IMG/VR virus record: IMGVR_UViG_3300037310_000404
Location: 1 to 64,000 of that record
DNA length: 64,000 bases
Reading direction: 5' to 3' (one strand)
DNA from: a virus
Positions 1 through 64,000 of this stretch are shown here, piece after piece. Numbering within the stretch: the first letter of the stretch is position 1; every line of letters begins with the position of its first letter. The translations under genes and the position numbers were made by a program. The notes below the pieces were generated by a model, which worked only from the letters and a program-made list of their open reading frames with translations, ran no database searches and was not told the DNA's origin.

Positions 1-1
1 T

Positions 2-682
2 GGATATTCTGGACCAACAGGTACTTCTGGATTTAGTGGTTATTCTGGACCAACAGGTACTTCTGGATTTAGTGGTTATTCTGGACCAACAGGTACTTCT
101 GGATTTAGTGGTTATTCTGGTCCTACTGGAACTTCTGGATTCTCAGGATTCTCAGGACCAACAGGAGTATCTGGATTTAGTGGTTATTCTGGTCCTACTG
201 GAACTTCTGGATTTAGTGGTTATTCTGGACCAACAGGTACTTCTGGATTTAGTGGTTATTCTGGTCCTACTGGAACTTCTGGATTCTCAGGATTCTCAGG
301 ACCAACAGGAGTATCTGGATTTAGTGGTTATAGCGGACCTTCTGGTTTGGCATTTTCTGGATCTAGCGGATATTCTGGCTACAGTGGCCCAACCGGAGTC
401 TCTGGATTTTCTGGGCCAACCGGATCCTCTGGATTCAGTGGATACTCTGGGGAGACTGGTACTTCTGGATTTAGTGGTTATTCTGGACCAACAGGTGTAA
501 GTGGATTCTCTGGTTACTCTGGTCCTACTGGAGTAAGTGGATTTAGTGGTTATTCTGGACCTACGGGAGTAAGTGGTTTTTCAGGTTACAGTGGCCCAAC
601 AGGAGTGAGCGGATTCTCTGGATATTCTGGACCAACAGGTACTTCTGGATTTAGTGGATTTAGCGGCGTTGGCGGAAGCGGC
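2..682 (+). repeat. Coding tandem repeat, ~36-bp unit (GYSGPTGTSGFS variants)
   Basis: Unit such as ggttattctggaccaacaggtacttctggatttagt is repeated with synonymous variation and stays in frame. Confidence 0.95.
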
Positions 683-1054
683 TCCACATATTATATGGAA
701 TTTATTATAGATGGTGCCGGTTCGGTTATAACGTCCGGATCCAAAGGCGTTCTTGAGGTCCCGTATGCATCAACTCCATTATCGTGGACATTGGTAAGCA
801 ATCTATCGGGGTCTCTGTCTGTTGATGTTAGGAGAATAACTTATTCCAACTATATTCTTGAAGGAAATATAACAGCCGCGAGTTCTATAGTCGGATCTGA
901 GAAACCGACCCTTTCATCTCAATCAAAGAATCAGGATACAACTTTAACTACGTGGTCTGGTCTTTCTGCTGGAGACCTACTTCTATTCCACGTAGACGCA
1001 ACACCGGCAACCACAACAAGGGCAACTCTATCTATAAGGGCTCAATTAACCTAA
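2..1054 (+). CDS. Collagen-like (Gly-X-Ser/Thr) fibre protein with C-terminal globular domain; 5' end outside the window
   Basis: The frame of ORF 347..1054 is open from base 2 (GYSGPTGTSGFSGYSG...). Gly every third residue. C-terminal ~120 aa is homologous to the C-terminus of 44449..45393. Ends in TAA overlapping the next ATG. Confidence 0.85.
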   Translation, partial: GYSGPTGTSGFSGYSGPTGTSGFSGYSGPTGTSGFSGYSGPTGTSGFSGFSGPTGVSGFSGYSGPTGTSGFSGYSGPTGTSGFSGYSGPTGTSGFSGFSGPTGVSGFSGYSGPSGLAFSGSSGYSGYSGPTGVSGFSGPTGSSGFSGYSGETGTSGFSGYSGPTGVSGFSGYSGPTGVSGFSGYSGPTGVSGFSGYSGPTGVSGFSGYSGPTGTSGFSGFSGVGGSGSTYYMEFIIDGAGSVITSGSKGVLEVPYASTPLSWTLVSNLSGSLSVDVRRITYSNYILEGNITAASSIVGSEKPTLSSQSKNQDTTLTTWSGLSAGDLLLFHVDATPATTTRATLSIRAQLT

Positions 1055-1674
1055 TGTCTATTAACATTGTATCATCGGGAACCGGGTACGCTAATTCTTT
1101 AAGTAATTCGCTGGCTGTTGACAAGCCGGACGGATCGAGTTTTTTATTGATATCTGTTTCATATCTTCCTAATACCGCACAAGAAATTCAATCCGTTAAG
1201 TTTGGCGGAGCTGATGCCGAATTTATAGAAATAGCCCAACAAGATACCAGCATAGGGATATCAATATGGATGGTTAGAGATATAGAAAATTTATCCGGTA
1301 ATATTGAGGTTGTTTTTGATGGACAAGTATTCAGTGTTATAAATTATATAATTCTGAATGGCGTAAATACCGATGCCCCGGTTTATAGAACCAGGTCTGG
1401 CGTTGGCAAAAGCATCACACATATACCAATTAAATCTTTCTCCAAGATAAATTGCCTAGCTATCGGAATCGGATCTGTATCCAACCCCAATGCCCATATC
1501 TCAACACTATACGGCTCGCAATTTAGAATATTTAATGTCGCATCTAATAATCTGATCAGCACTGAGGCGATAGCTGCATTCGGATCTTTTGATAATGCCT
1601 TTATAAATGTCCCCAACAGTCTTTCTGAATCTTCTGATTGGTCTATTATAATTATTGGATTGGAGGCGGCATAA
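1054..1674 (+). CDS. Hypothetical beta-rich virion-associated protein
   Basis: TAATG coupling gives a start at 1054 (MSINIVSSG) rather than 952. Resembles 1674..2351 (LLISV...SVKFGG vs LIVGV...GVSYGG). Confidence 0.7.
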   Translation: MSINIVSSGTGYANSLSNSLAVDKPDGSSFLLISVSYLPNTAQEIQSVKFGGADAEFIEIAQQDTSIGISIWMVRDIENLSGNIEVVFDGQVFSVINYIILNGVNTDAPVYRTRSGVGKSITHIPIKSFSKINCLAIGIGSVSNPNAHISTLYGSQFRIFNVASNNLISTEAIAAFGSFDNAFINVPNSLSESSDWSIIIIGLEAA

Positions 1675-2351
1675 TGGCTATTGTTTTTGACTCGGGGAGC
1701 GGAACTAACTTTAATGCCGCATCTGCATCTTATACCCATATTGTTGCTGATCAGCCAAATAAATTTCTTATTGTTGGCGTTACGATAAGAACGACTACGT
1801 CATCTGGAACGGGTGTTTCATATGGTGGTCAGCAACTAACTAGACTTGATTCTGTCACGAACAGTACAAATGTCAGGAACGAAATATGGTATTTGGCGAT
1901 GCCCCCAACAGGATCAAATACTCTTTCTGTTTCTTTAAATTCATCTTCTAAGACGTCCGTTGAAAGTACAAGCTATTATGGCGTCGATACCAGTTCTCCG
2001 TGGGGGGCTAGCGGCACTCAGTCAACAAGCTCCACGGCTGCTGCAGTCAGCGTAACCACAACAACCGCAAATAGCTATGTTTATAATCATGTGGCTGGAA
2101 GAACAAATATAGGAATCACGTTTACGGCCACATCACCAAATACAAAACGGGCAGATTTCGCCACCGATGGCGGTGCGGCGGCGTCAAACGCGCACGGAGT
2201 TGCCAATGATTTATCCACAACTACCGCAGGCCTATATATCGCCAGCGGAACATGGTCAACGTCAATAGCTTTTCATAATTGGGGGGTTGAGCTGAAACCA
2301 TTTACCGCTAAACCCTCTGCTTGCGGATATATAATTAAACCATTCAAATAA
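1674..2351 (+). CDS. Hypothetical Ser/Thr-rich beta-sandwich virion protein, paralogue of 45626..46360
   Basis: TAATG coupling at 1674 (MAIVFDSG). Shares MAI.F / V.YGG / E.WY pattern with 45626..46360. Confidence 0.7.
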   Translation: MAIVFDSGSGTNFNAASASYTHIVADQPNKFLIVGVTIRTTTSSGTGVSYGGQQLTRLDSVTNSTNVRNEIWYLAMPPTGSNTLSVSLNSSSKTSVESTSYYGVDTSSPWGASGTQSTSSTAAAVSVTTTTANSYVYNHVAGRTNIGITFTATSPNTKRADFATDGGAAASNAHGVANDLSTTTAGLYIASGTWSTSIAFHNWGVELKPFTAKPSACGYIIKPFK

Positions 2352-2357
2352 CTATTT

Positions 2358-2366
2358 TGATATAAT
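2358..2366 (+). promoter_or_regulatory. Extended -10 sigma70-type promoter (TGATATAAT), possibly giving a leaderless mRNA for the GT9 gene
   Basis: TGnTATAAT ends 7 nt before the ATG at 2373, and there is no Shine-Dalgarno sequence. Confidence 0.55.
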
Positions 2367-2372
2367 TAATAT

Positions 2373-3269
2373 ATGTTTAATATTTTAATTATAAAATTAG
2401 ACGCTAGCGGCGATGTGCTAAGAACCACATCGATACTTGAGGGCTTGGATAAACACTATCCAAGCCCTAAACATATTACGTGGATTACACATAAAAAGAA
2501 TACGCCCATCCTTAATTTTTGTCCGCTTATTGATGAAATTTATGATACGGGTTTTCTGCCGACATCCGTAAAAAAGAAAAAATTTGATGTGGCTATAAAC
2601 TTTGATGAAGATTTAACCGCATGCGACTTGCTTTATAATGTCGATGCAACTAATAAGTTTGGTTTTACTAATCACCAATATAAATACGCCCCAGTCAATG
2701 AACTAAGCGAATACGCCTATAAACTAACCAAGAGCGATAAATTAAAATTCAAATTAAATACCAAAACATATCCGCAGATCATATATGAAATGTGTGGCAT
2801 AACCTGGAATGGTGAGAAGTATGGGATGAGGTATCCACCAAAGCGAAATCATGACTATGTAGCATTAAATACCGAAGTCGGGGATAAGTGGCCTACAAAA
2901 AAATGGTTGGCGTGGGATGATCTAAAAACAAAGCTCGCATCCTCAGGAATTCCCTTTCAAGAACAAAGAAAATTTAATACTCTAGAAGAATACTTTGATT
3001 GGATAGCTGGCGCAAAAGTCGTCGTGACGGGTGATTCTCTTGGAATGCATGCCGCCATAGCGCTTGAGAGACCGACCGTGGCAATCTTTGGGCCTACGGC
3101 TCAAGTGGAAATCGAATCCTATGGCATTGTCGATAAGGTTTTCGTGAATGACTTGAAATGCTCTCCGTGTTATAAGAGTGCTTGCCCATACGCCATGGAA
3201 TGCATGCACGGAATTTCTTCCGATTTAATCCTTAACAAGGTATTGTCCAAATGGCACGAACAGCAATAA
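2373..3269 (+). CDS. Glycosyltransferase family 9 (ADP-heptose heptosyltransferase-like)
   Basis: ILIIKLDASGDVLRT, ITWIT, VVVTGDSLGMHAAIALERPTVAIFGPT and C-terminal CSPC..C....CM motifs typical of GT9. Confidence 0.85.
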   Translation: MFNILIIKLDASGDVLRTTSILEGLDKHYPSPKHITWITHKKNTPILNFCPLIDEIYDTGFLPTSVKKKKFDVAINFDEDLTACDLLYNVDATNKFGFTNHQYKYAPVNELSEYAYKLTKSDKLKFKLNTKTYPQIIYEMCGITWNGEKYGMRYPPKRNHDYVALNTEVGDKWPTKKWLAWDDLKTKLASSGIPFQEQRKFNTLEEYFDWIAGAKVVVTGDSLGMHAAIALERPTVAIFGPTAQVEIESYGIVDKVFVNDLKCSPCYKSACPYAMECMHGISSDLILNKVLSKWHEQQ

Positions 3270-4702
3270 TACTATTGGCATGGAACAAGCTTGAATATAC
3301 CAAGAAGTGCCTTGGTGCGTTATACCACAATACTCCGATAGGGTCTTTTGATCTTATACTTATTGATAATGGTTCATCCGATGGCACTTTAACTTATTTT
3401 ACCGACCTTCAAAAAACACATCCAGAGATTACGGTTTTAAGAAATCCAAAAAATTTGGGATTTGGAAACGCCATGAATCAGGGTATACGGTTGGCATTAG
3501 AAACTGATCACGATAGAGTGTGCTTGCTTAACAATGATACAGAAGTTAGGGATGGATGGCTTAAATCACTAGAACAATGCGCGGATTCGGACCAAAAAAT
3601 TGGTATGGTTCAATCAAATCTTGTTTCATTCGAGGATGGAAGATCTATCAGCTGCGGCGTAGATCTGGATCTTTCCTCTGAGAACTTCTTAAGGCCCATA
3701 GATATTGGTAAAACTGTTCCAGATCTTAGGGGAGTAACTTCGGACAGGTTTTATCTAAATGGCGCTTGTGTATTAATCAAGAAAGAGTTTGTGGAATCAG
3801 TTGGTTTATTTTCTTCTGAATTCTTTCCAGTTTACCATGAGGAAACAGATCTATGCATTCGCGGATATAAGGCTGGCTGGAGAATGGTATTTTGCGGGGA
3901 TTCGGTAGTTCAGCACCATGAGGCTGTTACTGGACATTCGTTGCCGGGCAGAGGCGAGCCAATATTTTGGAATAACTGGAATAAGCTTCTCAACAAGCAT
4001 GCCGCGTATATACACGATTTGGCTCATGAGAGATTTGGCCTAGATGCCGGTATAGAAGAATTACGCAGATTTAATCCATCCATGAGCATAGAAGGCAGCA
4101 GCAAGCTCTTGGCCGAAACATGGAAATCAAAAGATCCAAAGAGCAAAGAAGCCGTCGATAGATTTTATAAGGAATCTAGTGGCTATATAGGGGATCTTCT
4201 CGCATGGAATGCTGGTTCATACAAAAAGGAACTCGTCGATCACGTAATTTATGCATCTCGACATTTTAGTGTTAGATCTATTCTTGACATAGGCGCTGGC
4301 ATACTCAGTGATACGATAAAGCTCCGAAATTCTGGTATCTCAATGACTACGGTTGATTTTGACTCTGAACACTACAGGTTTGGTATCGATCGCCTCGGTT
4401 ATCGCAGGATAAAAGACGTCAATGTGAAATACGTGGGCGATGAACTGCCCAAATGTGATGCGATCATGCTTTTCGATGTCATTGAACATGTGCATGAGCC
4501 AGATAAGTTTCTAGACGCATATGTGGAAAAATCTGACGGGTTTATTTTTATGACTGTTCCTGAAAACTTGCCTCCGGATGAATCGGAAAAGCACCCAATG
4601 CATCTGGTGCAGTACGCCGACTTCTGGAAACAAATACCTCAATATTTAGAACAAAAGCATGGATTCAAAAGAGTTGATTTGATCACATTCAAAAAAGACT
4701 AA
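3251..4702 (+). CDS. GT2 glycosyltransferase fused to SAM-dependent methyltransferase domain
   Basis: N-terminal ILIDNGSSDGT, NLGFGNAMNQG, LLNNDT, EETDLC motifs; C-terminal ILDIGAG and LFDVIEHVHEP motifs. Confidence 0.85.
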   Translation: MARTAIILLAWNKLEYTKKCLGALYHNTPIGSFDLILIDNGSSDGTLTYFTDLQKTHPEITVLRNPKNLGFGNAMNQGIRLALETDHDRVCLLNNDTEVRDGWLKSLEQCADSDQKIGMVQSNLVSFEDGRSISCGVDLDLSSENFLRPIDIGKTVPDLRGVTSDRFYLNGACVLIKKEFVESVGLFSSEFFPVYHEETDLCIRGYKAGWRMVFCGDSVVQHHEAVTGHSLPGRGEPIFWNNWNKLLNKHAAYIHDLAHERFGLDAGIEELRRFNPSMSIEGSSKLLAETWKSKDPKSKEAVDRFYKESSGYIGDLLAWNAGSYKKELVDHVIYASRHFSVRSILDIGAGILSDTIKLRNSGISMTTVDFDSEHYRFGIDRLGYRRIKDVNVKYVGDELPKCDAIMLFDVIEHVHEPDKFLDAYVEKSDGFIFMTVPENLPPDESEKHPMHLVQYADFWKQIPQYLEQKHGFKRVDLITFKKD

Positions 4703-4703
4703 T

Positions 4704-6629
4704 ATGAAAATTTTAATGGTTGGATTTGATGCGCCGTGGATTAATACGGGTTTCGCTGCAACTCTAAGAGCTGTGGGTGGCGAGCTATTGAAAAGAGGGC
4801 ACCAGGTTTATAGCATAAGCGGAAACTTTGTGTTCGAGACAGACGGGCCGATACTTCATAATGGCATCATTGTGCTTTCAAACAAAGGGATGATGTATCC
4901 TGATACAGGTACATTTTTAAGGCATTACAATGAAGTAAATCCGGATATTGTCATAGCCCATAATGATTTTTATCGTATTAAGTACTTCTCGAAGCTTTCT
5001 GAAGATATCTTAGATAAAACTCTAGTTTGGCTGCCGATTGAAGACACTGATAGCCTTGGCGAATTAGAGGGGTTGCGCAAATTAAAGAATATAGCCTTTA
5101 CGACTAAGTACGGAATGAATTTATATAAAAGGCTACTTCCTGAGCAGCGTTTGTTTCAAATAAACCATCAAATAGGAATCACCGACGCCTCTGACCCGAT
5201 TCCATCCATTGATATGGATAAATTAACTAATAAATTCGTGGTTTTGAGGGTTGACCGCAATCAGGAACGCAAAAACTGGCCACATACCCTGGAATCTTTT
5301 CAAAGTTTTATAAAAAATGATTGTATAAAGGATGCAATTTTAATTGCAAAAACACGTAAAAAAGATGTTGCGAGCAGTATAGATCTCGGGGAATTAGTTA
5401 AAAAACTTGAAATTGAAGATAACGTTATTTTTGTCGAGAATGAGCTTACATCTCCTCAAATGCGCTGGCTCTACGAAAGTGCCGATGTGTTTTTATCAAC
5501 TACCGGCTCTGAGGGTTTTGGGCTTTCTATCGGAGAGGCCATGGCGTGCGGCAAGCCAATTTTGTGCACAGGATGCGCTCCTCTTTTTGATGTTGTTGGC
5601 CGTGGCGCTGGATCCTTCATTAATGTAGTTGGTAAAGAATACAATACCAATGTGCATGTCTCATATAACAAAGTAGATATCGCTCATGCCGCCAAGTTGC
5701 TGGCAGATTATTATGCCGATTGGAAAAATGGCGGATCCGTAATAGCCAAAGAAGGCTTGGTGGCAAAACGGCACGCCAACGCATATAAGATAGAAAGAGT
5801 TGTGGATGATTTCGAATCCGCCTTTGAAAAGATGTCAAAGCCATATAAAAAGGTTTTGGTGTCCGTAGCAACAAGAAATAGACCAGACGCTCTCGTGGCA
5901 TTGCTTACGTCATTGTTTAATCAGGCCTACAAGAATATATCTATTTATATCTTTGATAATTCTGATAACGAGGATTTATTAAAGAACAATGCGTTCTTGA
6001 AGCAGATGAAGCTGTTTAATGATTCCGGGCAAACTGCTTGTGTTTGGAAGAACAATGAACAAAATTGCCCCGATACTCATCAGAAAATATTTGATCTTGC
6101 CAAGAAAGTTGGCTGCGAGTTTGTGTTCAAGGTTGATGATGACTGCATACTTGAGTCGAACACCATCGAAGTTTTAATGGATGATATTCAACAGGATGAT
6201 AAAATAGCTGCCGTGGGTTGTTCTATATTGGAACCGGATAAGCTAACAAACAAGATCATGCCTATCGATTATCCTGCGCAAACCCTGGCTAACTTATGGT
6301 ATAACCGCCAATGGATGTGGGATAAAGAATTAAAGCAGACTGAGGTTGAACATCTTTACTCGTCCTTTATCTACAGGACGTCTGCAATGGATGCTGTGGG
6401 CGGATTTGCTGGCGGCCTGAGCAAGGTGGCGTTCAGGGAAGAAACATTAACGACATATCCAATGGTTTTAAAGGGTTGGAAGTTACACTATAATCCAGCT
6501 GCTATCATGTGGCATATGAAATCAGATCGCGGCGGGTGCAGAGATTTTCATATCGAAGAGCTATATAAAAGAGACGAAGCCATATTTAATGAACGAATTA
6601 AAAAGATGAAGGAAGATAATAATGCCTGA
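4704..6629 (+). CDS. Bifunctional GT4 (GT-B) plus GT2-like (GT-A) glycosyltransferase
   Basis: YESADVFLSTTGSEGFGLSIGEAMACGKPI is the GT4 EX7E signature; second domain VATRNR, IFDNS, FKVDDDC. Confidence 0.85.
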   Translation: MKILMVGFDAPWINTGFAATLRAVGGELLKRGHQVYSISGNFVFETDGPILHNGIIVLSNKGMMYPDTGTFLRHYNEVNPDIVIAHNDFYRIKYFSKLSEDILDKTLVWLPIEDTDSLGELEGLRKLKNIAFTTKYGMNLYKRLLPEQRLFQINHQIGITDASDPIPSIDMDKLTNKFVVLRVDRNQERKNWPHTLESFQSFIKNDCIKDAILIAKTRKKDVASSIDLGELVKKLEIEDNVIFVENELTSPQMRWLYESADVFLSTTGSEGFGLSIGEAMACGKPILCTGCAPLFDVVGRGAGSFINVVGKEYNTNVHVSYNKVDIAHAAKLLADYYADWKNGGSVIAKEGLVAKRHANAYKIERVVDDFESAFEKMSKPYKKVLVSVATRNRPDALVALLTSLFNQAYKNISIYIFDNSDNEDLLKNNAFLKQMKLFNDSGQTACVWKNNEQNCPDTHQKIFDLAKKVGCEFVFKVDDDCILESNTIEVLMDDIQQDDKIAAVGCSILEPDKLTNKIMPIDYPAQTLANLWYNRQWMWDKELKQTEVEHLYSSFIYRTSAMDAVGGFAGGLSKVAFREETLTTYPMVLKGWKLHYNPAAIMWHMKSDRGGCRDFHIEELYKRDEAIFNERIKKMKEDNNA

Positions 6630-7548
6630 CTATTTCAGAGGCGAGACTATATCGCTAACAGCTAATTACCTGGATTCTGGCTCATCGCCAATCAATACTG
6701 GTATTTCTGGAAACACTGTAGATGTTTATTACTACACATCTAGCGGTTCTAAGAATTTTTATGTGACTTCTGGAACAATGACTCAGGACGTAGATTATCC
6801 AAACAGGTTCTTTTATATGTGGCAAATACCGGCCACTGCCCCTGTCACCAATTATACGGCCCAGTATAACGCTCTCATGTCTGGAAATATCATACAAAGT
6901 ACTGATGTTTTTGGTGTTAGCCAGGCTGTAGCTACAACTGGAATTGTTGTTGGTAGCGTAACCGTATCGGGATCAATTGTCGATATCAGCGGAACCGGCA
7001 TCCAAAATGCATACGTACAAGTTGCTGATTTTTCATCTTCTCAGATTATAACCTCAACAACCACCAACGCGAGCGGCGTCTATTACGTATACCTAGATCC
7101 AGCCGACTACATCGTGGTTGCGGGCGCTTCAACTTATCTATCAAATAGCGTGGCAAAAACTGTCCCAACCGGCATGACGACATATAATTTTGGACCAATC
7201 ACATTGCTATCTTCCATCGGAACCGGCGCTGTTGCAATGTCTGATACGTATACTTACGTTGATCCTAATGACGGCTTAACGTATGGCCTTGGCAATCTAA
7301 AGGTATCCCTGTTTGCCAAAGTCACATCGCCAGTTTTGACCAGTGCTCTTGCCATAACAAGAACGGATGCAAGCGGCACATTTAATATGACGGCCAACAA
7401 TGGTGAATACGTTCTTAGAATTGAGGGCAATGGTCCCAATAATACGGTATTCGATACGGCATACGATATCGAGGTAAGTGATGCCTTTACTTCCGGAACC
7501 CCACTAGGTTTCAGATATGAAGGGACATCTCAATATAAATTTATCTAA
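6622..7548 (+). CDS. Ig-like / carboxypeptidase-regulatory-like domain virion protein
   Basis: VTVSGSIVD...TTTNASGVY..L.PADY and TRTDASGTF motifs; Ser-Gly rich. Confidence 0.6.
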   Translation: MPDYFRGETISLTANYLDSGSSPINTGISGNTVDVYYYTSSGSKNFYVTSGTMTQDVDYPNRFFYMWQIPATAPVTNYTAQYNALMSGNIIQSTDVFGVSQAVATTGIVVGSVTVSGSIVDISGTGIQNAYVQVADFSSSQIITSTTTNASGVYYVYLDPADYIVVAGASTYLSNSVAKTVPTGMTTYNFGPITLLSSIGTGAVAMSDTYTYVDPNDGLTYGLGNLKVSLFAKVTSPVLTSALAITRTDASGTFNMTANNGEYVLRIEGNGPNNTVFDTAYDIEVSDAFTSGTPLGFRYEGTSQYKFI

Positions 7549-7558
7549 GAGGTAGGCT

Positions 7559-8251
7559 ATGCTAGGAAGGTTTTCAAGAGGAATGAAGGTCTCTATACCG
7601 GCAGTATTCAGGGATGGCGCAAGAAATCCGGTGGATGTTGACAACGCAGTTTGTAGCGTAGAGCATTTCAGCTCTACGGAAAACAAGGTAGTGCAAATAT
7701 TAAGCGAGACAGCCATGCGAAAGGCTGGAGATGGATTTTATCTTTATGAATATATCATTCCGCCAAACGTCGAACACGGAAATTATATAGTTCGAATAAA
7801 AGCAAAGCAGCCGGGAAGCAAAAGCAACTTGCTAGAAGCTACTGATCATTTCGAGGTTGCCGAGTCTCTTTCACTTCGTCCAAAAAATGAAGAAGATATT
7901 CTAGCCAAACAACAAGAGGCGTTGCAGTCGCAAGCCAACCAAACCATATTAAATCCTACAGTCTCTCAGCCAATGGCATCCAATGCATATATGCAAAGAT
8001 CCGGTGAGAGATTGCTGGCCGAAGATGTGGTAACAAACGAGATAGGGCAACCATTAGCCGGGGTCCACGTAAATATATTCGAAAAGAATTCATTTATCCC
8101 AAAGTCTCCGAACAATATAAAGATAGCTTCGGCCATAACAACCACAGAGGGAAAATGGAGCGTCAACTTACTGCCTGGTGATTATGTATTCACGTATAAG
8201 CATCCGGACAGAAGAGAGTTTCACGAATTTAGAAAAGTACAAAAACTATAA
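7559..8251 (+). CDS. Ig-like domain protein, apparent paralogue of 6622..7548
   Basis: RBS GAGGT. F.RG N-terminus and C-terminal TTTEGKWSVNLLPGDY parallel the upstream gene. Confidence 0.6.
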   Translation: MLGRFSRGMKVSIPAVFRDGARNPVDVDNAVCSVEHFSSTENKVVQILSETAMRKAGDGFYLYEYIIPPNVEHGNYIVRIKAKQPGSKSNLLEATDHFEVAESLSLRPKNEEDILAKQQEALQSQANQTILNPTVSQPMASNAYMQRSGERLLAEDVVTNEIGQPLAGVHVNIFEKNSFIPKSPNNIKIASAITTTEGKWSVNLLPGDYVFTYKHPDRREFHEFRKVQKL

Positions 8252-8261
8252 GGGGTCTAAA

Positions 8262-8810
8262 ATGGCATCAAAAGAAGAATTCATACAAGAAGCAATTGTT
8301 AAGATAGGGGAATTCAAAACCGCCGTTGAGCAGTTCATTCTTGAAAACTCTGAAAAAGCTAAAGCAATTAAAGACAAAAAGAAGCTGAGCAAATTTGTTG
8401 ATCAGATTAAGGATGAGCACATTAAAAAGATCAAGGATTTCAGAAAGCTTCTGACATATCTATCGGCTAGGGCCCAAGAGGCAAAAATAGAACCGGACGA
8501 TCCTATACTTGATCCGGTTATGAATGAATATAAGATCGTGGATGAAATGCTCACGGACCCGGCGGCAGCAGAAGAGGCTCTTAGCAAGCGCAAAACTATT
8601 GAAAAAGAAGAAGGAATCTCGGAGCTTGGACCTATTGAGAATTTTGAGAGTTCAAAAAACAAAGAGCAGCTAGAAGACGAACTTCTTGATCTTGGTAAAA
8701 AGAGGGAAGAGGCCATAAGTGCAAAAGAAAAAGAAGAGATACAGAAAAAGATAGATCATCTACTTAGACTATATAAAGACTCCTCGCTTAAGAGCGGACT
8801 TAAGAAATAA
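8262..8810 (+). CDS. Hypothetical charged alpha-helical protein
   Basis: Open frame; start moved to ATG 8262 (MASKEEF), just after the upstream stop. K/E-rich. Confidence 0.7.
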   Translation: MASKEEFIQEAIVKIGEFKTAVEQFILENSEKAKAIKDKKKLSKFVDQIKDEHIKKIKDFRKLLTYLSARAQEAKIEPDDPILDPVMNEYKIVDEMLTDPAAAEEALSKRKTIEKEEGISELGPIENFESSKNKEQLEDELLDLGKKREEAISAKEKEEIQKKIDHLLRLYKDSSLKSGLKK

Positions 8811-8831
8811 ATATGCAAATGAGGTAATAAA

Positions 8832-9338
8832 ATGCCCACAGTTTTGTACCCACTCTCTGATGATTTGTACAGTGATAGGGAAAATCATCTAATTAACAAT
8901 CTACGCAAATTATTAAATGACTCCGATTCAGCGTGTCAGGTTTTCGATGATTCACAGCTATTTTCATACCTAGATATGGCTCTGGAAGATGTAAATTCAC
9001 ATCCCATGAAAACATACTATGATTTTGAGTCAATGCCAAGAGACTGGTTTTATCTGGTGGTTCTTGGTGGCTATGTATTGGCGCTGAACTCTCAGAGCAT
9101 TCGAGAGAAGGCCAGAAACTTTGTAGTTAGCGACCAGGGAATTACCTATACTCCGCCAGATATGCCGGGACACCTAGTAAGTGTTTCGCAGCAGATGGAA
9201 CAAAAGTATCAGACAATGAAGGAAAAAGTCAAAGCCAATGAGAAGCCATCTATTCTAGGAATTGGATCGGCTCGCGTGCTTATTCCTTCTCCCGCATTTG
9301 CTAAACTAAGACACTTAAGGGAAAGACGAGTATTTTAA
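8832..9338 (+). CDS. Putative head-tail adaptor (neck) protein
   Basis: RBS GAGGT. Helical LRKLLND...YLDMALEDVN...LVVLGG pattern; lies upstream of the neck and terminator genes. Confidence 0.55.
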   Translation: MPTVLYPLSDDLYSDRENHLINNLRKLLNDSDSACQVFDDSQLFSYLDMALEDVNSHPMKTYYDFESMPRDWFYLVVLGGYVLALNSQSIREKARNFVVSDQGITYTPPDMPGHLVSVSQQMEQKYQTMKEKVKANEKPSILGIGSARVLIPSPAFAKLRHLRERRVF

Positions 9339-10808
9339 TTGCTAAACCAGCACTGGAAGCAATATTATGATCCAAAAGATTTGGAAGATTGGGGTAAGTT
9401 AAAACATACAGCTCCCCCAATTACATATCCATTTCAATATGAGATATTGCATAGATTGCTGCGTAAATATTTTAGGACTCTGAAGGGTAATACTTTAAAC
9501 CCAGAATCTAGTCGCAATATTAATCAACTTTATCGAATCCTTGAAAAAACCATAGAATCACTTGAAAAAGCGGTGATCGAAGATGAGGCCTATACCGAAC
9601 AACAAGAATCAGAACAGTGGCATGCCCAAAGAGATTTGGAAGAAGATCCCGGTGCCAAAATGTTGCGCGAAGAAGAGATGGAAAAAGTGCGCAGAGAAGC
9701 CAGTTCTAAAAAAACACTATCCCCAATTGGTGGTGGATTTAACATGGGTCGTTACTGGATTGATCATTTTGGCGAATACTTTTTAGTTGGAAGCTCGGAT
9801 TTGGAACATGGCGATTGGATCAAGCATAGACCGCATATCTTAAGCGAGCAAGAGTTGTTGGATGTTGACAAATTTAAAGACAACTACCCGGCGTTTATGG
9901 AAGAACTTGTTAGAGACGGATGGATCAGAGTGTCTGGAAATCTGGTGGAAATGTATGACGATTCTGGACTTCCCAATCTAGCAATATTTCTGCATAGTCA
10001 TATCCCGGCAAAACATTGGAATGAAAAGATTGATATCTTCATGCTAAAACGCGACGAAGTAAAGACAGTAACCATATCCGACATAATCGGCCACCATTTC
10101 GATGATTCCATGGTTCATGTTGCCTCCAAAAATGCCGTAGAAGATACTATCCGCTATTGGGACATGGCTAAGAATAAAGATTTCAGCAAGTATTGGAGGC
10201 AGCTAAGGAAGAAGCGCAGAAAGAGAGCTGCTTCTTTGATCATGGAAGCCGGATTTAAGAATTTTATAAATAAATTATTGGAAAAATACTATGGCTATAT
10301 GGCAGACAGGTCTAAGCAATCCGTAGTAAAAGATATGGCTAATTATAGTAATGAGGATATTAAAAACTCAATATCCGAACTGAAGAATGCTATTATGTAT
10401 GCTGAAGATACGTTTGGGGATGACATAAAAAATCATTCAAGAATCATCGATTTTCAAGATCTGATATCCAAATTTGAGGTCGAATTGGATAAGCGCGGTT
10501 TCAAATACACGACCATGGAGCGCGACAACGATATCTTGCCGTATTTAGTGCCAAAAGCTTCTGCATCCAATGTTCCAAATCCATTACGTAAAAACTATGA
10601 CTACTCGAACGAGCTTTGCGGCCCAGAATGGCAGAATAGGGTTAAGTGCTATATGCGCAGAAGAAGAAAACGCGAAGCATCTCTGGTCGTGATGTCCAGG
10701 GTCAATATCGGGGATAGTTTTTCCTGGAATACGCTTGGTGGCAATTCGTATTCTGGAAAAATAGCGGATATCGATAACGAAGTAGTCTATGTAAACTGCA
10801 CAGACTGA
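9339..10808 (+). CDS. Modular hypothetical protein (TTG start); probably continues through TGA into 10809..11630
   Basis: Same frame as both flanking ORFs; repeated R-x-A/T-S-L linker motifs; ends mid-domain at VNCTD-TGA. Confidence 0.6.
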   Translation: MLNQHWKQYYDPKDLEDWGKLKHTAPPITYPFQYEILHRLLRKYFRTLKGNTLNPESSRNINQLYRILEKTIESLEKAVIEDEAYTEQQESEQWHAQRDLEEDPGAKMLREEEMEKVRREASSKKTLSPIGGGFNMGRYWIDHFGEYFLVGSSDLEHGDWIKHRPHILSEQELLDVDKFKDNYPAFMEELVRDGWIRVSGNLVEMYDDSGLPNLAIFLHSHIPAKHWNEKIDIFMLKRDEVKTVTISDIIGHHFDDSMVHVASKNAVEDTIRYWDMAKNKDFSKYWRQLRKKRRKRAASLIMEAGFKNFINKLLEKYYGYMADRSKQSVVKDMANYSNEDIKNSISELKNAIMYAEDTFGDDIKNHSRIIDFQDLISKFEVELDKRGFKYTTMERDNDILPYLVPKASASNVPNPLRKNYDYSNELCGPEWQNRVKCYMRRRRKREASLVVMSRVNIGDSFSWNTLGGNSYSGKIADIDNEVVYVNCTD

Positions 10809-10832
10809 GTTCAAAGAGCGACCAGCCTATCT

Positions 10833-11573
10833 ATGAGCGAAATGGGTCTTGATAGGGCTGGTAACAAGATAGCAAAAAATTTAATACCCATTGACAATAA
10901 GCTTTTTGATGATCTATCTAAGTTAATGGGTGATCAGCTTTACGATCAAATAAAAAATATTGACTTTGACTGGGTGAATGAGAAAATAGATCGTGGCGTG
11001 AAGCCGTACATTGAATACGACATGACGAAAAACCGCTCTCTTATGCAGAGAATCTTAAATTTCTTTGGATTTGGGCAAGCACAAAGAGAAACCAAAAACG
11101 TTATAGGCGATATGGTTCCAATAAAGTCTGCTAAGATTTATTTTGTAAAGGATAACCCTAAGATCCCATTTCCAGTTCATGGTGGTTCAACTTTTAGGTT
11201 TCATGTGGTTGGAAATCCAACAAAAATAATCGGAACGACGCTGGAGATAGAAATTAAGACGAATAAGGCCATGCTTCTGGGAGGTGGTAAGCAGGATTTT
11301 ATAAACGATCTAAGAGTCACGTTAGCACATGAGCTCACGCACATGGCTCAAGTTGCAAAAAATCCGTGGGAAGTTGGGCTCCCAGACGTTGACAAGAACC
11401 CGGACATGTACTTTAATGCTCCAAATGAAGTCCAAGCATACGCCAGACAGATCGTTCAGGGCATAGCTGACGAATTCCGAGACAACCCTAATCTTATTCC
11501 ATTAAGCTCTCGCGAAATATCAGCCCTGATTGTAAAATACTTTATACATTACCATAAACTAAATGATAACTGA
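10833..11573 (+). CDS. HExxH zinc-metallopeptidase-like domain
   Basis: LAHELTHMAQ plus downstream NEVQAYA. In frame with 9339..10808 and with a further 18-codon helical extension to 11630. Confidence 0.65.
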   Translation: MSEMGLDRAGNKIAKNLIPIDNKLFDDLSKLMGDQLYDQIKNIDFDWVNEKIDRGVKPYIEYDMTKNRSLMQRILNFFGFGQAQRETKNVIGDMVPIKSAKIYFVKDNPKIPFPVHGGSTFRFHVVGNPTKIIGTTLEIEIKTNKAMLLGGGKQDFINDLRVTLAHELTHMAQVAKNPWEVGLPDVDKNPDMYFNAPNEVQAYARQIVQGIADEFRDNPNLIPLSSREISALIVKYFIHYHKLNDN

Positions 11574-11631
11574 AAGAAGATTTTAAATAATCTTGTTTAT
11601 AATGGATTAAAAAAAGAAGGTATTATCTGAA

Positions 11632-12399
11632 ATGCCGCCAAAAAATTGTAAAATCACAGACTCTAACGGAAATCCAATTGGAGATAATCCAATCAGAACC
11701 CATCGGTCATATATTGACTGCGTTGGGGGCGGTAATCCTTTGCAATCTTCTTTAAATAACTGCTACCTTCAGACATCTCTTGGTTATGATCCAGTTACGG
11801 GGCAGCCTTTAACCGTTTTTGATGAACAAATAAATAGAGAAAAGCAGATTCTCGAAACACTGGGAGAGCTAGTTCTTATTTATAGAAGGCTTATTGTTCC
11901 TGACAAAACGATAGATAGTCGTCGCTGCATATGCTGGGACCCTGTTAGAAAACAAGCCCGTTCAAGCTGTCCTTATTGCAATGGATTTGGAGTTGTTTCC
12001 AATGATCCAAACATTAACAGGGTCGGCGGATTCCAGTGGCTTAGAAATCCCGAAAGAGACGATTCAATGTTCTTTGTCAATGAGGGAATGACGGCGCAGA
12101 AGCTTCAGTCAAATGATATTGGACTACAGATCAATCATCAATTGCATTTTTGGACTGTTCCGATCAGAAATTGCGATGGTGATTATGTTAATATCATTGA
12201 CGAGCGAGATATCATGATAAGATTTATATTCGACAGAGAAACAAAGACCGCAATCCGCGAGCTCGGAAGATATGAAATGACCAACGTCTCATACTCATTG
12301 GCCCAAGATAATTTCCTAATGCATATGGAATGGGATGCAAAGAGACTCGATCCAGGAATTTCGCAGCAGGAGTTTGGGCTTCCGAACTGGCTCTCTTAA
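11632..12399 (+). CDS. Putative neck / head-closure protein with Cys zinc-binding motif
   Basis: RCICWD...CPYCNGFG motif, beta-rich C-terminus (ERDIMIRF...RYEMTNVS), position between adaptor and terminator. Confidence 0.55.
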   Translation: MPPKNCKITDSNGNPIGDNPIRTHRSYIDCVGGGNPLQSSLNNCYLQTSLGYDPVTGQPLTVFDEQINREKQILETLGELVLIYRRLIVPDKTIDSRRCICWDPVRKQARSSCPYCNGFGVVSNDPNINRVGGFQWLRNPERDDSMFFVNEGMTAQKLQSNDIGLQINHQLHFWTVPIRNCDGDYVNIIDERDIMIRFIFDRETKTAIRELGRYEMTNVSYSLAQDNFLMHMEWDAKRLDPGISQQEFGLPNWLS

Positions 12400-13313
12400 T
12401 GGATGACATGAGAAAAAAATTACACGTAAACAAAGTTAGACATGAATGCATTAATAGAAATATTAAATTCATGGATAGTGTGTTTAATGGCGTCAGGGCC
12501 AGACATAACTTTTTCTGTGTAAAGCATAAAAAGACATATGCAACTAATTATAATAATTTGATTCAGGCTGGCGGTTGCAATTTGCCATGCTGTGCAACTC
12601 ATGAGTTTAAAAAATATACATTAAAAGAGGTCAAGGATAAGTGCGATTCTATTAATATAGAATTTATTGATAAAAAATACCTCGGAAGAACGCACAAGCA
12701 TAAATTTAAATGCATTAAACATGGAGAAATTTATACAAAATCCCTTGCAGATATTTTGCACAAGGATAGAGTTTTAAGATGCTGTAATCTAGATAGTAAG
12801 TTCAGAAAATATAAACTAATAGCTAAAAAGCGCGGATTCATGGTGCTGGATAGTAAGTATAAAAATTTGGATTCAAAATATGCGACTAGATGCTTGAGGC
12901 ATAACGAGGTCCATCAGGCTCGGCTCATAAATATAGTAAGGGCAAACAGTCAGGGAATTCATTGTTGCTGGATAAATATGAAGAGAAGATCTGGCGATAA
13001 TCACCCAAACTATAATCCAAATTTGACCAAACAGGAAAGATTGGGAAATCGTAGCAAGTGCAAATCCTGGCGTTTTAGGATATACAAGTTATTTGACAAT
13101 ACCTGCGATGCCTGCGGATCAGTTGGTCTTATTGGTATAAATCGTATAGCTCACCATATAGAATCATATATGTCAAATAAAAAATTGAGGTTTGATATAA
13201 ATAATGGGGCTTGCTTGTGCTCTGAGTGTCATGACTCTTTTCATAAAACATACGGCTATGGTAATAATACCCGAGCCCAGTATGATGAATTCAAATCCAA
13301 GGTAATAGCATAA
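12399..13313 (+). CDS. HNH homing endonuclease with Cys/His zinc-ribbon repeats
   Basis: CDACG...AHHIESY...RFDINNGACLCSECHDSFH HNH motif; repeated C.KH units; start by TAATG coupling at 12399. Confidence 0.85.
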   Translation: MDDMRKKLHVNKVRHECINRNIKFMDSVFNGVRARHNFFCVKHKKTYATNYNNLIQAGGCNLPCCATHEFKKYTLKEVKDKCDSINIEFIDKKYLGRTHKHKFKCIKHGEIYTKSLADILHKDRVLRCCNLDSKFRKYKLIAKKRGFMVLDSKYKNLDSKYATRCLRHNEVHQARLINIVRANSQGIHCCWINMKRRSGDNHPNYNPNLTKQERLGNRSKCKSWRFRIYKLFDNTCDACGSVGLIGINRIAHHIESYMSNKKLRFDINNGACLCSECHDSFHKTYGYGNNTRAQYDEFKSKVIA

Positions 13314-13315
13314 CT

Positions 13316-14509
13316 ATGGCCTACGTATTAAATAAGAAAATAATCACTAAACGAATCATCGATGTCTTGGTAGATTTTCTAAAACAAAATCTTTCAAGAA
13401 ATCGCCTGTATCGCCATGTTGATATTTCTGACAGATTCCCGTTGGAGCAGGTTCAAATTCCGATGGTCGTAATACGCTCCGTAACTAATAATCAAAGAAG
13501 AATACACTTTGATGATTTTATGGAAGATTACCATAGTCGCGTTACTCTTGTCCCTGTTCAGGCTGACGATAACCTTTACGGCAATAATATGGCCCAGGTT
13601 AATCTGCCGGAAACGTTAGACTATGATCCAAGATGGCCATGGGATGTTAGCGTCGGATATCCGAGCGGTACAGATATAACACAAACCATATTCACATCCG
13701 GAAACGTATTCAATTCTGGCGTGGATACTGGAATAATCATAACAGTTCCCGGGTCTGGCACATTTGATCCAAGCTCGATTATGTTTGCTGATGAAAACCG
13801 TCAATCTGTTGGGTCTCCAAGCCTTATCACTGGAAACAACACCTATACACTAACATTATCACAGGCGGTTACGAATGATCAGTTTTATTTAAATGTAACC
13901 GGAACAGATATGACTGGCACTGTTGCTTTGGCGGTAGAACCAAATCAAATGATTGTAAACGGAAGTGGCATTGCATCTGGATTGTCTGGAACCAGAATTT
14001 TTATGTCCGATATTCTTTTCGCCGGAGATCAATACCAGCTTAACACAACACCAAATGAAGAATTGGCATATGCTATTTATGGCGGCATTTACAATATGAG
14101 CATTTCTATTGATTGCTATGCCCGTACAACTATAGAAGCAGAAGAGCTCGGTGATATTATTGAGGATATTTTAACCGCTAGAAAACTAGATTTTTATGAT
14201 AGAACTGGGGCTTCTATAACTTCTCAGTCCCAGGGTGGCGGAACTGAGAGGGAATACGCAAACGAGCATTTGTTCCAAACTAGCGTAAGTATTGAGTTAT
14301 TTAAAGAATGGCAAGAATACAGATCTGTAACCACCATTCTGTCGGCAAGTGGTACAGCAATTCCAAATGGCATCTACTCGGGGACATACGTGGCTCCCGG
14401 AGTTTACACCATAACAGCCCTAGATCAGGCTGGAGTGGATGCATACTTTAGCTCCTACGTTGGCTGGTCCGGAACTGGCGCTAACATACAAACATTCCAG
14501 ATTAATTAA
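13316..14509 (+). CDS. Tail terminator / tail completion protein with inserted beta domain
   Basis: IDVLVDFLK...ISDRFP...IPMVVIR N-terminus and SISIDCYARTTIEAEELGDII C-terminus; immediately upstream of the sheath. Confidence 0.6.
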   Translation: MAYVLNKKIITKRIIDVLVDFLKQNLSRNRLYRHVDISDRFPLEQVQIPMVVIRSVTNNQRRIHFDDFMEDYHSRVTLVPVQADDNLYGNNMAQVNLPETLDYDPRWPWDVSVGYPSGTDITQTIFTSGNVFNSGVDTGIIITVPGSGTFDPSSIMFADENRQSVGSPSLITGNNTYTLTLSQAVTNDQFYLNVTGTDMTGTVALAVEPNQMIVNGSGIASGLSGTRIFMSDILFAGDQYQLNTTPNEELAYAIYGGIYNMSISIDCYARTTIEAEELGDIIEDILTARKLDFYDRTGASITSQSQGGGTEREYANEHLFQTSVSIELFKEWQEYRSVTTILSASGTAIPNGIYSGTYVAPGVYTITALDQAGVDAYFSSYVGWSGTGANIQTFQIN

Positions 14510-14597
14510 TTAGTTAATTAATTAATTATTATTTAAAAGTTATGTAATTTTATAGTATTTTATTTAAGTGAAATAATATAAGTGATAGCATGTAATC

Positions 14598-14609
14598 TTT
14601 TATAAAAAA
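14598..14609. promoter_or_regulatory. Palindromic TTTTATAAAA motif downstream of a TTAA tract (candidate late promoter or operator)
   Basis: Intergenic, upstream of the sheath gene; same motif at four other intergenic sites. Confidence 0.5.
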
Positions 14610-14692
14610 TTATTTACGTAGATACGTGAAAACGTAAATGGATAAACAAACAAAATAATTACAAGAACTGAAATATAAGGAGTTAGAAAACA

Positions 14693-16834
14693 ATGGCATA
14701 CACACCTCCTGGCGTTTATACGGAAGTTGAAATAGCTAACAATATCGTCCAGCTCCCTGGTGGCACGAGAATTCCGGCATTTATTGGAACCGGTAGAAAA
14801 TATCTAAGCATCGCCGGAGAGACTCAGACTCAGGCAACAAACAGACTGGTCACTCTCTCGAACATACCAGTCAGAAGCATCGATAACATTTATGACTTCT
14901 CGGGTTCAGGCGGCGCGTTAACTGTTTATCCATCTTCTGGAAACGGGGCTTATGGAAGCGGCTGGTATCAGAGTGGAAATCAGGTCGCCTGGACTTCTGC
15001 TGCCAACGAGCACCCTGCGTCCACCACGCCGCAGATTGGCGATTCATATTTCGCAACTTATGTCTATACTGGAATTAGCTTCACCGGTGCTGGATTATTT
15101 AATGCAGCTGCTGCTGGATCTGTTCTATACGCACCAACACTTTCAGGAACTGCTGCTGGATCATCGCTTCTAATACCGAATGTAGAAACAATCCTAAACG
15201 TGTATAGCGGAAACTCCACCAGCTCAGGATCATTCCCTGCTACCGGAATTTCCGCAAGCGGTGATGGATGGTTCCAGTCCGGATCATCACTAATCTGGAC
15301 GAATGGATCTGCTACTGATTTTGCAGCCTCGTCTGGGGTCGGTACCGTTCCAGCAAGCGGAGCAACCTACTATGTTGCCTTCACTTACACTGGAACTGTT
15401 TTTGGACAAACATTTACACAAACCTCTGCTTACGAAAATGATTTCGTCTTCACTGGAGCAATTGCTTCAGGAGATACTGTTGTAAGCGGAGTTGTAGCAG
15501 TATCCGGATCAGCAACGACCTATCCTGCCTCCGGAACCGTGTCTGGAACCGATTCTTCTGGATACGGTATAGACGACAGCGGATGGTATCTGTCCGGAAC
15601 ATCGGCACCTCAGTCTTTGGCATGGAATCCGGTCAATCCTTCGGCCTATGGATATCCCCCGTCAACCGTAGTGCCAATCTCTGGTGTTTTCTATATCGAT
15701 TACACATACGATAAGAGCTCTACTGATTATGAGCCAAAGAATTTCACGGATTATACCCAGGTTGTTAGTGAATATGGTCCTGATGCAGAGTGGACACTTG
15801 TTACTACGGGAACCAACGCTGGCTCTTATGATTTTGCCAGCCTGAATCCGTTAACTCTTGCTTCTAGATTAGCATTCGCAAACGGAGCCTCGATCGTCAG
15901 CCTAACTCAGATGTCTGGTAATGGGCTAACAACTGGTGAGTTCCAGAATGCCTTGAATCAGTTGCAAGCAAAGACGATTGACGTCATTGTTCCTCTAACT
16001 GTTGGAAGCGGTGCAAGTCTGACCGAAATCAGCATACCTACAAAATCTAGCATCTTGAGCGCAGTTGATATCCACTGCCAGACCATGTCTCTCCCTCAGA
16101 ATAAGAAGGAGCGCGTATCGATTGGATCGCTTGGAGTTGCTGAAATCGGGGACGTAGATACCGAAAATACCTACGTCTATACTGCCAGTGAGGTTCTTAG
16201 CGACAAGCGCATTGCTCTTGTTGCTCCTGGTAAGTGTTTAGTGGAAATCCAAGATCCAAACGGAGAGTTCCAGCAGGTCGAAGTTGACGGAGCATTCATG
16301 GCTGTTGCCGCTTCTGCTCTTTCATGCAATCCAAACTTCGACGTTGCAACTCCGCTAACCAATAAGCAGTTCGTCGGATTCGATAATATATCGGCAAGAA
16401 CAGCTGATCATCCAAACTCAGAATATCTTGAGTCAGAAAAGAACATATTGGCTGCAGCTGGTGTCTTTGTAATCGACAGAACCGGTTCGAGAATCTTCGT
16501 CAGACATCAGCTGACGACTGATCAGACCAATGTTGCAGTTGGTGAATTCTCGGTAGTAACGACAACAGACTATGTTTCGCAGGCTGTTCGTTACACCACC
16601 GAGCAGTTCATCGGTAAGAAGTTGATAAACGCCATCGTTGTTCCGGCCGTTAAGTCGACAATCTTGGCAACGATGCAGCAGTTGATTCAGGCCGCGATCA
16701 TCAATGCGGTTGGAGCAATCACGGTTCAGGTCGATCCAAACAACCCGACCCAGATTCTGTCGACTGTTCAGTACGTTCCAGTCTTCCCATTGAATAGAAT
16801 TAAAGTTACGTTCACAATTCGTACGCAGCTATAA
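14693..16834 (+). CDS. Tail sheath protein
   Basis: RBS AAGGAG. Starts MAYTPPGVYTEVE; C-terminal sheath core (LTNKQFVGF, ILAAAGVFVI, YVPVFPLNRIKVTF). Confidence 0.93.
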   Translation: MAYTPPGVYTEVEIANNIVQLPGGTRIPAFIGTGRKYLSIAGETQTQATNRLVTLSNIPVRSIDNIYDFSGSGGALTVYPSSGNGAYGSGWYQSGNQVAWTSAANEHPASTTPQIGDSYFATYVYTGISFTGAGLFNAAAAGSVLYAPTLSGTAAGSSLLIPNVETILNVYSGNSTSSGSFPATGISASGDGWFQSGSSLIWTNGSATDFAASSGVGTVPASGATYYVAFTYTGTVFGQTFTQTSAYENDFVFTGAIASGDTVVSGVVAVSGSATTYPASGTVSGTDSSGYGIDDSGWYLSGTSAPQSLAWNPVNPSAYGYPPSTVVPISGVFYIDYTYDKSSTDYEPKNFTDYTQVVSEYGPDAEWTLVTTGTNAGSYDFASLNPLTLASRLAFANGASIVSLTQMSGNGLTTGEFQNALNQLQAKTIDVIVPLTVGSGASLTEISIPTKSSILSAVDIHCQTMSLPQNKKERVSIGSLGVAEIGDVDTENTYVYTASEVLSDKRIALVAPGKCLVEIQDPNGEFQQVEVDGAFMAVAASALSCNPNFDVATPLTNKQFVGFDNISARTADHPNSEYLESEKNILAAAGVFVIDRTGSRIFVRHQLTTDQTNVAVGEFSVVTTTDYVSQAVRYTTEQFIGKKLINAIVVPAVKSTILATMQQLIQAAIINAVGAITVQVDPNNPTQILSTVQYVPVFPLNRIKVTFTIRTQL

Positions 16835-16856
16835 TAGAAACACGAGGAGATAATAA

Positions 16857-17381
16857 ATGGCTACAGTAAATGCATTTTTACAAAACCAAGACCGAATTGC
16901 CGTCTCAACAGCGGTAAAGGTCTTGGTTAATGGAAATGTCATCGGCGTTGTCCAATCACTAGATCCAAGCCAGGACAGAAGTACTACGGCTGTTCGTGGT
17001 ATCGGTATCGGTGACAGACAGATTGACCGTATTTGGGGCTTAACGGAGTATAAGCTCAGCGTTCAAAAGTTGGCATTATTCAAAAAGCAGATGTTGAACT
17101 TGTTTGGGTATGACGACGGTTTCAGAATGTTGGCTCAGCTTCGTTCCCCTATTGACATCCAAGAGATCTTGCTGCTACCAGTTGCTGATCCAAATAGCGA
17201 ACCACTAACCATTCGTCAGACTGTTTATCGTGGATGCTATATGACCAGCTACGGCGCTCCAAGAGCAATCGGCGGAGGCGATATTATAATAACTGAATCT
17301 GCCAACTTCGATGTAACCTGGGTAGACAACGGCGAAACTAATCCGTTTGATTATGATGTTGGTCTTTCAATAACTCAATAA
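16857..17381 (+). CDS. Tail tube protein
   Basis: RBS GAGGAG. Follows the sheath; 174 aa; IGVVQSL...VRGIGIG and YRGCYMTSY...ITESANF tube-fold pattern. Confidence 0.85.
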   Translation: MATVNAFLQNQDRIAVSTAVKVLVNGNVIGVVQSLDPSQDRSTTAVRGIGIGDRQIDRIWGLTEYKLSVQKLALFKKQMLNLFGYDDGFRMLAQLRSPIDIQEILLLPVADPNSEPLTIRQTVYRGCYMTSYGAPRAIGGGDIIITESANFDVTWVDNGETNPFDYDVGLSITQ

Positions 17382-17436
17382 TATCCCTTCCTAATAATTT
17401 AGTTCCTTTAGTTTCTCCTTTTCCCCTTAGCAAAAT

Positions 17437-17490
17437 CCAAATAGATTAAAACGGTCCATCGAAAGATGGACCGCTATTTGGCATTTTTTG
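17437..17490 (+). terminator. Rho-independent terminator after sheath-tube
   Basis: Stem CGGTCCATC-GAAA-GATGGACCG (17452-17473), extended by CCAAATAG/CTATTTGG, followed by a T6 tract. Confidence 0.85.
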
Positions 17491-17497
17491 ATATAAT
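17489..17497 (+). promoter_or_regulatory. Extended -10 promoter (TGATATAAT) upstream of the tail chaperone
   Basis: TGnTATAAT directly after the terminator; RBS AGGAGGAG at ~17537. Confidence 0.5.
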
Positions 17498-17545
17498 TTT
17501 AATTAATAAACTCAATTTTATAATAATTCATTACTAGGAGGAGCC

Positions 17546-17881
17546 ATGTCGCTCAAAGATGTAGTATTCAACACCAACCCAACCAAGAAATTTACGGTTC
17601 AGGGCAAGGAAATCGAGGTCAGAGGTCTAACAACAAAGGATACTTTGGAGTTGGAAGTCGACTTTGACAAGCTTCTTGATGAAGCCAATACCAATAACAT
17701 TAAGCTGGCAGTCGACAGTGCGGTGAAAGTTCTTGCAAGAACTCTTGTCGCCATCGATGGGAACAAGCCTGATAGCGTTGAAGAGGCGAAAGAATTCCTT
17801 TTGTCCCAAGAGCAGGCCGTTGTTATGGAAATTTTCAACAAGGCTAACGTGTTCCAGGGAGCAGAAGATATAAAAAACTAA
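17546..17881 (+). CDS. Tail assembly chaperone (lambda gpG-like role)
   Basis: Strong RBS; 111 aa; between tube and tape measure; ends at a slippery heptamer. Confidence 0.8.
   Translation: MSLKDVVFNTNPTKKFTVQGKEIEVRGLTTKDTLELEVDFDKLLDEANTNNIKLAVDSAVKVLARTLVAIDGNKPDSVEEAKEFLLSQEQAVVMEIFNKANVFQGAEDIKN
17872..17878 (+). promoter_or_regulatory. Programmed -1 frameshift slippery site A AAA AAC
   Basis: X XXY YYZ heptamer in the last codons before TAA; the -1 frame is open to 18414. Confidence 0.8.
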
Positions 17882-18414
17882 GTAAGGACTTCGCTCTCAG
17901 CGCAAAACTCAATATCATCTTTGAGTTAGGCGGAGTCCCCAACGAACCCCGGTTTACGAATTTAACAGAAGAGCAATGGGCTATTCTGCAGCAGCATTAT
18001 GTAAACCGCAAAGAGCAAGAGGCCGAGGTCATGATGGATCTCGTTGAATATCTTGCTATTCTAGTCACCCCGCATCCAAAAGAAGCCACGCAAATCATCG
18101 AAGAGCGCAGAAAGAAAGCTGAGCGCGAAAAGATAAAACAAGGCAAAATCGAAACTGCGTCTGATGAGTTTAAGCTATTCAAGAAAGATCACAGAAATAC
18201 CACGTTCCTTGATGCAATTAGGGAAGTGGGCGGTGAAGGAGCTATCGCTGATTTGCAGAAAGAATTCGAGGATGTTGATGCCAAGGCTTCGTCAACTGAA
18301 ATGTATGAGCTGGATTTTGAGGATTTGAGATTTATTGAAAAAGCAAGAGAAGAGGAAGCAAAAATCCTTGCCCAGAAAAAAACTGAGCAAGGATTTGATA
18401 GGATAGAGATATAA
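17875..18414 (+). CDS. Frameshift extension of the tail chaperone (gpGT-like)
   Basis: -1 frame open from the slippery site (KLSKDFALSAKLNII...) for ~50 codons before the first ATG at 18031, which has no RBS. Confidence 0.75.
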   Translation, partial: KLSKDFALSAKLNIIFELGGVPNEPRFTNLTEEQWAILQQHYVNRKEQEAEVMMDLVEYLAILVTPHPKEATQIIEERRKKAEREKIKQGKIETASDEFKLFKKDHRNTTFLDAIREVGGEGAIADLQKEFEDVDAKASSTEMYELDFEDLRFIEKAREEEAKILAQKKTEQGFDRIEI

Positions 18415-18651
18415 TCAGAAGATCATGAACCTCATCCATTCCCTGACTTTTTCAAGACTAGATGGATCTGTTAAAAATTGAACACAGTCCTTTGTGCATT
18501 CCGCTAAAACACCAAAAGAAACAGCTGCGAAATGCCAGACGGGAATTCCTGTGAAGAAGCAAAAAGCCAACACAAGAACAACGGGAATCCAGAAGTCTAA
18601 AAAGAAGTCAAGAATCCACCTGAAGCTTTTAAAGATAAGGTTTAAAGTCAT
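18415..18651 (-). CDS. Small membrane protein on the antisense strand (moron-like)
   Basis: RBS AGGAGG before the ATG; hydrophobic core FWIPVVLVLAFCFFTGIPVWHFAAVSFGVLA; own promoter. Confidence 0.75.
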   Translation of the reverse strand: MTLNLIFKSFRWILDFFLDFWIPVVLVLAFCFFTGIPVWHFAAVSFGVLAECTKDCVQFLTDPSSLEKVREWMRFMIF

Positions 18652-18675
18652 GGCTTCCTCCTAATCCTTGACTTT

Positions 18676-18704
18676 ATAATACCATAAGGCGGAATTAATG
18701 TCAA
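18676..18704 (-). promoter_or_regulatory. Sigma70 promoter TTGACA-N17-TATTAT
   Basis: Reverse complement reads TTGACA ttaattccgccttatgg TATTAT: perfect -35, 17-bp spacer and a TG extension. Confidence 0.8.
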
Positions 18705-20873
18705 ATGAAAAATATATATATTAAAATCTCAAAAAACCTTTATCAAGAAGGAATTCCTTTGGGGCGTGGATATGGAGAGCAGTCCGCACGCCCCGTTTTT
18801 GATGGATTATTCTTTGTAAAATACAGTGCTCCCCATATTGAGGGCGATGCAACCATAACTGTGCAGGTTATGGGGAATATCAGTACGGCACCCACCTATA
18901 AGTTTGCTGGTGTTCTTATGCAATCTTCAGTTATTGACATATTCCTTCCATCCTCAGATCTTATTAATTCTATCCAAAGCGTCTTTTACGAATATCTTAA
19001 GGACACCAAGCATCCTCTTCCTGAAAAACAGATCAATATGATAGTGTCCAGACTTGTCTCAGATATTATTAATAATGTCCCTACCAAGTCAATCTACAAG
19101 ACCTTGCGCGAGGAAAATCCTAGCGCCTATAGTAAAGTTGAAACCGCTTATTTTTCAAAAACCAAACGTCACATTATCCAGGATTTAGAAGAACTACAGA
19201 AGCGCCAACACACCTATGAATATCAAATTGAATCATCTGGGGATTCCGCAAAGGCCGTTGAGGAATATCCAGAATATATCAATCGACTTGAGCAAAAGCT
19301 AAGGAGCCGCAAAGACGTAGCTTCTCTTGACGGGTCTTTTATCAAGCTTGCCCAGACCAGGGATTTCAAATCTGGCGAGCTTGTTCAGCTGAATTTTAAC
19401 AAGATTGATGAAAGAAAGCTCGAAGAGAAAGATGCCAAAAACCTTAAGGCTTTAAGGGAATACACACTGAAGCAGATCCAGAAATACAACTTAAATCCAA
19501 AAGTATTTTCATTTAAGAGAAAGACGGTTAACCCTGATTTTTATCAAATTAGTGGAATCGAAAAAGATTCTGATGGTGACCAGGTATACACTATCAATGT
19601 TTGGAAGGGTTTTGTAGAAAAAGCCAAAAATCTTTCAAATCAAATGGTGGCTCAGGAACTAGCAAAAGAAGTGGGCATGAGCGATAAAGACGCGTCTAGA
19701 ATGAATCGATATGCTGAAGAATATGGTCTAAGGCCAGAGGAGTTGGTGGCCTATATTAAAGATGCCAAGAATAAGGGTTTCTTTAAGGGTGGTTTTACCA
19801 AGGAAGAATTCGATAGGTATTACAGCAAGCCTGGTACTAACGTGTATGAAAGATCCGAGCAATACGGAGTAACTCCTGAGCAATACGTAAAGGATCTTAG
19901 GGCAGCTGGCGAACAGGGTATGTCATATGAGGAATACTTGCAGTCGGCGCAAGATGAAAAGAAAGAAGAGGCTAAGTCCCAAAAAGAAAAGTCAGGCCTG
20001 GGATTAGACCAAGATGACCTAGAAGAAGCTGCTAAAAAATACGGCAAAGATCCCGACGAGCTCTTAGAAATAGTAAGAAGGGCTAAAAAGCTAGGTTTGT
20101 TCGTGGATGATCTTTTTAGGCATGCTGACGAGAATGATATTAGCCTAGAAGAGGTTATCGGTGCCCAACACTATGTTCAAGAGGCTATGGCGGAGGGGGA
20201 AGATATAGATTTCCAGGAAGCCCTCGACCGGTATCTAAAAGAAAATAAGGCTTTGGCTAAAAATGTTTCGACTAAAGCTTTGGCTGGCGGATATGAGGCC
20301 GTAAAAAACAAAGACAAGATCCTGCAGGCCTATAAGAATTATGAGGATGCGGACCAGCTAGAGAAGCTACCTGCCGAATTTAGAGATGTCGCTAAAAAAT
20401 TAGGCGATCCAGCCTATGTTGCATCTGCTATTCTTGAACATTTTCAAATGAACCCCAAGACTTTCCAAAATAAAGAAAGAGCCATTCATAATTATTACAA
20501 GATCAGAGATATGTTAAGACAGTTGACGGCGGATAAGGTTGAGCCTCCGAAAGAAATGGTTACAGTGTATAAGCAGATTACTCCAATTGCTCAAGATAGA
20601 ATAATAGCTGAGGAGTTTCAGCGGAATGGAATACCTACTGGGTTTTTCAAGAACACCGCTGGAGCCGAGAAGTTTAAAGATAAGATAATCCAAGCTTATA
20701 ATAATATCAAATCAAGAGATAAAGAGTTTAATAATCCAAAACTAGAAAAATTAGTACAGATAGTCAATAGCAAGCAACAAGCGGCACCGCAGCAACAGGG
20801 GCCGCAGGCCGAGCAGGGACAGCAAACAACCGAAGCCATCCCGCAGGCACCTTCTGGTGAAATGGCACAATAA
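18705..20873 (+). CDS. Large K/E-rich helical hypothetical protein with internal repeats
   Basis: 722-aa ORF with three similar YG...E(L/Y)(V/L)...A...G units and a Q-rich C-terminus. Confidence 0.75.
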   Translation: MKNIYIKISKNLYQEGIPLGRGYGEQSARPVFDGLFFVKYSAPHIEGDATITVQVMGNISTAPTYKFAGVLMQSSVIDIFLPSSDLINSIQSVFYEYLKDTKHPLPEKQINMIVSRLVSDIINNVPTKSIYKTLREENPSAYSKVETAYFSKTKRHIIQDLEELQKRQHTYEYQIESSGDSAKAVEEYPEYINRLEQKLRSRKDVASLDGSFIKLAQTRDFKSGELVQLNFNKIDERKLEEKDAKNLKALREYTLKQIQKYNLNPKVFSFKRKTVNPDFYQISGIEKDSDGDQVYTINVWKGFVEKAKNLSNQMVAQELAKEVGMSDKDASRMNRYAEEYGLRPEELVAYIKDAKNKGFFKGGFTKEEFDRYYSKPGTNVYERSEQYGVTPEQYVKDLRAAGEQGMSYEEYLQSAQDEKKEEAKSQKEKSGLGLDQDDLEEAAKKYGKDPDELLEIVRRAKKLGLFVDDLFRHADENDISLEEVIGAQHYVQEAMAEGEDIDFQEALDRYLKENKALAKNVSTKALAGGYEAVKNKDKILQAYKNYEDADQLEKLPAEFRDVAKKLGDPAYVASAILEHFQMNPKTFQNKERAIHNYYKIRDMLRQLTADKVEPPKEMVTVYKQITPIAQDRIIAEEFQRNGIPTGFFKNTAGAEKFKDKIIQAYNNIKSRDKEFNNPKLEKLVQIVNSKQQAAPQQQGPQAEQGQQTTEAIPQAPSGEMAQ

Positions 20874-20876
20874 CAA

Positions 20877-22760
20877 ATGGCTGATCCGAACATCCCAAAT
20901 GTAGATCCTGCATTAATGAACTCTTTCCAAACCATGAAAGAGCAGTCTACTCAAGTTGCAAACAACATGAAGCAGGCCGTCGGCGCATTGAGTACCATGG
21001 CCGATGAGATGGAGGATTTTGCCGGGGAAACTACTAATTACCTAAAACAATTAGGTCAAATTCAGACTTACGGTCAGGGTTTAGCCAAAGCAGACAAGGC
21101 TCATTTAGAAGCGGTTAGGAGACAGCTTGAGAGTCAAAGAGGCATGGTCTCCGTAACCAAACAGCTATCTGATATAAACAAGGCCAATCTTGCAATCAAC
21201 AAACAACAGATAGATAATTTGAGGGAACAAGGCAAGTATATCAGAGCCAACATGAAAGAGTGGTCTCAAGGATTTAGAAATCCTGAGACTGGAAAGTTCT
21301 CGGCTGGATCCACATCTCAAAAAGTAATGGAGACTGCCCAGAACCCTCAGGCTCAACTAGAAAATCTTGGTGGTCCGTGGGGCATGTTGATAAAGTTCAT
21401 CATTGATACAATTGACGGAATTAGAAAACTAAGATCTGAATTACAGGCCGCCGATGCTGCGAGTGGAAATTTTGTAAAGGGTATGGGTGAGGCATCCAAG
21501 GCCGCTATGAACCTGAAGCAATCTCAAATGGAGTTTGCTACTCAAGGGTTAGATGTTGAGCAAGTAGCCGATATGTATAAGGCTTTAAAGGCTACTGGCA
21601 TAGATGCTCTCGGAGCAATCAGCCCAACGGTCGGGAAGCTTTCTGAGATGGCTGATGCCGTTAATATATTCTCCAAGGCTACCGGTGAAGGCTATGATGC
21701 CGTTGCTGGTAGGTTTGCCGACTTTATCCGTAATTTTGGTATAGCCAAGAGTGACGTAAAAGCCAAGTACTTTGAGATATTAAAGACGGCTGAAGCTGTT
21801 GGTCAAAAAGGAATTATGACCACATCAAAGTATATGCAGAGCGTCATGTCTCTTGCTGATGCTTTTAAAGATGTTGGTGTAAACGTAACGGATGTAAACA
21901 AGGTTCTATCAACCGTATCTACAACAATGGTAAAAATGGGCAGACCTGCAGAAAATATTCAAAAGGTTGCCCAGGGAATTATGGGTATATCCAAGGCTGG
22001 CGAAGGTTGGAAAGTGTTCATGGCCAAGATGTCTGGCGTTCAGGGTGGCTATGCTCAGTCGTTATTTGCCGCCGAGCAGCGTGGCGCTGGGTTTGACTTG
22101 ACCAAGGCCGGAAAACAAGATGTTGGAAAAATGATAGCCATGGCGCGAGCGGCAATATTGCAACCAACAGCCGGGATAGGCGATACTGCCACGAGGCGTC
22201 TAATGATTGAAAGAATGGGATCTCAATTCGGAATGGATGCTGAAACAACGCAGGTGTTCCAAAAGTTATCCGAGGGCGCAATATCTCAGGAGCAGGCTGC
22301 CGGAAGCATTGAGAAGCTTAGAGAGGCTGCTCAAAAGTACAATCTTGACTCAAAGGGCATGTTCGACATTATAAGAAATATCTTAACAGGACTTATTGCC
22401 AAGCCGATCATCATGATCTATAGAATCCTTTCAAACTGGAAGGGTTCGGCTGCGGATAAAAAAATGGCTGGCGATATGGACAAAGCCATTAATAAGGGAG
22501 CGGCCGGAGGTGCCTATATAAAGAGCGGCGGAATGTTAAGAGTTCATGCTAACGAGGTTGTTGGAGGTGGTATGGTTGTTCCTGCCGCGCAAACCAGATC
22601 TTTAACCACGGCCGATCTTCGACGCGGCGGTCAGGGTAGCTTTAATATCAATGTTAATGTGAATATGGACGGAAATACGCTTCATAAAGCATTTCAGGAA
22701 GCTGAAAGCAAAACAGTTGCTATGATCAGAAAGCAACAGAAAGCTAATTTCGGGGGATAA
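20877..22760 (+). CDS. Tape measure protein
   Basis: Ala/Gln/Met/Lys-rich and helical; downstream of the chaperone; C-terminal GGMLRVHANE-type motif; precedes baseplate genes. Confidence 0.75.
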   Translation: MADPNIPNVDPALMNSFQTMKEQSTQVANNMKQAVGALSTMADEMEDFAGETTNYLKQLGQIQTYGQGLAKADKAHLEAVRRQLESQRGMVSVTKQLSDINKANLAINKQQIDNLREQGKYIRANMKEWSQGFRNPETGKFSAGSTSQKVMETAQNPQAQLENLGGPWGMLIKFIIDTIDGIRKLRSELQAADAASGNFVKGMGEASKAAMNLKQSQMEFATQGLDVEQVADMYKALKATGIDALGAISPTVGKLSEMADAVNIFSKATGEGYDAVAGRFADFIRNFGIAKSDVKAKYFEILKTAEAVGQKGIMTTSKYMQSVMSLADAFKDVGVNVTDVNKVLSTVSTTMVKMGRPAENIQKVAQGIMGISKAGEGWKVFMAKMSGVQGGYAQSLFAAEQRGAGFDLTKAGKQDVGKMIAMARAAILQPTAGIGDTATRRLMIERMGSQFGMDAETTQVFQKLSEGAISQEQAAGSIEKLREAAQKYNLDSKGMFDIIRNILTGLIAKPIIMIYRILSNWKGSAADKKMAGDMDKAINKGAAGGAYIKSGGMLRVHANEVVGGGMVVPAAQTRSLTTADLRRGGQGSFNINVNVNMDGNTLHKAFQEAESKTVAMIRKQQKANFGG

Positions 22761-22763
22761 TAG

Positions 22764-23630
22764 ATGTCTTCCTTTTTACCTGTAGATGTAAATAAAATAT
22801 CTACACTAGTATCGAATGTAACGCAATCATTGCCTCCAACCCTTTCTCAGGCAGTAGGTAATGCTTTGCCTGTTGGACAAATAGGCTCATCCACAATAGT
22901 CAACAATTTGCAGAGGCTGGCTAATCAGGTTGTTCCTGGAGCTGGAAGCCTAATCCAGCAGCAGTCGGCATTTCCATATAAAAAACAGGTTAGCTTTATG
23001 CTTCTGGATCGAAATGGCGCTCCACTGGCAACTCCGGCTGGTAATAATGAAAACTTTCAACCAGGATACTTCTTCAAGATGTTTGTTAACCCAAGCAACT
23101 TTTCTGTGACACTGCCGCCAAAAACGATAGTACCAGTAAGGACTTTGGGCGGATGGAAAATGCAGCATTGGTATCCGGACATTGGTTCTATACGGGCAGA
23201 CGGAATTATTGGTAATATGCTTGAAAGATTCAATAGAGATCTTAAGGACTCCACGGCATGGAGACAGTTTCAAAAATTGGTAACAGTCTACCAGCAAAAT
23301 GGAGTTCCATATAGTCCTCCCGGATCTAATAATGCAAACAGGCAATCGCTTCAGGCTTTATTTGCCCCAACCGCAGTTTGTATATATGATAGAGTTAGAT
23401 ACGACGGATACTTTGAAAGCTTCGAATATACGGAATCAGAAGAGACTCCTCATACTGTACGGTATGGTTTAAACTTTAGATTCTTGCAATACATGGATTT
23501 GGCGGATATTCCTGGCATAACCAGATCCGCCTCTGTCGATGCGAGCGTTTTAAATGCAATTATTCCACAATCTCGTGTTAATCAGGTTCAATCTGATATA
23601 ACAAAGATGTTTAGCTCAATAAAACTATAA
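22764..23630 (+). CDS. Baseplate tail-tube initiator (tube-fold) protein
   Basis: FKMFVNPSNFSV...RTLGGW..QHW...I.ADG and YDGYFESFEYTESEE pattern; follows the tape measure. Confidence 0.65.
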   Translation: MSSFLPVDVNKISTLVSNVTQSLPPTLSQAVGNALPVGQIGSSTIVNNLQRLANQVVPGAGSLIQQQSAFPYKKQVSFMLLDRNGAPLATPAGNNENFQPGYFFKMFVNPSNFSVTLPPKTIVPVRTLGGWKMQHWYPDIGSIRADGIIGNMLERFNRDLKDSTAWRQFQKLVTVYQQNGVPYSPPGSNNANRQSLQALFAPTAVCIYDRVRYDGYFESFEYTESEETPHTVRYGLNFRFLQYMDLADIPGITRSASVDASVLNAIIPQSRVNQVQSDITKMFSSIKL

Positions 23631-26600
23631 TGGCAGATGCAACATTTAACAAAATAAATAACGGCCGAGTTCATATGTTCTATAGTTCAGAACATAGTGA
23701 TCCGGATGCTTTGGTTATATTAAATCGTGGAACGGAATTCGAGCAGGACGTTACAGGAGACTTGATTGCGTTCAATACTAATAACTCAATTGATAGTATT
23801 ACCGGAAGTTTCACGGTTACGTTGGATAATAAGAATGACCATTTAGTTAATAGATTCAACTTTTCCAAGATAAAGAAGATGAGCTCTATTGAAATATTTG
23901 TAAAGCCTCTTCAGAACGACACTAGCGCCAAAGATCCAAATGCCGGATCTCAGACAATAATGATCCCACAGAAGAGTGGCTCAGAGAAACAAACCCTCAA
24001 CAAGGTAATCGATGATACTTATGGTAGCGGAATAACTCCGGATCAAAGAAATAATATATTAAGACAGATACGCGACATGAACAGCATGAGAACAGCCCCG
24101 GTGCTAGCCATGCGAATAGACAAGCAAGGAATGTTTCGTCAAGGCTATGATCTTACAAGAACAGAAACCCCGCTCGACACTAGGCTGCTATTTTCTAAAA
24201 TAGCCGATTCCAATAGCAACTTTACTATGATATTGGCTAAGGGCATAAATGATATATATTCGGAAGATGCTTTTCAACTTTCATTTTACTCTACTGGCGT
24301 CAAAACACCGGCTGAGGCGGTGTTTTTCATAAAAAATATTGTAGCAGAAAAAACTATACCGTTGCCATCTGATCCGGATGCCGAGCTTGGAGATACAGAT
24401 AGGTCGATTTCTTTAAAAGTTCCAATACCACCCAATTTATATCAAAGGGTATTTTTTGGTGTTGTTCTTAACGTTAATAACTCGGTGGCTCCTGCTGGCG
24501 GTTTAACCGTCAATCTAAACGGTAAAGGGGTCGGTTATTGGCTAGAAGCATCCGTAATCAATTTGAATCCTGGTGGCTATGAACAAACGGTGACGGGATT
24601 GAATTTAAGTGTTTTTGCTAATCGTTTTGCGGAAAGAAAAGCTCTGGATATTTTTAGAGAGTTGCTTAGCGTTAGTACCGGTGATTTACCAGCCACCACT
24701 AATTTAAATTTAAACACTCTCCAGACTAGCGCTGAATACTTGCAACTAAGAGGAGAGCCCGATCCGAATAATCCTGATAATAATCTGGGGTCTACCTTAA
24801 AGAATCTTTATGGGGGATCTCTAAGATTTTTAGATGAAAACGGCGATGAGATAACCGATCGCAAGATAACGTTGCGCAGCACAACAAATCCTCAAAAAAT
24901 AAATGAGCTGAACTATAAATTGGAAAGAGTCTATAAGGGATTTGCTCTTCAGTCTGATGCCGCGACCCCGGATATAAAAACAACATTAAAAGATAAAGAT
25001 TGGCTTGCGCTAAGTATAGAATACAATAAAAATGCTGCATCGCTAAAAACAGCCGCTGATAAGTTGGTATCTTTAAACACAAAGATAGATCAGGCTCTGG
25101 CTAATGGACAATCCAGTTCTGATGTTGACAAGAAATATAAGAAAGATCTTAACGCTATCCAATCAAATGTAAACTCCCTAGAGAAGAAAAGGGACGAATT
25201 ACGCGAAAAATTGAGTAAAAATGACAGAGTGAAAGAGCAGATTGAGGCAGTAGAGGTTACGCGCAAAGAAATCCAAGATCAGATGCAGGTTTCATTGTCA
25301 ACTAGCGGCAGAACAAACTTCCTTAAACAGTTCGGAATCATTCAGCATTGGAAGAAGATATTTGCGCAGCTAATACTAGAGGTAATGGACAATGACTCCT
25401 TCTTAAATAATATCTACCCATTCAATTATATGTTTAAGGAACCACAGCCATCCTTAGACGGTGATTATGTTTCAAAAGCAACACTTGGCCAACAAATAGC
25501 GGATTATTTAAACTATGAATTCTATTTTGATGCGAATGGACATTTTGTACTTAAGCCGCCTTTGTACCATCTGGATTATGATGATACGAATGCACTTTAT
25601 ATAATAAATGATGATGACGTTGTGTCCTTCAGCTGTAATGACACCGTCGATGGCATTATTACAAGGATTGGTGTAGCTGGAGATTATCGCGAGTCACCCG
25701 GCATAGAAAAGACAATTATCTATAATATTTTCCAGGACATGCGACTCATAAGAGATTACGGGTTTCACGCCAAAGAAATAAACAACCTATATTTCATTAA
25801 TAATAATTCTGACGCAAGAGATTTTGGGCAATCGTTTATGGCCAGGAATAATATGAATCTCTTTAACGCCTCTGTGACGATAAACGGACGTCCTGGCATG
25901 AGAATAGGTACAGTTGTTTATCTAAAACCAAGAGATACAGTTTATTACATCAGAGAAATATCCCATGAATTCTCGGTTGGCGGAACATTCCAAACAACAC
26001 TGACACTAATCGGCGGAAGAAGAATATTACAAGGATTCCCATCAACAAGCGAAATAACCAAGTTTGAAAGGGTTAGAACAGATATTTTTACTCAAAATGG
26101 GCAAAGAACTTCTGGAACAGTCAACAGAGAAGTGGGTAAATATACAATAACCCACTATATTCTGTCGGACGGATTTAATGCCGAATCAATTGCTGAAAAC
26201 GAGATAGCTCAGGGTATTCCGGACGGACAACAGCAACAGGCCGCAAATACGCAGGCTGCAGTTGGTGGTGGTCCGACGAAAGAAAAACAGTCTATTATTC
26301 TTAGAAATGCATATCAGATATCTAGCCACTATAACCAGGCGTTGATAGGATTAATCGTGCTACCCGAAAAGGATCAGAGCAATAATGCTATTGCTGATAT
26401 TAATATAGCTAATTATAATTTTTTAAAGAACCTATCTGTAACGAGTGTTCCGCCGGTGACAAATGTATTGGATCTATCTGCTACGAAAAAACAAAAGGCC
26501 ATTGATATTATAGGCGAGTCATTTGACATCTTTCTTGCAGAGCGTGATATCACCAAAGATAATGCTGGCTCCAAGTTCACTGTTTTGGTAAAGGATGAAT

Positions 26601-27049
26601 TTGTTAGATCATTCTTAAAAGAAATGCAAGATGCTATCACCGAAGATGGGGGCCTGAGCAAAGCAATAAAAATACAATATCAGGATGCTTCTATTATATT
26701 TAATAGAATCATTAACGACTTAGATAATAACGGAACGTATAAGCAAATAACCGATCAGACCGGCAGGGAGCTTCCGGCATATCAGAACTTTGGTCTTAGC
26801 CTTTACATACAAAATTCCAGTTTTGCTGTTAATAGCGCCGTGGAGAATACTAATCTTCTTGAGAGTGCAAGGAATAATGCCACCAAAGAAAACGCTATCA
26901 AGCAAGCAGCAAGATCTCTGTCTGGAACCCATAATCCAAATGGGGAAGCGTTAAAGAAAATCCTTGAAATTAATTTCAAGAAATACAGTTTTGATTCTGT
27001 GCAACAACCACCAACTAATGAAGGCAAGCAACCGGGAGCCTCCCAATGA
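23630..27049 (+). CDS. Baseplate hub protein (gp27/gpD-like) with large insertions
   Basis: SITGSFTVTL, RVFFGVV, YEFYFDANGHFVLKPP and ASVTINGRPGMRIG...YYIREISHEFSVGGTFQTTLTL motifs. Confidence 0.75.
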   Translation: MADATFNKINNGRVHMFYSSEHSDPDALVILNRGTEFEQDVTGDLIAFNTNNSIDSITGSFTVTLDNKNDHLVNRFNFSKIKKMSSIEIFVKPLQNDTSAKDPNAGSQTIMIPQKSGSEKQTLNKVIDDTYGSGITPDQRNNILRQIRDMNSMRTAPVLAMRIDKQGMFRQGYDLTRTETPLDTRLLFSKIADSNSNFTMILAKGINDIYSEDAFQLSFYSTGVKTPAEAVFFIKNIVAEKTIPLPSDPDAELGDTDRSISLKVPIPPNLYQRVFFGVVLNVNNSVAPAGGLTVNLNGKGVGYWLEASVINLNPGGYEQTVTGLNLSVFANRFAERKALDIFRELLSVSTGDLPATTNLNLNTLQTSAEYLQLRGEPDPNNPDNNLGSTLKNLYGGSLRFLDENGDEITDRKITLRSTTNPQKINELNYKLERVYKGFALQSDAATPDIKTTLKDKDWLALSIEYNKNAASLKTAADKLVSLNTKIDQALANGQSSSDVDKKYKKDLNAIQSNVNSLEKKRDELREKLSKNDRVKEQIEAVEVTRKEIQDQMQVSLSTSGRTNFLKQFGIIQHWKKIFAQLILEVMDNDSFLNNIYPFNYMFKEPQPSLDGDYVSKATLGQQIADYLNYEFYFDANGHFVLKPPLYHLDYDDTNALYIINDDDVVSFSCNDTVDGIITRIGVAGDYRESPGIEKTIIYNIFQDMRLIRDYGFHAKEINNLYFINNNSDARDFGQSFMARNNMNLFNASVTINGRPGMRIGTVVYLKPRDTVYYIREISHEFSVGGTFQTTLTLIGGRRILQGFPSTSEITKFERVRTDIFTQNGQRTSGTVNREVGKYTITHYILSDGFNAESIAENEIAQGIPDGQQQQAANTQAAVGGGPTKEKQSIILRNAYQISSHYNQALIGLIVLPEKDQSNNAIADINIANYNFLKNLSVTSVPPVTNVLDLSATKKQKAIDIIGESFDIFLAERDITKDNAGSKFTVLVKDEFVRSFLKEMQDAITEDGGLSKAIKIQYQDASIIFNRIINDLDNNGTYKQITDQTGRELPAYQNFGLSLYIQNSSFAVNSAVENTNLLESARNNATKENAIKQAARSLSGTHNPNGEALKKILEINFKKYSFDSVQQPPTNEGKQPGASQ

Positions 27050-28266
27050 AAGATAGCATCTATTCAGAATTAGATATTGGTAATAAGAGAAATTCTCTTT
27101 CTAGTAATGATGGGTTGACTAGAAGATTTTCCATGCGTATTGCCAAAATTACCGGAATCAATAACGACAACAACACCATGTCGGTTGAGTGGCTCTGGCC
27201 ATTTCGTGGAGCCGCAAACAACATCGAGATCGGCTCTCCTTATATTGGTTTGCGAAGTGGTATACGTTTCGCTCCAGAGGTTGGCTCTATTCTGGTAATG
27301 GGTTATGCCGGTGAAAAAGTTGTAACCTTATCGTATTTAATGCCAAGCGACTACGACTCCTTATTGCGCGGTGAAAGAGATGCTAATGGCGACAGGGTTA
27401 GAATAAGAAAACTTGCAGAAGGCGAACTGCATTTAAACAGCGCAAAAAATGCCGAGATATATATGAGCGATAAGATAGAGTTGAGAGATAAAAACTACAA
27501 CTCTATTATTATCGATCCAAATACTAGCACAATTTTCCTTGAATCTGTTGATCTAAGTGTTGTAAATGAGGCCGGAAGCTTATTTATGGGGCAGGTGCGG
27601 CGTGGAATTGACAGTGAGATCCGGGTTGTTACTGACGATGGGAAAGAATTTACGAGCGTTGACGGCGGAAATGCTCTGAACGAAGTAAAAATCAAAGTAA
27701 AAGAACTTTCCGATCAGACTATCCTTTCTAGTGGTGATGAAAGCGAAACTATCGCCGAGATAACTCTTGGAACACTAGTTGATGATGACGGTGCGAAAAT
27801 TGTTAATCAGGCCGGAAATGAAATTGTTTGTGATATCAATTTTTCATCTGGAGCAAAAATACAAGTTGATAAGAAGGGTTTGATCGTATTTAATCAGGCA
27901 AACACCCTTAAGCCAACGGAGGTTCCGCCTATTCCTGATGATCTAAGCGCCAGCGATTCAGATTACGCTTATGTAGCCACTCCACAGCAAAGGGCAGCTA
28001 GGGAAGGTGATAGGCTAACTATACCAATCACATTTGCTACCAATCCGGACTTGGATCATCCTGGGCTAACCGCGAAACTGGTGCTGAACACAGCGGCACT
28101 TTCAAAGCTTGCCCAGTGCTTTATGTCTCCGTATGGACCATGCACATTCATACCTCTACAGCCAGACATTAACCTAGTTGGAGAGATAACGCAAGGTGCA
28201 AATGGCGTATTTATCGGCAGTTTGGATAAAGAAAAAGAGCAGCAAGAGTATAACAAAATCAATTAA
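27046..28266 (+). CDS. Baseplate central spike (gp5/gpV-like OB fold)
   Basis: IAKITGIN...GIRFAPEVGSILVMGY OB-fold pattern, beta-helix-like middle region, C-terminal AAREGD motif. Confidence 0.7.
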   Translation: MKDSIYSELDIGNKRNSLSSNDGLTRRFSMRIAKITGINNDNNTMSVEWLWPFRGAANNIEIGSPYIGLRSGIRFAPEVGSILVMGYAGEKVVTLSYLMPSDYDSLLRGERDANGDRVRIRKLAEGELHLNSAKNAEIYMSDKIELRDKNYNSIIIDPNTSTIFLESVDLSVVNEAGSLFMGQVRRGIDSEIRVVTDDGKEFTSVDGGNALNEVKIKVKELSDQTILSSGDESETIAEITLGTLVDDDGAKIVNQAGNEIVCDINFSSGAKIQVDKKGLIVFNQANTLKPTEVPPIPDDLSASDSDYAYVATPQQRAAREGDRLTIPITFATNPDLDHPGLTAKLVLNTAALSKLAQCFMSPYGPCTFIPLQPDINLVGEITQGANGVFIGSLDKEKEQQEYNKIN

Positions 28267-28270
28267 CCAC

Positions 28271-28281
28271 TTTTATAAAAA
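28271..28281. promoter_or_regulatory. Palindromic TTTTATAAAA motif
   Basis: Lies in the 36-bp gap before 28303. Confidence 0.5.
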
Positions 28282-28302
28282 TTAATTATAAGGACGGAAA
28301 GA

Positions 28303-28758
28303 ATGCCACAAATTAATTTAAATAACATAAAGCTCATTGTCGAAAACTCAATGAGGCAAAACGGATTCGGCGGTGGCGATCTAGAGTCTGGATGGAAGCA
28401 ATCTATCACGGTTAACGGCAATGAATATTCTAATGCCCAAAACCTTCAGAAAACCAGAGATTCAATAGCCCAAGCTATATATGATACATTAACGGCTTTG
28501 ACTGTCACTGGCTCCCTTTCTGCTGGCAATAATACTCCCCAATCACAAATAGTTGCTCAATCCAGCACTGTGAATCTAAACGGTGACAGTTCTTCTCCTG
28601 CGGCAGCAAGAGTTGGGGACGATGTTACAATTAGCGCATTATCGGATCCAGCATTCATTGCGTGGCTGCAGGCTATTGGGGCCTATACATCAATACCTGC
28701 ACCGGCTACCGTGACAGGGAAAATAAGCAGTGGAAGCAACACTGTAAAAATAGGATAA
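28303..28758 (+). CDS. Spike-tip / PAAR-like protein
   Basis: PAARVGD...GKISSGSNTVKIG; directly after the spike gene. Confidence 0.55.
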   Translation: MPQINLNNIKLIVENSMRQNGFGGGDLESGWKQSITVNGNEYSNAQNLQKTRDSIAQAIYDTLTALTVTGSLSAGNNTPQSQIVAQSSTVNLNGDSSSPAAARVGDDVTISALSDPAFIAWLQAIGAYTSIPAPATVTGKISSGSNTVKIG

Positions 28759-28761
28759 GCG

Positions 28762-30792
28762 ATGGCGATCGTAGGACCAAATATTGCTACAAGAAGCGAG
28801 GCGCGTGGAATACTGTATTATGTGTACACGACTGGCGCTATGAATGCCGAAAAGAACGGTCAGGCATTTAATGATATCAATAATGTTGAGCGCAGAAAAG
28901 ACGCTCGCGGAGTTGGTTACAAATATGTAAATTTTGAATTTAATGTCCTTGGAACTATCGCGGATTTTAATATAGAAGCTTATGATAACTTGAGCTCAAC
29001 AGCGACACCAAGCCTGACTACTATTGAGACAAGTGCTAATAACAAAATAATGTTTCCGATGAATTTTGCGGCCAATGTCGGTGCTATTAGTTTTAAAAAC
29101 ACATCAACCTCGACATTGGGTGGAAACGTGAGCGCCAGCATAGATTTTATGAAAGACTCGGATGTCGCCCTGTCTAGCGTTGTGAAAATCGTTAACCTTC
29201 TGGATGTTCAGGATCCGACATCAACAAAATTTAAACAGGTAACTGTTCAAAATAGGGACGAATACATAGAAGAATTTTTTAGCGATCTGAATGAACTGCT
29301 TTCTTCAATGGCACCGGTTGTCCTCGATAGCGCTATAGACGTATATCTAGCCCCGTCTAGTAAAGCTAATCCACGGGTGAGTACTATCGATGGTATGGAT
29401 ATTGATAGGCCAGATGCCAACCTTAGCGATGATCTTGCCACTGTTGATCTTGTGCTAAAAACAAAACCTAGCACTGCCAGCGATTATAAGGATTGGACTG
29501 TATTAAAGTCGGCTTTATTAGAGAGAAAGGATATCCTTGAATCATTGTCAAGAAATCTAAAAAAGGATATATCTAAGGTATGGGTTACTGGCGGCGTGGA
29601 CGCTAATGTTTCTGCCGGTACCAACTTTGGAATCTTCGTCCAAAATTGGAGATCTATATTCGATGCCCTGGCGGAGCACTGGGTTCTTGATGCCGTTAAG
29701 AAGAAACAAGATGACAAGATAAAAAAGTCATCTACTGCAGATAAAAATAAAGGAAAAGCATCTAGCACCGTTGTTAATGCCGATTCTGCACAATTACAAG
29801 CAGAGTCTGATGCCATTGTGGCTGGAAACCAGATAATTAGGGTTCCGTTCAAGAATACAAATACGTTTCCGGGGGAAAATAAAGACTACGACAAAGCCCT
29901 ATCTATGCTGGACATCCTTAGGGATGAGCTTGTTCAGATAAAGGTAGATGAAAAAATCAATGTCAGAGAGTCAGATAAATCTGGCGAGTTCACGGCACTA
30001 TCCTGCGAAGAGGCTCTAAAAAAGCTTGATCCCAGACAGCTCAAAGAATTAGCTAATAATTTAAAGAATCGCGCAGTAGAGGCCAAAAATAAGCTTGTAA
30101 AACTTTATCAACAACTTAAAAAAGTCGAATCATCAAAAAATTTCAAACTCTCCGCAGATTTGACTGGGCTCAAAAAATTATGGCCCCCAAATTTTGATGG
30201 TATTGATTTGCCAATTATAGATGTTGCCGAACAGCTTAAAAACTCCGCAGCCGGAATAGCCGCAGCCGCCAAGTTTACCGGCAAGCAAGTAGCAAACGGC
30301 TTTAAGAATCTTAGGGCATTTGTGAAGAAACCAAGTATTGGTGATATTACTATTCCAACTTCGAACATGAAATTTGGCGATATATTCAAAAATGTTTATG
30401 GTGATTCTAATATGGGGTCAAACAGGACATTTTGTCAATCATTGAATGACATGAAGAAGGTCATAGACAGGGCGAACGAAGTAAAGGAGTCCGTAGAGAA
30501 GGTGAAAGCATCTGTTACTTCGACGTTAAACCAGTATCAAGATAAGCTAGAAGAGATAAAAACCCAAATAGATGAATTAAAGAATATAGAGAGGCTGAGC
30601 AGCCAGGTCACTACAGCCTTAGCCGCAAGCGCTTCTAACATCGCGGCAAAAGCCCAGAGCGCAACGACGGCCCAGGTTCAAGCTGTTGTAGATACAGCAA
30701 AGCAAAAAGTTAATGGCGTAGTTAAAACCAGCTCAGATGCGCAAAGGGTTATAGATGCATCATCAAATTCAGTGGGAAAGGTTACGGTTTAA
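28762..30792 (+). CDS. Hypothetical baseplate-region protein with coiled-coil C-terminus
   Basis: 676-aa ORF; heptad-like K/E/Q/A-rich C-terminal third. Confidence 0.7.
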   Translation: MAIVGPNIATRSEARGILYYVYTTGAMNAEKNGQAFNDINNVERRKDARGVGYKYVNFEFNVLGTIADFNIEAYDNLSSTATPSLTTIETSANNKIMFPMNFAANVGAISFKNTSTSTLGGNVSASIDFMKDSDVALSSVVKIVNLLDVQDPTSTKFKQVTVQNRDEYIEEFFSDLNELLSSMAPVVLDSAIDVYLAPSSKANPRVSTIDGMDIDRPDANLSDDLATVDLVLKTKPSTASDYKDWTVLKSALLERKDILESLSRNLKKDISKVWVTGGVDANVSAGTNFGIFVQNWRSIFDALAEHWVLDAVKKKQDDKIKKSSTADKNKGKASSTVVNADSAQLQAESDAIVAGNQIIRVPFKNTNTFPGENKDYDKALSMLDILRDELVQIKVDEKINVRESDKSGEFTALSCEEALKKLDPRQLKELANNLKNRAVEAKNKLVKLYQQLKKVESSKNFKLSADLTGLKKLWPPNFDGIDLPIIDVAEQLKNSAAGIAAAAKFTGKQVANGFKNLRAFVKKPSIGDITIPTSNMKFGDIFKNVYGDSNMGSNRTFCQSLNDMKKVIDRANEVKESVEKVKASVTSTLNQYQDKLEEIKTQIDELKNIERLSSQVTTALAASASNIAAKAQSATTAQVQAVVDTAKQKVNGVVKTSSDAQRVIDASSNSVGKVTV

Positions 30793-30796
30793 TTAA

Positions 30797-31903
30797 ATGG
30801 GAGTTCTAGATAAGATCAATTTCAAGGCAGCAAAAACTCCGCCTTCTAGTTTTGATTTTAGATTATTAGATACGCCATGCGACCATCTCGTAAGAAACGA
30901 GCAGGTTAAAGATTTTTCAATGGATGATTTAATAGACCATAATCAATATAGTGGAACATCTACTATATATAATAATTTCCCATTTAATAACTTCATTAAT
31001 CCAGATGCTTCAACTTTGATAAAAACTGCATTGCCGATGGTTAACGACGGTGGTTTGGTTGTTTTTCAATATGTCGATACCGACGTTGATAACCAAATAA
31101 TAGAAACAACGACAGTACCTACGGACATCACGCAGCCGTTTAATTTGATCTATCCTCCAAAAACAAATTCAGTAACCGCCAAGCAAAAGATTTATGTGAA
31201 TTCGACAGATTATCGATTAATTAATTTTGATCGGTATAATTTGTCTCAATTGTTTGGAAAAATAACGTTCACGGACGAAGACGATATTGGAGAAGAAATA
31301 GTATTTACCTATCTATCGGATAAAAAGCAGATATTACAAAAGAATAAAGATAGCTCGAAGAATTATGAGATAGTCGGCCTTGATCAAAGCGGAAAAGGAA
31401 TAATAAAAATCTATGGAAGAGCCATTTTAAGCACCAATACCAAGCTTATTTTAAAATATCACACGCCCCAGCAATATTGCCAGAAATGTTCTGGAAAAGG
31501 CGAGCTAAATGATATCTTTTTTGATGAAAACGGTAAGATACAACAAGTATACGATTTTTCAAAATTAATCCAGGATTTCTTCAAACGCCTCCTTACGGTA
31601 AAGGGCAGCAGCGTTTTCGATATTGATGAAGGAACTTCTTTACCTACTTTAATTGGAATAGCCAAGGCAGACGGTCTTGTGCTAGACAATTTAGTAAAAG
31701 CTGAAATTGTAAATCTTTTATATACTATAAGAAATAAACAGAGCTTGCAACAAGACATGCAGGGTGTCGGTTCTGCGGAACAAATCGGTCAAATTAATAG
31801 CATAGACGTAAGAGCTACCGGGCCAACTGAAATCTCTATAGCAATAGAGGTTATGTCTAAATCCGGAATCATACAGCAGATAAGCTCTACGGTCAGGAGA
31901 TAA
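30797..31903 (+). CDS. Baseplate wedge subunit with C-terminal gp25/gpW-like domain
   Basis: KLIQDFFKRLLTVKGS...EGTSL...QINSIDVR..GPTEISIAIEV; PCDH and CQKC motifs flank an inserted domain. Confidence 0.7.
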   Translation: MGVLDKINFKAAKTPPSSFDFRLLDTPCDHLVRNEQVKDFSMDDLIDHNQYSGTSTIYNNFPFNNFINPDASTLIKTALPMVNDGGLVVFQYVDTDVDNQIIETTTVPTDITQPFNLIYPPKTNSVTAKQKIYVNSTDYRLINFDRYNLSQLFGKITFTDEDDIGEEIVFTYLSDKKQILQKNKDSSKNYEIVGLDQSGKGIIKIYGRAILSTNTKLILKYHTPQQYCQKCSGKGELNDIFFDENGKIQQVYDFSKLIQDFFKRLLTVKGSSVFDIDEGTSLPTLIGIAKADGLVLDNLVKAEIVNLLYTIRNKQSLQQDMQGVGSAEQIGQINSIDVRATGPTEISIAIEVMSKSGIIQQISSTVRR

Positions 31904-31906
31904 AAA

Positions 31907-33511
31907 ATGGCAATCAGAACAAGAGATGAAGTTATCGTAGATTTGATAACTAATATATTAAGGGAAGAGGGCAAGGCTGATGTTATGCCGGGCCAGGTTC
32001 TGCGCGATATTTCGGTTAACTCACCAGCCCTCGAAATCGAGAATCTTTATAATCAAATAGAGAGGGTAGCTGTAGCCCAATCTGTTTCTAATGCTAATTT
32101 CATGACCGAACAGGAACTAAATAATTTGATGTCAAACTTTGGCATTAAGAGGCGCGGCGCTACAAAAGCTATTGGAAAAGTAACCTTCTATACTCCGACT
32201 CAGCCGACACAAACAGTAACGATACCAAAAGATACGAGTCTTGGAACCAATCTGGGTAGCGCCGGTAAAGAGGTGGTATTTTTAACCAGGTATGACGTTG
32301 TATTTAATACTGATGTTGAGGCCTCGTATTACAATAGCGACACTGGTAATTGGGAAATAACTGTTGATGTAACCGCGCAAGACGGCGGAACCGATAGCAA
32401 TGTTGGGGCGTATACCATTACCAAGGTGAGAAATGTAAATATACCATTTCAAGTAACGAATTATAATCCGACTTCTGGCGGTGTTGACCAGGAAAGCAAT
32501 CAGGATTTTGCCATACGAGCATTGAATATTATTTTGGGAAGCAATGCTGGAACAGAAAATGGCTATCGCGGCATGGCTCTTACTCAAGATAATGTTCTGG
32601 ATACTTTAGTTGTTGGTCCCGGAGAAGCTTTAATGACCAGAGATGGCGGCTATGGCGGCAAGGTAGATGTCTGGATTGTTCCGGCTGAATCTGGATTTAC
32701 AGAAATAGGCCCCGAGTCAAATCCTGAGCTTTCTTTCTTGTGGGATAATGGACAGCAATTTAACGAAGGATATCGTTTTGATTTCCCCATCAAGCCATTA
32801 GATGCAAATTCTCCAGTTCAAATATTTGGAACCACGGCACCGTCCGGAAACATTAATAATGTTATTCTTTATGAGTCAAGAAATCCGGCTCCATCAACCG
32901 TGGCATATGTTGACCCAAGCGGATCGAGATACCACTATACAATTTTTAAAGCTGATGACCTTGATACGGGACATTCTATCTATGCAAACGACTATATTCT
33001 TTGGAACGCAAATGAAATGGAATATTTAAGAACTTTTAATCCATCAGGATCTCCGTTCACCGGCAATAGTCTACAAGTTGATATCAACTACTCATATGAT
33101 AAAGCAGTAAACGATCTCCAGACCGTCATAGATTCGCCTGATAACAAGATCTTAACGGCTGACGTTTTAGCTAAAGAAGCTCAGCAGATACTTATTGATT
33201 GCTCGATGAGCGTTCAGCTACTTCCTCCATTCAAAATTACTTCGGCTACCGAAAACAATACTCTGGCCAATGTGAGAAATGCCATCGCAACGACTATTAA
33301 TAACATATCACTTGGCAACACGATTCAGGAATCTGATCTGGTGCAGGCGGCTCATAATGTTGAGGGAGTTGACAATATTATCCTAAACTCCGTAACTCTT
33401 ACCAAGAAGAGACCGATCTATTTTGACACTTCCACAGAAGCCATCGTAGATGATCAGGCGCTTGATAACCAATACTTTATATCTGATAACATCGTGGCGA
33501 GGTCTGTTTAA
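31907..33511 (+). CDS. Baseplate J-like wedge protein
   Basis: RRGATKAIGKVTF, VTAQDGG...NVGAYTIT, PTSGGVDQESNQDF and GGKVDVWI motifs. Confidence 0.88.
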   Translation: MAIRTRDEVIVDLITNILREEGKADVMPGQVLRDISVNSPALEIENLYNQIERVAVAQSVSNANFMTEQELNNLMSNFGIKRRGATKAIGKVTFYTPTQPTQTVTIPKDTSLGTNLGSAGKEVVFLTRYDVVFNTDVEASYYNSDTGNWEITVDVTAQDGGTDSNVGAYTITKVRNVNIPFQVTNYNPTSGGVDQESNQDFAIRALNIILGSNAGTENGYRGMALTQDNVLDTLVVGPGEALMTRDGGYGGKVDVWIVPAESGFTEIGPESNPELSFLWDNGQQFNEGYRFDFPIKPLDANSPVQIFGTTAPSGNINNVILYESRNPAPSTVAYVDPSGSRYHYTIFKADDLDTGHSIYANDYILWNANEMEYLRTFNPSGSPFTGNSLQVDINYSYDKAVNDLQTVIDSPDNKILTADVLAKEAQQILIDCSMSVQLLPPFKITSATENNTLANVRNAIATTINNISLGNTIQESDLVQAAHNVEGVDNIILNSVTLTKKRPIYFDTSTEAIVDDQALDNQYFISDNIVARSV

Positions 33512-36500
33512 TGGAAACAAGTAGGCAGAAATTAAATAATCTATTTAATAATCTGAGCTCAATTTACAGTAAAGATAATGGAATGCTCAATTCCAATCTT
33601 TACGTGCTATTCAATGCCTACGCCGAAGTATTTCAGGATGTTCAAAGAAATATAAATCAAACCCAGAATAATACGTACATTTTCAGTGCAGACTCTGACG
33701 CTCTTGAGGATAATTTTGGTTCACTAATAAATTTTCCAAAACCCCCAAGGCTTAACACTGTCGATAACGGCGATAATATCTATCGATTCATTCTTGGAAC
33801 CCTGTACCAATACTTCCTAAGCGGGGCCACAGTCGCTACGATGGAAGCATCTTTGAACGAGGTTCTATCGCTCCTCACAATCGATCCTTCTACCCAGGGA
33901 TGCAGCAGCGTCGTAAATTATTCATATCTACCATTTGATGCTACGTCGGTTCAGGTTACGTGGCCCGCTGTTCAGTGTGTCAGCGGAGTGACGGCTGGCA
34001 TAGCCGGTGCTGGTGATATATTAATTGATCCATCCGATCTAATAGTGACATCTTATGACGATTCCACCAGAACTGTGTCCTTCACCGGTACAGTAAACAC
34101 GGGGACCAGATACCAATTTATCTATAACAGGGACAATACAAACTACATAGATACCAACTGGATGAACTTAACAAATCGAACGGTGCAGAATGTCTCTCCA
34201 ATGAATCTTTCGAGCGGTCTCGTTAATACCTACAATAATCCAGAATTCAGCTATTGGTGGAATAATTATAACGCAGATGGAGAGGGCGTAGTCGTTAATG
34301 AATTTGAAATCGACGAAAGCGATTCTTCCCTAGTCTGGAGACTGCCCCAGCGAACTGTGAGGTTTTTAAATCCGTACACTAATACATTTACATTAAAGAG
34401 TTATGATTTCTATAACTTGACCGGGACATCGTATGTCTTGCAGGGACCGATAACACCCACGAACCCGGATACGCCATTTAGTGATTTACCAATAAACTAT
34501 CAGGATGAGGTTTCTGGCAAGTATCAAAATTATTTCATCCGATACAATCAGAATAATCCTGGCCCCGCTCCGGTCAACACTCAATTCTCCGGGGTTTTCC
34601 CGAAATATACGAAAAAGTTTGGATCCATAGAATTTCCTTCAGACGATTTCGGTCCATTGGACTTTTTTGAAAAGAATGCCAACTTTGATCAAAACGACCT
34701 TTTTGGTAGTGGAACAAAACACGCATGGACTAATGTAACTAATAATAATGGAAAATACATTATAGACAATTCAAGCTTTGTGCAAAGGGATTTCAGTCTC
34801 CATCAAAACATCTTAACCTCTGAAAATTTTGAAAGCAACTCGCTAAGCAAGCTAACAAGTAATTTTTCTGAAGGCACAAGGATAACGGAGTCTCCGGGAA
34901 ATCAAAAAGGTGGCAAGCAGAATTGTCTCATGTTGATATCGTCTGGAACAGGATCAACCACATCTGTTTCTCCAGTTATTCCAAATGCCGATCTTCTATA
35001 TGCACCTTCTGGGATAAACCATATTAATGTCGACTTCTATGACGCCAACTATACTGGTACATCGACGTATATAGATATAATCCGTACTGGCACATCAAAC
35101 TCTTTCCATCAATTTAGATTTGGTATAGACAAAAATCTGTTTACATATCTATATCCAACCGGACTAGCTATAAACGTCAGCGGAGTAGAAGCTATATCTT
35201 CCGGGACTGGATTTACGCTGGCATCGGGAAGCGATATATTTAATAACTCAAAACCATACGGTTTTGTCGAAACATACTTCTCGTCAAGCGGATCCACCAA
35301 TTATGCCACGAATCAGGTTGGTCCATACGTCCTATCTTCCGGCAATCCGTATTCAAATTATTCTGATATGGCCATGGTTCCGTCTGGCTCATCAACCATC
35401 TTGGTGCCGAATATTGACAACGCTTCAATCCAAGATATGGATAGCTTTACGGCCGCGTTCGATTTCAATCCAACCGGAAACTATGTAAAATTTGGATTTA
35501 GCTTCTATCACAGCATAGGTGATGTTAATGTAACAAATTCAGCTCCATATCTTACATACATTCCTACTCCGTTCATGCCGGATTCCGCGTCCACAAAAAT
35601 CGGCGGCCCAGTCACGTACTTCAATAGCACTTTGCCGCTCCCGCATACCGGCAATATCGTCCAGGTTCCGTTCTTTGCACAGAGAGACTTTTCTTTCTTC
35701 ACCAACCCTGGAAATAATAGGTTGTATTTGCAGTTTACTGATCACGAAGTCATTTCTGGCTCTCTTGCCCCGATTTCGGCTACATATGATACTGGTGTGG
35801 ATTTGGCTGGTGGCCTCAACACATTTGAAATAGTTAAAAACCAGTATTTAAAGATCAATGGGGTTACTTACGTATTTGCTAAAAATATAGTCTCGCTATG
35901 GGAAACGCCTGGCAACTACCAATCGTACTTCAATAACGTTGATATTGGGTCCGATAGATCATTCAGTATCGAATTCAGCAGCGGTATATCTATTTATCAT
36001 GCCTACTTTGGTAATCAGTCAAAAAAGAATTCGTATTTAAACGAACTATCCAATGCATTTACTAACACTCTAAATAACACAGAGGCAAATCTAGTACCGG
36101 TGCCAATTCCATACTTTTATCAAATCAGCACAGTTCCTGGGACAATTGATTCTCAGCCAAAGACATATCTCGATGATTTGGGTAGACAAAAGAAGTGGCA
36201 TCGTCTTACGGTCGATTTTGGAACCGACTTCTCCGGCTTGGCTGCCTTGGTAGATGAGACTACCTTCTATAGTGGATCAATAGGCTTTGCTGGTTATTTA
36301 AATAATCCGTCAGGCATAATCTTATCTTCGACTTCACAAAATCCGGCATCTGAATTTGGATTCTTTGACAATATAGAAATGTCATATTTCGATTATTCAA
36401 TGACATTAGAAAAGTATCAGATACAGTTACAGTCAGACACATGGGAAGGCTCAATGCTGGAACAATCGTCTATTGTCGACAATAAATTCTTTAAGCTCGA

Positions 36501-36792
36501 ACCGGTGGCTAACTTCCAATTTTTGGTTACGATAAAAGGATTGGATGAGAACTATATCTATATCGTTAACGATATCATCCAAAGAGTAAAACCAGCCTAT
36601 GCTTTGGCTATTCCAGTTTATTTGTTGGAGCAGAGTCTTGATACTACTTCCCAGGTTCCTGAGGCTGATGATGACTCCACGAACTGGGAAACTGGAAATA
36701 TCGATAATAACATCATAATATTGCCGGGAAGTACATCTGGAACCTCCGCTGATTTACCTGGATTCATAGGTATTTCCGGAATGAGCGTTTAA
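33511..36792 (+). CDS. Baseplate gpI-like wedge protein with very large inserted beta-rich region
   Basis: N-terminal ADSDALEDNFG...YRFIL...GAT and C-terminal IIQRVKPAY; follows the J-like gene. Confidence 0.65.
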   Translation: METSRQKLNNLFNNLSSIYSKDNGMLNSNLYVLFNAYAEVFQDVQRNINQTQNNTYIFSADSDALEDNFGSLINFPKPPRLNTVDNGDNIYRFILGTLYQYFLSGATVATMEASLNEVLSLLTIDPSTQGCSSVVNYSYLPFDATSVQVTWPAVQCVSGVTAGIAGAGDILIDPSDLIVTSYDDSTRTVSFTGTVNTGTRYQFIYNRDNTNYIDTNWMNLTNRTVQNVSPMNLSSGLVNTYNNPEFSYWWNNYNADGEGVVVNEFEIDESDSSLVWRLPQRTVRFLNPYTNTFTLKSYDFYNLTGTSYVLQGPITPTNPDTPFSDLPINYQDEVSGKYQNYFIRYNQNNPGPAPVNTQFSGVFPKYTKKFGSIEFPSDDFGPLDFFEKNANFDQNDLFGSGTKHAWTNVTNNNGKYIIDNSSFVQRDFSLHQNILTSENFESNSLSKLTSNFSEGTRITESPGNQKGGKQNCLMLISSGTGSTTSVSPVIPNADLLYAPSGINHINVDFYDANYTGTSTYIDIIRTGTSNSFHQFRFGIDKNLFTYLYPTGLAINVSGVEAISSGTGFTLASGSDIFNNSKPYGFVETYFSSSGSTNYATNQVGPYVLSSGNPYSNYSDMAMVPSGSSTILVPNIDNASIQDMDSFTAAFDFNPTGNYVKFGFSFYHSIGDVNVTNSAPYLTYIPTPFMPDSASTKIGGPVTYFNSTLPLPHTGNIVQVPFFAQRDFSFFTNPGNNRLYLQFTDHEVISGSLAPISATYDTGVDLAGGLNTFEIVKNQYLKINGVTYVFAKNIVSLWETPGNYQSYFNNVDIGSDRSFSIEFSSGISIYHAYFGNQSKKNSYLNELSNAFTNTLNNTEANLVPVPIPYFYQISTVPGTIDSQPKTYLDDLGRQKKWHRLTVDFGTDFSGLAALVDETTFYSGSIGFAGYLNNPSGIILSSTSQNPASEFGFFDNIEMSYFDYSMTLEKYQIQLQSDTWEGSMLEQSSIVDNKFFKLEPVANFQFLVTIKGLDENYIYIVNDIIQRVKPAYALAIPVYLLEQSLDTTSQVPEADDDSTNWETGNIDNNIIILPGSTSGTSADLPGFIGISGMSV

Positions 36793-36819
36793 CGCCGTAA
36801 ATAATTAATTAATCCACAA

Positions 36820-36832
36820 TTTTTATAAAAAA
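36820..36832. promoter_or_regulatory. Palindromic TTTTTATAAAAA motif after a TAATTAATTAA tract
   Basis: Intergenic, upstream of the fibre operon. Confidence 0.55.
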
Positions 36833-36869
36833 TTATTAAAGATAGATAGGACAAATAAAGGAGCATTAA

Positions 36870-39800
36870 ATGTCTTCAGGAGCACAACCAGCTGTATTTC
36901 TATTCCCCACCGGAGTTGATAATTATTCAATTAAGGTGGACCGTGGCACTGTTATTTCCGGAGATGGTCCATTTACCGTTCCGGCCATACCGGCATATGA
37001 ATTTTATTTGTCCTATGTTCCTCAGTCGGGAACCGTATCTCTTGCCGGTTATACTGAAGTAACCGGAACCCCTGGAACCAACCAATACCAAGTAACTTAT
37101 AGCGGAACAAACGCTGGCCTGATGACGTTCAATGGAATTAATGCTGGCGATGGGCCACTATATGTATCCTACACGGCATTCGGGGATATCGCCCGCGCCT
37201 TTTATTTCAACGATCTACAGCAATCAGTCGAGACTATTGAAAATTACATCAATAGCGGCCTAGGCCTAGAAAACTATCTTCCGACTAGTGGTGGAACGGT
37301 CTCGGGAACGATAACGCTAAACGGCGCATCTATTGTTCCTAGCGTTGCAAGCGGAAACGACATAGGCACTGCAGCATTTCCTTTTGATGAAATGCATGCT
37401 TCTCAAATGTTTGCCAATTCGTTTACTGATGAATCATCAAATGGTATAACTATTGATGTATCTGGCAACACTTCTCTTACAACTACTGGCTCAATAAGTA
37501 CAAGTTCGTCTTCTATTACCGGAACTACGTCATCCAGCATTCATCTTGAAAGTTCAGCAAGCAATATAAGTCTTAAAGCATTGACCGGACAGATTGAGCT
37601 TATTACCCCAACGACAACTTCCTATGGCGATATGGTTCCAGCCTCTAGCGGAACTAATGATCTCGGCTCGGTTTCTCTGCCGTGGGGAACGATTTATGCC
37701 GATAACATAGTTGCTCCGTTGTTCCAGAGCGGAGTTGTTCAATCAAGTGGCGGGAGCATGACTGGCGATTTAAATATCATTCCGCCAGCAAAGATACGCA
37801 CTGACCTAATTCAAAACTATAGCTCCACCATAACTATTCAATCAACTGGTGCTGGCATAGTATTGCAATCGGATAGCGACACCAACATTAACAGCAATTC
37901 CAACGTTAATATAACTCCCGGAGTCGGTCAGATAGTTACCATTTCTGCTGGACTAACCGTATCTGATGCTGTAATCGCTCCGAATACTGATATTATTCCT
38001 TTCAACTCCGGAACGAATGACTTGGGGTCGGCTTCAAATCCATTTGATTATGTCTATGCTAATAATTACATAGGTCTAAGCCTTTCTGGTAATTTTGTTG
38101 CAAAATCAGGCGACTCTATGTATGGCGATCTTGTTATGGGAGATCCGCTTTCAACGGGAACTCAGCCATCGATTCATGCGGAGAACATTCAGTCATTAAA
38201 CAATGATTTGAATATCAATGTTGGCGAGTTGGCGGTTACGGCTACTAATAACGTCCATTTTGATCTTGGTCCATCCGGTAACCAGATTCTTGAGCTCGGA
38301 TTATTCCAAATATATTTTAGCACCGATATCATACCGACCACAGACAGTCTGTATGACATTGGCAGTCCGTCACTCTATGTTAACAACCTTTATGCTAGAA
38401 ATATACATGCTTCTGGCATAACCGGAACCACGATAGACGGTGCAACCCTTGGAGATGTAACTATAACCGGAAATATCACTATGAATTCCGGCTCATCGAT
38501 ACTTGCCGCAAACTCTGGAACAGTCAACATCGGAAGCAGCGGATCTCCATTTGGAACTCTCTATGTCGACAACATTGTTACCATTGGTTCTACTGGCGCT
38601 TTCCTAAGCAAGTTCGGCGATACGATCCAGGGGAACTTGTTGACTAACGGATCTGGTGTTAATGACATCGGATCTGCCTCTGTTCCATTCAATGCCATCT
38701 ATGCCGACAACATCATATCGTCTGGACTTGATGATATGTATGTTAATGTGACTGGCGACTCAATGTCTGGTCCATTGACTCTATCAGAGGTATTGTCAAC
38801 CGGAAACTTAACTATATCCGGGGCTTCCAATGTCAATATTTATGCAAATCAAATAGCAGAAACAGCGGAACAGGTAAATATCAGCGCGACGGTGGGGCCT
38901 GTCATTCTTGATGGAAACACAGAAATTCAACTCCTATCGAATAGCATTGCTCAACAGGCAATCACTCAGAGCGGCACTGAGTTCTTTAACGATTTATTCC
39001 CAAATGCCAGCGGAACGTATGATATAGGAACTCCATCGTTACCATTTAGAGCCATTTACGCGGATTTCTTAGTCCCAACAAGCATTTCCGGAACAGGCAA
39101 CTTTGTTCTAAAGGCCGGAGATAGCATGATTGGCGCTCTGACTATGCAGAGTGGGGCAAATATTTACACAGCAGTCTCCGGAGTCAACGACATAGGCTCT
39201 GCTTCTACTCCATGGAATGCTGTTTATGCTAATAACTTTTATCTGAGCGGATCGCCATTCGGTACTGGATTTGTTCATACCTCCGGCGATACAATGACCG
39301 GCGATTTATGGATGAACGGTGCCAATATCACTGCCGGATCTACTCCGTTTACCATATTCGGTTCTGGAGATGTAAACCTCAATGCTCTTACCGGATTAAG
39401 TATAAATGCATTTCTTGGTGATTTGGATATTATATCGCCAAATGGCATAGCAACATTCTATGGATCTCAGACCATTCTTGGCGGCGGCGGTGGTTCCACA
39501 AACATAATTGGTGGCGCTAGTGGCGTTTGGATTTCTGGTCAAAGCGGTCCTGTCAATTTATATTCTAGTAATGCAAGTGGAATAAGCCTGACATCACTTG
39601 GCGCGTTCTTAATTGATACTTCTGCCACAACACAGAATCCAACCCTAATAATGTCATCATCTCCAAGTACTTACTTTGACATTATTGGGCGTATAAGATT
39701 GAGCGGAAACGCCATACCGGCTGTCTCTGGATCGTATTTGCTTGGAACGGCAGCTGCGCCATTTAGCGGAGCATATGTTGAAAATATAAATGGCCGCGAA

Positions 39801-40031
39801 GCCACGTATCCCATTTATAGCGAGATACCGTCGGGTTCGGTAGATGGCGTAAATACAGTATTCGCCACGGCATTTGTTCCAGTTTCTGGTACCGAGAGGC
39901 TTTATAGGGCTGGCTTAAGAATGACTCCTTACGGAATCGACTACAGCATAGCTGGCAACACTATAACATTCGTGTCAGCCCCGTCTAGCGGCGACAACAT
40001 TCTGGTAGATTACGAAAGATCTATATTCTAA
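36870..40031 (+). CDS. Long tail fibre-like protein with nine repeated SG..D(L/I)GS...PF..IYA modules
   Basis: RBS AAGGAG; repeats read directly from the translation; C-terminal small Ig-like domain (DYSIAGNTITFVSAP). Confidence 0.8.
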   Translation: MSSGAQPAVFLFPTGVDNYSIKVDRGTVISGDGPFTVPAIPAYEFYLSYVPQSGTVSLAGYTEVTGTPGTNQYQVTYSGTNAGLMTFNGINAGDGPLYVSYTAFGDIARAFYFNDLQQSVETIENYINSGLGLENYLPTSGGTVSGTITLNGASIVPSVASGNDIGTAAFPFDEMHASQMFANSFTDESSNGITIDVSGNTSLTTTGSISTSSSSITGTTSSSIHLESSASNISLKALTGQIELITPTTTSYGDMVPASSGTNDLGSVSLPWGTIYADNIVAPLFQSGVVQSSGGSMTGDLNIIPPAKIRTDLIQNYSSTITIQSTGAGIVLQSDSDTNINSNSNVNITPGVGQIVTISAGLTVSDAVIAPNTDIIPFNSGTNDLGSASNPFDYVYANNYIGLSLSGNFVAKSGDSMYGDLVMGDPLSTGTQPSIHAENIQSLNNDLNINVGELAVTATNNVHFDLGPSGNQILELGLFQIYFSTDIIPTTDSLYDIGSPSLYVNNLYARNIHASGITGTTIDGATLGDVTITGNITMNSGSSILAANSGTVNIGSSGSPFGTLYVDNIVTIGSTGAFLSKFGDTIQGNLLTNGSGVNDIGSASVPFNAIYADNIISSGLDDMYVNVTGDSMSGPLTLSEVLSTGNLTISGASNVNIYANQIAETAEQVNISATVGPVILDGNTEIQLLSNSIAQQAITQSGTEFFNDLFPNASGTYDIGTPSLPFRAIYADFLVPTSISGTGNFVLKAGDSMIGALTMQSGANIYTAVSGVNDIGSASTPWNAVYANNFYLSGSPFGTGFVHTSGDTMTGDLWMNGANITAGSTPFTIFGSGDVNLNALTGLSINAFLGDLDIISPNGIATFYGSQTILGGGGGSTNIIGGASGVWISGQSGPVNLYSSNASGISLTSLGAFLIDTSATTQNPTLIMSSSPSTYFDIIGRIRLSGNAIPAVSGSYLLGTAAAPFSGAYVENINGREATYPIYSEIPSGSVDGVNTVFATAFVPVSGTERLYRAGLRMTPYGIDYSIAGNTITFVSAPSSGDNILVDYERSIF

Positions 40032-40047
40032 TAAGAGGTTAGATTAA

Positions 40048-43000
40048 ATGTCTCAAACAAGAATAAACAACATTGACATTAAAAAGCCATTAGTGGGCGA
40101 GGACGTAACTCTCGGCTCTGGAATAAATATTTTGGCACAAATCTCCGGAACTAGTGATCTAGGCTCGGCTGCAGCACCTTTTGATACCGTTTACGCTAAT
40201 AATATCATAGGCAGCGGAATAGGCGATGGTTTTGTTCGCATAACCGGCGATACTATGACCGGCAACCTAAGCATGGGTTCCGGCGGAAATATAGTTCCAT
40301 CCGTATCCGGAGTTGGCAATGTTGGATCTGCATCGTTGCCATTTAATACTTTATTCGCTAATAACTTGATAATTAATGGAAATAGTTTAGGCGACGAATT
40401 TGTGCACGTCACGGGAGATACGATACTAGGAAACCTCATTCTTGATTCTGGGGTAAATATATTAAACTCTGTCTCCGGGATTAACGAAATAGGCTCCGCT
40501 GCAAATCCGTTAAAAAGAGTATACGCACTAAACTTCGTAGATCCATCATCTTCTGGAAATGATTTTGTTTTCAGAGCCGGTGATTCTATGTATGGTGATC
40601 TAGTTATGAGCGGAAGTTCATTGATTACTGACACTATAGAAAATTATACGAGTGGAAGAATATATTTGTCTGGAAATGTTGTGGCCGGAACCAGCGGTAC
40701 TGCTACTGGAACTAATTCTATTGCATTCGGAATTAATGGAAGCGCTTTGGGCAACAAATCGTTTGCCTTTGGTGGTGGAAATGATTTTGGAGACGGGGTT
40801 CCTGGAGTAGCCGTTGGCGAAAAGTCAATTGCTCTTTTTGGATACGCCGAAGGCGATAGTTCTTTTGCTTTTGGTAACAATAATAGTTCAATCAGCAAGG
40901 CTTTAGGAGACTATTCGGTAGCCCTCGGCGGTGGAAGCCAGTCGCTTGGCGAAGGTGCTTTTGCTGCTGGCATGGAAAGCATTGCTTTAGGATACCACTC
41001 AGTAGCCCTAGGAAGTTTTTCGGAGGCGTATGGAGATGCATCGTTTGCAGTTGGATCCTTATCCATCGCTTCCGGAAATAGTTCATCCGCGCTAAATGGC
41101 GGTTTAACTCTGGGGCAATATGCTTTAGCCATCGGAAACGGAGCTGTGGCTAGTGGATTAAACTCTGTCGCTATTGGAAATGGGCCAACAGCAAATGGAC
41201 AGGATTCTATAGTCCTTGGAGTTGGCGGCACTGCCGATGGATCTATGTCAATCGTACTTGGTCCAACTGATGATGGTGGATTCAGCAATGCTGTGAATAT
41301 AGCACCGGGCGGAGGAGACTCCAATCCAACCGGTAACACCATATTGCTGAGCGCCTCAAATGGTCTATATCTTGGAAGCGATCCAACAAATCTATACCCG
41401 CTGACTTCTGGCACCCACGATATTGGTTCAGCTGCATTACCATTTAAAGATATATATGTTAATTCTATTATTGCAAATGGCACGGGTGGCAGCTTTGTTC
41501 ATATAACTGGCGATCAAATGACTGGCGATCTTGTTCTGGCAGGCGCGGCCTTAATTATATCTGCTAACACCGGAACAGTCGCTACTTCCATGGCTCTTGG
41601 AAGCAACGCTTTCGCCGGAGGGCAATATAGCATCGCGGCCGGACAAGACGCCGCCACCAGCACTAACCCTAGCACTTTTGCAATTGGATATCAAGCATAT
41701 GGTTCAGGACTTTTTTCTACAGCTATCGGTTACAATGCCAGAGCAATTGGGATCACATCTCTTGCAGCCGGATCGGTAGTAACAACAAGTGGGGCTAATG
41801 CTACCGCTCTTGGGTATAACAACTATGCCAATGGATCAAGCTCATTTGTTGCTGGAAGTGATAACTCCTCAAATGCTTCTTCGTCTGCTGTTTTTGGATC
41901 TAATAATACTGCCGGGTCATCTGCCCACAGGGCCCTGGTGGGTGGTGAAATATCTTGGGCTAATGGTCAAAACTCTGTTTCTGTCGGTTATAACCTGCAT
42001 TCAAGTGAAGCATATACGGCAATATTCGGATATGATAACAAGGCTAGCGGAAGCGGATTTAATTTAATAGCGGGACAATACAATAGCGGTACAAATACAG
42101 CAACTCATAGCTTGATTGCTGGCGAGAGCAATGGTGTTTATGATGGTGCCAACCATATGTTAGTTGTTGGTGCAAGTAATAAAGCATACAATTCATCATC
42201 TCATGGAATCATTGGTGGTTTAAATAATATTGTAAACAACGGAACACACTATGTAATAGTTGGAGGAACCGGTAATTTAGTTTCGAATTCATCTCACGGG
42301 TCAATAGTCGTTGGAAGAGACAATACGATTACTAATGGCGGCATCAATTCTGCTATATTTGGAAGAAATAATACAATCACAGATAGCACCGTAGATTCAT
42401 TGGTGGCTGGACATCTGAATACCATAACGCAAACTTCCGCCCAATCGATCGCAGTAGGCTACAATAATTCAATTATAGGCGCACCCAATTCCCTTGCGGC
42501 CGGGTTCCAAAACTCCATAACTGGCAGTAGCTATTCAGCTGTTGTTGGATATCAGAATCTTATCAGCGGGGCGGCATATTCTGTTGCAGGCGGCTATAGC
42601 AATGTGGTACTTGGCGCGTATTCAGTTGTTTTTGGTGAAAATAATGAAACGAGTTCAAGTTCTGGATGGAGCGCAGTATTTGGCCAAAACAATAACTCAA
42701 CAGGAAATCCGTACAACATAGTTGCTGGTGGAAACAATCAGGTAACAGCAGTATACAGCGCTACTTTTGGAAACAATAATCAGAACTATGGCAACTTTGG
42801 CACCGTTATTGGACAAAATAATCTCAACGACGGGAATAGTGGGTTTGTCGGTGGCTCGTCTAATAAAAACTATGGATTTGCGTCTCTTGTTGTAGGTAAT
42901 GCTGTTACAGTTTCTGGGGCAGCATCTTTATCGTACGGAGTTGCTAATACCATACATGCCTCAGCTACGCAGTCTATTGCCGGTGGAGTATCAAACACTA

Positions 43001-43575
43001 CTTATGGGCTTTACTCCGCAGCAATTGGATTGAATAACATCGCTTCTGGATCTAGCTCGATTGCTATTGGATCGACTAACACGGCGATAGGCGAAAGCTC
43101 GGTGGCTATCGGATCCAATGCCGTCGCATCGGAAAGTGGCACTTTTGTTTTCTCTGATAACCAGGCTAGCATATATACGGGAACATCGAGCAATGCAATG
43201 TATCTCAGATTTGAGAACGGCATAAATCTTTCATCTGGAACAGATTTGTTACCGCAGACTTCCGGAACACAAAATCTGGGGTCGGCGGCGTTTCCATTCG
43301 ACAACATACAGACTTTAACAATAAATGGAAATGCTACAAGAAGGACTGCTTGGAACGAAATACCTGCCGGAGTAATAAATGGATCCAATCAATCATTTAC
43401 CCTTGGCAATACTCCATATGATCAGTGGAGTACGCAGTTATATGTCAACGGACTATATCAAGCACCAAGCGGTATAGGTGCACCATATTTTGATTATTCT
43501 GTATCTGGAAACACAATCACAATGGTATTAGCACCAGCGTCTGGAAGCATAATGATAGCTAACTATCAATATTAA
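40048..43575 (+). CDS. Tail fibre / adhesin with YadA-head-like repeats
   Basis: Five fibre modules; long runs of ~14-16-aa S.A.G / G..N repeats; same C-terminal Ig-like domain as 36870..40031. Confidence 0.8.
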   Translation: MSQTRINNIDIKKPLVGEDVTLGSGINILAQISGTSDLGSAAAPFDTVYANNIIGSGIGDGFVRITGDTMTGNLSMGSGGNIVPSVSGVGNVGSASLPFNTLFANNLIINGNSLGDEFVHVTGDTILGNLILDSGVNILNSVSGINEIGSAANPLKRVYALNFVDPSSSGNDFVFRAGDSMYGDLVMSGSSLITDTIENYTSGRIYLSGNVVAGTSGTATGTNSIAFGINGSALGNKSFAFGGGNDFGDGVPGVAVGEKSIALFGYAEGDSSFAFGNNNSSISKALGDYSVALGGGSQSLGEGAFAAGMESIALGYHSVALGSFSEAYGDASFAVGSLSIASGNSSSALNGGLTLGQYALAIGNGAVASGLNSVAIGNGPTANGQDSIVLGVGGTADGSMSIVLGPTDDGGFSNAVNIAPGGGDSNPTGNTILLSASNGLYLGSDPTNLYPLTSGTHDIGSAALPFKDIYVNSIIANGTGGSFVHITGDQMTGDLVLAGAALIISANTGTVATSMALGSNAFAGGQYSIAAGQDAATSTNPSTFAIGYQAYGSGLFSTAIGYNARAIGITSLAAGSVVTTSGANATALGYNNYANGSSSFVAGSDNSSNASSSAVFGSNNTAGSSAHRALVGGEISWANGQNSVSVGYNLHSSEAYTAIFGYDNKASGSGFNLIAGQYNSGTNTATHSLIAGESNGVYDGANHMLVVGASNKAYNSSSHGIIGGLNNIVNNGTHYVIVGGTGNLVSNSSHGSIVVGRDNTITNGGINSAIFGRNNTITDSTVDSLVAGHLNTITQTSAQSIAVGYNNSIIGAPNSLAAGFQNSITGSSYSAVVGYQNLISGAAYSVAGGYSNVVLGAYSVVFGENNETSSSSGWSAVFGQNNNSTGNPYNIVAGGNNQVTAVYSATFGNNNQNYGNFGTVIGQNNLNDGNSGFVGGSSNKNYGFASLVVGNAVTVSGAASLSYGVANTIHASATQSIAGGVSNTTYGLYSAAIGLNNIASGSSSIAIGSTNTAIGESSVAIGSNAVASESGTFVFSDNQASIYTGTSSNAMYLRFENGINLSSGTDLLPQTSGTQNLGSAAFPFDNIQTLTINGNATRRTAWNEIPAGVINGSNQSFTLGNTPYDQWSTQLYVNGLYQAPSGIGAPYFDYSVSGNTITMVLAPASGSIMIANYQY

Positions 43576-43586
43576 TGGATTAACAA

Positions 43587-43784
43587 ATGCCAAATTATTA
43601 TATAGTTCCAACAAGGATGCCTCAAGTGACGCCCCTGGGTATTTGTCCAGATATACCAGTGGGAATAGATTTTGAAGCCAGAGCATATGATGTTGATAAT
43701 TCAATATGCAAAATAAAAACTTTACGCAATGAGGTAATTGTTGGTGTAACTGAAATTACAGAAGCAGAGTATTTGGAAAACTAA
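43587..43784 (+). CDS. Small hypothetical protein (possible fibre chaperone)
   Basis: 65 aa, TAATG-coupled to the next gene. Confidence 0.6.
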   Translation: MPNYYIVPTRMPQVTPLGICPDIPVGIDFEARAYDVDNSICKIKTLRNEVIVGVTEITEAEYLEN

Positions 43785-44437
43785 TGACGTATTCTACATT
43801 ACTACATACAAGATACAGCGGCGTAGGTTCTGGCAACTATTCCGGAACTGACATAAATCAATTCGGTATTAATGTGTCTCCGATGGATCCAAACGTAGAG
43901 TATGTGCAGACTAATGGAAATCAGCTCATAATGCATGGTCATTCTCCAAATCCGGACCCATGGTCATTTTTTTACACTAACACAAATGACAGCCACATAG
44001 ATATCACAATGAATATAGAGGACTCTCAGGTGTATGATGGTACGCACTTTATTGAGTGCTGTGTTCGCGGGCAAGATCCATCGGGCGGAGCAGCTATAGT
44101 TTTCGGTGCTGGGGGATATGGGGTTTTATTAAACTCTGATGCGGATACGGTTTCGTGGTGGAAAATGTACCCATATTTATACCATCCAACATTAAAGTCA
44201 ATATCATACTCATTTTCTTGGCCAGCAAAAGTAAGACTGGTTATGGATGGAAAGATTTTAAATGTTTATATAAACGATGTTTTTATAGATAACTATGACT
44301 ATACATCAGAAGACAATATTAATGGTTATTCTTATGACTCTGGTTGCGTAGGGTTTAGGCAATATGGGGATTGGGACATGAAATTTAACGGAATTTTATA
44401 CAAAGGCGATAGACTTGACAACATATCGATAGGTTAA
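43784..44437 (+). CDS. Beta-jelly-roll (concanavalin/lectin-like) domain protein
   Basis: KVRLVMDGKILNVYINDV...SGCVGFR pattern; aromatic-rich. Confidence 0.55.
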   Translation: MTYSTLLHTRYSGVGSGNYSGTDINQFGINVSPMDPNVEYVQTNGNQLIMHGHSPNPDPWSFFYTNTNDSHIDITMNIEDSQVYDGTHFIECCVRGQDPSGGAAIVFGAGGYGVLLNSDADTVSWWKMYPYLYHPTLKSISYSFSWPAKVRLVMDGKILNVYINDVFIDNYDYTSEDNINGYSYDSGCVGFRQYGDWDMKFNGILYKGDRLDNISIG

Positions 44438-44448
44438 CAGGAGAAGAA

Positions 44449-45393
44449 ATGACATATCCATTTTTTGTGCCTTCGGGCGTAAGCATATATCCGGAGATTA
44501 GCGGTGCCCAAGCGCTCGGAACCGCAAGCAGTCCATTTGCAAATATATATACCGATCAGCTTATTGTTAGCGGGACTGCTATATCATCCTCTGGAGCATC
44601 CGGGTACTCTGGCTTCTCTGGATATAGTGGTCCAACTGGTATTTCTGGGTTTAGTGGTTACAGTGGACCCACTGGAGTAAGCGGATTCTCTGGTTATTCA
44701 GGACCCACCGGAATAAGCGGTTTTAGTGGCTATTCTGGTCCTACTGGCGTGAGTGGATTTTCTGGCTTCTCTGGTTTCTCTGGACCAACAGGAACCTCTG
44801 GATTAGAAAAACCTGCCAGCACAACGTCATCCGGAATCGCCATATGGTCTGGAACCGGAGCTGCTGGTCTTCTTAACACAAACATAACTATCGATAACGC
44901 CAATCTTGGGGTTATGACATTACCATCTGGCGGAAGCATACTAAATTCTGTTTCTGGAATTAATATACTTGGCTCTGTATCAAATCCATTTTCTGGAATA
45001 TTTGCCTCAACTATTATCGGCGAAACTAGAATGCTGAACTATGTAATAGATGGCGGAGGATCTACGATAGCGTCTGGATCTGCCGGATTTGTAGAAATAC
45101 CCTATAACATGAATGCGCTTTCGTGGGACCTGCTTGGAAACACTTCTGGGTCTCTTTCTGTAGATGTAAGAAGAGCAACATACGCCAGTTGGTCCGGAAC
45201 CGGGATTGCGGTTGGTAATTCTATAGTCGGATCAGAAAAACCTACCATAAGTAGCGCGTTTAAGGGTCAAGATACAGCCTTAACGACTTGGTCGGGGATA
45301 AGCACGGGAGACATTTTAGAGTTTTTTGTGGATGCTACTCCATCCGGAATATCCAGGGCAACTTTGGCCCTTAGACTTCGTAGGAATTCATAA
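44449..45393 (+). CDS. Collagen-like fibre protein, paralogue of 2..1054
   Basis: RBS AGGAG; short G-X-S/T repeat; C-terminal domain homologous (IDG.GS...SGSLSVDVRR.TY...SIVGSEKPT...QDT.LTTWSG). Confidence 0.85.
   Translation: MTYPFFVPSGVSIYPEISGAQALGTASSPFANIYTDQLIVSGTAISSSGASGYSGFSGYSGPTGISGFSGYSGPTGVSGFSGYSGPTGISGFSGYSGPTGVSGFSGFSGFSGPTGTSGLEKPASTTSSGIAIWSGTGAAGLLNTNITIDNANLGVMTLPSGGSILNSVSGINILGSVSNPFSGIFASTIIGETRMLNYVIDGGGSTIASGSAGFVEIPYNMNALSWDLLGNTSGSLSVDVRRATYASWSGTGIAVGNSIVGSEKPTISSAFKGQDTALTTWSGISTGDILEFFVDATPSGISRATLALRLRRNS
44592..44800 (+). repeat. Coding 36-bp collagen-like tandem repeat
   Basis: GYSGPTG(I/V)SGFS units. Confidence 0.9.
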
Positions 45394-45626
45394 TGGCCGC
45401 GTACGATATTTTATACTACGACTTTCCGGGACATCAACATTTTCTAGATGGTGGTATAATTACAATAAAACCAAGCGGGGCTGCATGGACTGAAGAAGAG
45501 CTGTCTCTTGGCGTAAAAGTTTCATTAGATCTTGAAGACTGGCAATTGCAAGAAATAGTTCCTAATATTATAGATTTTAAGGTGAATAATAAACCAAATC
45601 CATCATCTCTGATCAGAGGAAGATAA
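45393..45626 (+). CDS. Small hypothetical protein
   Basis: 77 aa, TAATG-coupled at both ends. Confidence 0.65.
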   Translation: MAAYDILYYDFPGHQHFLDGGIITIKPSGAAWTEEELSLGVKVSLDLEDWQLQEIVPNIIDFKVNNKPNPSSLIRGR

Positions 45627-46360
45627 TGCCGATAGCATTTGGAAACGATTATACACTATCAACAACGTCTACTTCAAACACGAGAACGGATGCGCTAACA
45701 TTTGGGTCTACCGGTAGCAACGCATTATTATTCGTATTAATCGAGGCTGCCGACAATAATTGGTCAACTCCAATAACCGTTGAGTATGGCGGTATTGCAA
45801 TGACATCTGTTGGTGGAAAATTAGGATACGCTGGAGCCGGAACTACAACATATAAAGAGTTGTACTATATCAATAATAATTTAGCATCTGGACAAAATCT
45901 TTTTATAAATAGTAATGCAACAACCGGGCTTGGGGAGAATGGGGCAAAAAGTTGGATATATCGTTATTGGACATATGGCGGGGTCGGCAGTATCGGAACA
46001 ACTAAAATAAATACTACTGATTTCACCACATCGGCATCGGGAAGTCCGGTAAGTGTGTCGTTTAATTTTACGCCCTCTTCTGCGGCAAGTACTATAGTAC
46101 AGCTGTTGCCTGGAAATTCAATATCAACAACCACGACAACGTACGGATCTACCACAGGAACAATGAGGCAGGATATTACTCCAACCACCTACGGATCGTC
46201 ATCTGGGTGGCTAGCTTTTTCGGATTATACGCCAGGATCAACTGCGACATACAGCGTTTCCCAGAGTTTTAATCCTAATTTTACAAGCGCCACTGGTTAC
46301 GGCTGGGCAATGGAGCTAATTCCTCCAGGATCTAGAAATACTCAGGCAGTGTTTATTTAA
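45626..46360 (+). CDS. Ser/Thr-rich beta-sandwich protein, paralogue of 1674..2351
   Basis: MPIAFG...LLFVLI...VEYGG..MT...KELYY pattern. Confidence 0.7.
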   Translation: MPIAFGNDYTLSTTSTSNTRTDALTFGSTGSNALLFVLIEAADNNWSTPITVEYGGIAMTSVGGKLGYAGAGTTTYKELYYINNNLASGQNLFINSNATTGLGENGAKSWIYRYWTYGGVGSIGTTKINTTDFTTSASGSPVSVSFNFTPSSAASTIVQLLPGNSISTTTTTYGSTTGTMRQDITPTTYGSSSGWLAFSDYTPGSTATYSVSQSFNPNFTSATGYGWAMELIPPGSRNTQAVFI

Positions 46361-46387
46361 TTAATTAATTAATCTATTTTGTCTTGA

Positions 46388-46408
46388 TTTTATAAAATTT
46401 AATATAAT
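46388..46408 (+). promoter_or_regulatory. TTTTATAAAA palindrome plus TATAAT upstream of the lysis-like genes
   Basis: Follows a TTAATTAATTAATTAA tract; TTGTCT-N18-TATAAT is also possible. Confidence 0.5.
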
Positions 46409-46426
46409 AGATAGGAGAAATATACC

Positions 46427-46753
46427 ATGGAATTTCCATTCTTTAAAAAGGTCTTTCGCAAACTAGGCCAATATATCAGTTTGCTAGACGACATAATCGT
46501 TGACACATTAACAGACTTCAAGAGCCTACGTTATCAGCTGGTAATTTGGGCATATATACTTAATTTTTCAGTTTTAGGACTAGTCTATCTCGGGAAGGCT
46601 GATTACAAACTGGCTGGGGTAAGCATTGCTTTGCTGACCGCCGTTTACCATTTTTTCTTTAAGTCAAAGGAAAAACAGGCGCTGCTAGAAAATGCTGTTA
46701 GCGAAACTGATGCGGAGCCACCTGTAGACGACAGAGATCCTGATAAATTATAA
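46427..46753 (+). CDS. Holin-like membrane protein
   Basis: RBS AGGAG; 108 aa; two hydrophobic segments; charged termini. Confidence 0.55.
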   Translation: MEFPFFKKVFRKLGQYISLLDDIIVDTLTDFKSLRYQLVIWAYILNFSVLGLVYLGKADYKLAGVSIALLTAVYHFFFKSKEKQALLENAVSETDAEPPVDDRDPDKL

Positions 46754-46777
46754 ATCCCGAAAAGGAAGGTAGACATT

Positions 46778-47509
46778 ATGGTATGGTTAAACGTAGCAAA
46801 AGGGATCATTACATGGCTTTGGGCGCATAAGAATATCGCAGCCTATATCGTCATGGCAGTGATTATAGCTTTTTTGACGTGGAGAAATAAAAATTTAAAA
46901 ATTGCTAATCAGACTATGACTATCGAAAGGGGTCAGCTGCCTGATAATATAGAATTTATAGCCGAATTAAAGGGGACCAAATTCAAGATCACATATAGGG
47001 ATTCTAAAAACAATATAGTTCATAAAGAATATTATGTTCCAAAAGAAGGCGGCTTAACATTTACAAAGTATGTTGATTTGAAGAAGTATGATCCAAATTC
47101 AGGATTTTCTGATAAGACAGCCTCAGCACCACGCCCTCCTGTACTAACCAATCCAATATCAAACTTCATTAATAACGTATTTGGGCCAAAGAAGGAAGAG
47201 GGCTCCAATATTAACGTTAAGTGGTACGGGTTTACGTTCCGGCCTGGTTTTTCCGCTATCTATGATGGTGGACTTGTATCAAAACGACCGATCACCGTAG
47301 CGCTCGATGCAAAGTTGTTCTATATAAGCAGATACTCTAGCGGTCTTGGTTCGTCTCTTGAATATCCATACGTATTCGCATCAAGACATATCGATGACAT
47401 AATTCCATTTATACCGGTAGAAAACCTAGAAATTCAAGTTATCTACGGAAGACCTTATGAAGACTTTTCAGGATCAGTATTTGGACTAGGCGGGAGAACC
47501 AACTTCTAA
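46778..47509 (+). CDS. Membrane-anchored protein with beta-strand C-terminus (spanin candidate)
   Basis: N-terminal TM IAAYIVMAVIIAFLTW; amphipathic beta-strands ending VFGLGGRTNF; directly after the holin-like gene. Confidence 0.45.
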   Translation: MVWLNVAKGIITWLWAHKNIAAYIVMAVIIAFLTWRNKNLKIANQTMTIERGQLPDNIEFIAELKGTKFKITYRDSKNNIVHKEYYVPKEGGLTFTKYVDLKKYDPNSGFSDKTASAPRPPVLTNPISNFINNVFGPKKEEGSNINVKWYGFTFRPGFSAIYDGGLVSKRPITVALDAKLFYISRYSSGLGSSLEYPYVFASRHIDDIIPFIPVENLEIQVIYGRPYEDFSGSVFGLGGRTNF

Positions 47510-48144
47510 TGGTACTAGATCCCTTAACACAAGATTCCATTCTCGGGCTCATCATATTAAATCAAGATGTGCTTGCTCAGGATCTATATAACCATACGGA
47601 GGGAATTTATTATTCTCGCATGTTCCAGAAGCCATCTAATCATATCTGGTATCAATTGAGTTGGATTGATAATCAATCGGTGCAAACTTTGGGATTGACT
47701 GATATTGATGTCAGAGTAAGAACCGGCGATACGCTCCCATATCTTTCGCCAATTACAAAGAAAAGATATACATTGGATCAAATCAATAATCAAATTAAAA
47801 ATTCAGACCCGAAAGACATAGATCAGCTATTGTATCATTGGCAGTTATCGCGCGCTACCTTGGGGTCTGATGCTGGCGGCGACGCTTCAATGGATGACTC
47901 TTCGCGTGTTTTCTTTGAATTGGGTACAACAGCGAATAGCGCGGTTTTAACAGCCGAAGATGATCCTGTGTGGAACTTCTGGAGTTTGCCGCATATCCAT
48001 AATATAAGCTATATCTCAAATAACTTAAGCCATGATTATCTACAACTGAGAATAGACCTAAAAAGTCTTGATTTAATCTCAAAAGTAGAGATGTATAAGA
48101 TAACTCTATCAAGCATATTAAAAAAGGATGCTGACAACACATGA
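47509..48144 (+). CDS. Hypothetical structural protein
   Basis: VRVRTGD...YLQLRIDLKS beta-sandwich pattern; coupled to the fibre genes. Confidence 0.6.
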   Translation: MVLDPLTQDSILGLIILNQDVLAQDLYNHTEGIYYSRMFQKPSNHIWYQLSWIDNQSVQTLGLTDIDVRVRTGDTLPYLSPITKKRYTLDQINNQIKNSDPKDIDQLLYHWQLSRATLGSDAGGDASMDDSSRVFFELGTTANSAVLTAEDDPVWNFWSLPHIHNISYISNNLSHDYLQLRIDLKSLDLISKVEMYKITLSSILKKDADNT

Positions 48145-50597
48145 ATTTCCTTAAGACATTTTTCGGACAGATATTAAGAAAGTCTGACGTTGATTTTCAG
48201 AATCAGGGGGCCAGAAAAGCCGCCGTCCAGACTCATATCGACTATACAAGAAATGTTGGCGGTGTAGTATCGGGATTGGATGTCTATAGATCAGTTGATG
48301 GTCTGTCGCTTCTGATTACTCCTGGAGTTTTCTATAGCAAGGGAAGCTTCATCGACTCAAATTCTCAAGGTGGCGGCGAAAGGTGTCAGATTTACGCTAC
48401 GCAGACAATTACAGGATTTCCATCCACACCACCGCTTAATGGACAACCAACATATCTGGCTATCTATGCGAAACCAATAAGCCAAAACAATAATCCTGAT
48501 CCTGGACAATCTCAAACTGTAGTAACTTCAAAAAATATTCAAACTGGAGAAAATATTCCAGTTAGACAATACACTGCTGGCATTATTTCTTACACCAACC
48601 CAATATTGGCATCCGAAGTCGTAAATGTAAGAGGAACCGTTTTGGCCCTGGTCCAAGTTGATTATAACGGGGTCACGAAAACATCTTCAAGTTTATCGGT
48701 TCAGGCTATCAACACTTCTGTTAAAGAAGATTACTTGATTGCCGGATTGATCGACGTACCAAAACAGAGGCTTGCTCAATTAGCCATCGAAGATAATTTC
48801 ATTCAGGCCAGAATGATAGATGATGGACAAATTATTTCCAGACATTTGGCTGATGGTCTTATCACATCTCAAAAGCTTGCGGTATGGGACGGCGTGTCGA
48901 CTGGAACCTCTTCTGGATCTGGCGTTGCTACTGGGCATATTAAAGATGGAGCCGTAACGTCTGCCCAGCTTAATCCTACTGGCTCGTTAGATAGATTCTC
49001 TCCATCCAACTATATCTTTAACGGATCATTTGATATTGTTCCAAATACGGCTGCAGAACCAGATCTTGTTGGCTGGACTATATATAATCAAATAACTGGC
49101 AATATCGCCTATTCCGGAAACGCGGCTGGGGTATTCAAAACTTCTACCGAATCTGTGTTTGGCGGAAATTCTGCTGTTATCGTAGGAGCCGATCCTACCA
49201 AGGTTCCTGGTGGACTAGTTCAGGGAATAGCCTTATATCAAGATGTCAATTTTACCGACCAGAGATTAAATAATAAAGATATCATGGCTTCATTTTATAT
49301 GAAGACTGATAACTCTGTTCCCATAGCTATACCTGGTATTACCGGAATAACGGCTACTGTTCAATTTCTATCCAGTAATACCCCGATCGGCACGGCCAGC
49401 GTTATCGTTAATTATACTGGCGCAGCTATAGATTGGACCAGATTTAACACAATAACGCCAATCAGATTTACCGATACCAGCACTACGGCCGACGGAATCA
49501 GATTCATGATTTCTGGAAACACAACAAATGCTGTTAATGTATACATAGATAATGTGTTTATCGGCGTAACAAACTTGTTGCCAGCGTGGACGCCATCAAG
49601 AGCAGATCTTGAATATTCAGATACGCTTAATAAAGCTAATGTAAACGCAGTTAATATTAATGCCACCAATATTATTACAAATAACATAACAGCTACAGCC
49701 TATAACTCTGTGGCTTCTGGAGTTTCTACCGTTGGAGCTATAAGCAATCCGTTCCAATCAATCAATGCCGATAACATCTATACAGGTGGCGAGCACTTAT
49801 ATTTGCAGACTGATAAGTTTGTATGTTTTACTGGAGTTGGAACATTCAATTGGGTTGTTCCACAAACTACTACTTATATTTCAATAGAGGCCGTTGGCGC
49901 GGGCGGCGGTGGAAGCGCTGGATCTGATGACTCTTCAATTTATGCCATTACGGCAAGCGAATGCGGTATTGGCGGTGGCGGAGGTGGTGCTGGGCAATAT
50001 GTAAAACAAACTATCGCCGTAGTTCCTGGAGAGGTTCTGCAAATAGCAGTCGGCGATGGTGGCAATGGTGGATTTGCTGGTGCCTTCACTGATAATATTA
50101 CTTTATATAATGGACAAAGCGGAACCAGTACTATAATAACTAGGCTCTCAAACAACAGCGTCTTGCTTCAGGCCTCGGCGGGTGCTGGTGGCGGATTGGC
50201 GTCGGGAGCAAACCTCATACGAAACGGCGGTTCTGGTGGTGGGGCATCTTATTTTTCCGTGAATACTATCAGTGTCAAGGGGCAGAATGGAGAAGCTGGG
50301 AATAACTATGGGCCAAGCCCGTTCCAGATTGGGCTTGTAGATAACTGCGGTGGCACTGGTGGCAGCGTAAAGGTTGGATCTTTTTCTTCTTCTGGCGGAT
50401 CTAGGGGCCTGGGATATACAGCTGGCGGATCGCATCCAGCCAATGTTTTACAAAATGGCGGGGGTGGTGCAGGTCCTGGCACCGGCGGTGGCGGGGGTGG
50501 TGGCAGCCGTTCTGGAGTCGCTAGTTCAGATCCTCTTGGAAGTCGTGGCGGCTATGGGGGAAAGGGAGCGCCTGGTGCTGCTATAATAAAATACTAA
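48141..50597 (+). CDS. Tail fibre / spike protein with CBM-like middle and Gly-rich C-terminal domain
   Basis: FFGQILRKSD attachment motif; NYIFNGSFD CBM-like start; IEAVGAGGGG...GGGGGGAGQY Gly-rich domain. Confidence 0.75.
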   Translation: MNFLKTFFGQILRKSDVDFQNQGARKAAVQTHIDYTRNVGGVVSGLDVYRSVDGLSLLITPGVFYSKGSFIDSNSQGGGERCQIYATQTITGFPSTPPLNGQPTYLAIYAKPISQNNNPDPGQSQTVVTSKNIQTGENIPVRQYTAGIISYTNPILASEVVNVRGTVLALVQVDYNGVTKTSSSLSVQAINTSVKEDYLIAGLIDVPKQRLAQLAIEDNFIQARMIDDGQIISRHLADGLITSQKLAVWDGVSTGTSSGSGVATGHIKDGAVTSAQLNPTGSLDRFSPSNYIFNGSFDIVPNTAAEPDLVGWTIYNQITGNIAYSGNAAGVFKTSTESVFGGNSAVIVGADPTKVPGGLVQGIALYQDVNFTDQRLNNKDIMASFYMKTDNSVPIAIPGITGITATVQFLSSNTPIGTASVIVNYTGAAIDWTRFNTITPIRFTDTSTTADGIRFMISGNTTNAVNVYIDNVFIGVTNLLPAWTPSRADLEYSDTLNKANVNAVNINATNIITNNITATAYNSVASGVSTVGAISNPFQSINADNIYTGGEHLYLQTDKFVCFTGVGTFNWVVPQTTTYISIEAVGAGGGGSAGSDDSSIYAITASECGIGGGGGGAGQYVKQTIAVVPGEVLQIAVGDGGNGGFAGAFTDNITLYNGQSGTSTIITRLSNNSVLLQASAGAGGGLASGANLIRNGGSGGGASYFSVNTISVKGQNGEAGNNYGPSPFQIGLVDNCGGTGGSVKVGSFSSSGGSRGLGYTAGGSHPANVLQNGGGGAGPGTGGGGGGGSRSGVASSDPLGSRGGYGGKGAPGAAIIKY

Positions 50598-50599
50598 CT

Positions 50600-53164
50600 A
50601 TGAATTTCCTAAAAACATTTTTTGGACAAATATTTAGAAAATCAGATATTGATTTTCAGAATTTTGGAGTCAGGGGCGCAATGGTCTCTGCTCACGTTGA
50701 TTTGTCTTTGAAAAATGGCGGAATTATCAGCGGTCTAAATTTGAGCAAGTCTATCGACAATAAGAGTATAACGGTTTCTCCTGGTGTTTTTTACAGTAAG
50801 GGGGATTTGTCGTCAGAAAACTCTCAGGGCGGAGGAGAGAGATGTCAGGTTTTCTCAACGCAGACAATAACCGGGCTTCCTGAAACACCGATAATCGTTG
50901 GCCAACAAACGTATCTTTTGATCTACGCAAAATCTACGCCTCAGAATAATAACCCTGACCCAACGGCATCTCAAACTATTTCTACATCAAAAAATGTAGC
51001 CACAAATGAGAATTTGCCAATTAGACAATATAACGGCGGTATCGTTGTTGTCACAAATCCAATTTTAAGAGCAGAGGTTGATAATATAGGCGGAGTGCCA
51101 ATCGCTCTATTAACTACGGATTCTGGCGGCAACATATTGACTCTAGACTTGAGCGTAAGACATAATTATGCAATTGGCGGAATTATAGATGTTCCGGAGC
51201 AGAGACTGTTGGATGTTGCGTTTTCTGATAATTTCATAATATCCAGAATGATCGATAACAATCAAGCCGTGTATGATAAGCTAGGAGAAGGCTTAGTTAT
51301 TTCCAATAAAATTGCTCTTTGGGACGGTATTTCCGAAACAGCCGCCTCTGGTTCTGGAATATCAACTGCTCATTTTAAGAGTGGGGTTGTTTCTGGTCCT
51401 AAACTTAGCCCGTCCTATGCCCTAGACCAGTACTCTTCTAAGAATTTTATTTTCAATGGATCTTTTGAAATTACTAAAAATACACCATCTGAGCCAGATA
51501 TGGTTGGATGGGACATCTACAATCAGGCTACCGGTGATGGTCTCTATTTCGGTCCACCAGCACTTGTTCAGAGAACAATAACTGAAGCAAACACCGGCTT
51601 TTATTCTGCCATGCTCCAAGGCGCGGATCCCAACTTTATTGCTGGTGGAAAAGTTTATGGGGTATCTATTTACCAAGATACCGCATTTCAAAATTTTCCA
51701 AATTTAAATAATTTAGATATCATGTCTTCTTTTTATATGAAGACATCTGCTCCCGTACCGGTAAACGTGTCAGGAGTATCCGGCATAAACGCTAGCATTC
51801 AATTCATATCCTCCGGATCCCTTGTTGATAGAGAATATACTATTGTCAATTATACTGGGGGTACATTGGGAGAATGGACAAGATTTCAAACAAACGAGCC
51901 AATAAAATATACTGGTAATCATATAGTTGATAGCATCAGATTTAGAATTTCTGGTAATATAACTAACTCTATAGCCATATTTATTGATGATGTATATGTG
52001 GGACCGTCTGATGTATTGGCTCCATGGGCACCATCGGATGCAGATTCGGATTACTCTAATGTTCTAAATATTAGAAATTTGAATATTAGCAATAATATTA
52101 TTAGCACGAACGTAGTTTCTGCTGGCATAACTGGAAATATACAATCTGCCGGGGCCGGTGTTAGCACGCTTGGCAGCCAAGCCAATCCTGTTAATTCTAT
52201 TTTTACAAACGATATAAATATACTCGGTCAAAAATATATTCCAGGGGCTCATAATTTTGTGGTTATAACTGGAACCGGATTAGTGTATTGGACAATACCG
52301 AGTGATGTAACCCATGTCGTAGCTGAGTTATGGGGCGCGGGCGGTGGTGGTGCCGCTGGAACTGACACCACTAGTTCTGGGGTTTATGCTCCTGTTCGAG
52401 GCCACGGTGGCGGAGGCGGCGGGGCTGGGCAGTATGTAAGAACGCTAATCCCGGGTGTTCTAAATCAGACCATCGTTGCAGATCTTGGAATTGGTGGCTC
52501 GGGTGGAATTGCCGGTGTTTCCGGAGCACCAATAAGCCAGTATCGCGGGAAAAATGGAACATCTACATTCCTCCGAGATACTGGAGGAGCCGTGCTGGCT
52601 GAAGCTATTGGCGGTTATGGCGGAGGATTTGGATACATAACTGGTGTTCTTACTCCAGTTGGAAATCCATACCTTTATAATTTTAGCAGCGGTGTGTTCG
52701 GCGGTTTCAGCACCTATTCGATTCTCGTGCCAACTACTATATCTTCAGGAGTTATTCTCGGTGGTTCTGGTGGCGGCTATTCATTATATCAGAACAACTC
52801 ACTATTCTTAGCTGGGGAAAATGGACAAGACTCAAATCAAGAGTTAAGGTCCAGTACGGTCCAGTTTACAGCTCCTGGCTGGGGCGGAGCGCTTGGACTC
52901 CCTGTGGCAATAACAAACAACGGCGGCTATGGTGGCGCGGCACATGGGTTTGAGGATCTTAGAGCAGCCGGAGGACTAGGGTTTTATGTTCCTAGCGGCG
53001 CAACATCTCCAGCGAGAACTCCTGATGCGGTATTCAATGGGATGACTGGAACTCTTGGCGCAGGTGGTGGTGGCGGCGGCGGAACTTTGGTTTACCCGGA
53101 AGTTCCGTATAGTGGCGGCAATGGTGGCCCAGGTGGAAATGGTTTTGTAATACTACACTACTAA
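50600..53164 (+). CDS. Tail fibre / spike protein, tandem paralogue of 48141..50597
   Basis: Near-identical N-terminus MNFLKTFFGQI.RKSD and the same domain order. Confidence 0.75.
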   Translation: MNFLKTFFGQIFRKSDIDFQNFGVRGAMVSAHVDLSLKNGGIISGLNLSKSIDNKSITVSPGVFYSKGDLSSENSQGGGERCQVFSTQTITGLPETPIIVGQQTYLLIYAKSTPQNNNPDPTASQTISTSKNVATNENLPIRQYNGGIVVVTNPILRAEVDNIGGVPIALLTTDSGGNILTLDLSVRHNYAIGGIIDVPEQRLLDVAFSDNFIISRMIDNNQAVYDKLGEGLVISNKIALWDGISETAASGSGISTAHFKSGVVSGPKLSPSYALDQYSSKNFIFNGSFEITKNTPSEPDMVGWDIYNQATGDGLYFGPPALVQRTITEANTGFYSAMLQGADPNFIAGGKVYGVSIYQDTAFQNFPNLNNLDIMSSFYMKTSAPVPVNVSGVSGINASIQFISSGSLVDREYTIVNYTGGTLGEWTRFQTNEPIKYTGNHIVDSIRFRISGNITNSIAIFIDDVYVGPSDVLAPWAPSDADSDYSNVLNIRNLNISNNIISTNVVSAGITGNIQSAGAGVSTLGSQANPVNSIFTNDINILGQKYIPGAHNFVVITGTGLVYWTIPSDVTHVVAELWGAGGGGAAGTDTTSSGVYAPVRGHGGGGGGAGQYVRTLIPGVLNQTIVADLGIGGSGGIAGVSGAPISQYRGKNGTSTFLRDTGGAVLAEAIGGYGGGFGYITGVLTPVGNPYLYNFSSGVFGGFSTYSILVPTTISSGVILGGSGGGYSLYQNNSLFLAGENGQDSNQELRSSTVQFTAPGWGGALGLPVAITNNGGYGGAAHGFEDLRAAGGLGFYVPSGATSPARTPDAVFNGMTGTLGAGGGGGGGTLVYPEVPYSGGNGGPGGNGFVILHY

Positions 53165-53185
53165 CAAATAAAATAAGGATAAAAC

Positions 53186-55783
53186 ATGGATAAGCCAATA
53201 TTTTTTGATCATCAGTTAATAAAGCCTTCGGACTTAGACTTTATGAGCGAGTCTTATACCAAGGCTATTGATGAAAATTTTACTGTTTTTTCTAACAGCG
53301 CGGCCGGGTTAGTTTCTGGTTTTAATATCACCGGAACAGTCGGGTCAAGCCAATTCTCCGTTTATGCTGGGGTTGCATATAATAATGCCGGAGAAAGGCT
53401 GCAAACTTATGCCACGTCAGGCGTGGTTATATCGTTTACTGGTACAAAAAATATATATGCTCGTCTAACCTCTGTATCTTATGACCCAAATCCAGCAACA
53501 AATCCAGGCGGCCCCAGCAACATTACTCAGTCGTTAAATCCAGACACAAATGCGTTGGTTGATACTAGATCATATAGCTATACCTATATAGATAGCACCG
53601 GCACAAGCTCCGATGTTGTGATTGGAACAGTTACCGCAGATTCTCTGTCTAAGTTCGTGTCGTCCAGCTCAAGTGGATCTCAGCACCTGCAGATTGCTGG
53701 CATGATAGATGTTTATGATGGAACTCTTGATCAGAGCGCATTTCAAATAGGAACAATTGATTCTGATAAATTCAATAATCCATTAAACTATACGATCAAC
53801 CTGAACACCGGAGTTGGCATCAATCTTGTTGGGAGCGGCTCCAACAGCATTGGTTCATCCACCAATCCGTTGGCTAACATCTATTCCAACAACGCCACGT
53901 TCCACCAAATCAATGGAATGTCACCAATTATCATAGATTCATTGTCTATGAAGCCGGGTGCAAGCATTAACCCGACATCTGGCCCGCTTATTTTTGATCA
54001 AAATGGTCTCGGTACTCAATTCGGCGGTTCCATACAGACTAATGAAATAAATGTTGGATTAAGCGGAAATATTCTTTTATATACACCAACTGGAAATATA
54101 ACCATACAGGCTGTGAATGGCGACGTCTCCGTAGCATCCGATCTGATCGTTGGTGGAGATATTCAGGCCGCAGGTGGCGCAAGCTTCCAGGATGGACTAA
54201 CTGTTTCTGGCGGCATAACGAATTTTGTTGGCAGCACTGTCGTTTTGAATCATGCCTCAGTTGATAAGAACTTAATATTTAATTCAGATTTTTCTATGGG
54301 TCTTCCGTTATACTATACCGGAACCAGCGTATTCAATAATCCTGGAAATAATATTGTAAACTTTAAGAGCGGATTAACAATTTTCTCACCTTGGGATGCC
54401 AGGTATTCTGGCACACTAATTCCTTATGCTTGGAACTTCTCTGGAACTCCCGGGTCAGTATTTAAGAATGGTACTTCTGAAGTTAACAGCGATGCCATTG
54501 GAATAAATGAAGTGCAGTCACTTATATTTACTCCGGCTCCAGGAACGGGAACATTCCAGATCCAATATACTGGAATACCGGCTCTGTTCTGGCCTAGCGG
54601 TACTGGTATTATCGCCACGACATCTACTCTAAACTATGATTCGACTAATATCCAGGTTCAAAGTGCTTTAGAAAATCTTGCAAACATAGGAAGCGGAAAC
54701 ATTACCGTTGCCGGTACAATGAGTGGTGGATTTTTCTTAACCTTTGGAAACGATCTCGGGTTTAAGAATCTTCCCCTTATATCGGTAGTCAATAATACTC
54801 TTTTGACAGGAGTAACTACATCGGTTGCCATTATATCAACGGTAACAAATGGATATACGCCTGTTTTCAATGCAATGAAGGATCAGTCTGTCTACACTGA
54901 TATTCCTAGATTGAATCACTACGCCCTGGTAAGCGGAAATAACGTGACCTCGGCGAGTGGCATATATTTTTCCGCGCCAATAGCGAACAGTAAGCCAGAC
55001 ACGACGTATAATGTCAGTTTATATTACAAATCGTTGCTTAGTGATTCCAATATTAATATTGGCGCTGCAATATCTGATTCAACTAATCCAAACGCCGTAG
55101 TCACAACCGGGTCTTATGTAAATTTTGATAAGACTAATAACTTCGCAACTTGGCAGAGGTTGTCAACAACGGTTGTTTCTCCGGGTATAACTGGTAATTT
55201 CCAAAACTTATTATTCCAAGTAAACTCTAGTGGTCTAACAACTAATACAGCGGCCATTGAGATTGCGGGTATCCAGATTACTGAGGGTGCAGACCTATTC
55301 CCATATTCAAGCGAAGATTCTGTTCGCTTCAGAATGTATGATCCGACTGGATTTATTGCATCTACGGGTGGATGGTCAGCACCAGTTTATGATTCTGCAA
55401 ATCATCTAACCTATAGAAACAGGGGTCTCGCCACCAACGAAAAGGTGTTGCTGGTTTCTGGATCGTTTTATTCTCCCGGTGGAATGGCTTCCATCATAGC
55501 CCAGGATACTTCATCACCCGGGCAGCATGTATATAAAACATTGCTGATAGACGGAACCCCTGTTGCATCTAGTATGAATAGGGATCCTGGCTTATGGCAC
55601 GCTGATTCTGTAGCATCAACTCAATATATACAAAAGGGTAAACATAACGTAGCATATATGTGGATTAATGGTGGCTCGGATGGCGCTCTTTGCTATATTA
55701 ATCTGTCCGGAAACGCATGGAGTCCAACAAGCATTGAGGGTATGATGATAACGGCCCCAAAGATAGAAGTCGTATTCCACTAA
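53186..55783 (+). CDS. Tail fibre-like protein with divergent C-terminal domain
   Basis: MDKPIFFDHQLIKPSDLDF attachment motif; KNLIFNSDF CBM-like start; one fibre module. Confidence 0.7.
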   Translation: MDKPIFFDHQLIKPSDLDFMSESYTKAIDENFTVFSNSAAGLVSGFNITGTVGSSQFSVYAGVAYNNAGERLQTYATSGVVISFTGTKNIYARLTSVSYDPNPATNPGGPSNITQSLNPDTNALVDTRSYSYTYIDSTGTSSDVVIGTVTADSLSKFVSSSSSGSQHLQIAGMIDVYDGTLDQSAFQIGTIDSDKFNNPLNYTINLNTGVGINLVGSGSNSIGSSTNPLANIYSNNATFHQINGMSPIIIDSLSMKPGASINPTSGPLIFDQNGLGTQFGGSIQTNEINVGLSGNILLYTPTGNITIQAVNGDVSVASDLIVGGDIQAAGGASFQDGLTVSGGITNFVGSTVVLNHASVDKNLIFNSDFSMGLPLYYTGTSVFNNPGNNIVNFKSGLTIFSPWDARYSGTLIPYAWNFSGTPGSVFKNGTSEVNSDAIGINEVQSLIFTPAPGTGTFQIQYTGIPALFWPSGTGIIATTSTLNYDSTNIQVQSALENLANIGSGNITVAGTMSGGFFLTFGNDLGFKNLPLISVVNNTLLTGVTTSVAIISTVTNGYTPVFNAMKDQSVYTDIPRLNHYALVSGNNVTSASGIYFSAPIANSKPDTTYNVSLYYKSLLSDSNINIGAAISDSTNPNAVVTTGSYVNFDKTNNFATWQRLSTTVVSPGITGNFQNLLFQVNSSGLTTNTAAIEIAGIQITEGADLFPYSSEDSVRFRMYDPTGFIASTGGWSAPVYDSANHLTYRNRGLATNEKVLLVSGSFYSPGGMASIIAQDTSSPGQHVYKTLLIDGTPVASSMNRDPGLWHADSVASTQYIQKGKHNVAYMWINGGSDGALCYINLSGNAWSPTSIEGMMITAPKIEVVFH

Positions 55784-55789
55784 TATTTG

Positions 55790-55817
55790 TTGATTAAAAA
55801 ATGGTTTTTGGTATAAT
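55790..55817 (+). promoter_or_regulatory. Sigma70-type promoter TTGATT-N16-TATAAT with TG extension
   Basis: Intergenic, at the transition from structural to non-structural genes. Confidence 0.6.
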
Positions 55818-55853
55818 AAATAAAGTTCTTAAAAATGGAAGGATGGCTGCGTA

Positions 55854-57368
55854 ATGATTAAAATTAACAGCGCTCAGGAAAAGTTTTTATTGAAATTAAT
55901 AAAAGAAGGTAAAACTAGGGATGAATGCAAAAGTCGTTTCCAAAGGCAGTTTAAGAGGGATATATCTTATGAAAAACTGAGACAAATAGCTGTTAAGTTC
56001 GGAAAATCGTTCAAGGCTAATACCGGACATTTTGATGAGGCGAAAAGGATATTTATTCAGAGTTTGATTAAAAAAGGCATGAGTCAGAGTGAGTGCAGGG
56101 CCGCCTTTAAAGAAAAATTCCATTCAATCATTGCAAGTGAAACTCTTAGAAGACAAGCTGTATTGGCCGGCCATCCATTCTCGGGAAAACATAAAAACGA
56201 GTTCAGCGAAGATGAAATTTCCATTCTAAGAGGAGCACTTCTTTTGAAAAAAAGGCCAACGCAATTAAGAAATGAACTCTCATCAAGAAACGCAAGTAGC
56301 ATAGAGAGCAAAATGAAAAAACTTAGGGCTGATGGTGTTGTTGGAGATGATGTCAGATCATCTATTGTAAAAGATATACGCAGCGGTAAGACCAATGAAC
56401 AATTAGCAAAAAAATACGGTATAAGCGTAAAGTATCTCAATGAATTTAGACGCGAACATGTGGTAAGGTCGCAGGTTGAAATTGAAAATCTTAAGCGCTG
56501 GGAAGAGGCAGATGTAAATGAGGTTCTTGATCTCATTGAAACGGCCCAAGAAAAGTTAAACAAGATAAGCTCAGAACAAGCAGAAGCTAACATAAAAATT
56601 ACTACGAACAACAAATATGTCGCTCTTGCATTCATTAGCGATATTCATCTTGAAAATGTAAATACTGATATTCGTCAGCTTCGCCAGGACATCGATACGA
56701 TTCGAAACACTAAGGATTTCTACGTCGGTTTTGGTGGCGATTTAGTTGACAACTTTATGGTAGGGCCTCACAAAGAGGGGACCGTGGAAGCTGTTGTCCC
56801 ACCGAAGGCTGCCAGAATTGCTGCTGGCAAGCTTTTTGATTCAATGAAGGGCCGTGTTCTCTGGACCATTATCGGCTGCCATGATGCATGGGATGCTAAT
56901 TACGCCGACTACAATCTTCCTGAGCATATCGCCAGAAAGCTCCGCGCTCCATATCTTGGCCATGGTGGAGATATTAACCTAACTTTGCAGAGAAATGGAT
57001 CGAACAAGATAGCAAGGTACAGTCTTCACGCCAGGCATAAGTATCGCGGATCTTCGAGTGGAAACGGAACCGCACCTTGCAAGCGAATTCTAACTGACAA
57101 AGATCCAAAGTTCGATATTGTTGCCATTAGCCATAATCACTTTGCCGAGATTAAGATAGAGCACTTCCTTGGCAAGAATCGCTGTTTCATAAGAACCGGA
57201 TCTTATAAAAAAGAAGATCGCTATAGCAAACAACTAGGATACGACAGCAATGACTTTAATGCCAAAATCCCTGTAGTGATTCTAAATACCGAAAACAAAG
57301 AAATGAAGATTGTTTCAGGTATTTCGAATGCTGCTGATATGCTGAAGGCTCTAAACAAAACAAAATAA
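55854..57368 (+). CDS. Multi-HTH protein fused to calcineurin-like metallophosphoesterase
   Basis: FISDIHLE, GGDLVD, IGCHD, ARHK and ISHNH motifs; duplicated N-terminal helical repeats. Confidence 0.8.
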   Translation: MIKINSAQEKFLLKLIKEGKTRDECKSRFQRQFKRDISYEKLRQIAVKFGKSFKANTGHFDEAKRIFIQSLIKKGMSQSECRAAFKEKFHSIIASETLRRQAVLAGHPFSGKHKNEFSEDEISILRGALLLKKRPTQLRNELSSRNASSIESKMKKLRADGVVGDDVRSSIVKDIRSGKTNEQLAKKYGISVKYLNEFRREHVVRSQVEIENLKRWEEADVNEVLDLIETAQEKLNKISSEQAEANIKITTNNKYVALAFISDIHLENVNTDIRQLRQDIDTIRNTKDFYVGFGGDLVDNFMVGPHKEGTVEAVVPPKAARIAAGKLFDSMKGRVLWTIIGCHDAWDANYADYNLPEHIARKLRAPYLGHGGDINLTLQRNGSNKIARYSLHARHKYRGSSSGNGTAPCKRILTDKDPKFDIVAISHNHFAEIKIEHFLGKNRCFIRTGSYKKEDRYSKQLGYDSNDFNAKIPVVILNTENKEMKIVSGISNAADMLKALNKTK

Positions 57369-57383
57369 TTCTCTGGTTTAAAA

Positions 57384-57800
57384 ATGAAAAAGCTTGTTTA
57401 CTTGTCGGGTATGATGGATGGCGTAAGTGCCGAAGAGGGAAAGGCCTGGAGAAAAAAGGCCACAGAATTCCTCAGAGAACATGGTTTCGATACGTATAAC
57501 CCCTACGATGGAGAGGAATACGAGGACAAAACCAATGCCAACGAAATAGCGCACAGGGATATATACTATTTGGATAAGTGCGACATAGTATTGGCCAACT
57601 TAGATTTACCTGAAACTCTAGAGAATAAGAAAATACCTTTCTTTACCATCGGCGAGATGTTTTTGGCAAATCGGCAAAGAAAACCAGTAGTTGCCTATAC
57701 GAACTGTTTAAAAGGGAGACCTGGCTATGACTTCGTAGTAACGAAATCTTTTAAGAATCTGGAAGACAGCCTCGATTATATCGTGGCAAATTATTTATAA
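57384..57800 (+). CDS. Nucleoside 2-deoxyribosyltransferase-like protein
   Basis: VYLSGMM...WR...YNPY...RDIYYLDKCDIVLANL...TIGEM pattern. Confidence 0.75.
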   Translation: MKKLVYLSGMMDGVSAEEGKAWRKKATEFLREHGFDTYNPYDGEEYEDKTNANEIAHRDIYYLDKCDIVLANLDLPETLENKKIPFFTIGEMFLANRQRKPVVAYTNCLKGRPGYDFVVTKSFKNLEDSLDYIVANYL

Positions 57801-57815
57801 GGTGGTCATGAGACC

Positions 57816-58202
57816 TTGTTTGAAAAGATTTCCTCGCGAGATTTAAGAAAAATCCCTGTCTACCTTGGCAAACGCCTCCTTATTTGCGAAGTCCCGGAAA
57901 CTCATGTCGAAATGAAAGAGGGGCTTAAGCATAGACCTATCTTGTTTGAACATCATGGTATGTTGTTTGATACTGGATCAAGATATCAACCGCTGTTTAC
58001 TATGAGAGATGTCCTTGTTGACTTAGAAGCAATATTTATTGGAGTTGATTACAAGATCAAAGATATAGTTCCAATGAGACGTATGGATGCATCAACAGCG
58101 TATACAACACCATTGAGAGTTCCGATACGATATGTTATGGAGTTGAATAAGGGTTACTGCAAAAAATACGGGATCTCTATAGGTGATGTAATACGAGTAT
58201 GA
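57816..58202 (+). CDS. DUF192 family protein
   Basis: GL.HR...GMLF...RYVMELNKG...GISIGD; TTG start. Confidence 0.8.
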   Translation: MFEKISSRDLRKIPVYLGKRLLICEVPETHVEMKEGLKHRPILFEHHGMLFDTGSRYQPLFTMRDVLVDLEAIFIGVDYKIKDIVPMRRMDASTAYTTPLRVPIRYVMELNKGYCKKYGISIGDVIRV

Positions 58203-58621
58203 AAAAACCAATAAAAAAATCATTAAAGAAGCAAAAGATCCAAAGCGACTCAACAACGGATGAGCTTATTAAGAGCAACATCAAGTTGTTTCAGCTATGT
58301 AATGAACTAAGTAACAGGGTATTTAGCACTGAGATCGCCACTCAAAAACTGGCGTCTAAAATGCAGGGCCTTGAAAAAGATAACATGGAATTGAGAAAAG
58401 TCCTGGATTTGATAGGTGAAAAGATTAAAGAAATAAAAGATGACATGATTGGCCCTGATGATGACCAAGATACTCCGGATCAAAACACGAGCGTATCTCC
58501 GGCTAAGAATATTCCACTTCACGACGATGTTACAGTAATGTGCAGTGTTTGTGATAAGGTATTCCATTCTTCTCTGAAAAAATGCCCAAATTGCGGCTTC
58601 AATAGAAAAGAAAGTAGGTAA
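58199..58621 (+). CDS. Coiled-coil protein with C-terminal zinc ribbon
   Basis: CSVC...CPNCG motif. Confidence 0.7.
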   Translation: MKKPIKKSLKKQKIQSDSTTDELIKSNIKLFQLCNELSNRVFSTEIATQKLASKMQGLEKDNMELRKVLDLIGEKIKEIKDDMIGPDDDQDTPDQNTSVSPAKNIPLHDDVTVMCSVCDKVFHSSLKKCPNCGFNRKESR

Positions 58622-58627
58622 CTATGA

Positions 58628-59356
58628 ATGTTTGGAATAGATCTAAAATACACAATTAATTGGTGGAAAGATGCCTTAGGCCTTTCCAAGCCAAATCCTC
58701 CAGTCCAGCCGCCAAGCCCTGCAAAACCAGAAATTGTAACTCCTTCGCCAGCGATCAAAACACCGACCGGTGTCGAGCTTCAGTTTAATCCAGGAAACGT
58801 TGTTACGGATGAAGATTTTTCCAATTGCGACTCAATGAGCGAACAAGATATCCAGGACTTTTTTGTCAGAAAGGGCGGCGTTATTTTGCCAAACTATTCT
58901 ATAAATGGGCATCTTGCGTCTTATTGGTTTTATAAACATTCAAAAGATAATGGAATTAATCCAAAAGTAATCATCACTCATTTGCAGAAAGAACAAGGGG
59001 CCGTTACTCGTAAAACTCCTTTTGCCAAACAGAGAACGTATGATTATTTAATGGGCGTAGGAGCAACTGATAGCGGCGATAATCCGAAGTGGGCTGGCGC
59101 AGATAATCAAATACTTGGGGCAGTTTTAACTACAAAGAAGTGGTTCGATAAAGGGAAATTAAATAAATATCCATATATCATGTCGGTGTCTGATAGACCA
59201 AGTTTGCCAATAGAAAATGCGGCGACTTTTAGTTTATATAAATACACGCCATGGGTTGGTGACATTGATAAGCAAATCGGTAAAAATCTGTATAAGGTTC
59301 CGTTTGGAAATTATCTTTTCTGGAAAATATACAACTCCAAAACATTTTGGGGCTAA
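58628..59356 (+). CDS. Putative lysozyme-like peptidoglycan hydrolase (endolysin candidate)
   Basis: GINPKVIITHLQKEQG...MGVG...NQI...NAATFSLYKYTP pattern after a Pro-rich linker. Confidence 0.5.
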   Translation: MFGIDLKYTINWWKDALGLSKPNPPVQPPSPAKPEIVTPSPAIKTPTGVELQFNPGNVVTDEDFSNCDSMSEQDIQDFFVRKGGVILPNYSINGHLASYWFYKHSKDNGINPKVIITHLQKEQGAVTRKTPFAKQRTYDYLMGVGATDSGDNPKWAGADNQILGAVLTTKKWFDKGKLNKYPYIMSVSDRPSLPIENAATFSLYKYTPWVGDIDKQIGKNLYKVPFGNYLFWKIYNSKTFWG

Positions 59357-59379
59357 TCTAACCACGAACTGGCGGTGTC

Positions 59380-60054
59380 ATGGAAGTCGCCTACATTGCA
59401 CCAAGAATCATATATGCTAAATTTAATAGCAAGGAGCACCTCTGCACGGCTCTCCTTCGAGTGGTAGAGTATTACGAAAATAGGCGGTTTCATAATAAGA
59501 AAGTATCGTATAGGGAATACGTAAAGTGGTATAACGATACTAAACCGGCAATAGATAAACCATACAACAAGTCGTTTTTTGGAATGTTTTTGCCGGGAAG
59601 TTACTTCCGCCAATTCCTAAAAAACTATTCTCTAAAAGATCTCACTGTAAACGAGAGAGACCTGATAGAAAACTTGAAAAAATCTATTGGCAATGAATTT
59701 TTAAAGAGCAGAAAAAGATACGGTGTCATAGTTGGGTTTGAAGGGATAAAGAGCTCGACCGTAAAGCATGAGCTCTCTCATGCTATAGCATATCTTAATC
59801 CGGCGTACAGGAAGTCTATAAATAAATTAATTAAAAAGATACCAAAAGAAGAACTGGAAAAGATGCGTGGAGCGATGAGGGATATTTTAAAATATCCGAA
59901 AGAAGAGATTGATGAAGAAATAATTTCTCGACTCATAGAGAGTATCGGTTTAGATCGACTATTTTGCCGTAAACAGCTTGGAAAAAAGGTCAGAGTTAGC
60001 ACAAGGTTTAGAGATGAATTGCGAAATAACCTAAATTCATTTCTAATTAATTAA
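59380..60054 (+). CDS. Hypothetical protein with HExxH motif
   Basis: KHELSHAIAY...EIDEE. Confidence 0.65.
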   Translation: MEVAYIAPRIIYAKFNSKEHLCTALLRVVEYYENRRFHNKKVSYREYVKWYNDTKPAIDKPYNKSFFGMFLPGSYFRQFLKNYSLKDLTVNERDLIENLKKSIGNEFLKSRKRYGVIVGFEGIKSSTVKHELSHAIAYLNPAYRKSINKLIKKIPKEELEKMRGAMRDILKYPKEEIDEEIISRLIESIGLDRLFCRKQLGKKVRVSTRFRDELRNNLNSFLIN

Positions 60055-60067
60055 TTTTAATTAAAAA

Positions 60068-60079
60068 TTTTTATAAAAA
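60068..60079. promoter_or_regulatory. Palindromic TTTTTATAAAAA motif after a TAATTAATTAA tract
   Basis: Intergenic, upstream of the small-gene cluster. Confidence 0.55.
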
Positions 60080-60116
60080 TACATTATAATAAATGATCAT
60101 ATCATATAGAGAAAAG

Positions 60117-60350
60117 ATGTATATTAGGCTTGCAAATAAGCCCAACAAGTATCCCTGGAATGCTAATCCGCATTCTAAGCTGGATTCGCCTGAGGAAAAC
60201 AATATCGAAGCTCTCGATAAAAAGAAGGTAGTAAAGATTAAGCCTGATAAAAGCCTTATGCGCCAGCAGCTAGACAAGCGTTTTATAAATTGGGAAAGTT
60301 TAAATCAATTAGCAGTACCTACTTTTGAAGAAAGCGCAAAAGGAGAATAA
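60117..60350 (+). CDS. Small hypothetical protein
   Basis: Open frame; start uncertain (60093 or 60117). Confidence 0.55.
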   Translation: MYIRLANKPNKYPWNANPHSKLDSPEENNIEALDKKKVVKIKPDKSLMRQQLDKRFINWESLNQLAVPTFEESAKGE

Positions 60351-60353
60351 TTA

Positions 60354-60560
60354 ATGCTCATCAAAGACGAAGCAGAAAGTTTAGAAAAAGATGTTCTGCT
60401 TGCCAACAAAAAAGCTATGCGACAAATACTTACGCTTGGTGAGATGGTTCTTCCAAAGGAAAAGTATCCGCGTTTTCGCCAAAGCGTGTTAAATAGTTTT
60501 GGTAAATCTGGCCTTGAGACAGATATTAAAACAATTATAGAAAAATATACAGAGAAATAA
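60354..60560 (+). CDS. Small hypothetical protein
   Basis: RBS AAGGAG; 68 aa. Confidence 0.7.
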   Translation: MLIKDEAESLEKDVLLANKKAMRQILTLGEMVLPKEKYPRFRQSVLNSFGKSGLETDIKTIIEKYTEK

Positions 60561-60575
60561 ACGGGAGTTTTAAAA

Positions 60576-61118
60576 ATGGCTAATCTAGTAGATATTCTTT
60601 TGCAAGTGGTTGATTCGACGGGAAATGTCCAGTCGAGCCTTCCTGCGGTTTTGTATAACCAAAGCTATTCTGATCCGTTCCATCCAATACCAACTTCTGT
60701 TCTTAGATCGGGAACCACTGACGGGTCTGGAAGGGTTATGTTCACTGGCATTGGGGCAGGAGTATATGATATTGGGGTTTCTACTAATGATGGAATTAGC
60801 TATCTTAGAAACTATTACGTAAAAAATGAATATGTGGTAGTGCCAGGAACATCCCTTGATTTTGAGTCAAGAACATATGTTGAGGCTCAGTCACAAGTGA
60901 CATCACCGGGGATTCTGACTCAGCACCCGGTTAACAATACTGGCACTGGATACTACGCGACTAATTCTGGTACTGAGGCTTTCGGTCTGCCGTTTCCGGT
61001 ATCTGGATCAGCTACAACTGTTAATGTTTCCACTACCAGAGCCAAAGAAAGCGGTAGCTCGTACTATCATTTAAACGGAAGCCAGTTGTTCCAGCAAAAA
61101 GTCAGAATGAAGGTCTAA
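60576..61118 (+). CDS. Hypothetical protein with Ig-like N-terminus
   Basis: RBS GGGAG; TTDGSGRVMF...GVYDI motif. Confidence 0.7.
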   Translation: MANLVDILLQVVDSTGNVQSSLPAVLYNQSYSDPFHPIPTSVLRSGTTDGSGRVMFTGIGAGVYDIGVSTNDGISYLRNYYVKNEYVVVPGTSLDFESRTYVEAQSQVTSPGILTQHPVNNTGTGYYATNSGTEAFGLPFPVSGSATTVNVSTTRAKESGSSYYHLNGSQLFQQKVRMKV

Positions 61119-61119
61119 C

Positions 61120-61479
61120 ATGCCAATTCTGCCTGATGGATCTGGTTCTCAATTTATAGTCCAGCAGGATAGGACCATAGATCCGTTAACAGTTCAAAGA
61201 TATTGCACCGGATGTCCGTTTAAGGCTGTAAAAACTAATGTTAGAAATCCAAGCGCCAATGGATCTACTAATCCAACGCTATGGGAAGATTCCGGGTCAG
61301 AACAAGCTCCGATGCTAAAAACTCAATATTATTGCACTTCTCCAAACTTCGATTACAAAAAAGCCATATTTTATAACGTGGCCTCGACAATAGGATTCGG
61401 ATACTGCCCATTCTTCCTGGAAAAGTGGCAGCAACTTGAGAGTAATCATGATCCGGTTGATCCGCCAAATCAATACTAA
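61120..61479 (+). CDS. Hypothetical Cys-containing protein
   Basis: YCTGCPF...YYC...GYCPF. Confidence 0.65.
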   Translation: MPILPDGSGSQFIVQQDRTIDPLTVQRYCTGCPFKAVKTNVRNPSANGSTNPTLWEDSGSEQAPMLKTQYYCTSPNFDYKKAIFYNVASTIGFGYCPFFLEKWQQLESNHDPVDPPNQY

Positions 61480-61488
61480 GGTGAGCAA

Positions 61489-61956
61489 ATGAACAAAAAT
61501 ACGATACATGAAAATGAGATAGCTGATATATTCGCTGCCCTTTCTGCTTTTAAGAATATTAAGACTGGTGCCAAACAAAGTCTTGAGGGTATCAGTTTTA
61601 GATATAAGACAGTTCAATACCACCTTGTTGACGATTTGTTTGAAGAGATTGCTAGAAATAATGATATATTTGGAGATGCTAAGATATATGCAGAACGCTT
61701 CTCTCTTCCTGGATATGGTAAGAAAAATCAATATCTAACTGGCGAAGAATATCAGTATGAGATTGTTATCGGAATTGAGCCAAAAGCCACCCTTGATGCA
61801 TATCACACCGAGATGCAAAACGTTCTTAACGCCATAGAAAAAAAGCATGGCGTAGATATCTATAGCGAGCCATACGAAGAAATCGAGGGCTATGGCTATA
61901 ACATCCACAAGATCATCTTCTACACTACAAAAGAAGATATATTCCCTCGCGAATAA
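61489..61956 (+). CDS. Hypothetical protein
   Basis: RBS AAGGTG; 155 aa. Confidence 0.7.
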   Translation: MNKNTIHENEIADIFAALSAFKNIKTGAKQSLEGISFRYKTVQYHLVDDLFEEIARNNDIFGDAKIYAERFSLPGYGKKNQYLTGEEYQYEIVIGIEPKATLDAYHTEMQNVLNAIEKKHGVDIYSEPYEEIEGYGYNIHKIIFYTTKEDIFPRE

Positions 61957-61967
61957 CCGGAGCTTAT

Positions 61968-62156
61968 ATGGCTAAAATGAATGGATATGAAAAATTTTAT
62001 AAAAATGACCTTGCAATAGGCGGCAATCCTCGCCTTGACGAAAGACCGTCAGCTATAAGCGATAGCATGGATACACAGCCTACAATTCAGCAGTTAAAAA
62101 AGTTTACCAAAGAAGATTTTAAAAAAATGATGCAAGTAGAAAGGGAAGAGATATAA
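61968..62156 (+). CDS. Small hypothetical protein
   Basis: RBS GGAG; 62 aa. Confidence 0.6.
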   Translation: MAKMNGYEKFYKNDLAIGGNPRLDERPSAISDSMDTQPTIQQLKKFTKEDFKKMMQVEREEI

Positions 62157-62157
62157 A

Positions 62158-62607
62158 ATGAGCAAGTTAAATCAATTTAATGCAAACACTAATGAAGCCG
62201 TCGGCGTCGCTTTAGCGTCAAATGTCGGCAATTCACAACCAACCCCAAAAGATGGGGTTCCTGGAAATATTAACACGGCCCAGGGTGGCGAGACTATCTC
62301 CCCAGCAGGTGCCACCAGGGAATCATTGAGCGCTCCGCTTCAAGCAATACATGGAGCCCTGGTTTCCGGCGGAGAAGACCCATTATTCCAAAACAACATA
62401 CAGTCTAGCAGCCCTGGTTTAACTGGTGGCCTTGATCTGCCTGCGCGGCTTGAAGATGTTAGAGTTGGGTTCAGCTCATACGGATCAGCCGAAAATAGCG
62501 TTGGCAAGCCGGAGCAATCAGCCGCAACCGATCAGCTATATAATATACCGACCGACACGACTACCCCAAATATGGTAAATAACGTCGGCGCTAGATTCTT
62601 AAGATAA
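62158..62607 (+). CDS. Hypothetical low-complexity, probably disordered protein
   Basis: G/S/A/N/P-rich 149 aa. Confidence 0.65.
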   Translation: MSKLNQFNANTNEAVGVALASNVGNSQPTPKDGVPGNINTAQGGETISPAGATRESLSAPLQAIHGALVSGGEDPLFQNNIQSSSPGLTGGLDLPARLEDVRVGFSSYGSAENSVGKPEQSAATDQLYNIPTDTTTPNMVNNVGARFLR

Positions 62608-62628
62608 TTAATATAATAAGAGGTACCT

Positions 62629-62829
62629 GTGGCAACTAATAGCGAAAGAGACTTCTATTCAGAGGCGTTCGGAGCAGCTAGGCTCAGAAACTATAATGGT
62701 TCTACAGTTTCTGAGTTTCCAAAAAACTCTGATAACACGTCGTTATCTTCTAATCAAAATATCGAATCACCAAGAAAAATTTATGGAGATAAGTTGCTCG
62801 ATGATGTAGCGACGAGATATTTGATATAA
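62629..62829 (+). CDS. Small hypothetical protein
   Basis: RBS AGAGGT; GTG start. Confidence 0.6.
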   Translation: MATNSERDFYSEAFGAARLRNYNGSTVSEFPKNSDNTSLSSNQNIESPRKIYGDKLLDDVATRYLI

Positions 62830-62830
62830 A

Positions 62831-63040
62831 ATGAGGAAGAAATTTGTTTTTTGTTTTTACTATGATAGAGAGGTGCCAGTTGAAAAGAATTCTTCCGGCT
62901 GCTGCGAGTTTTTCAACGACTCTACAGCCAGATGCGACTATCACAAGTATTCAATTTCTAGCAGAAGAACTCAAGAGAAGTTTTATCGCCTTAGTGAGCG
63001 TGATGATTTGTTAAAAAATTTGGATGAAGAAGATCAATAA
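62831..63040 (+). CDS. Small Cys-rich hypothetical protein
   Basis: FC...GCC...RCDYH. Confidence 0.55.
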   Translation: MRKKFVFCFYYDREVPVEKNSSGCCEFFNDSTARCDYHKYSISSRRTQEKFYRLSERDDLLKNLDEEDQ

Positions 63041-63079
63041 TTGTAGTATAATATATTCAATCCACCACTTACGAGGTAA

Positions 63080-63874
63080 ATGCAGGAGATGAAAAACCAA
63101 CAACTTGGCAATGACGCTATCGGACATCATATCATTGCGGATCTACACGGTATTAAAAATTCAGATACTTTTGATAATATAGAAATAATGAAATCGCTGC
63201 TAATGGCAGCCGCTAAAAAAGCGAAAATGAAAGTAGTATCTGAGGCATGGTACAAGTTCGAGCCAACTGGTCTGACAGGCGTTTTGGTTTTGGCTTCATC
63301 TCATATCAGTGTGCATTACTGGCCCGAAAAACAGTTCTTGCATTGCGATATATTTACTTGTAATGACGGCGTTGCCGAACATGCTCTTGAGTATATTATC
63401 GATGCCTTAAAGCCGGATTTGAACAAGTCGAAAATTATAAATATTGACAGAAGCATCTACAAGGAAACAAAGCCATTTGGTTTTTCATTTTTAATTGATG
63501 GACTTGGATGCGCATCACTTAAAGATCTTGACGATATCGATATAGCCTACGACTTTTTAAATGAACTCACCGAATCCATAGGTATGACGAAGCAATCGGA
63601 GCCATGCGTGGTGAGGACCGATGCCAAGAAATTTCCCGATAAGCGCGGATTGTCAGGCGCAGTTTTTTTGGTAGAATCATCGATAACTATCCACACTATA
63701 TCAACGGCTGATAAACGCTTTGTTACGGTTGATTGCTACAGCTGCAGGCCGTTTGACAAAGAAATAGTTAAAAAAGTAATTAAGAAATACTACAAGCCGA
63801 AAATGTTCAGCAAAGAACAGTATCTTGAGCGTGGCGTTGAATACCATGCATATAACGATTCTAGAAAGGCGTAA
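63080..63874 (+). CDS. speD: Tandem two-domain S-adenosylmethionine decarboxylase-family (pyruvoyl) proenzyme
   Basis: Domain 1: HHIIADL...GLTGVLVLASSHISVHYWPE...DIFTC. Domain 2: FLIDG...GLSGAVFLVESSITIHT...DCYSC. Confidence 0.88.
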   Translation: MQEMKNQQLGNDAIGHHIIADLHGIKNSDTFDNIEIMKSLLMAAAKKAKMKVVSEAWYKFEPTGLTGVLVLASSHISVHYWPEKQFLHCDIFTCNDGVAEHALEYIIDALKPDLNKSKIINIDRSIYKETKPFGFSFLIDGLGCASLKDLDDIDIAYDFLNELTESIGMTKQSEPCVVRTDAKKFPDKRGLSGAVFLVESSITIHTISTADKRFVTVDCYSCRPFDKEIVKKVIKKYYKPKMFSKEQYLERGVEYHAYNDSRKA

Positions 63875-63889
63875 TCGGTGGAGGAATAA

Positions 63890-64000
63890 ATGGACAATAT
63901 AGAAATTCAGGCTTTAGCCGACGCGCTTGTAGAAAAGCTAAAGGAAGATGGTATTAAAATCTTCCCAGAAACCGCAAGTGCTATAGCGCAAGAAATAGCA
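63890..64000 (+). CDS. Hypothetical protein, 3' truncated
   Basis: RBS GGAGGA; open to the window end (MDNIEIQALADALVEKL). Confidence 0.7.
   Translation, partial: MDNIEIQALADALVEKLKEDGIKIFPETASAIAQEIA

What the first reader, a model, noticed from the sequence alone, without database searches (positions are those of the whole stretch)
2..6629. Candidate phage virion O-glycosylation system: four GT domains plus a methyltransferase beside Ser/Thr collagen
Seen: GT9, GT2-methyltransferase and GT4-GT2 genes sit inside the virion morphogenesis region, directly after a collagen-like gene whose Y position is almost always Ser or Thr. Established: virion glycosylation by GTs encoded among structural genes is known in mycobacteriophage Che8, and Bacillus anthracis BclA carries O-glycans on its collagen-like region. 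Inference: these enzymes build a multi-sugar, O-methylated glycan on the virion surface, possibly using a heptose donor. I do not know of this enzyme combination in a myophage.
Basis: partly seen in the sequence, partly recalled or inferred. Interest (0 to 1): 0.85.

Follow-up and report, generated by a model that had tools for sequence, protein, structure and literature searches.

The report
Phage sugar-transferase cluster beside Ser/Thr collagen fibres
A large uncultured freshwater phage carries three tightly packed genes with four sugar-transferase domains and one methylase among its fibre and tail genes, next to collagen-like fibres whose third repeat position is almost always Ser or Thr; it probably sugar-coats its own particle, but nothing measured here rules out that it remodels the host's surface sugars instead.

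Summary
Window 2-1054 is a collagen-like fibre gene cut by the contig start, with Ser or Thr at 72 of 75 Y positions. After two small beta-sandwich ORFs come GT9 (2373-3269), GT2 + SAM-methyltransferase (3251-4702) and GT4 + GT2 (4704-6629). Fibre-like genes, sheath and baseplate follow.

The enzymes are soluble. The 127 kb held has no lipid-carrier initiating transferase and no enzyme for hydroxymethylated DNA bases. Natural fusions in relatives tie GT4, GT2, MT and the second GT2 together. A cultured freshwater phage, P19250A, has the MT + GT2 pair right after its tape measure. A promoter-like motif before GT9 recurs before a second glycosylation island outside the window (about 69-78 kb of the contig).

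GT2 genes are commoner in viral records with Ser/Thr collagens than in records with Lys/Asp collagens (20/34 vs 8/43), but they lie no closer to the collagen gene than chance. The GT9's cellular relatives sit in lipid-carrier glycan operons, and the literature reads such genes as host O-chain modifiers.

Verdict: virion O-glycosylation is the best reading (about 0.45), and host glycan remodelling is a serious rival (about 0.3). This scan has noted similar phage GT-collagen pairings in many other genomes. This one differs in using a canonical GT9 rather than a TibC-type enzyme.

The parts
2..1054 (+). Collagen-like fibre gene (5' end cut by the contig start): G-X-[S/T] repeats plus a 123-aa C-terminal jelly-roll knob.
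   Evidence: Pfam Collagen E 3.7e-34. 72 of 75 Y positions are Ser/Thr. The knob model (pLDDT 75) best matches the tail-fibre tip of phage 7-7-1 (Z 9.2), a Ralstonia phage GP4 capsid chain (Z 8.9) and the KHP40 cement protein (Z 8.2).
1054..1674 (+). ORF of 206 aa with unknown function; predicted beta-sandwich seen in viral protein clusters.
   Evidence: No Pfam or PHROG hit. ESM Atlas structure matches to viral clusters at TM 0.83-0.85. Its start overlaps the collagen stop.
1674..2351 (+). ORF of 225 aa, 30% Ser+Thr; the same beta-sandwich type, with a LamG/ConA-like lead.
   Evidence: Atlas structure matches to viral clusters at TM 0.78-0.85, and to one cluster in which 38% of members carry Laminin_G_3. 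Ser+Thr content.
2358..2366 (+). Promoter-like extended -10 motif TGATATAAT (context TTTTGATATAATT), 7 bases before the GT9 start codon.
   Evidence: Five forward copies in the contig against 1.7 expected, each just upstream of an ORF start. Two precede the glycosylation island outside the window, at 69441 and 75858.
2373..3269 (+). GT9-family glycosyltransferase (298 aa, GT-B, soluble).
   Evidence: PF01075 at 55 bits. 186 homologues, all carrying PF01075 and aligned at 97-100% coverage. Conserved G13, D14, D221, GMH, G240-x-T242 and four Cys. Best solved relative is WaaC. No TibC/Aah match.
3251..4702 (+). GT2 domain (about residues 1-265) fused to a class I SAM methyltransferase (about 330-457).
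   Evidence: Pfam. Motif I D346-x-G348-A349-G350 is invariant. Weak NCBIfam matches to rhamnosyltransferase, MftF and UbiG-type O-methyltransferase models, below their cut-offs. Its start overlaps the GT9 gene by 19 bases.
4704..6629 (+). GT4 domain (about 1-380) fused to a second, divergent GT2 domain (about 384-640; called GT2b here).
   Evidence: Pfam. The E270-x7-E278 motif is invariant. The GT2b domain is 34% identical to gp25 of Methylophilaceae phage P19250A.
6622..7548 (+). Fibre-like virion protein (CarboxypepD_reg domain, 24% Ser+Thr); its start overlaps the GT4-GT2 gene by 8 bases.
   Evidence: Pfam PF13620 E 2.2e-10, weak phage_tail_N; PHROG tail fibre E 8e-5; junction.
7559..8251 (+). 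Second CarboxypepD_reg-like protein; last gene of the tightly packed block.
   Evidence: Pfam PF13620 E 1.9e-4, below the gathering score. A 10-base gap lies before it and a 580-base gap after it.
44449..45393 (+). Complete paralogous Ser/Thr collagen fibre (314 aa): N-terminal anchor, 24 G-X-[S/T] triplets and the same C-terminal knob.
   Evidence: 57% identity in the knob.

Best explanation
The three genes at 2373-6629 form a soluble, cytoplasmic, five-domain glycan-building module (GT9; GT2 + O-methyltransferase; GT4 + GT2). The phage most likely uses it, together with a second glycosyltransferase and nucleotide-sugar island outside the window, to build a short methylated oligosaccharide directly on Ser/Thr hydroxyls of its own virion surface proteins before or during assembly.

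The best candidate acceptors are the two collagen-like fibres (2-1054 and 44449-45393), whose Y positions are almost all Ser or Thr and which end in a fibre-tip or cement-type jelly-roll knob.

Inferred order: one transferase, most plausibly the GT4 or the phage-specific GT2b domain, starts the chain on the protein. The other GT domains extend it, with the GT9 probably adding a heptose-like sugar. The methyltransferase caps a sugar hydroxyl.

Shown here: the domains, their solubility, their tight packing with fibre genes, the fusions that tie them together, and the missing lipid-carrier and DNA-base enzymes. Inferred: the acceptor, the donors and the order of steps.
For: 1. Anatomy. Collagen, two beta-sandwich ORFs, three GT genes and two fibre-like genes are co-directional, with junctions of -1, -1, +21, -19, +1, -8 and +10 bases, and terminator-like sites are no more frequent than in shuffled sequence. 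Sheath and baseplate follow.
2. None of the three proteins has a membrane-spanning segment (highest 19-residue hydropathy is at most 1.27). The 127 kb has no PF02397 or PF00953 initiating transferase.
3. The domains travel together. P0005 fuses GT4 + GT2 + MT + GT2b in one 1079-aa protein. P0134 and P0252 fuse MT + GT2b. P0135 pairs the GT2 with a different (FkbM-type) methyltransferase.
4. The cultured siphovirus P19250A has an MT (gp24) and a GT2b homologue (gp25, 34% identity) directly after its tape measure. The same tail module, two genes upstream of the tape measure, holds a 926-aa fibre-like protein with 26% Ser+Thr.
5. PF00535 occurs in 20 of 34 viral records with Ser/Thr collagens against 8 of 43 with Lys/Asp collagens (p 3.5e-4). 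Among records at least 90% complete the counts are 6/6 against 3/12.
6. Independent pairings. A fibre with a homologous knob (E 2e-50) lies head-to-head with an unrelated 896-aa multi-GT gene in L255. A family of about 600-aa GT2-TPR-GT2 proteins lies 0.4-1 kb from Ser/Thr collagen runs in four loci.
7. The collagen knob resembles phage fibre tips and capsid cement proteins.
8. The same promoter-like motif precedes this cluster and the sugar island.
9. Precedents in the literature: mycobacteriophage capsid and tail-tube glycans (Freeman et al. 2023, as cited in PMC12619734); PBCV-1 A064R, a soluble early GT-GT-MT enzyme for the capsid glycan (PMC9614988); SgtA glycosylating Thr in the GPT repeats of BclA3, with the GT gene next to the collagen gene (PMC7157674); and Ser heptosylation by TibC (PMC4358343).
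Against: - No glycan has been measured.
- Across 19 records, GT2 genes are not nearer to Ser/Thr collagen genes than random placement would give (combined p 0.17). A local scan found a GT ORF in only 7 of 112 Ser/Thr loci.
- The enrichment test is not controlled for lineage or habitat. At least ten of the controls come from one sample.
- The GT9's closest cellular relatives (Omnitrophota, 40-42% identity) lie in operons with a WecA-type initiating transferase, which means lipid-linked glycan assembly.
- The cluster has its own sigma-70-like motif, whereas the sheath and other structural genes are preceded by a different motif. It could therefore be an inserted accessory cassette.
- No gene here belongs to a family proven to glycosylate proteins: no BAHT, and only a non-significant SdgA match.
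- About a third of the genome is missing.
Confidence: 0.45

Rival explanations
1. Host envelope glycan remodelling. The soluble transferases act at the cytoplasmic face of the membrane on the host's own lipid-linked intermediates (LPS core, O-antigen, S-layer or capsule precursors). This changes the cell surface during infection, for example to block superinfection or to stop progeny sticking to debris.
For: - All characterised GT9 enzymes recalled here act on LPS cores (established knowledge). The best solved relative is WaaC.
- The closest cellular orthologues of the GT9 sit in multi-GT operons with a PF00953 WecA-type transferase, methyltransferases and a DUF2079 membrane protein.
- The phage lacks its own initiating enzyme, which fits reliance on the host's.
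- The cluster has its own sigma-70-like promoter motif.
- Published reading of glycosyltransferases among tail-fibre genes of pelagimyophages: modification of the host O-chain (PMC7029224).
Against: - No flippase, polymerase, ligase or Gtr-type membrane protein was seen.
- The genes are translationally coupled to fibre genes.
- The same GT9 subfamily occurs in DPANN archaea, which have no LPS, so the acceptor is not fixed to lipid A-Kdo.
- Only the GT9 is orthologous to the Omnitrophota operon. The other domains match only at family level.
- The MT + GT2b pair sits in the tail module of an unrelated siphovirus.
- GT2 genes are enriched in Ser/Thr-collagen phages.
Confidence: 0.3
2. DNA sugar hypermodification. 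The transferases decorate hydroxymethylated bases of the phage genome with heptose-like or other sugars to evade restriction.
For: Phage gene clusters are known to put heptose, Kdo and other glycans on 5hmC, and some lie near structural genes (bioRxiv 10.1101/2023.12.21.572611). This phage makes its own activated sugar.
Against: - The only thymidylate-synthase-family gene is a canonical ThyA: 412 bits to PF00303, E 1e-112 to bacterial ThyA, and the dUMP-specifying Asn and the C-terminus are kept.
- There is no Tet/JBP dioxygenase, no ThyX and no C5 DNA methyltransferase in the 127 kb.
- No GT here matched the TET-associated GT family.
- The genes sit among fibre genes, not replication genes.
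- Caveats: one third of the genome is unseen, and the Tet_JBP search had no positive control.
Confidence: 0.05
3. Another soluble or secreted product. The cluster makes a free or small-molecule-linked glycan, or glycosylates host or phage non-structural proteins, and its place among fibre genes only reflects a permissive insertion hot spot.
For: Variable regions around tail-fibre genes of aquatic myophages collect unrelated accessory genes (PMC7029224). The cluster has its own promoter-like motif. Close relatives are rare and are seen only on short contigs.
Against: The start codons overlap those of flanking virion genes. MT + GT2b recurs in another phage's tail module. No acceptor candidate other than the Ser/Thr-rich virion proteins is evident.
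Confidence: 0.12

Closest known systems
Mycobacteriophage virion glycosylation (Che8 and relatives; Freeman et al. 2023, Cell Host Microbe, as cited in PMC12619734 and PMC11256854)
   Same: Phage-encoded soluble glycosyltransferases are held responsible for O-glycans on the phage's own structural proteins.
   Different: There the glycans sit on the C-termini of capsid and tail-tube subunits of actinophage siphoviruses and were measured. Here the candidate acceptor is a collagen-like fibre of a large aquatic myovirus, the enzyme set is GT9 + GT2-MT + GT4-GT2, and nothing has been measured. tblastn of the GT4-GT2 protein against 50,697 phage records hit no mycobacteriophage. The paper itself was not held.
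Chlorovirus PBCV-1 A064R (GT-GT-methyltransferase) and A111/114R (three GT domains) (PMC9614988, PMC7826918)
   Same: Virus-encoded, soluble, multi-domain enzymes that join transferase domains to a sugar O-methyltransferase and build the glycan of a virion protein. They are expressed early, before the capsid protein.
   Different: Eukaryotic giant virus; N-linked glycan on the major capsid protein; different GT families. No sequence relationship was tested here beyond domain type.
BclA / BclA3 collagen-like exosporium glycoproteins with the adjacent SgtA transferase (PMC7157674)
   Same: A collagen-like region with Thr at the Y position (GPT triplets) is O-glycosylated on those residues by a GT-A enzyme encoded next to the collagen gene. 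The window's repeat contains 16 GPT triplets.
   Different: Bacterial spore surface, not a virus. One initiating O-GlcNAc transferase rather than four GT domains. BclA's C1q-like knob was not among the listed fold matches of the phage knob (inconclusive).
Bacterial autotransporter heptosyltransferases TibC / Aah (BAHT; PMC4358343)
   Same: GT-B enzymes that use ADP-heptose and put heptose on Ser of repetitive surface proteins in the cytoplasm. They show that heptosyl transfer to protein Ser is possible.
   Different: The window's enzyme is a canonical GT9, not a BAHT. There is no TIGR04414 match in the whole contig and no TibC hit in the PDB sequence search at E up to 1. Earlier notes of this scan describe BAHT-type enzymes with proline-free Gly-Thr-Ser fibres. 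None occurs in the 34 Ser/Thr-collagen records tested here.
LPS core heptosyltransferases WaaC / WaaF / WaaQ (CAZy GT9)
   Same: Same family by Pfam. N-terminal GDV and C-terminal D-x-G-x-H / GPT motifs are present. WaaC is the best solved relative.
   Different: Scores are far below NCBI's equivalog cut-offs (52 against 134.6, 49 against 185, 44 against 170). The protein is shorter (298 aa). Its subfamily extends to DPANN archaea without LPS, and in Omnitrophota it sits in WecA-type operons rather than lipid A-core clusters.
Glycosyltransferases in the host-recognition cluster of pelagimyophages and cyanomyophages (PMC7029224)
   Same: Aquatic myophages with several glycosyltransferase and sugar-nucleotide genes interspersed with tail-fibre genes.
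   Different: Those authors read them as host O-chain modifiers, and their most common family is GT8. Collagen acceptors were not considered.

Membership tests
CAZy GT9 / Pfam PF01075 (Glyco_transf_9) | Profile match above the curated cut-off and full-length GT-B alignment with family members. | tested here: met
   55.1 bits against a cut-off of 22. 186 homologues, all PF01075, at 97-100% coverage. G13, D14, D221, G224-M-H226 and G240-x-T242 are conserved.
CAZy GT9 / Pfam PF01075 (Glyco_transf_9) | Uses ADP-heptose (or another NDP-heptose) as donor. | not testable with these tools
   Context only: a second GT9-like gene and an SDR outside the window whose best solved relatives are a GDP-6-deoxy-4-hexulose reductase (2pk3, 4e-67) and a GDP-heptose 4,6-dehydratase (7us5, 2e-64).
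LPS heptosyltransferase I / II / III (NCBIfam equivalogs TIGR02193, TIGR02195, TIGR02201) | Score above the equivalog cut-off. | tested here: not met
   48.7 against 185.3, 52.2 against 134.6 and 44.1 against 170.2 bits.
BAHT (TibC/Aah protein heptosyltransferases, TIGR04414) | Match to the family profile or to the TibC sequence. | tested here: not met
   No match in the whole contig at E up to 0.01. No TibC chain among the PDB sequence hits at E up to 1. The profile search had no over-cut-off positive control.
GT2 (PF00535), two domains | Profile match above the cut-off; acidic DxD-type motif. | tested here: met
   64.3 bits (3251-4702) and 32.3 bits (4704-6629) against a cut-off of 23.3. A VDDDC motif is seen in the second domain (translation; alignment).
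GT4 (PF00534, Glycos_transf_1) | Profile match above the cut-off; E-x7-E motif. | tested here: met
   50.4 bits against 26.4. E270 and E278 are invariant in seven homologues.
Class I SAM-dependent methyltransferase | Profile match above the cut-off; glycine-rich motif I. | tested here: met
   PF13489 at 32.4 bits against 27. D346-x-G348-A349-G350 is invariant. That a sugar hydroxyl is the substrate is inferred.
Collagen triple-helix repeat protein (PF01391) | Uninterrupted G-X-Y runs; profile match. | tested here: met
   Runs of 39 and 36 triplets; 116.7 bits against 27.2. Triple-helix formation itself is not testable here, and Pro fills only 17 of 75 X positions.
Phage virion glycosylation system (Che8 type) | Glycan chemically detected on virion proteins and dependent on the phage GTs. 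| not testable with these tools
BclA/SgtA-type collagen glycoprotein | Thr/Ser at Y of the collagen repeats with a transferase gene nearby. | tested here: met
   96% Ser/Thr at Y, including 16 GPT triplets. The first GT gene begins 1.3 kb downstream in the same tightly packed block.
BclA/SgtA-type collagen glycoprotein | C1q/TNF-like C-terminal trimerisation knob. | tested here: inconclusive
   The model is a jelly roll. Its top matches are phage fibre tips and cement proteins (Z 8-9). A TNF-family member (4-1BBL) scores Z 7.0, and BclA is not listed.
Phage DNA sugar hypermodification cluster | An enzyme that makes a hydroxymethyl- or hydroxy-pyrimidine (dCMP/dUMP hydroxymethylase, or C5-MTase plus TET-like dioxygenase). 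| tested here: not met
   Canonical ThyA only. No PF12851, PF02511 or PF00145. This holds for the 127 kb held, about 66% of the genome.
Lipid-carrier (Wzx/Wzy or WecA/WbaP-initiated) glycan cluster | A polyprenyl-phosphate sugar-phosphate transferase encoded in the cluster. | tested here: not met
   No PF02397 and no PF00953 in the contig, whereas the Omnitrophota operon holding the GT9 orthologue has PF00953.

The most novel reading that the evidence does not exclude
Ser/Thr-position collagen-like fibres, which occur in well over a hundred IMG/VR phage and giant-virus contigs, are a widespread class of virus-made O-glycoproteins. Phages would glycosylate them in the host cytoplasm with their own soluble, modular transferase sets. 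In this phage that would be a canonical GT9 re-used on a protein-linked glycan, capped by O-methylation and fed by a phage-made heptose-like GDP-sugar. The result would be a sugar coat on the particle that shapes adsorption, stability or escape from grazers and defences.
Probability: 0.3. Interest if true: 0.8.

Novelty: new variant of a known kind. Interest (0 to 1): 0.55.

Why it matters
Phage-encoded virion glycosylation has been measured in mycobacteriophages (and virus-encoded capsid glycosylation in chloroviruses), and it changes how particles are recognised. Aquatic phages carry many glycosyltransferase and sugar-nucleotide genes whose targets are unknown and are usually assumed to be host LPS or DNA.

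This locus gives a concrete, testable acceptor hypothesis: Ser/Thr at the Y position of collagen-like fibres. It also points to a conserved methyltransferase + GT2 pair that is present in a cultured phage-host system (Methylophilaceae phage P19250A), so the question can be taken to the bench. If the hypothesis holds, it would extend protein O-glycosylation by GT9-family enzymes beyond LPS. It would also show that sugar-coated fibres are common in environmental viruses.

Tried and rejected
1. Synteny in close relatives could not be done.
- IMG/VR holds no close relative of the GT4-GT2, GT9 or neighbouring 489-aa proteins.
- The homologues at 50-67% identity sit on short ENA, Logan or JGI contigs.
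- The one metagenome scan returned only hits at 47% identity or less over short stretches (31% or less for the stronger ones), none a close relative.
- Equal longest-contig lengths (9380 for P0001 and P0016; 14445 for P0014 and P0135) suggest shared contigs but do not prove it.

2. En-bloc capture of the Omnitrophota operon is rejected. The family order GT9-GT2-GT2-GT4-(WecA)-GT2 looks similar, but only the GT9 is orthologous (42% identity). The other domains match at 21-29% identity, with E from 1e-15 to 2e-4.

3. General adjacency of GT2 genes to Ser/Thr collagen genes is rejected: combined p 0.17 over 19 records, and a weak local scan.

4. A BAHT enzyme in this phage or in the Ser/Thr-collagen records tested: none found.

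5. The four-Cys motif of the GT9 as a TibC-like iron finger is not supported. Its spacing is C-x2-C-x4-C-x5-C, against C-x2-C-x15-C-x11-C in TibC (PMC4358343).

6. Paralogy of ORFs 1054-1674 and 1674-2351 by sequence: none detectable. They are alike only in predicted fold.

8. The first batch of the enrichment test (15/19) overstated the effect. A second batch gave 5/15, and the pooled figures are the ones reported.

Full report
**What is there.**
The window is the first 64 kb of a 126,997-bp linear IMG/VR virus record that CheckV puts at 66% complete. From base 2 a reading frame open at the contig start encodes a collagen-like protein. It has 75 G-X-Y triplets in two runs, with Ser (55) or Thr (17) at 72 of the 75 Y positions. 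Phe, Pro and Tyr are the commonest X residues (Pfam Collagen E 3.7e-34).

Two ORFs without family matches follow, at 1054-1674 and 1674-2351. Each starts on the stop codon of the gene before. Then come three enzyme genes:
- 2373-3269: a GT9-family transferase.
- 3251-4702: a GT2 domain fused to a class I SAM methyltransferase.
- 4704-6629: a GT4 domain fused to a second, divergent GT2 domain, called GT2b here.

The next gene (6622-7548) overlaps the last enzyme gene by 8 bases. It and 7559-8251 carry CarboxypepD_reg-type beta-sandwich domains typical of fibres. Tail sheath (14693-16834) and baseplate J (31907-33511) lie further on. A second, complete Ser/Thr collagen gene lies at 44449-45393. 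The exceptions are that the GT genes are 1.3 kb from the collagen gene, not directly after it, and that the upstream context is lost at the contig end.

**The parts in more detail.**
- GT9. It is a full-length member of its family. All 186 homologues found carry PF01075 and align over 97-100% of the protein. The N-terminal Gly-Asp, the C-terminal Asp-x-x-Gly-Met-His and Gly-Pro-Thr motifs, and four cysteines are conserved. WaaC is the best solved relative. The protein stays far below NCBI's cut-offs for LPS heptosyltransferases I, II and III, and it is not a TibC/Aah-type enzyme.
- GT4 and methyltransferase. The GT4 domain keeps the E-x7-E motif. The methyltransferase keeps motif I.
- Solubility. 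None of the three proteins has a hydrophobic stretch that could span a membrane.
- Collagen knob. The C-terminal 123 residues of the collagen protein are shared by both collagen genes of the phage (57% identity). They fold into a jelly roll (pLDDT 75). The best structural neighbours are the tip of the Agrobacterium phage 7-7-1 tail fibre (Z 9.2), a capsid-surface chain of Ralstonia phage GP4 (Z 8.9) and the trimeric cement protein of phage KHP40 (Z 8.2). The collagens are therefore virion surface fibres.
- The two intervening ORFs. Both share a roughly 210-residue beta-sandwich seen in many viral clusters, with a Laminin-G-like lead (leads only).

**Links between the domains.**
Close homologues of the three enzymes (43-67% identity) exist only on short metagenome contigs. 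More distant relatives show the domains joined in other ways:
- One 1079-residue protein carries GT4, GT2, methyltransferase and GT2b.
- Two proteins fuse the methyltransferase (64% identical to the window's) to GT2b.
- One pairs the first GT2 with a methyltransferase of another fold.

The cultured Methylophilaceae phage P19250A encodes a methyltransferase of this type (gp24) and a GT2b homologue (gp25, 34% identity) side by side, directly after its tape-measure gene. The same tail module, two genes upstream of the tape measure, holds a 926-residue fibre-like protein with 26% Ser+Thr and 17% Gly. These fusions and the repeated tail-module setting argue that the domains work on one product and that the product concerns the particle.

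**Links to the rest of the genome.**
Outside the window, at about 69.5-78 kb of the contig, lies a second island. It has a GT2-like gene, a second GT9-like gene, a KdsC-type HAD phosphatase, a small PfkB kinase, a nucleotidyltransferase fused to RpiB, a sugar C-methyltransferase and an SDR. The SDR's best solved relatives are a GDP-6-deoxy-4-hexulose reductase (4e-67) and the Campylobacter GDP-heptose 4,6-dehydratase (2e-64). Earlier notes of this scan treated that island and left its product open.

The motif TTTTGATATAAT, a perfect extended -10 element, occurs five times on the forward strand against 1.7 expected, each time just upstream of an ORF start. One copy ends 7 bases before the GT9 start codon. 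Two others precede the island and its C-methyltransferase-SDR pair. The sheath and several other structural genes are instead preceded by TTTTATAAAA. This suggests that the window's cluster is switched on with the sugar island rather than with the structural operons. PBCV-1 shows the same timing for its capsid-glycan enzymes (PMC9614988). It would also fit an inserted accessory cassette.

**Tests of the rival targets.**
- DNA. The only thymidylate-synthase-family gene is an ordinary ThyA. No ThyX, Tet/JBP dioxygenase or C5 DNA methyltransferase was found. Phage DNA glycans that include heptose do exist, but they depend on such enzymes (bioRxiv 10.1101/2023.12.21.572611).
- Host lipid-linked glycans. 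The contig has no WbaP- or WecA-type initiating transferase. However, the nearest cellular GT9 relatives (Omnitrophota, 40-42% identity) lie in operons with several GT2 and GT4 genes, methyltransferases, a DUF2079 membrane protein and a WecA-type transferase. In cells, then, this GT9 branch extends lipid-linked oligosaccharides. Only the GT9 is orthologous between the phage and those operons. The same branch also occurs in Woesearchaeota and Nanoarchaeota, which have no LPS, so the acceptor is not tied to lipid A. A published study of pelagimyophages reads glycosyltransferases among tail-fibre genes as host O-chain modifiers (PMC7029224). This rival stays alive.

- Sampling. A DNA pattern for the window's 12-residue repeat hit at least 119 stretches of IMG/VR, including giant-virus bins. 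112 of the 119 loci carry collagen runs with at least 60% Ser/Thr at Y, mostly GPT/GYT types. A Lys/Asp-type collagen pattern served as the control.
- Presence. In the whole records that could be searched, PF00535 (E at most 1e-5) was present in 20 of 34 Ser/Thr-collagen records against 8 of 43 controls (Fisher p 3.5e-4). For records of at least 20 kb the counts were 19/29 against 6/30, for 20-70 kb 9/17 against 3/24, and for at least 90% complete 6/6 against 3/12. The test is not controlled for lineage or habitat, and the first batch alone overstated the effect.
- Distance. The distance between GT2 hits and collagen runs is no shorter than random placement gives (combined p 0.17). A local scan found GT ORFs in only 7 of 112 Ser/Thr loci.
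- Individual pairings do exist. In L255 a fibre with a homologous knob lies head-to-head with an unrelated 896-residue multi-GT gene. A family of about 600-residue GT2-TPR-GT2 proteins lies 0.4-1 kb from Ser/Thr collagen runs in four loci.
- Other notes of this scan. They report many further phage pairings of transferases with Ser/Thr collagen-like fibres, often with TibC-type enzymes. No TibC-type gene occurs in this phage or in the 34 records tested here.

**Reading.**
The most likely function is cytoplasmic O-glycosylation of the phage's own surface proteins, with the Ser/Thr collagen fibres as the best acceptor candidates and a methylated, possibly heptose-containing, oligosaccharide as the product (about 0.45). 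Remodelling of host lipid-linked glycans is the main rival (about 0.3). DNA modification is unlikely (about 0.05). The acceptor, donors and order of transfers are inferred, not shown.

**Comparison and novelty.**
The system works like the mycobacteriophage virion glycosylation genes, the chlorovirus A064R and A111/114R enzymes and the SgtA-BclA3 pair. It is not a sequence relative of any of them as far as tested (PMC9614988; PMC7157674). Virion glycosylation by virus-encoded enzymes is known, and glycosyltransferases among myophage fibre genes are published. The new points are the enzyme combination (a canonical GT9 with GT2-MT and GT4-GT2), the proposed collagen acceptor and the link to a cultured model phage. 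I file it as a new variant of a known kind, of moderate interest until a glycan is measured.

The Freeman et al. paper was not held and is cited through papers that cite it.

Noticed in passing
window 14598, 28271, 36821, 46388, 60069, 61995 (and eight more sites in the contig): The palindromic motif TTTTATAAAA lies in intergenic gaps just upstream of the sheath gene and of several other structural and non-structural genes. It may be a late promoter or a regulator site. One copy (5306) lies inside the GT4-GT2 gene.
   Followed up: partly
window 17489; contig 69441, 75858, 92541: Further copies of the extended -10 motif TTTTGATATAAT, each just upstream of an ORF start. The copy at 17489 follows a strong hairpin after the gene at 16857-17381.
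   Followed up: partly
window 40048-43575: A 1175-aa protein with YadA-head repeats (E 3e-26) and an antifreeze-like beta-roll hit, probably a long adhesin-like tail fibre.
   Followed up: no
window 48141-50597 and 50600-53164: Two adjacent proteins of about 820-850 aa that end in the Gly_rich_2 domain (PF21722). They are probably paralogous fibre or baseplate-periphery proteins.
   Followed up: no
window 12330-13313: A strongly basic HNH endonuclease-like ORF (PHROG HNH families, E about 1e-9) inside the structural module.
   Followed up: no
L009 (KX815270.1) 7373-8963: Cultured Methylophilaceae phage P19250A gp24 and gp25, annotated hypothetical, are a UbiG-like methyltransferase and a GT2 of the window's GT2b type, right after the tape measure. 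This gives a tractable model for the function.
   Followed up: partly
L255:1-2688 (-) and L255:2673-4556 (+): An IMG/VR contig pairs an 896-aa ORF that has a GT4-like N-terminus (read by eye from the sequence; no GT4 profile hit) and two GT2 regions (HMM hits) head-to-head with a collagen fibre of GYTGSx repeats. The fibre's knob is homologous to the window's.
   Followed up: partly
L082:10058-11824, L138:3670-5502, L056:4147-6093, L134:4144-6327: A family of 590-730-aa proteins lies 0.4-1 kb from Ser/Thr collagen runs in unrelated viral contigs. In L082 and L138 two GT2 N-terminal halves flank TPR repeats; L056 shows one GT2 hit and L134 was not scanned. TPR arms suggest a protein acceptor.
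   Followed up: partly
L326, L329, L330, L333, L335, L340, L342: The window's GT9 subfamily occurs at 28-32% identity in DPANN archaea (Woesearchaeota, Nanoarchaeota), next to GT2 and GT4 genes. These organisms have no LPS.
   Followed up: partly
L344:779-13765: An Omnitrophota operon from Lac Pavin encodes DUF2079, NTase-GT2, a B12-radical SAM enzyme, GT2, MT, YdjC, MT, GT9, GT2, GT2, GT4, a WecA-type transferase and GT2. It appears to build an elaborate methylated lipid-linked glycan of unknown structure.
   Followed up: partly
contig 87191-88057 (outside the window): The phage ThyA is canonical but carries an insertion of about 24 residues between residues 106 and 131, relative to bacterial enzymes.
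   Followed up: no

Follow-up and report, generated by a model that had tools for sequence, protein, structure and literature searches.

A contractile tail sheath with a Ser-Gly-rich insertion

The stretch of DNA analyzed here (the window) covers the opening 64 kb of a phage record in IMG/VR that is 127 kb long and estimated to be 66% complete. Nearly all of its genes lie on the plus strand, and together they form a virion module. Among them, one open reading frame (14693..16834, plus strand) encodes a contractile tail sheath of 713 aa. Residues 617–710 of the protein match the Pfam family Phage_sheath_1C (PF17482; E = 1e-08, above the cut-off). With its AF2 model (pLDDT 86.6) as query, the top Foldseek matches are the sheaths of phi812, pyocin R2, AFP, and PVC, at a probability of 1.00, E values down to 1e-16, and TM scores (by target) up to 0.73. 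The part held in common with the sheaths of phi812, T4 (gp18), pyocin R2, and AFP/PVC is the C-terminal core. Matches obtained by tblastn were limited to this core (approximately residues 330–710) and fell in the sheaths of Bacillus phage G and of cluster-C-like mycobacteriophages. A PHROGs search with the sheath, the fibers, and the 397-aa protein encoded upstream of the sheath returned nothing informative.

In the known structures of sheath proteins, additional domains near the N terminus point outward. Variable domains of this kind are found in the window sheath, as they are across its 994-member family. The insertion of the window protein spans residues 40–345 (14810..15727, plus strand) and is rich in Ser, Gly, and Thr and poor in charge. 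The first-pass annotation had counted by hand about 21 SG against about 8 GS dipeptides in this insertion and 2 SG in the core, and these counts are exact, the 21 SG and 8 GS falling in residues 40–340 (14810..15710). The insertion was shuffled 20,000 times with its composition preserved; the shuffled sequences average 6.11 ± 2.12 SG (z of approximately 6.9 for the 21 observed), and none of them reached 21. The reverse dipeptide is close to expectation (8 GS observed, 6.09 expected, p = 0.25), and the difference between SG and GS has a shuffle p value of approximately 1e-4. The enrichment thus lies in the insertion, as had been claimed; the core (residues 346–713) has 2 SG where 1.6 are expected (p = 0.49).

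With GS not raised, the excess is not accounted for by Ser and Gly crowding together in loops. It is also specific to Ser: SG alone is strongly over-represented among the common dipeptides of the insertion, the observed and expected numbers being 5 and 4.7 for TG, 4 and 4.4 for AG, 2 and 1.8 for NG, and 1 and 1.7 for DG. Thr nearly matches Ser in number (36 versus 48), yet TG stays at expectation, as do NG and DG, the dipeptides classically found in turns. At the DNA level, the 21 serines are encoded by TCT (5), TCA (4), TCC (4), TCG (1), AGC (6), and AGT (1), and positions that are homologous between the internal repeats described below use both TCN and AGY codons. This use of all six Ser codons places the signal at the level of the protein and rules out a DNA-level cause such as a repeated hexamer.

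The insertion is a triplicated outer domain

Local repeat alignments, together with jackhmmer and HMM domain matches, resolve the insertion into three tandem repeats, each a domain approximately 95 aa long: residues 47–132 (14831..15088, plus strand), 151–240 (15143..15412, plus strand), and 254–346 (15452..15730, plus strand). A consensus derived from 14 copies in five proteins (...YSG.G....YP.SG....G.GW.LSG...I.W....YP.ST.P..G..FY..Y.YSGT) gives 4–5 SG positions per unit. Although the three repeats are just 20–35% identical to one another, SGs are retained among them: 10 of the 21 stand in register at four repeat positions (82/280, 89/189/296, 94/196/301, and 222/330), and the remaining 11 are out of register. 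The in-register sites fall within recognizable motifs, namely W[YF]xSG at 94, 196, and 301; GSGW, ASGDGW, and DSGW at 89, 189, and 296; YPxSG at 82 and 280; and PxSG at 222 and 330.

The jackhmmer alignments also show where the domain came from. The C-terminal half of the unit, as seen in repeat 3, corresponds to a strand preceding the core (P..G..YY..Y.Y.K) that is conserved family-wide in sheaths, and short members of the family carry a single copy of the domain. The insertion therefore originated through duplication of the small outer domain that the sheath already possessed. Some relatives (P0007, P0010, and G002) carry two copies.

Where the dipeptides sit can be read from the AF2 model. 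There, 14 of the 21 SG serines are predicted to lie in loops and 5 at strand edges, so that 19 belong to loops or strand edges of the outer domain; one is inside a strand and one in a helix. The accompanying glycines are placed in loops in 18 of 21 cases, and in every repeat a predicted beta-hairpin has W[YF]xSG at its tip. An AF2 run on the 14-row repeat alignment gave a single-repeat model with a pLDDT of 49, too low for a fold search, and searching the ESM Atlas with the insertion gave no lead (feature scores of at most 0.82, TM of at most 0.31).

Conservation and clade specificity

An exhaustive search of 1.84 billion representatives found that only about 10 proteins share this insertion. 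The homologues used here are four with 40–45% identity within the insertion and five from the exhaustive search. All 10 sheaths with this insertion keep the SG excess, with z values between 2.4 and 7.7. Across eight full-length homologues, the Ser of SG is conserved at 0.56, compared with 0.26 for other serines (Mann-Whitney p = 0.001), whereas the Gly of SG reaches 0.73; the mean site identity is 0.42. As a comparator, we assembled 86 other members of the sheath family whose N-terminal insertions are at least 150 aa long. Pooled, their insertions contain 475 SG where 393 are expected, along with 584 GS; the mean z is 0.48, and none of the 86 exceeds 3. This confines the excess to the one domain clade and rules out a general property of sheath insertions. 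These data confirm that the Ser-Gly signature of the insertion is conserved, directional, Ser specific, clade specific, and beyond chance.

The Gly is the more constant partner. Where homologues keep it, the preceding residue is S in 78 instances, T in 8, P in 6, A in 4, and V, L, and D in 2 each. Site 72, for example, is Ser in the window sheath and Pro in four homologues that retain the Gly, and sites 89 and 296 offer further examples in which Pro or Ala replaces Ser before a retained Gly. Farther out, in 12 distant single-domain sheaths that have the Gly preceding the core, this Gly follows I, S, N, V, T, A, A, E, E, T, V, and T. By these alignments, the pre-core Gly is ancient and the Ser before it is new to the clade.

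Ser-Gly bias in other virion proteins

Several other proteins of this phage show the same directional excess. Upstream of the sheath, the 397-aa protein (13316..14509, plus strand), which the first-pass annotation called a terminator and listed among the SG-bearing proteins, does have a clear excess (10 SG, 3 GS, z = 4.9), and its orthologues in two related phages have SG:GS ratios of 10:1 and 7:1. A 308-aa protein containing CarboxypepD_reg-like beta-sandwich domains recognized by Pfam (6622..7548, plus strand) carries 10 SG and 4 GS (z = 4.3), with ratios of 9:7 and 12:3 in orthologues. Approximately half of the SG sites are conserved in the orthologue alignments of these two proteins, and some change from Ser to Thr, including two such changes in the 397-aa orthologues. 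After a baseplate wedge gene, a 1093-aa protein (33511..36792, plus strand) has 21 SG and 12 GS (z = 4.6; 18:7 in the G002 orthologue). It is followed by a 1053-aa fiber (36870..40031, plus strand) with 42 SG and 19 GS (z = 7.1; 34:21 in G002), in which many SGs open reused motifs of the form SG.NDLGS...P[WF]...YA or SGD[ST]M.G.L. A tblastn search of isolated phages with this fiber gave marginal matches only and therefore yielded no comparator for the fiber module that lacks glycosyltransferases (GTs). No homology at jackhmmer sensitivity links the sheath repeat to the other SG-rich proteins of the phage, which rules out a shared repeat.

Two genes match the Pfam Collagen model. One, open at its 5′ end, lies at 2..1054 (plus strand; E = 3.7e-34; 60 SG, 8 GS) and the other, a fiber gene, at 44449..45393 (plus strand; E = 2.4e-13; 32 SG, 6 GS). 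Both are built from G-[FYP]-[ST] triplets, with uninterrupted runs of 39, 36, and 24. The Y position is Ser in 55 and Thr in 17 of 75 triplets in the first gene, and Ser in 18 and Thr in 5 of 24 in the second. The direction of SG in these genes follows from the triplet register. The phage genes share with bacterial collagen-like glycoproteins such as BclA the G-X-Y repeat in which Y bears a hydroxyl group. They differ from these in that X is usually Phe, Tyr, or Pro and Ser predominates at Y.

Contrary to the first-pass annotation, the bias does not extend to every fiber. The 1053-aa fiber shows it, largely through the reused module, and the two collagen-like genes through their triplets, but three fiber-like genes are free of directional bias (SG:GS 31:32 at 40048–43575, 11:13 at 48141–50597, and 3:8 at 45626–46360). 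A weak excess is seen at 50600–53164 (18:6) and 53186–55783 (18:12). The earlier statement that SG is sparse in a 722-aa protein and in the tape measure agrees with our counts (5 SG in the 722-aa protein, 3 at 20877–22760, and 5 at 23630–27049), and its description of the enrichment as confined to surface domains is a fair one. With the collagen-like genes set aside, the window as a whole has 262 SG and 192 GS (1.36), scarcely above the 82 and 63 (1.30) of the genes beyond 64 kb.

Glycosyltransferase genes in the phage and its relatives

Three GT genes, all scoring above curated Pfam cut-offs, sit inside the structural module (2373..6629, plus strand). They encode a GT9 protein (2373–3269, plus strand), a GT2 fused to a methyltransferase (3251–4702, plus strand), and a GT4-GT2 protein (4704–6629, plus strand). 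The cluster adjoins the collagen-like gene that has Ser or Thr at Y. A second sugar island, at 69.5–78 kb of the record, contains Pfam matches to GT2, GT9-like, HAD, PfkB, NTase-RpiB, C-methyltransferase, and GMD-type dehydratase proteins.

Searching viral contigs for close relatives by peptide patterns, with a single protein as query, found none; two records, G001 and G002, were retrieved only with alignment-based patterns. G002 (205 kb, 90% complete) has a structural module in common with the window at 30–68% identity, and the SG excess recurs there in the same proteins. Protein-level searches of the entire G002 record gave no match to the window GT9, the window GT2-methyltransferase, or the GT9-like, GT2, and NTase-RpiB proteins of the island, and the sixth glycosylation gene searched matched weakly (26%), at the GT4 domain alone. 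The GT2, GT9, and GT4 genes that G002 does carry are different ones and lie at 91 kb and 132–137 kb. G001 is a 36-kb fragment (19% complete) that runs from terminase to baseplate and has no GT within it; its sheath has an SG:GS ratio of 18:7 and its 397-aa protein 10:1. In a third relative, contig P0002, a 634-aa gene overlaps a 308-aa CarboxypepD_reg gene just as the GT4-GT2 gene does in the window, an arrangement from which we conclude that this phage, too, probably has GT4-GT2. No GT-free complete genome was found among the clade relatives retrieved, and both clade genomes of sufficient completeness encode several GTs. In sum, the SG motif is retained in G002, which lacks orthologues of the window glycosylation genes but has other GTs, suggesting that the pattern does not track one transferase lineage. 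This is the sole comparative test to hand, and it leans against a dedicated sequon.

The window GT9 invites comparison with enzymes that modify proteins. The BAHT group, comprising TibC and AAH acting on TibA and AIDA-I, has a GT9-type fold like that of the window enzyme. These enzymes are Ser specific and modify many loop serines of repetitive beta-structure. TibC heptosylates Ser, not Thr, in the repeat beta-helix loops of TibA, with a mapped site (Ser-313) in the sequence NSGG (PMC4358343). BAHT substrates have no SG consensus, however, and the O-glycosylation motifs described in ETEC have Asn or Thr, not Gly, adjacent to the site (PMC5000012). The window GT9 (298 aa) starts at the GT9 N-lobe Rossmann strand MFNILIIKLDASGDV and is without the N-terminal beta-barrel, which in TibC occupies residues 1–97. 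Near its C terminus, it has a C-x2-C-x4-C-x5-C cluster that recalls in concept the iron finger of TibC (Cys-339/342/358/370), although the spacing of the cysteines differs. In the PDB, it is closest to the lipopolysaccharide heptosyltransferase WaaC (E = 3.6e-05) and to WaaF, and TibC is absent among the matches at E values up to 1. The nearest solved relatives are thus not BAHT enzymes.

Ser-Gly has a precedent as an acceptor in animals, where proteoglycan xylosylation uses the dipeptide with acidic neighbors. That reaction is eukaryotic and takes place in the Golgi, whereas the phage GTs belong to GT2, GT4, and GT9, and the SG surroundings in the sheath insertion, unlike proteoglycan sites, are almost free of acidic residues. 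No SG motif is known to us for the mycobacteriophages Che8, Corndog, and Myrna, whose GT families and hosts differ from those of the phage described here. It is established that the GTs of these three phages glycosylate the virion, modifying capsid and tail proteins (Freeman et al. 2023, cited in PMC12363180).

What the Ser-Gly signature may mean

We lean, with limited confidence, toward reading the excess as a selected, clade-specific habit whereby surface beta-domains that are poor in charge have Ser just ahead of turn glycines, a habit multiplied by triplication of the sheath domain, by collagen triplets, and by reuse of a fiber module. The Gly would be an old structural requirement of the outer domain. 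On a charge-poor surface rich in Ser, Thr, and Gly, the residue before it would have become Ser, where distant homologues have Asn, Asp, Glu, or Thr. The sheath count would then be amplified because the insertion consists of three tandem copies, each with 4–5 SG positions, and in the fibers the dipeptide would arise from collagen G-X-Ser triplets and the reused shaft module. The serines would thus have a structural or physico-chemical role, in tight turns and in a hydroxyl-rich, uncharged surface, instead of serving as modification sites. We favor this reading since the SGs recur in register in the three repeats and are mostly in loops of the model, the Gly is kept better than the Ser and Pro or Ala replaces the Ser at some sites, the pattern persists in G002 and in the G001 fragment, and collagen triplets and fiber motifs supply a large part of the counts outside the sheath. 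Several observations sit poorly with it. A structural turn motif should appear in the 86 other insertions too, where none was seen, and it should favor NG and DG, which are not enriched; moreover, both sufficiently complete clade genomes carry several GTs. The preference for Ser before Gly also recurs in proteins that have no detectable homology to one another (the sheath repeat and the 397-aa, 308-aa, 1093-aa, and fiber proteins), a hint of a virion-wide factor. If the role is structural, the analysis still yields a clean sequence signature by which a small, triplicated outer domain of the sheath can be defined, and it illustrates that dipeptide statistics alone are unable to tell a sequon from a lineage-specific turn preference.

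A different account makes x-Ser-Gly, or some of its serines, candidate O-glycosylation acceptor sites for the phage GTs. Exposed serines in tight loops before Gly would be reachable by a soluble GT on folded or folding domains. The GT9, GT2-methyltransferase, and GT4-GT2 genes lie within the structural module beside a collagen-like gene, and the genome has a second sugar island. The excess is Ser specific (TG is not enriched), directional, conserved, and confined to one clade, and the model places it in loops of the outermost domain. Selection evidently acts on the protein, as six Ser codons are used; a retained Gly is preceded by Ser 78 times and by Thr 8 times, compared with 6 for Pro and 4 for Ala, and the 397-aa orthologues have Ser-to-Thr swaps; and the same effect is seen across unrelated proteins of the phage. 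The established mycobacteriophage cases and TibC, a GT9-type enzyme that modifies loop serines with one site in NSGG, supply partial parallels. Nevertheless, we consider acceptor sites an unlikely explanation, and one somewhat weakened by the comparative data. G002 keeps SG without orthologues of five of the six glycosylation genes, its own GTs being different and located elsewhere. In homologues, Pro, Ala, Val, or Leu takes the place of several SG serines, distant homologues retain the Gly alone, three fiber-like surface proteins have no SG bias, the ETEC motifs place Asn or Thr, not Gly, beside the site, the window GT9 is nearest to WaaC, and part of the SG count is explained by triplication, collagen triplets, and the reused module. 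An extension of this idea, in which exposed-loop SG and collagen G-X-Ser form one O-glycosylation acceptor context across the virion surface proteins of the clade and the sheath domain was triplicated to offer more sites, strikes us as similarly doubtful. Were the serines glycan acceptors, they would constitute the first glycosylation motif of a tailed phage to be defined by sequence and would make virion glycosylation sites predictable from sequence in uncultured phages. Glycosylation of phage-particle proteins, so far demonstrated only in a few mycobacteriophages, would extend to a contractile sheath and fibers.

The same repetition that contributes to the favored turn-glycine reading could, on its own, have produced the counts, if SG-bearing units (the sheath domain three times, the fiber module approximately 19 times, and the collagen triplets) had simply been copied with no selection on the dipeptide. 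Nearly half of the sheath SGs are in register, 92 SG are explained by collagen triplets, and the fiber motifs start with SG. However, SGs are kept in repeats that are otherwise only 20–35% identical, 11 are out of register, and SG serines are conserved about twice as well as other serines in homologues of 40–60% identity. Both TCN and AGY codons occur at homologous positions, and in three phages the excess is also seen in the 397-aa and 308-aa proteins, which are not repetitive. Judged by conservation and codon usage, pure repetition appears largely excluded, and we regard it as improbable. We give as little credence to the proposal that the serines before Gly serve another surface function, whether a different modification or the binding of host polysaccharide by hydroxyl-rich loops, in favor of which no family, fold, or Atlas match to a binding domain speaks. 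What points toward it is the make-up of the outer domains, which are poor in charge and rich in Ser, Thr, Gly, and Tyr, along with the conserved W[YF]xSG and YPxSG motifs, which resemble sugar-binding loops in a general way only.

Sugar genes of the window and of a relative

At 91-92 kb and 132-138 kb of G002:C1 (stretches L012, L014, L017, L019 and L020), the near-complete relative G002 (90%, 205 kb) carries a glycosyltransferase (GT) island of its own, which holds three GT4 genes alongside GT2 and GT9 genes. These genes are unrelated in sequence to the glycosylation genes of the window, and the sugar machinery therefore turns over while the structural genes remain syntenic.

The GT9 protein encoded in the window (2373-3269, 298 aa) begins with a canonical GT9 Rossmann strand and carries near its end a compact cluster of four cysteines, C-x2-C-x4-C-x5-C (residues about 262-276). 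This cluster is reminiscent in concept of the iron finger of TibC, a GT9-type protein heptosyltransferase, although the spacing of the cysteines differs.

Sheath family and tail module

The N-terminal insertions of the wider sheath family (proteins P0013-P0155) vary extremely, with protein size ranging from 376 to 2138 aa around a constant core of approximately 370 aa. The small outer domain, which is triplicated in the window sheath (14693-16834, 713 aa), hosts other nested domains in large family members, and its copy number differs among members of the clade. Some relatives of approximately 600 aa, namely the G002 sheath (L009 10001-11809) and the homologues P0007 and P0010, contain two outer-domain repeats rather than three. 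At the codon level, 15 of the 21 Ser-Gly pairs in the window sheath use GGA for glycine, and four are encoded by the palindrome TCCGGA (15278, 15503, 15530 and 15593).

The tail module also contains genes of the homing-endonuclease type. In the window, the gene at 12330-13313, two genes upstream of the sheath, gives a weak HNH match (E 0.0013); on the 11.6-kb ENA contig of the P0004 relative, a weak GIY-YIG gene (5592-6413) lies directly downstream of the sheath.

Collagen-like genes

Two window genes (2-1054 and 44449-45393) encode collagen-like repeats of unusual composition, with units GFS-GYS-GPT-GTS in which position X is filled mainly by Phe, Tyr or Pro, and almost all Y positions hold Ser or Thr. 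Both share a C-terminal globular domain of approximately 120 aa following the repeats, and a 920-aa homologue is present in G002.
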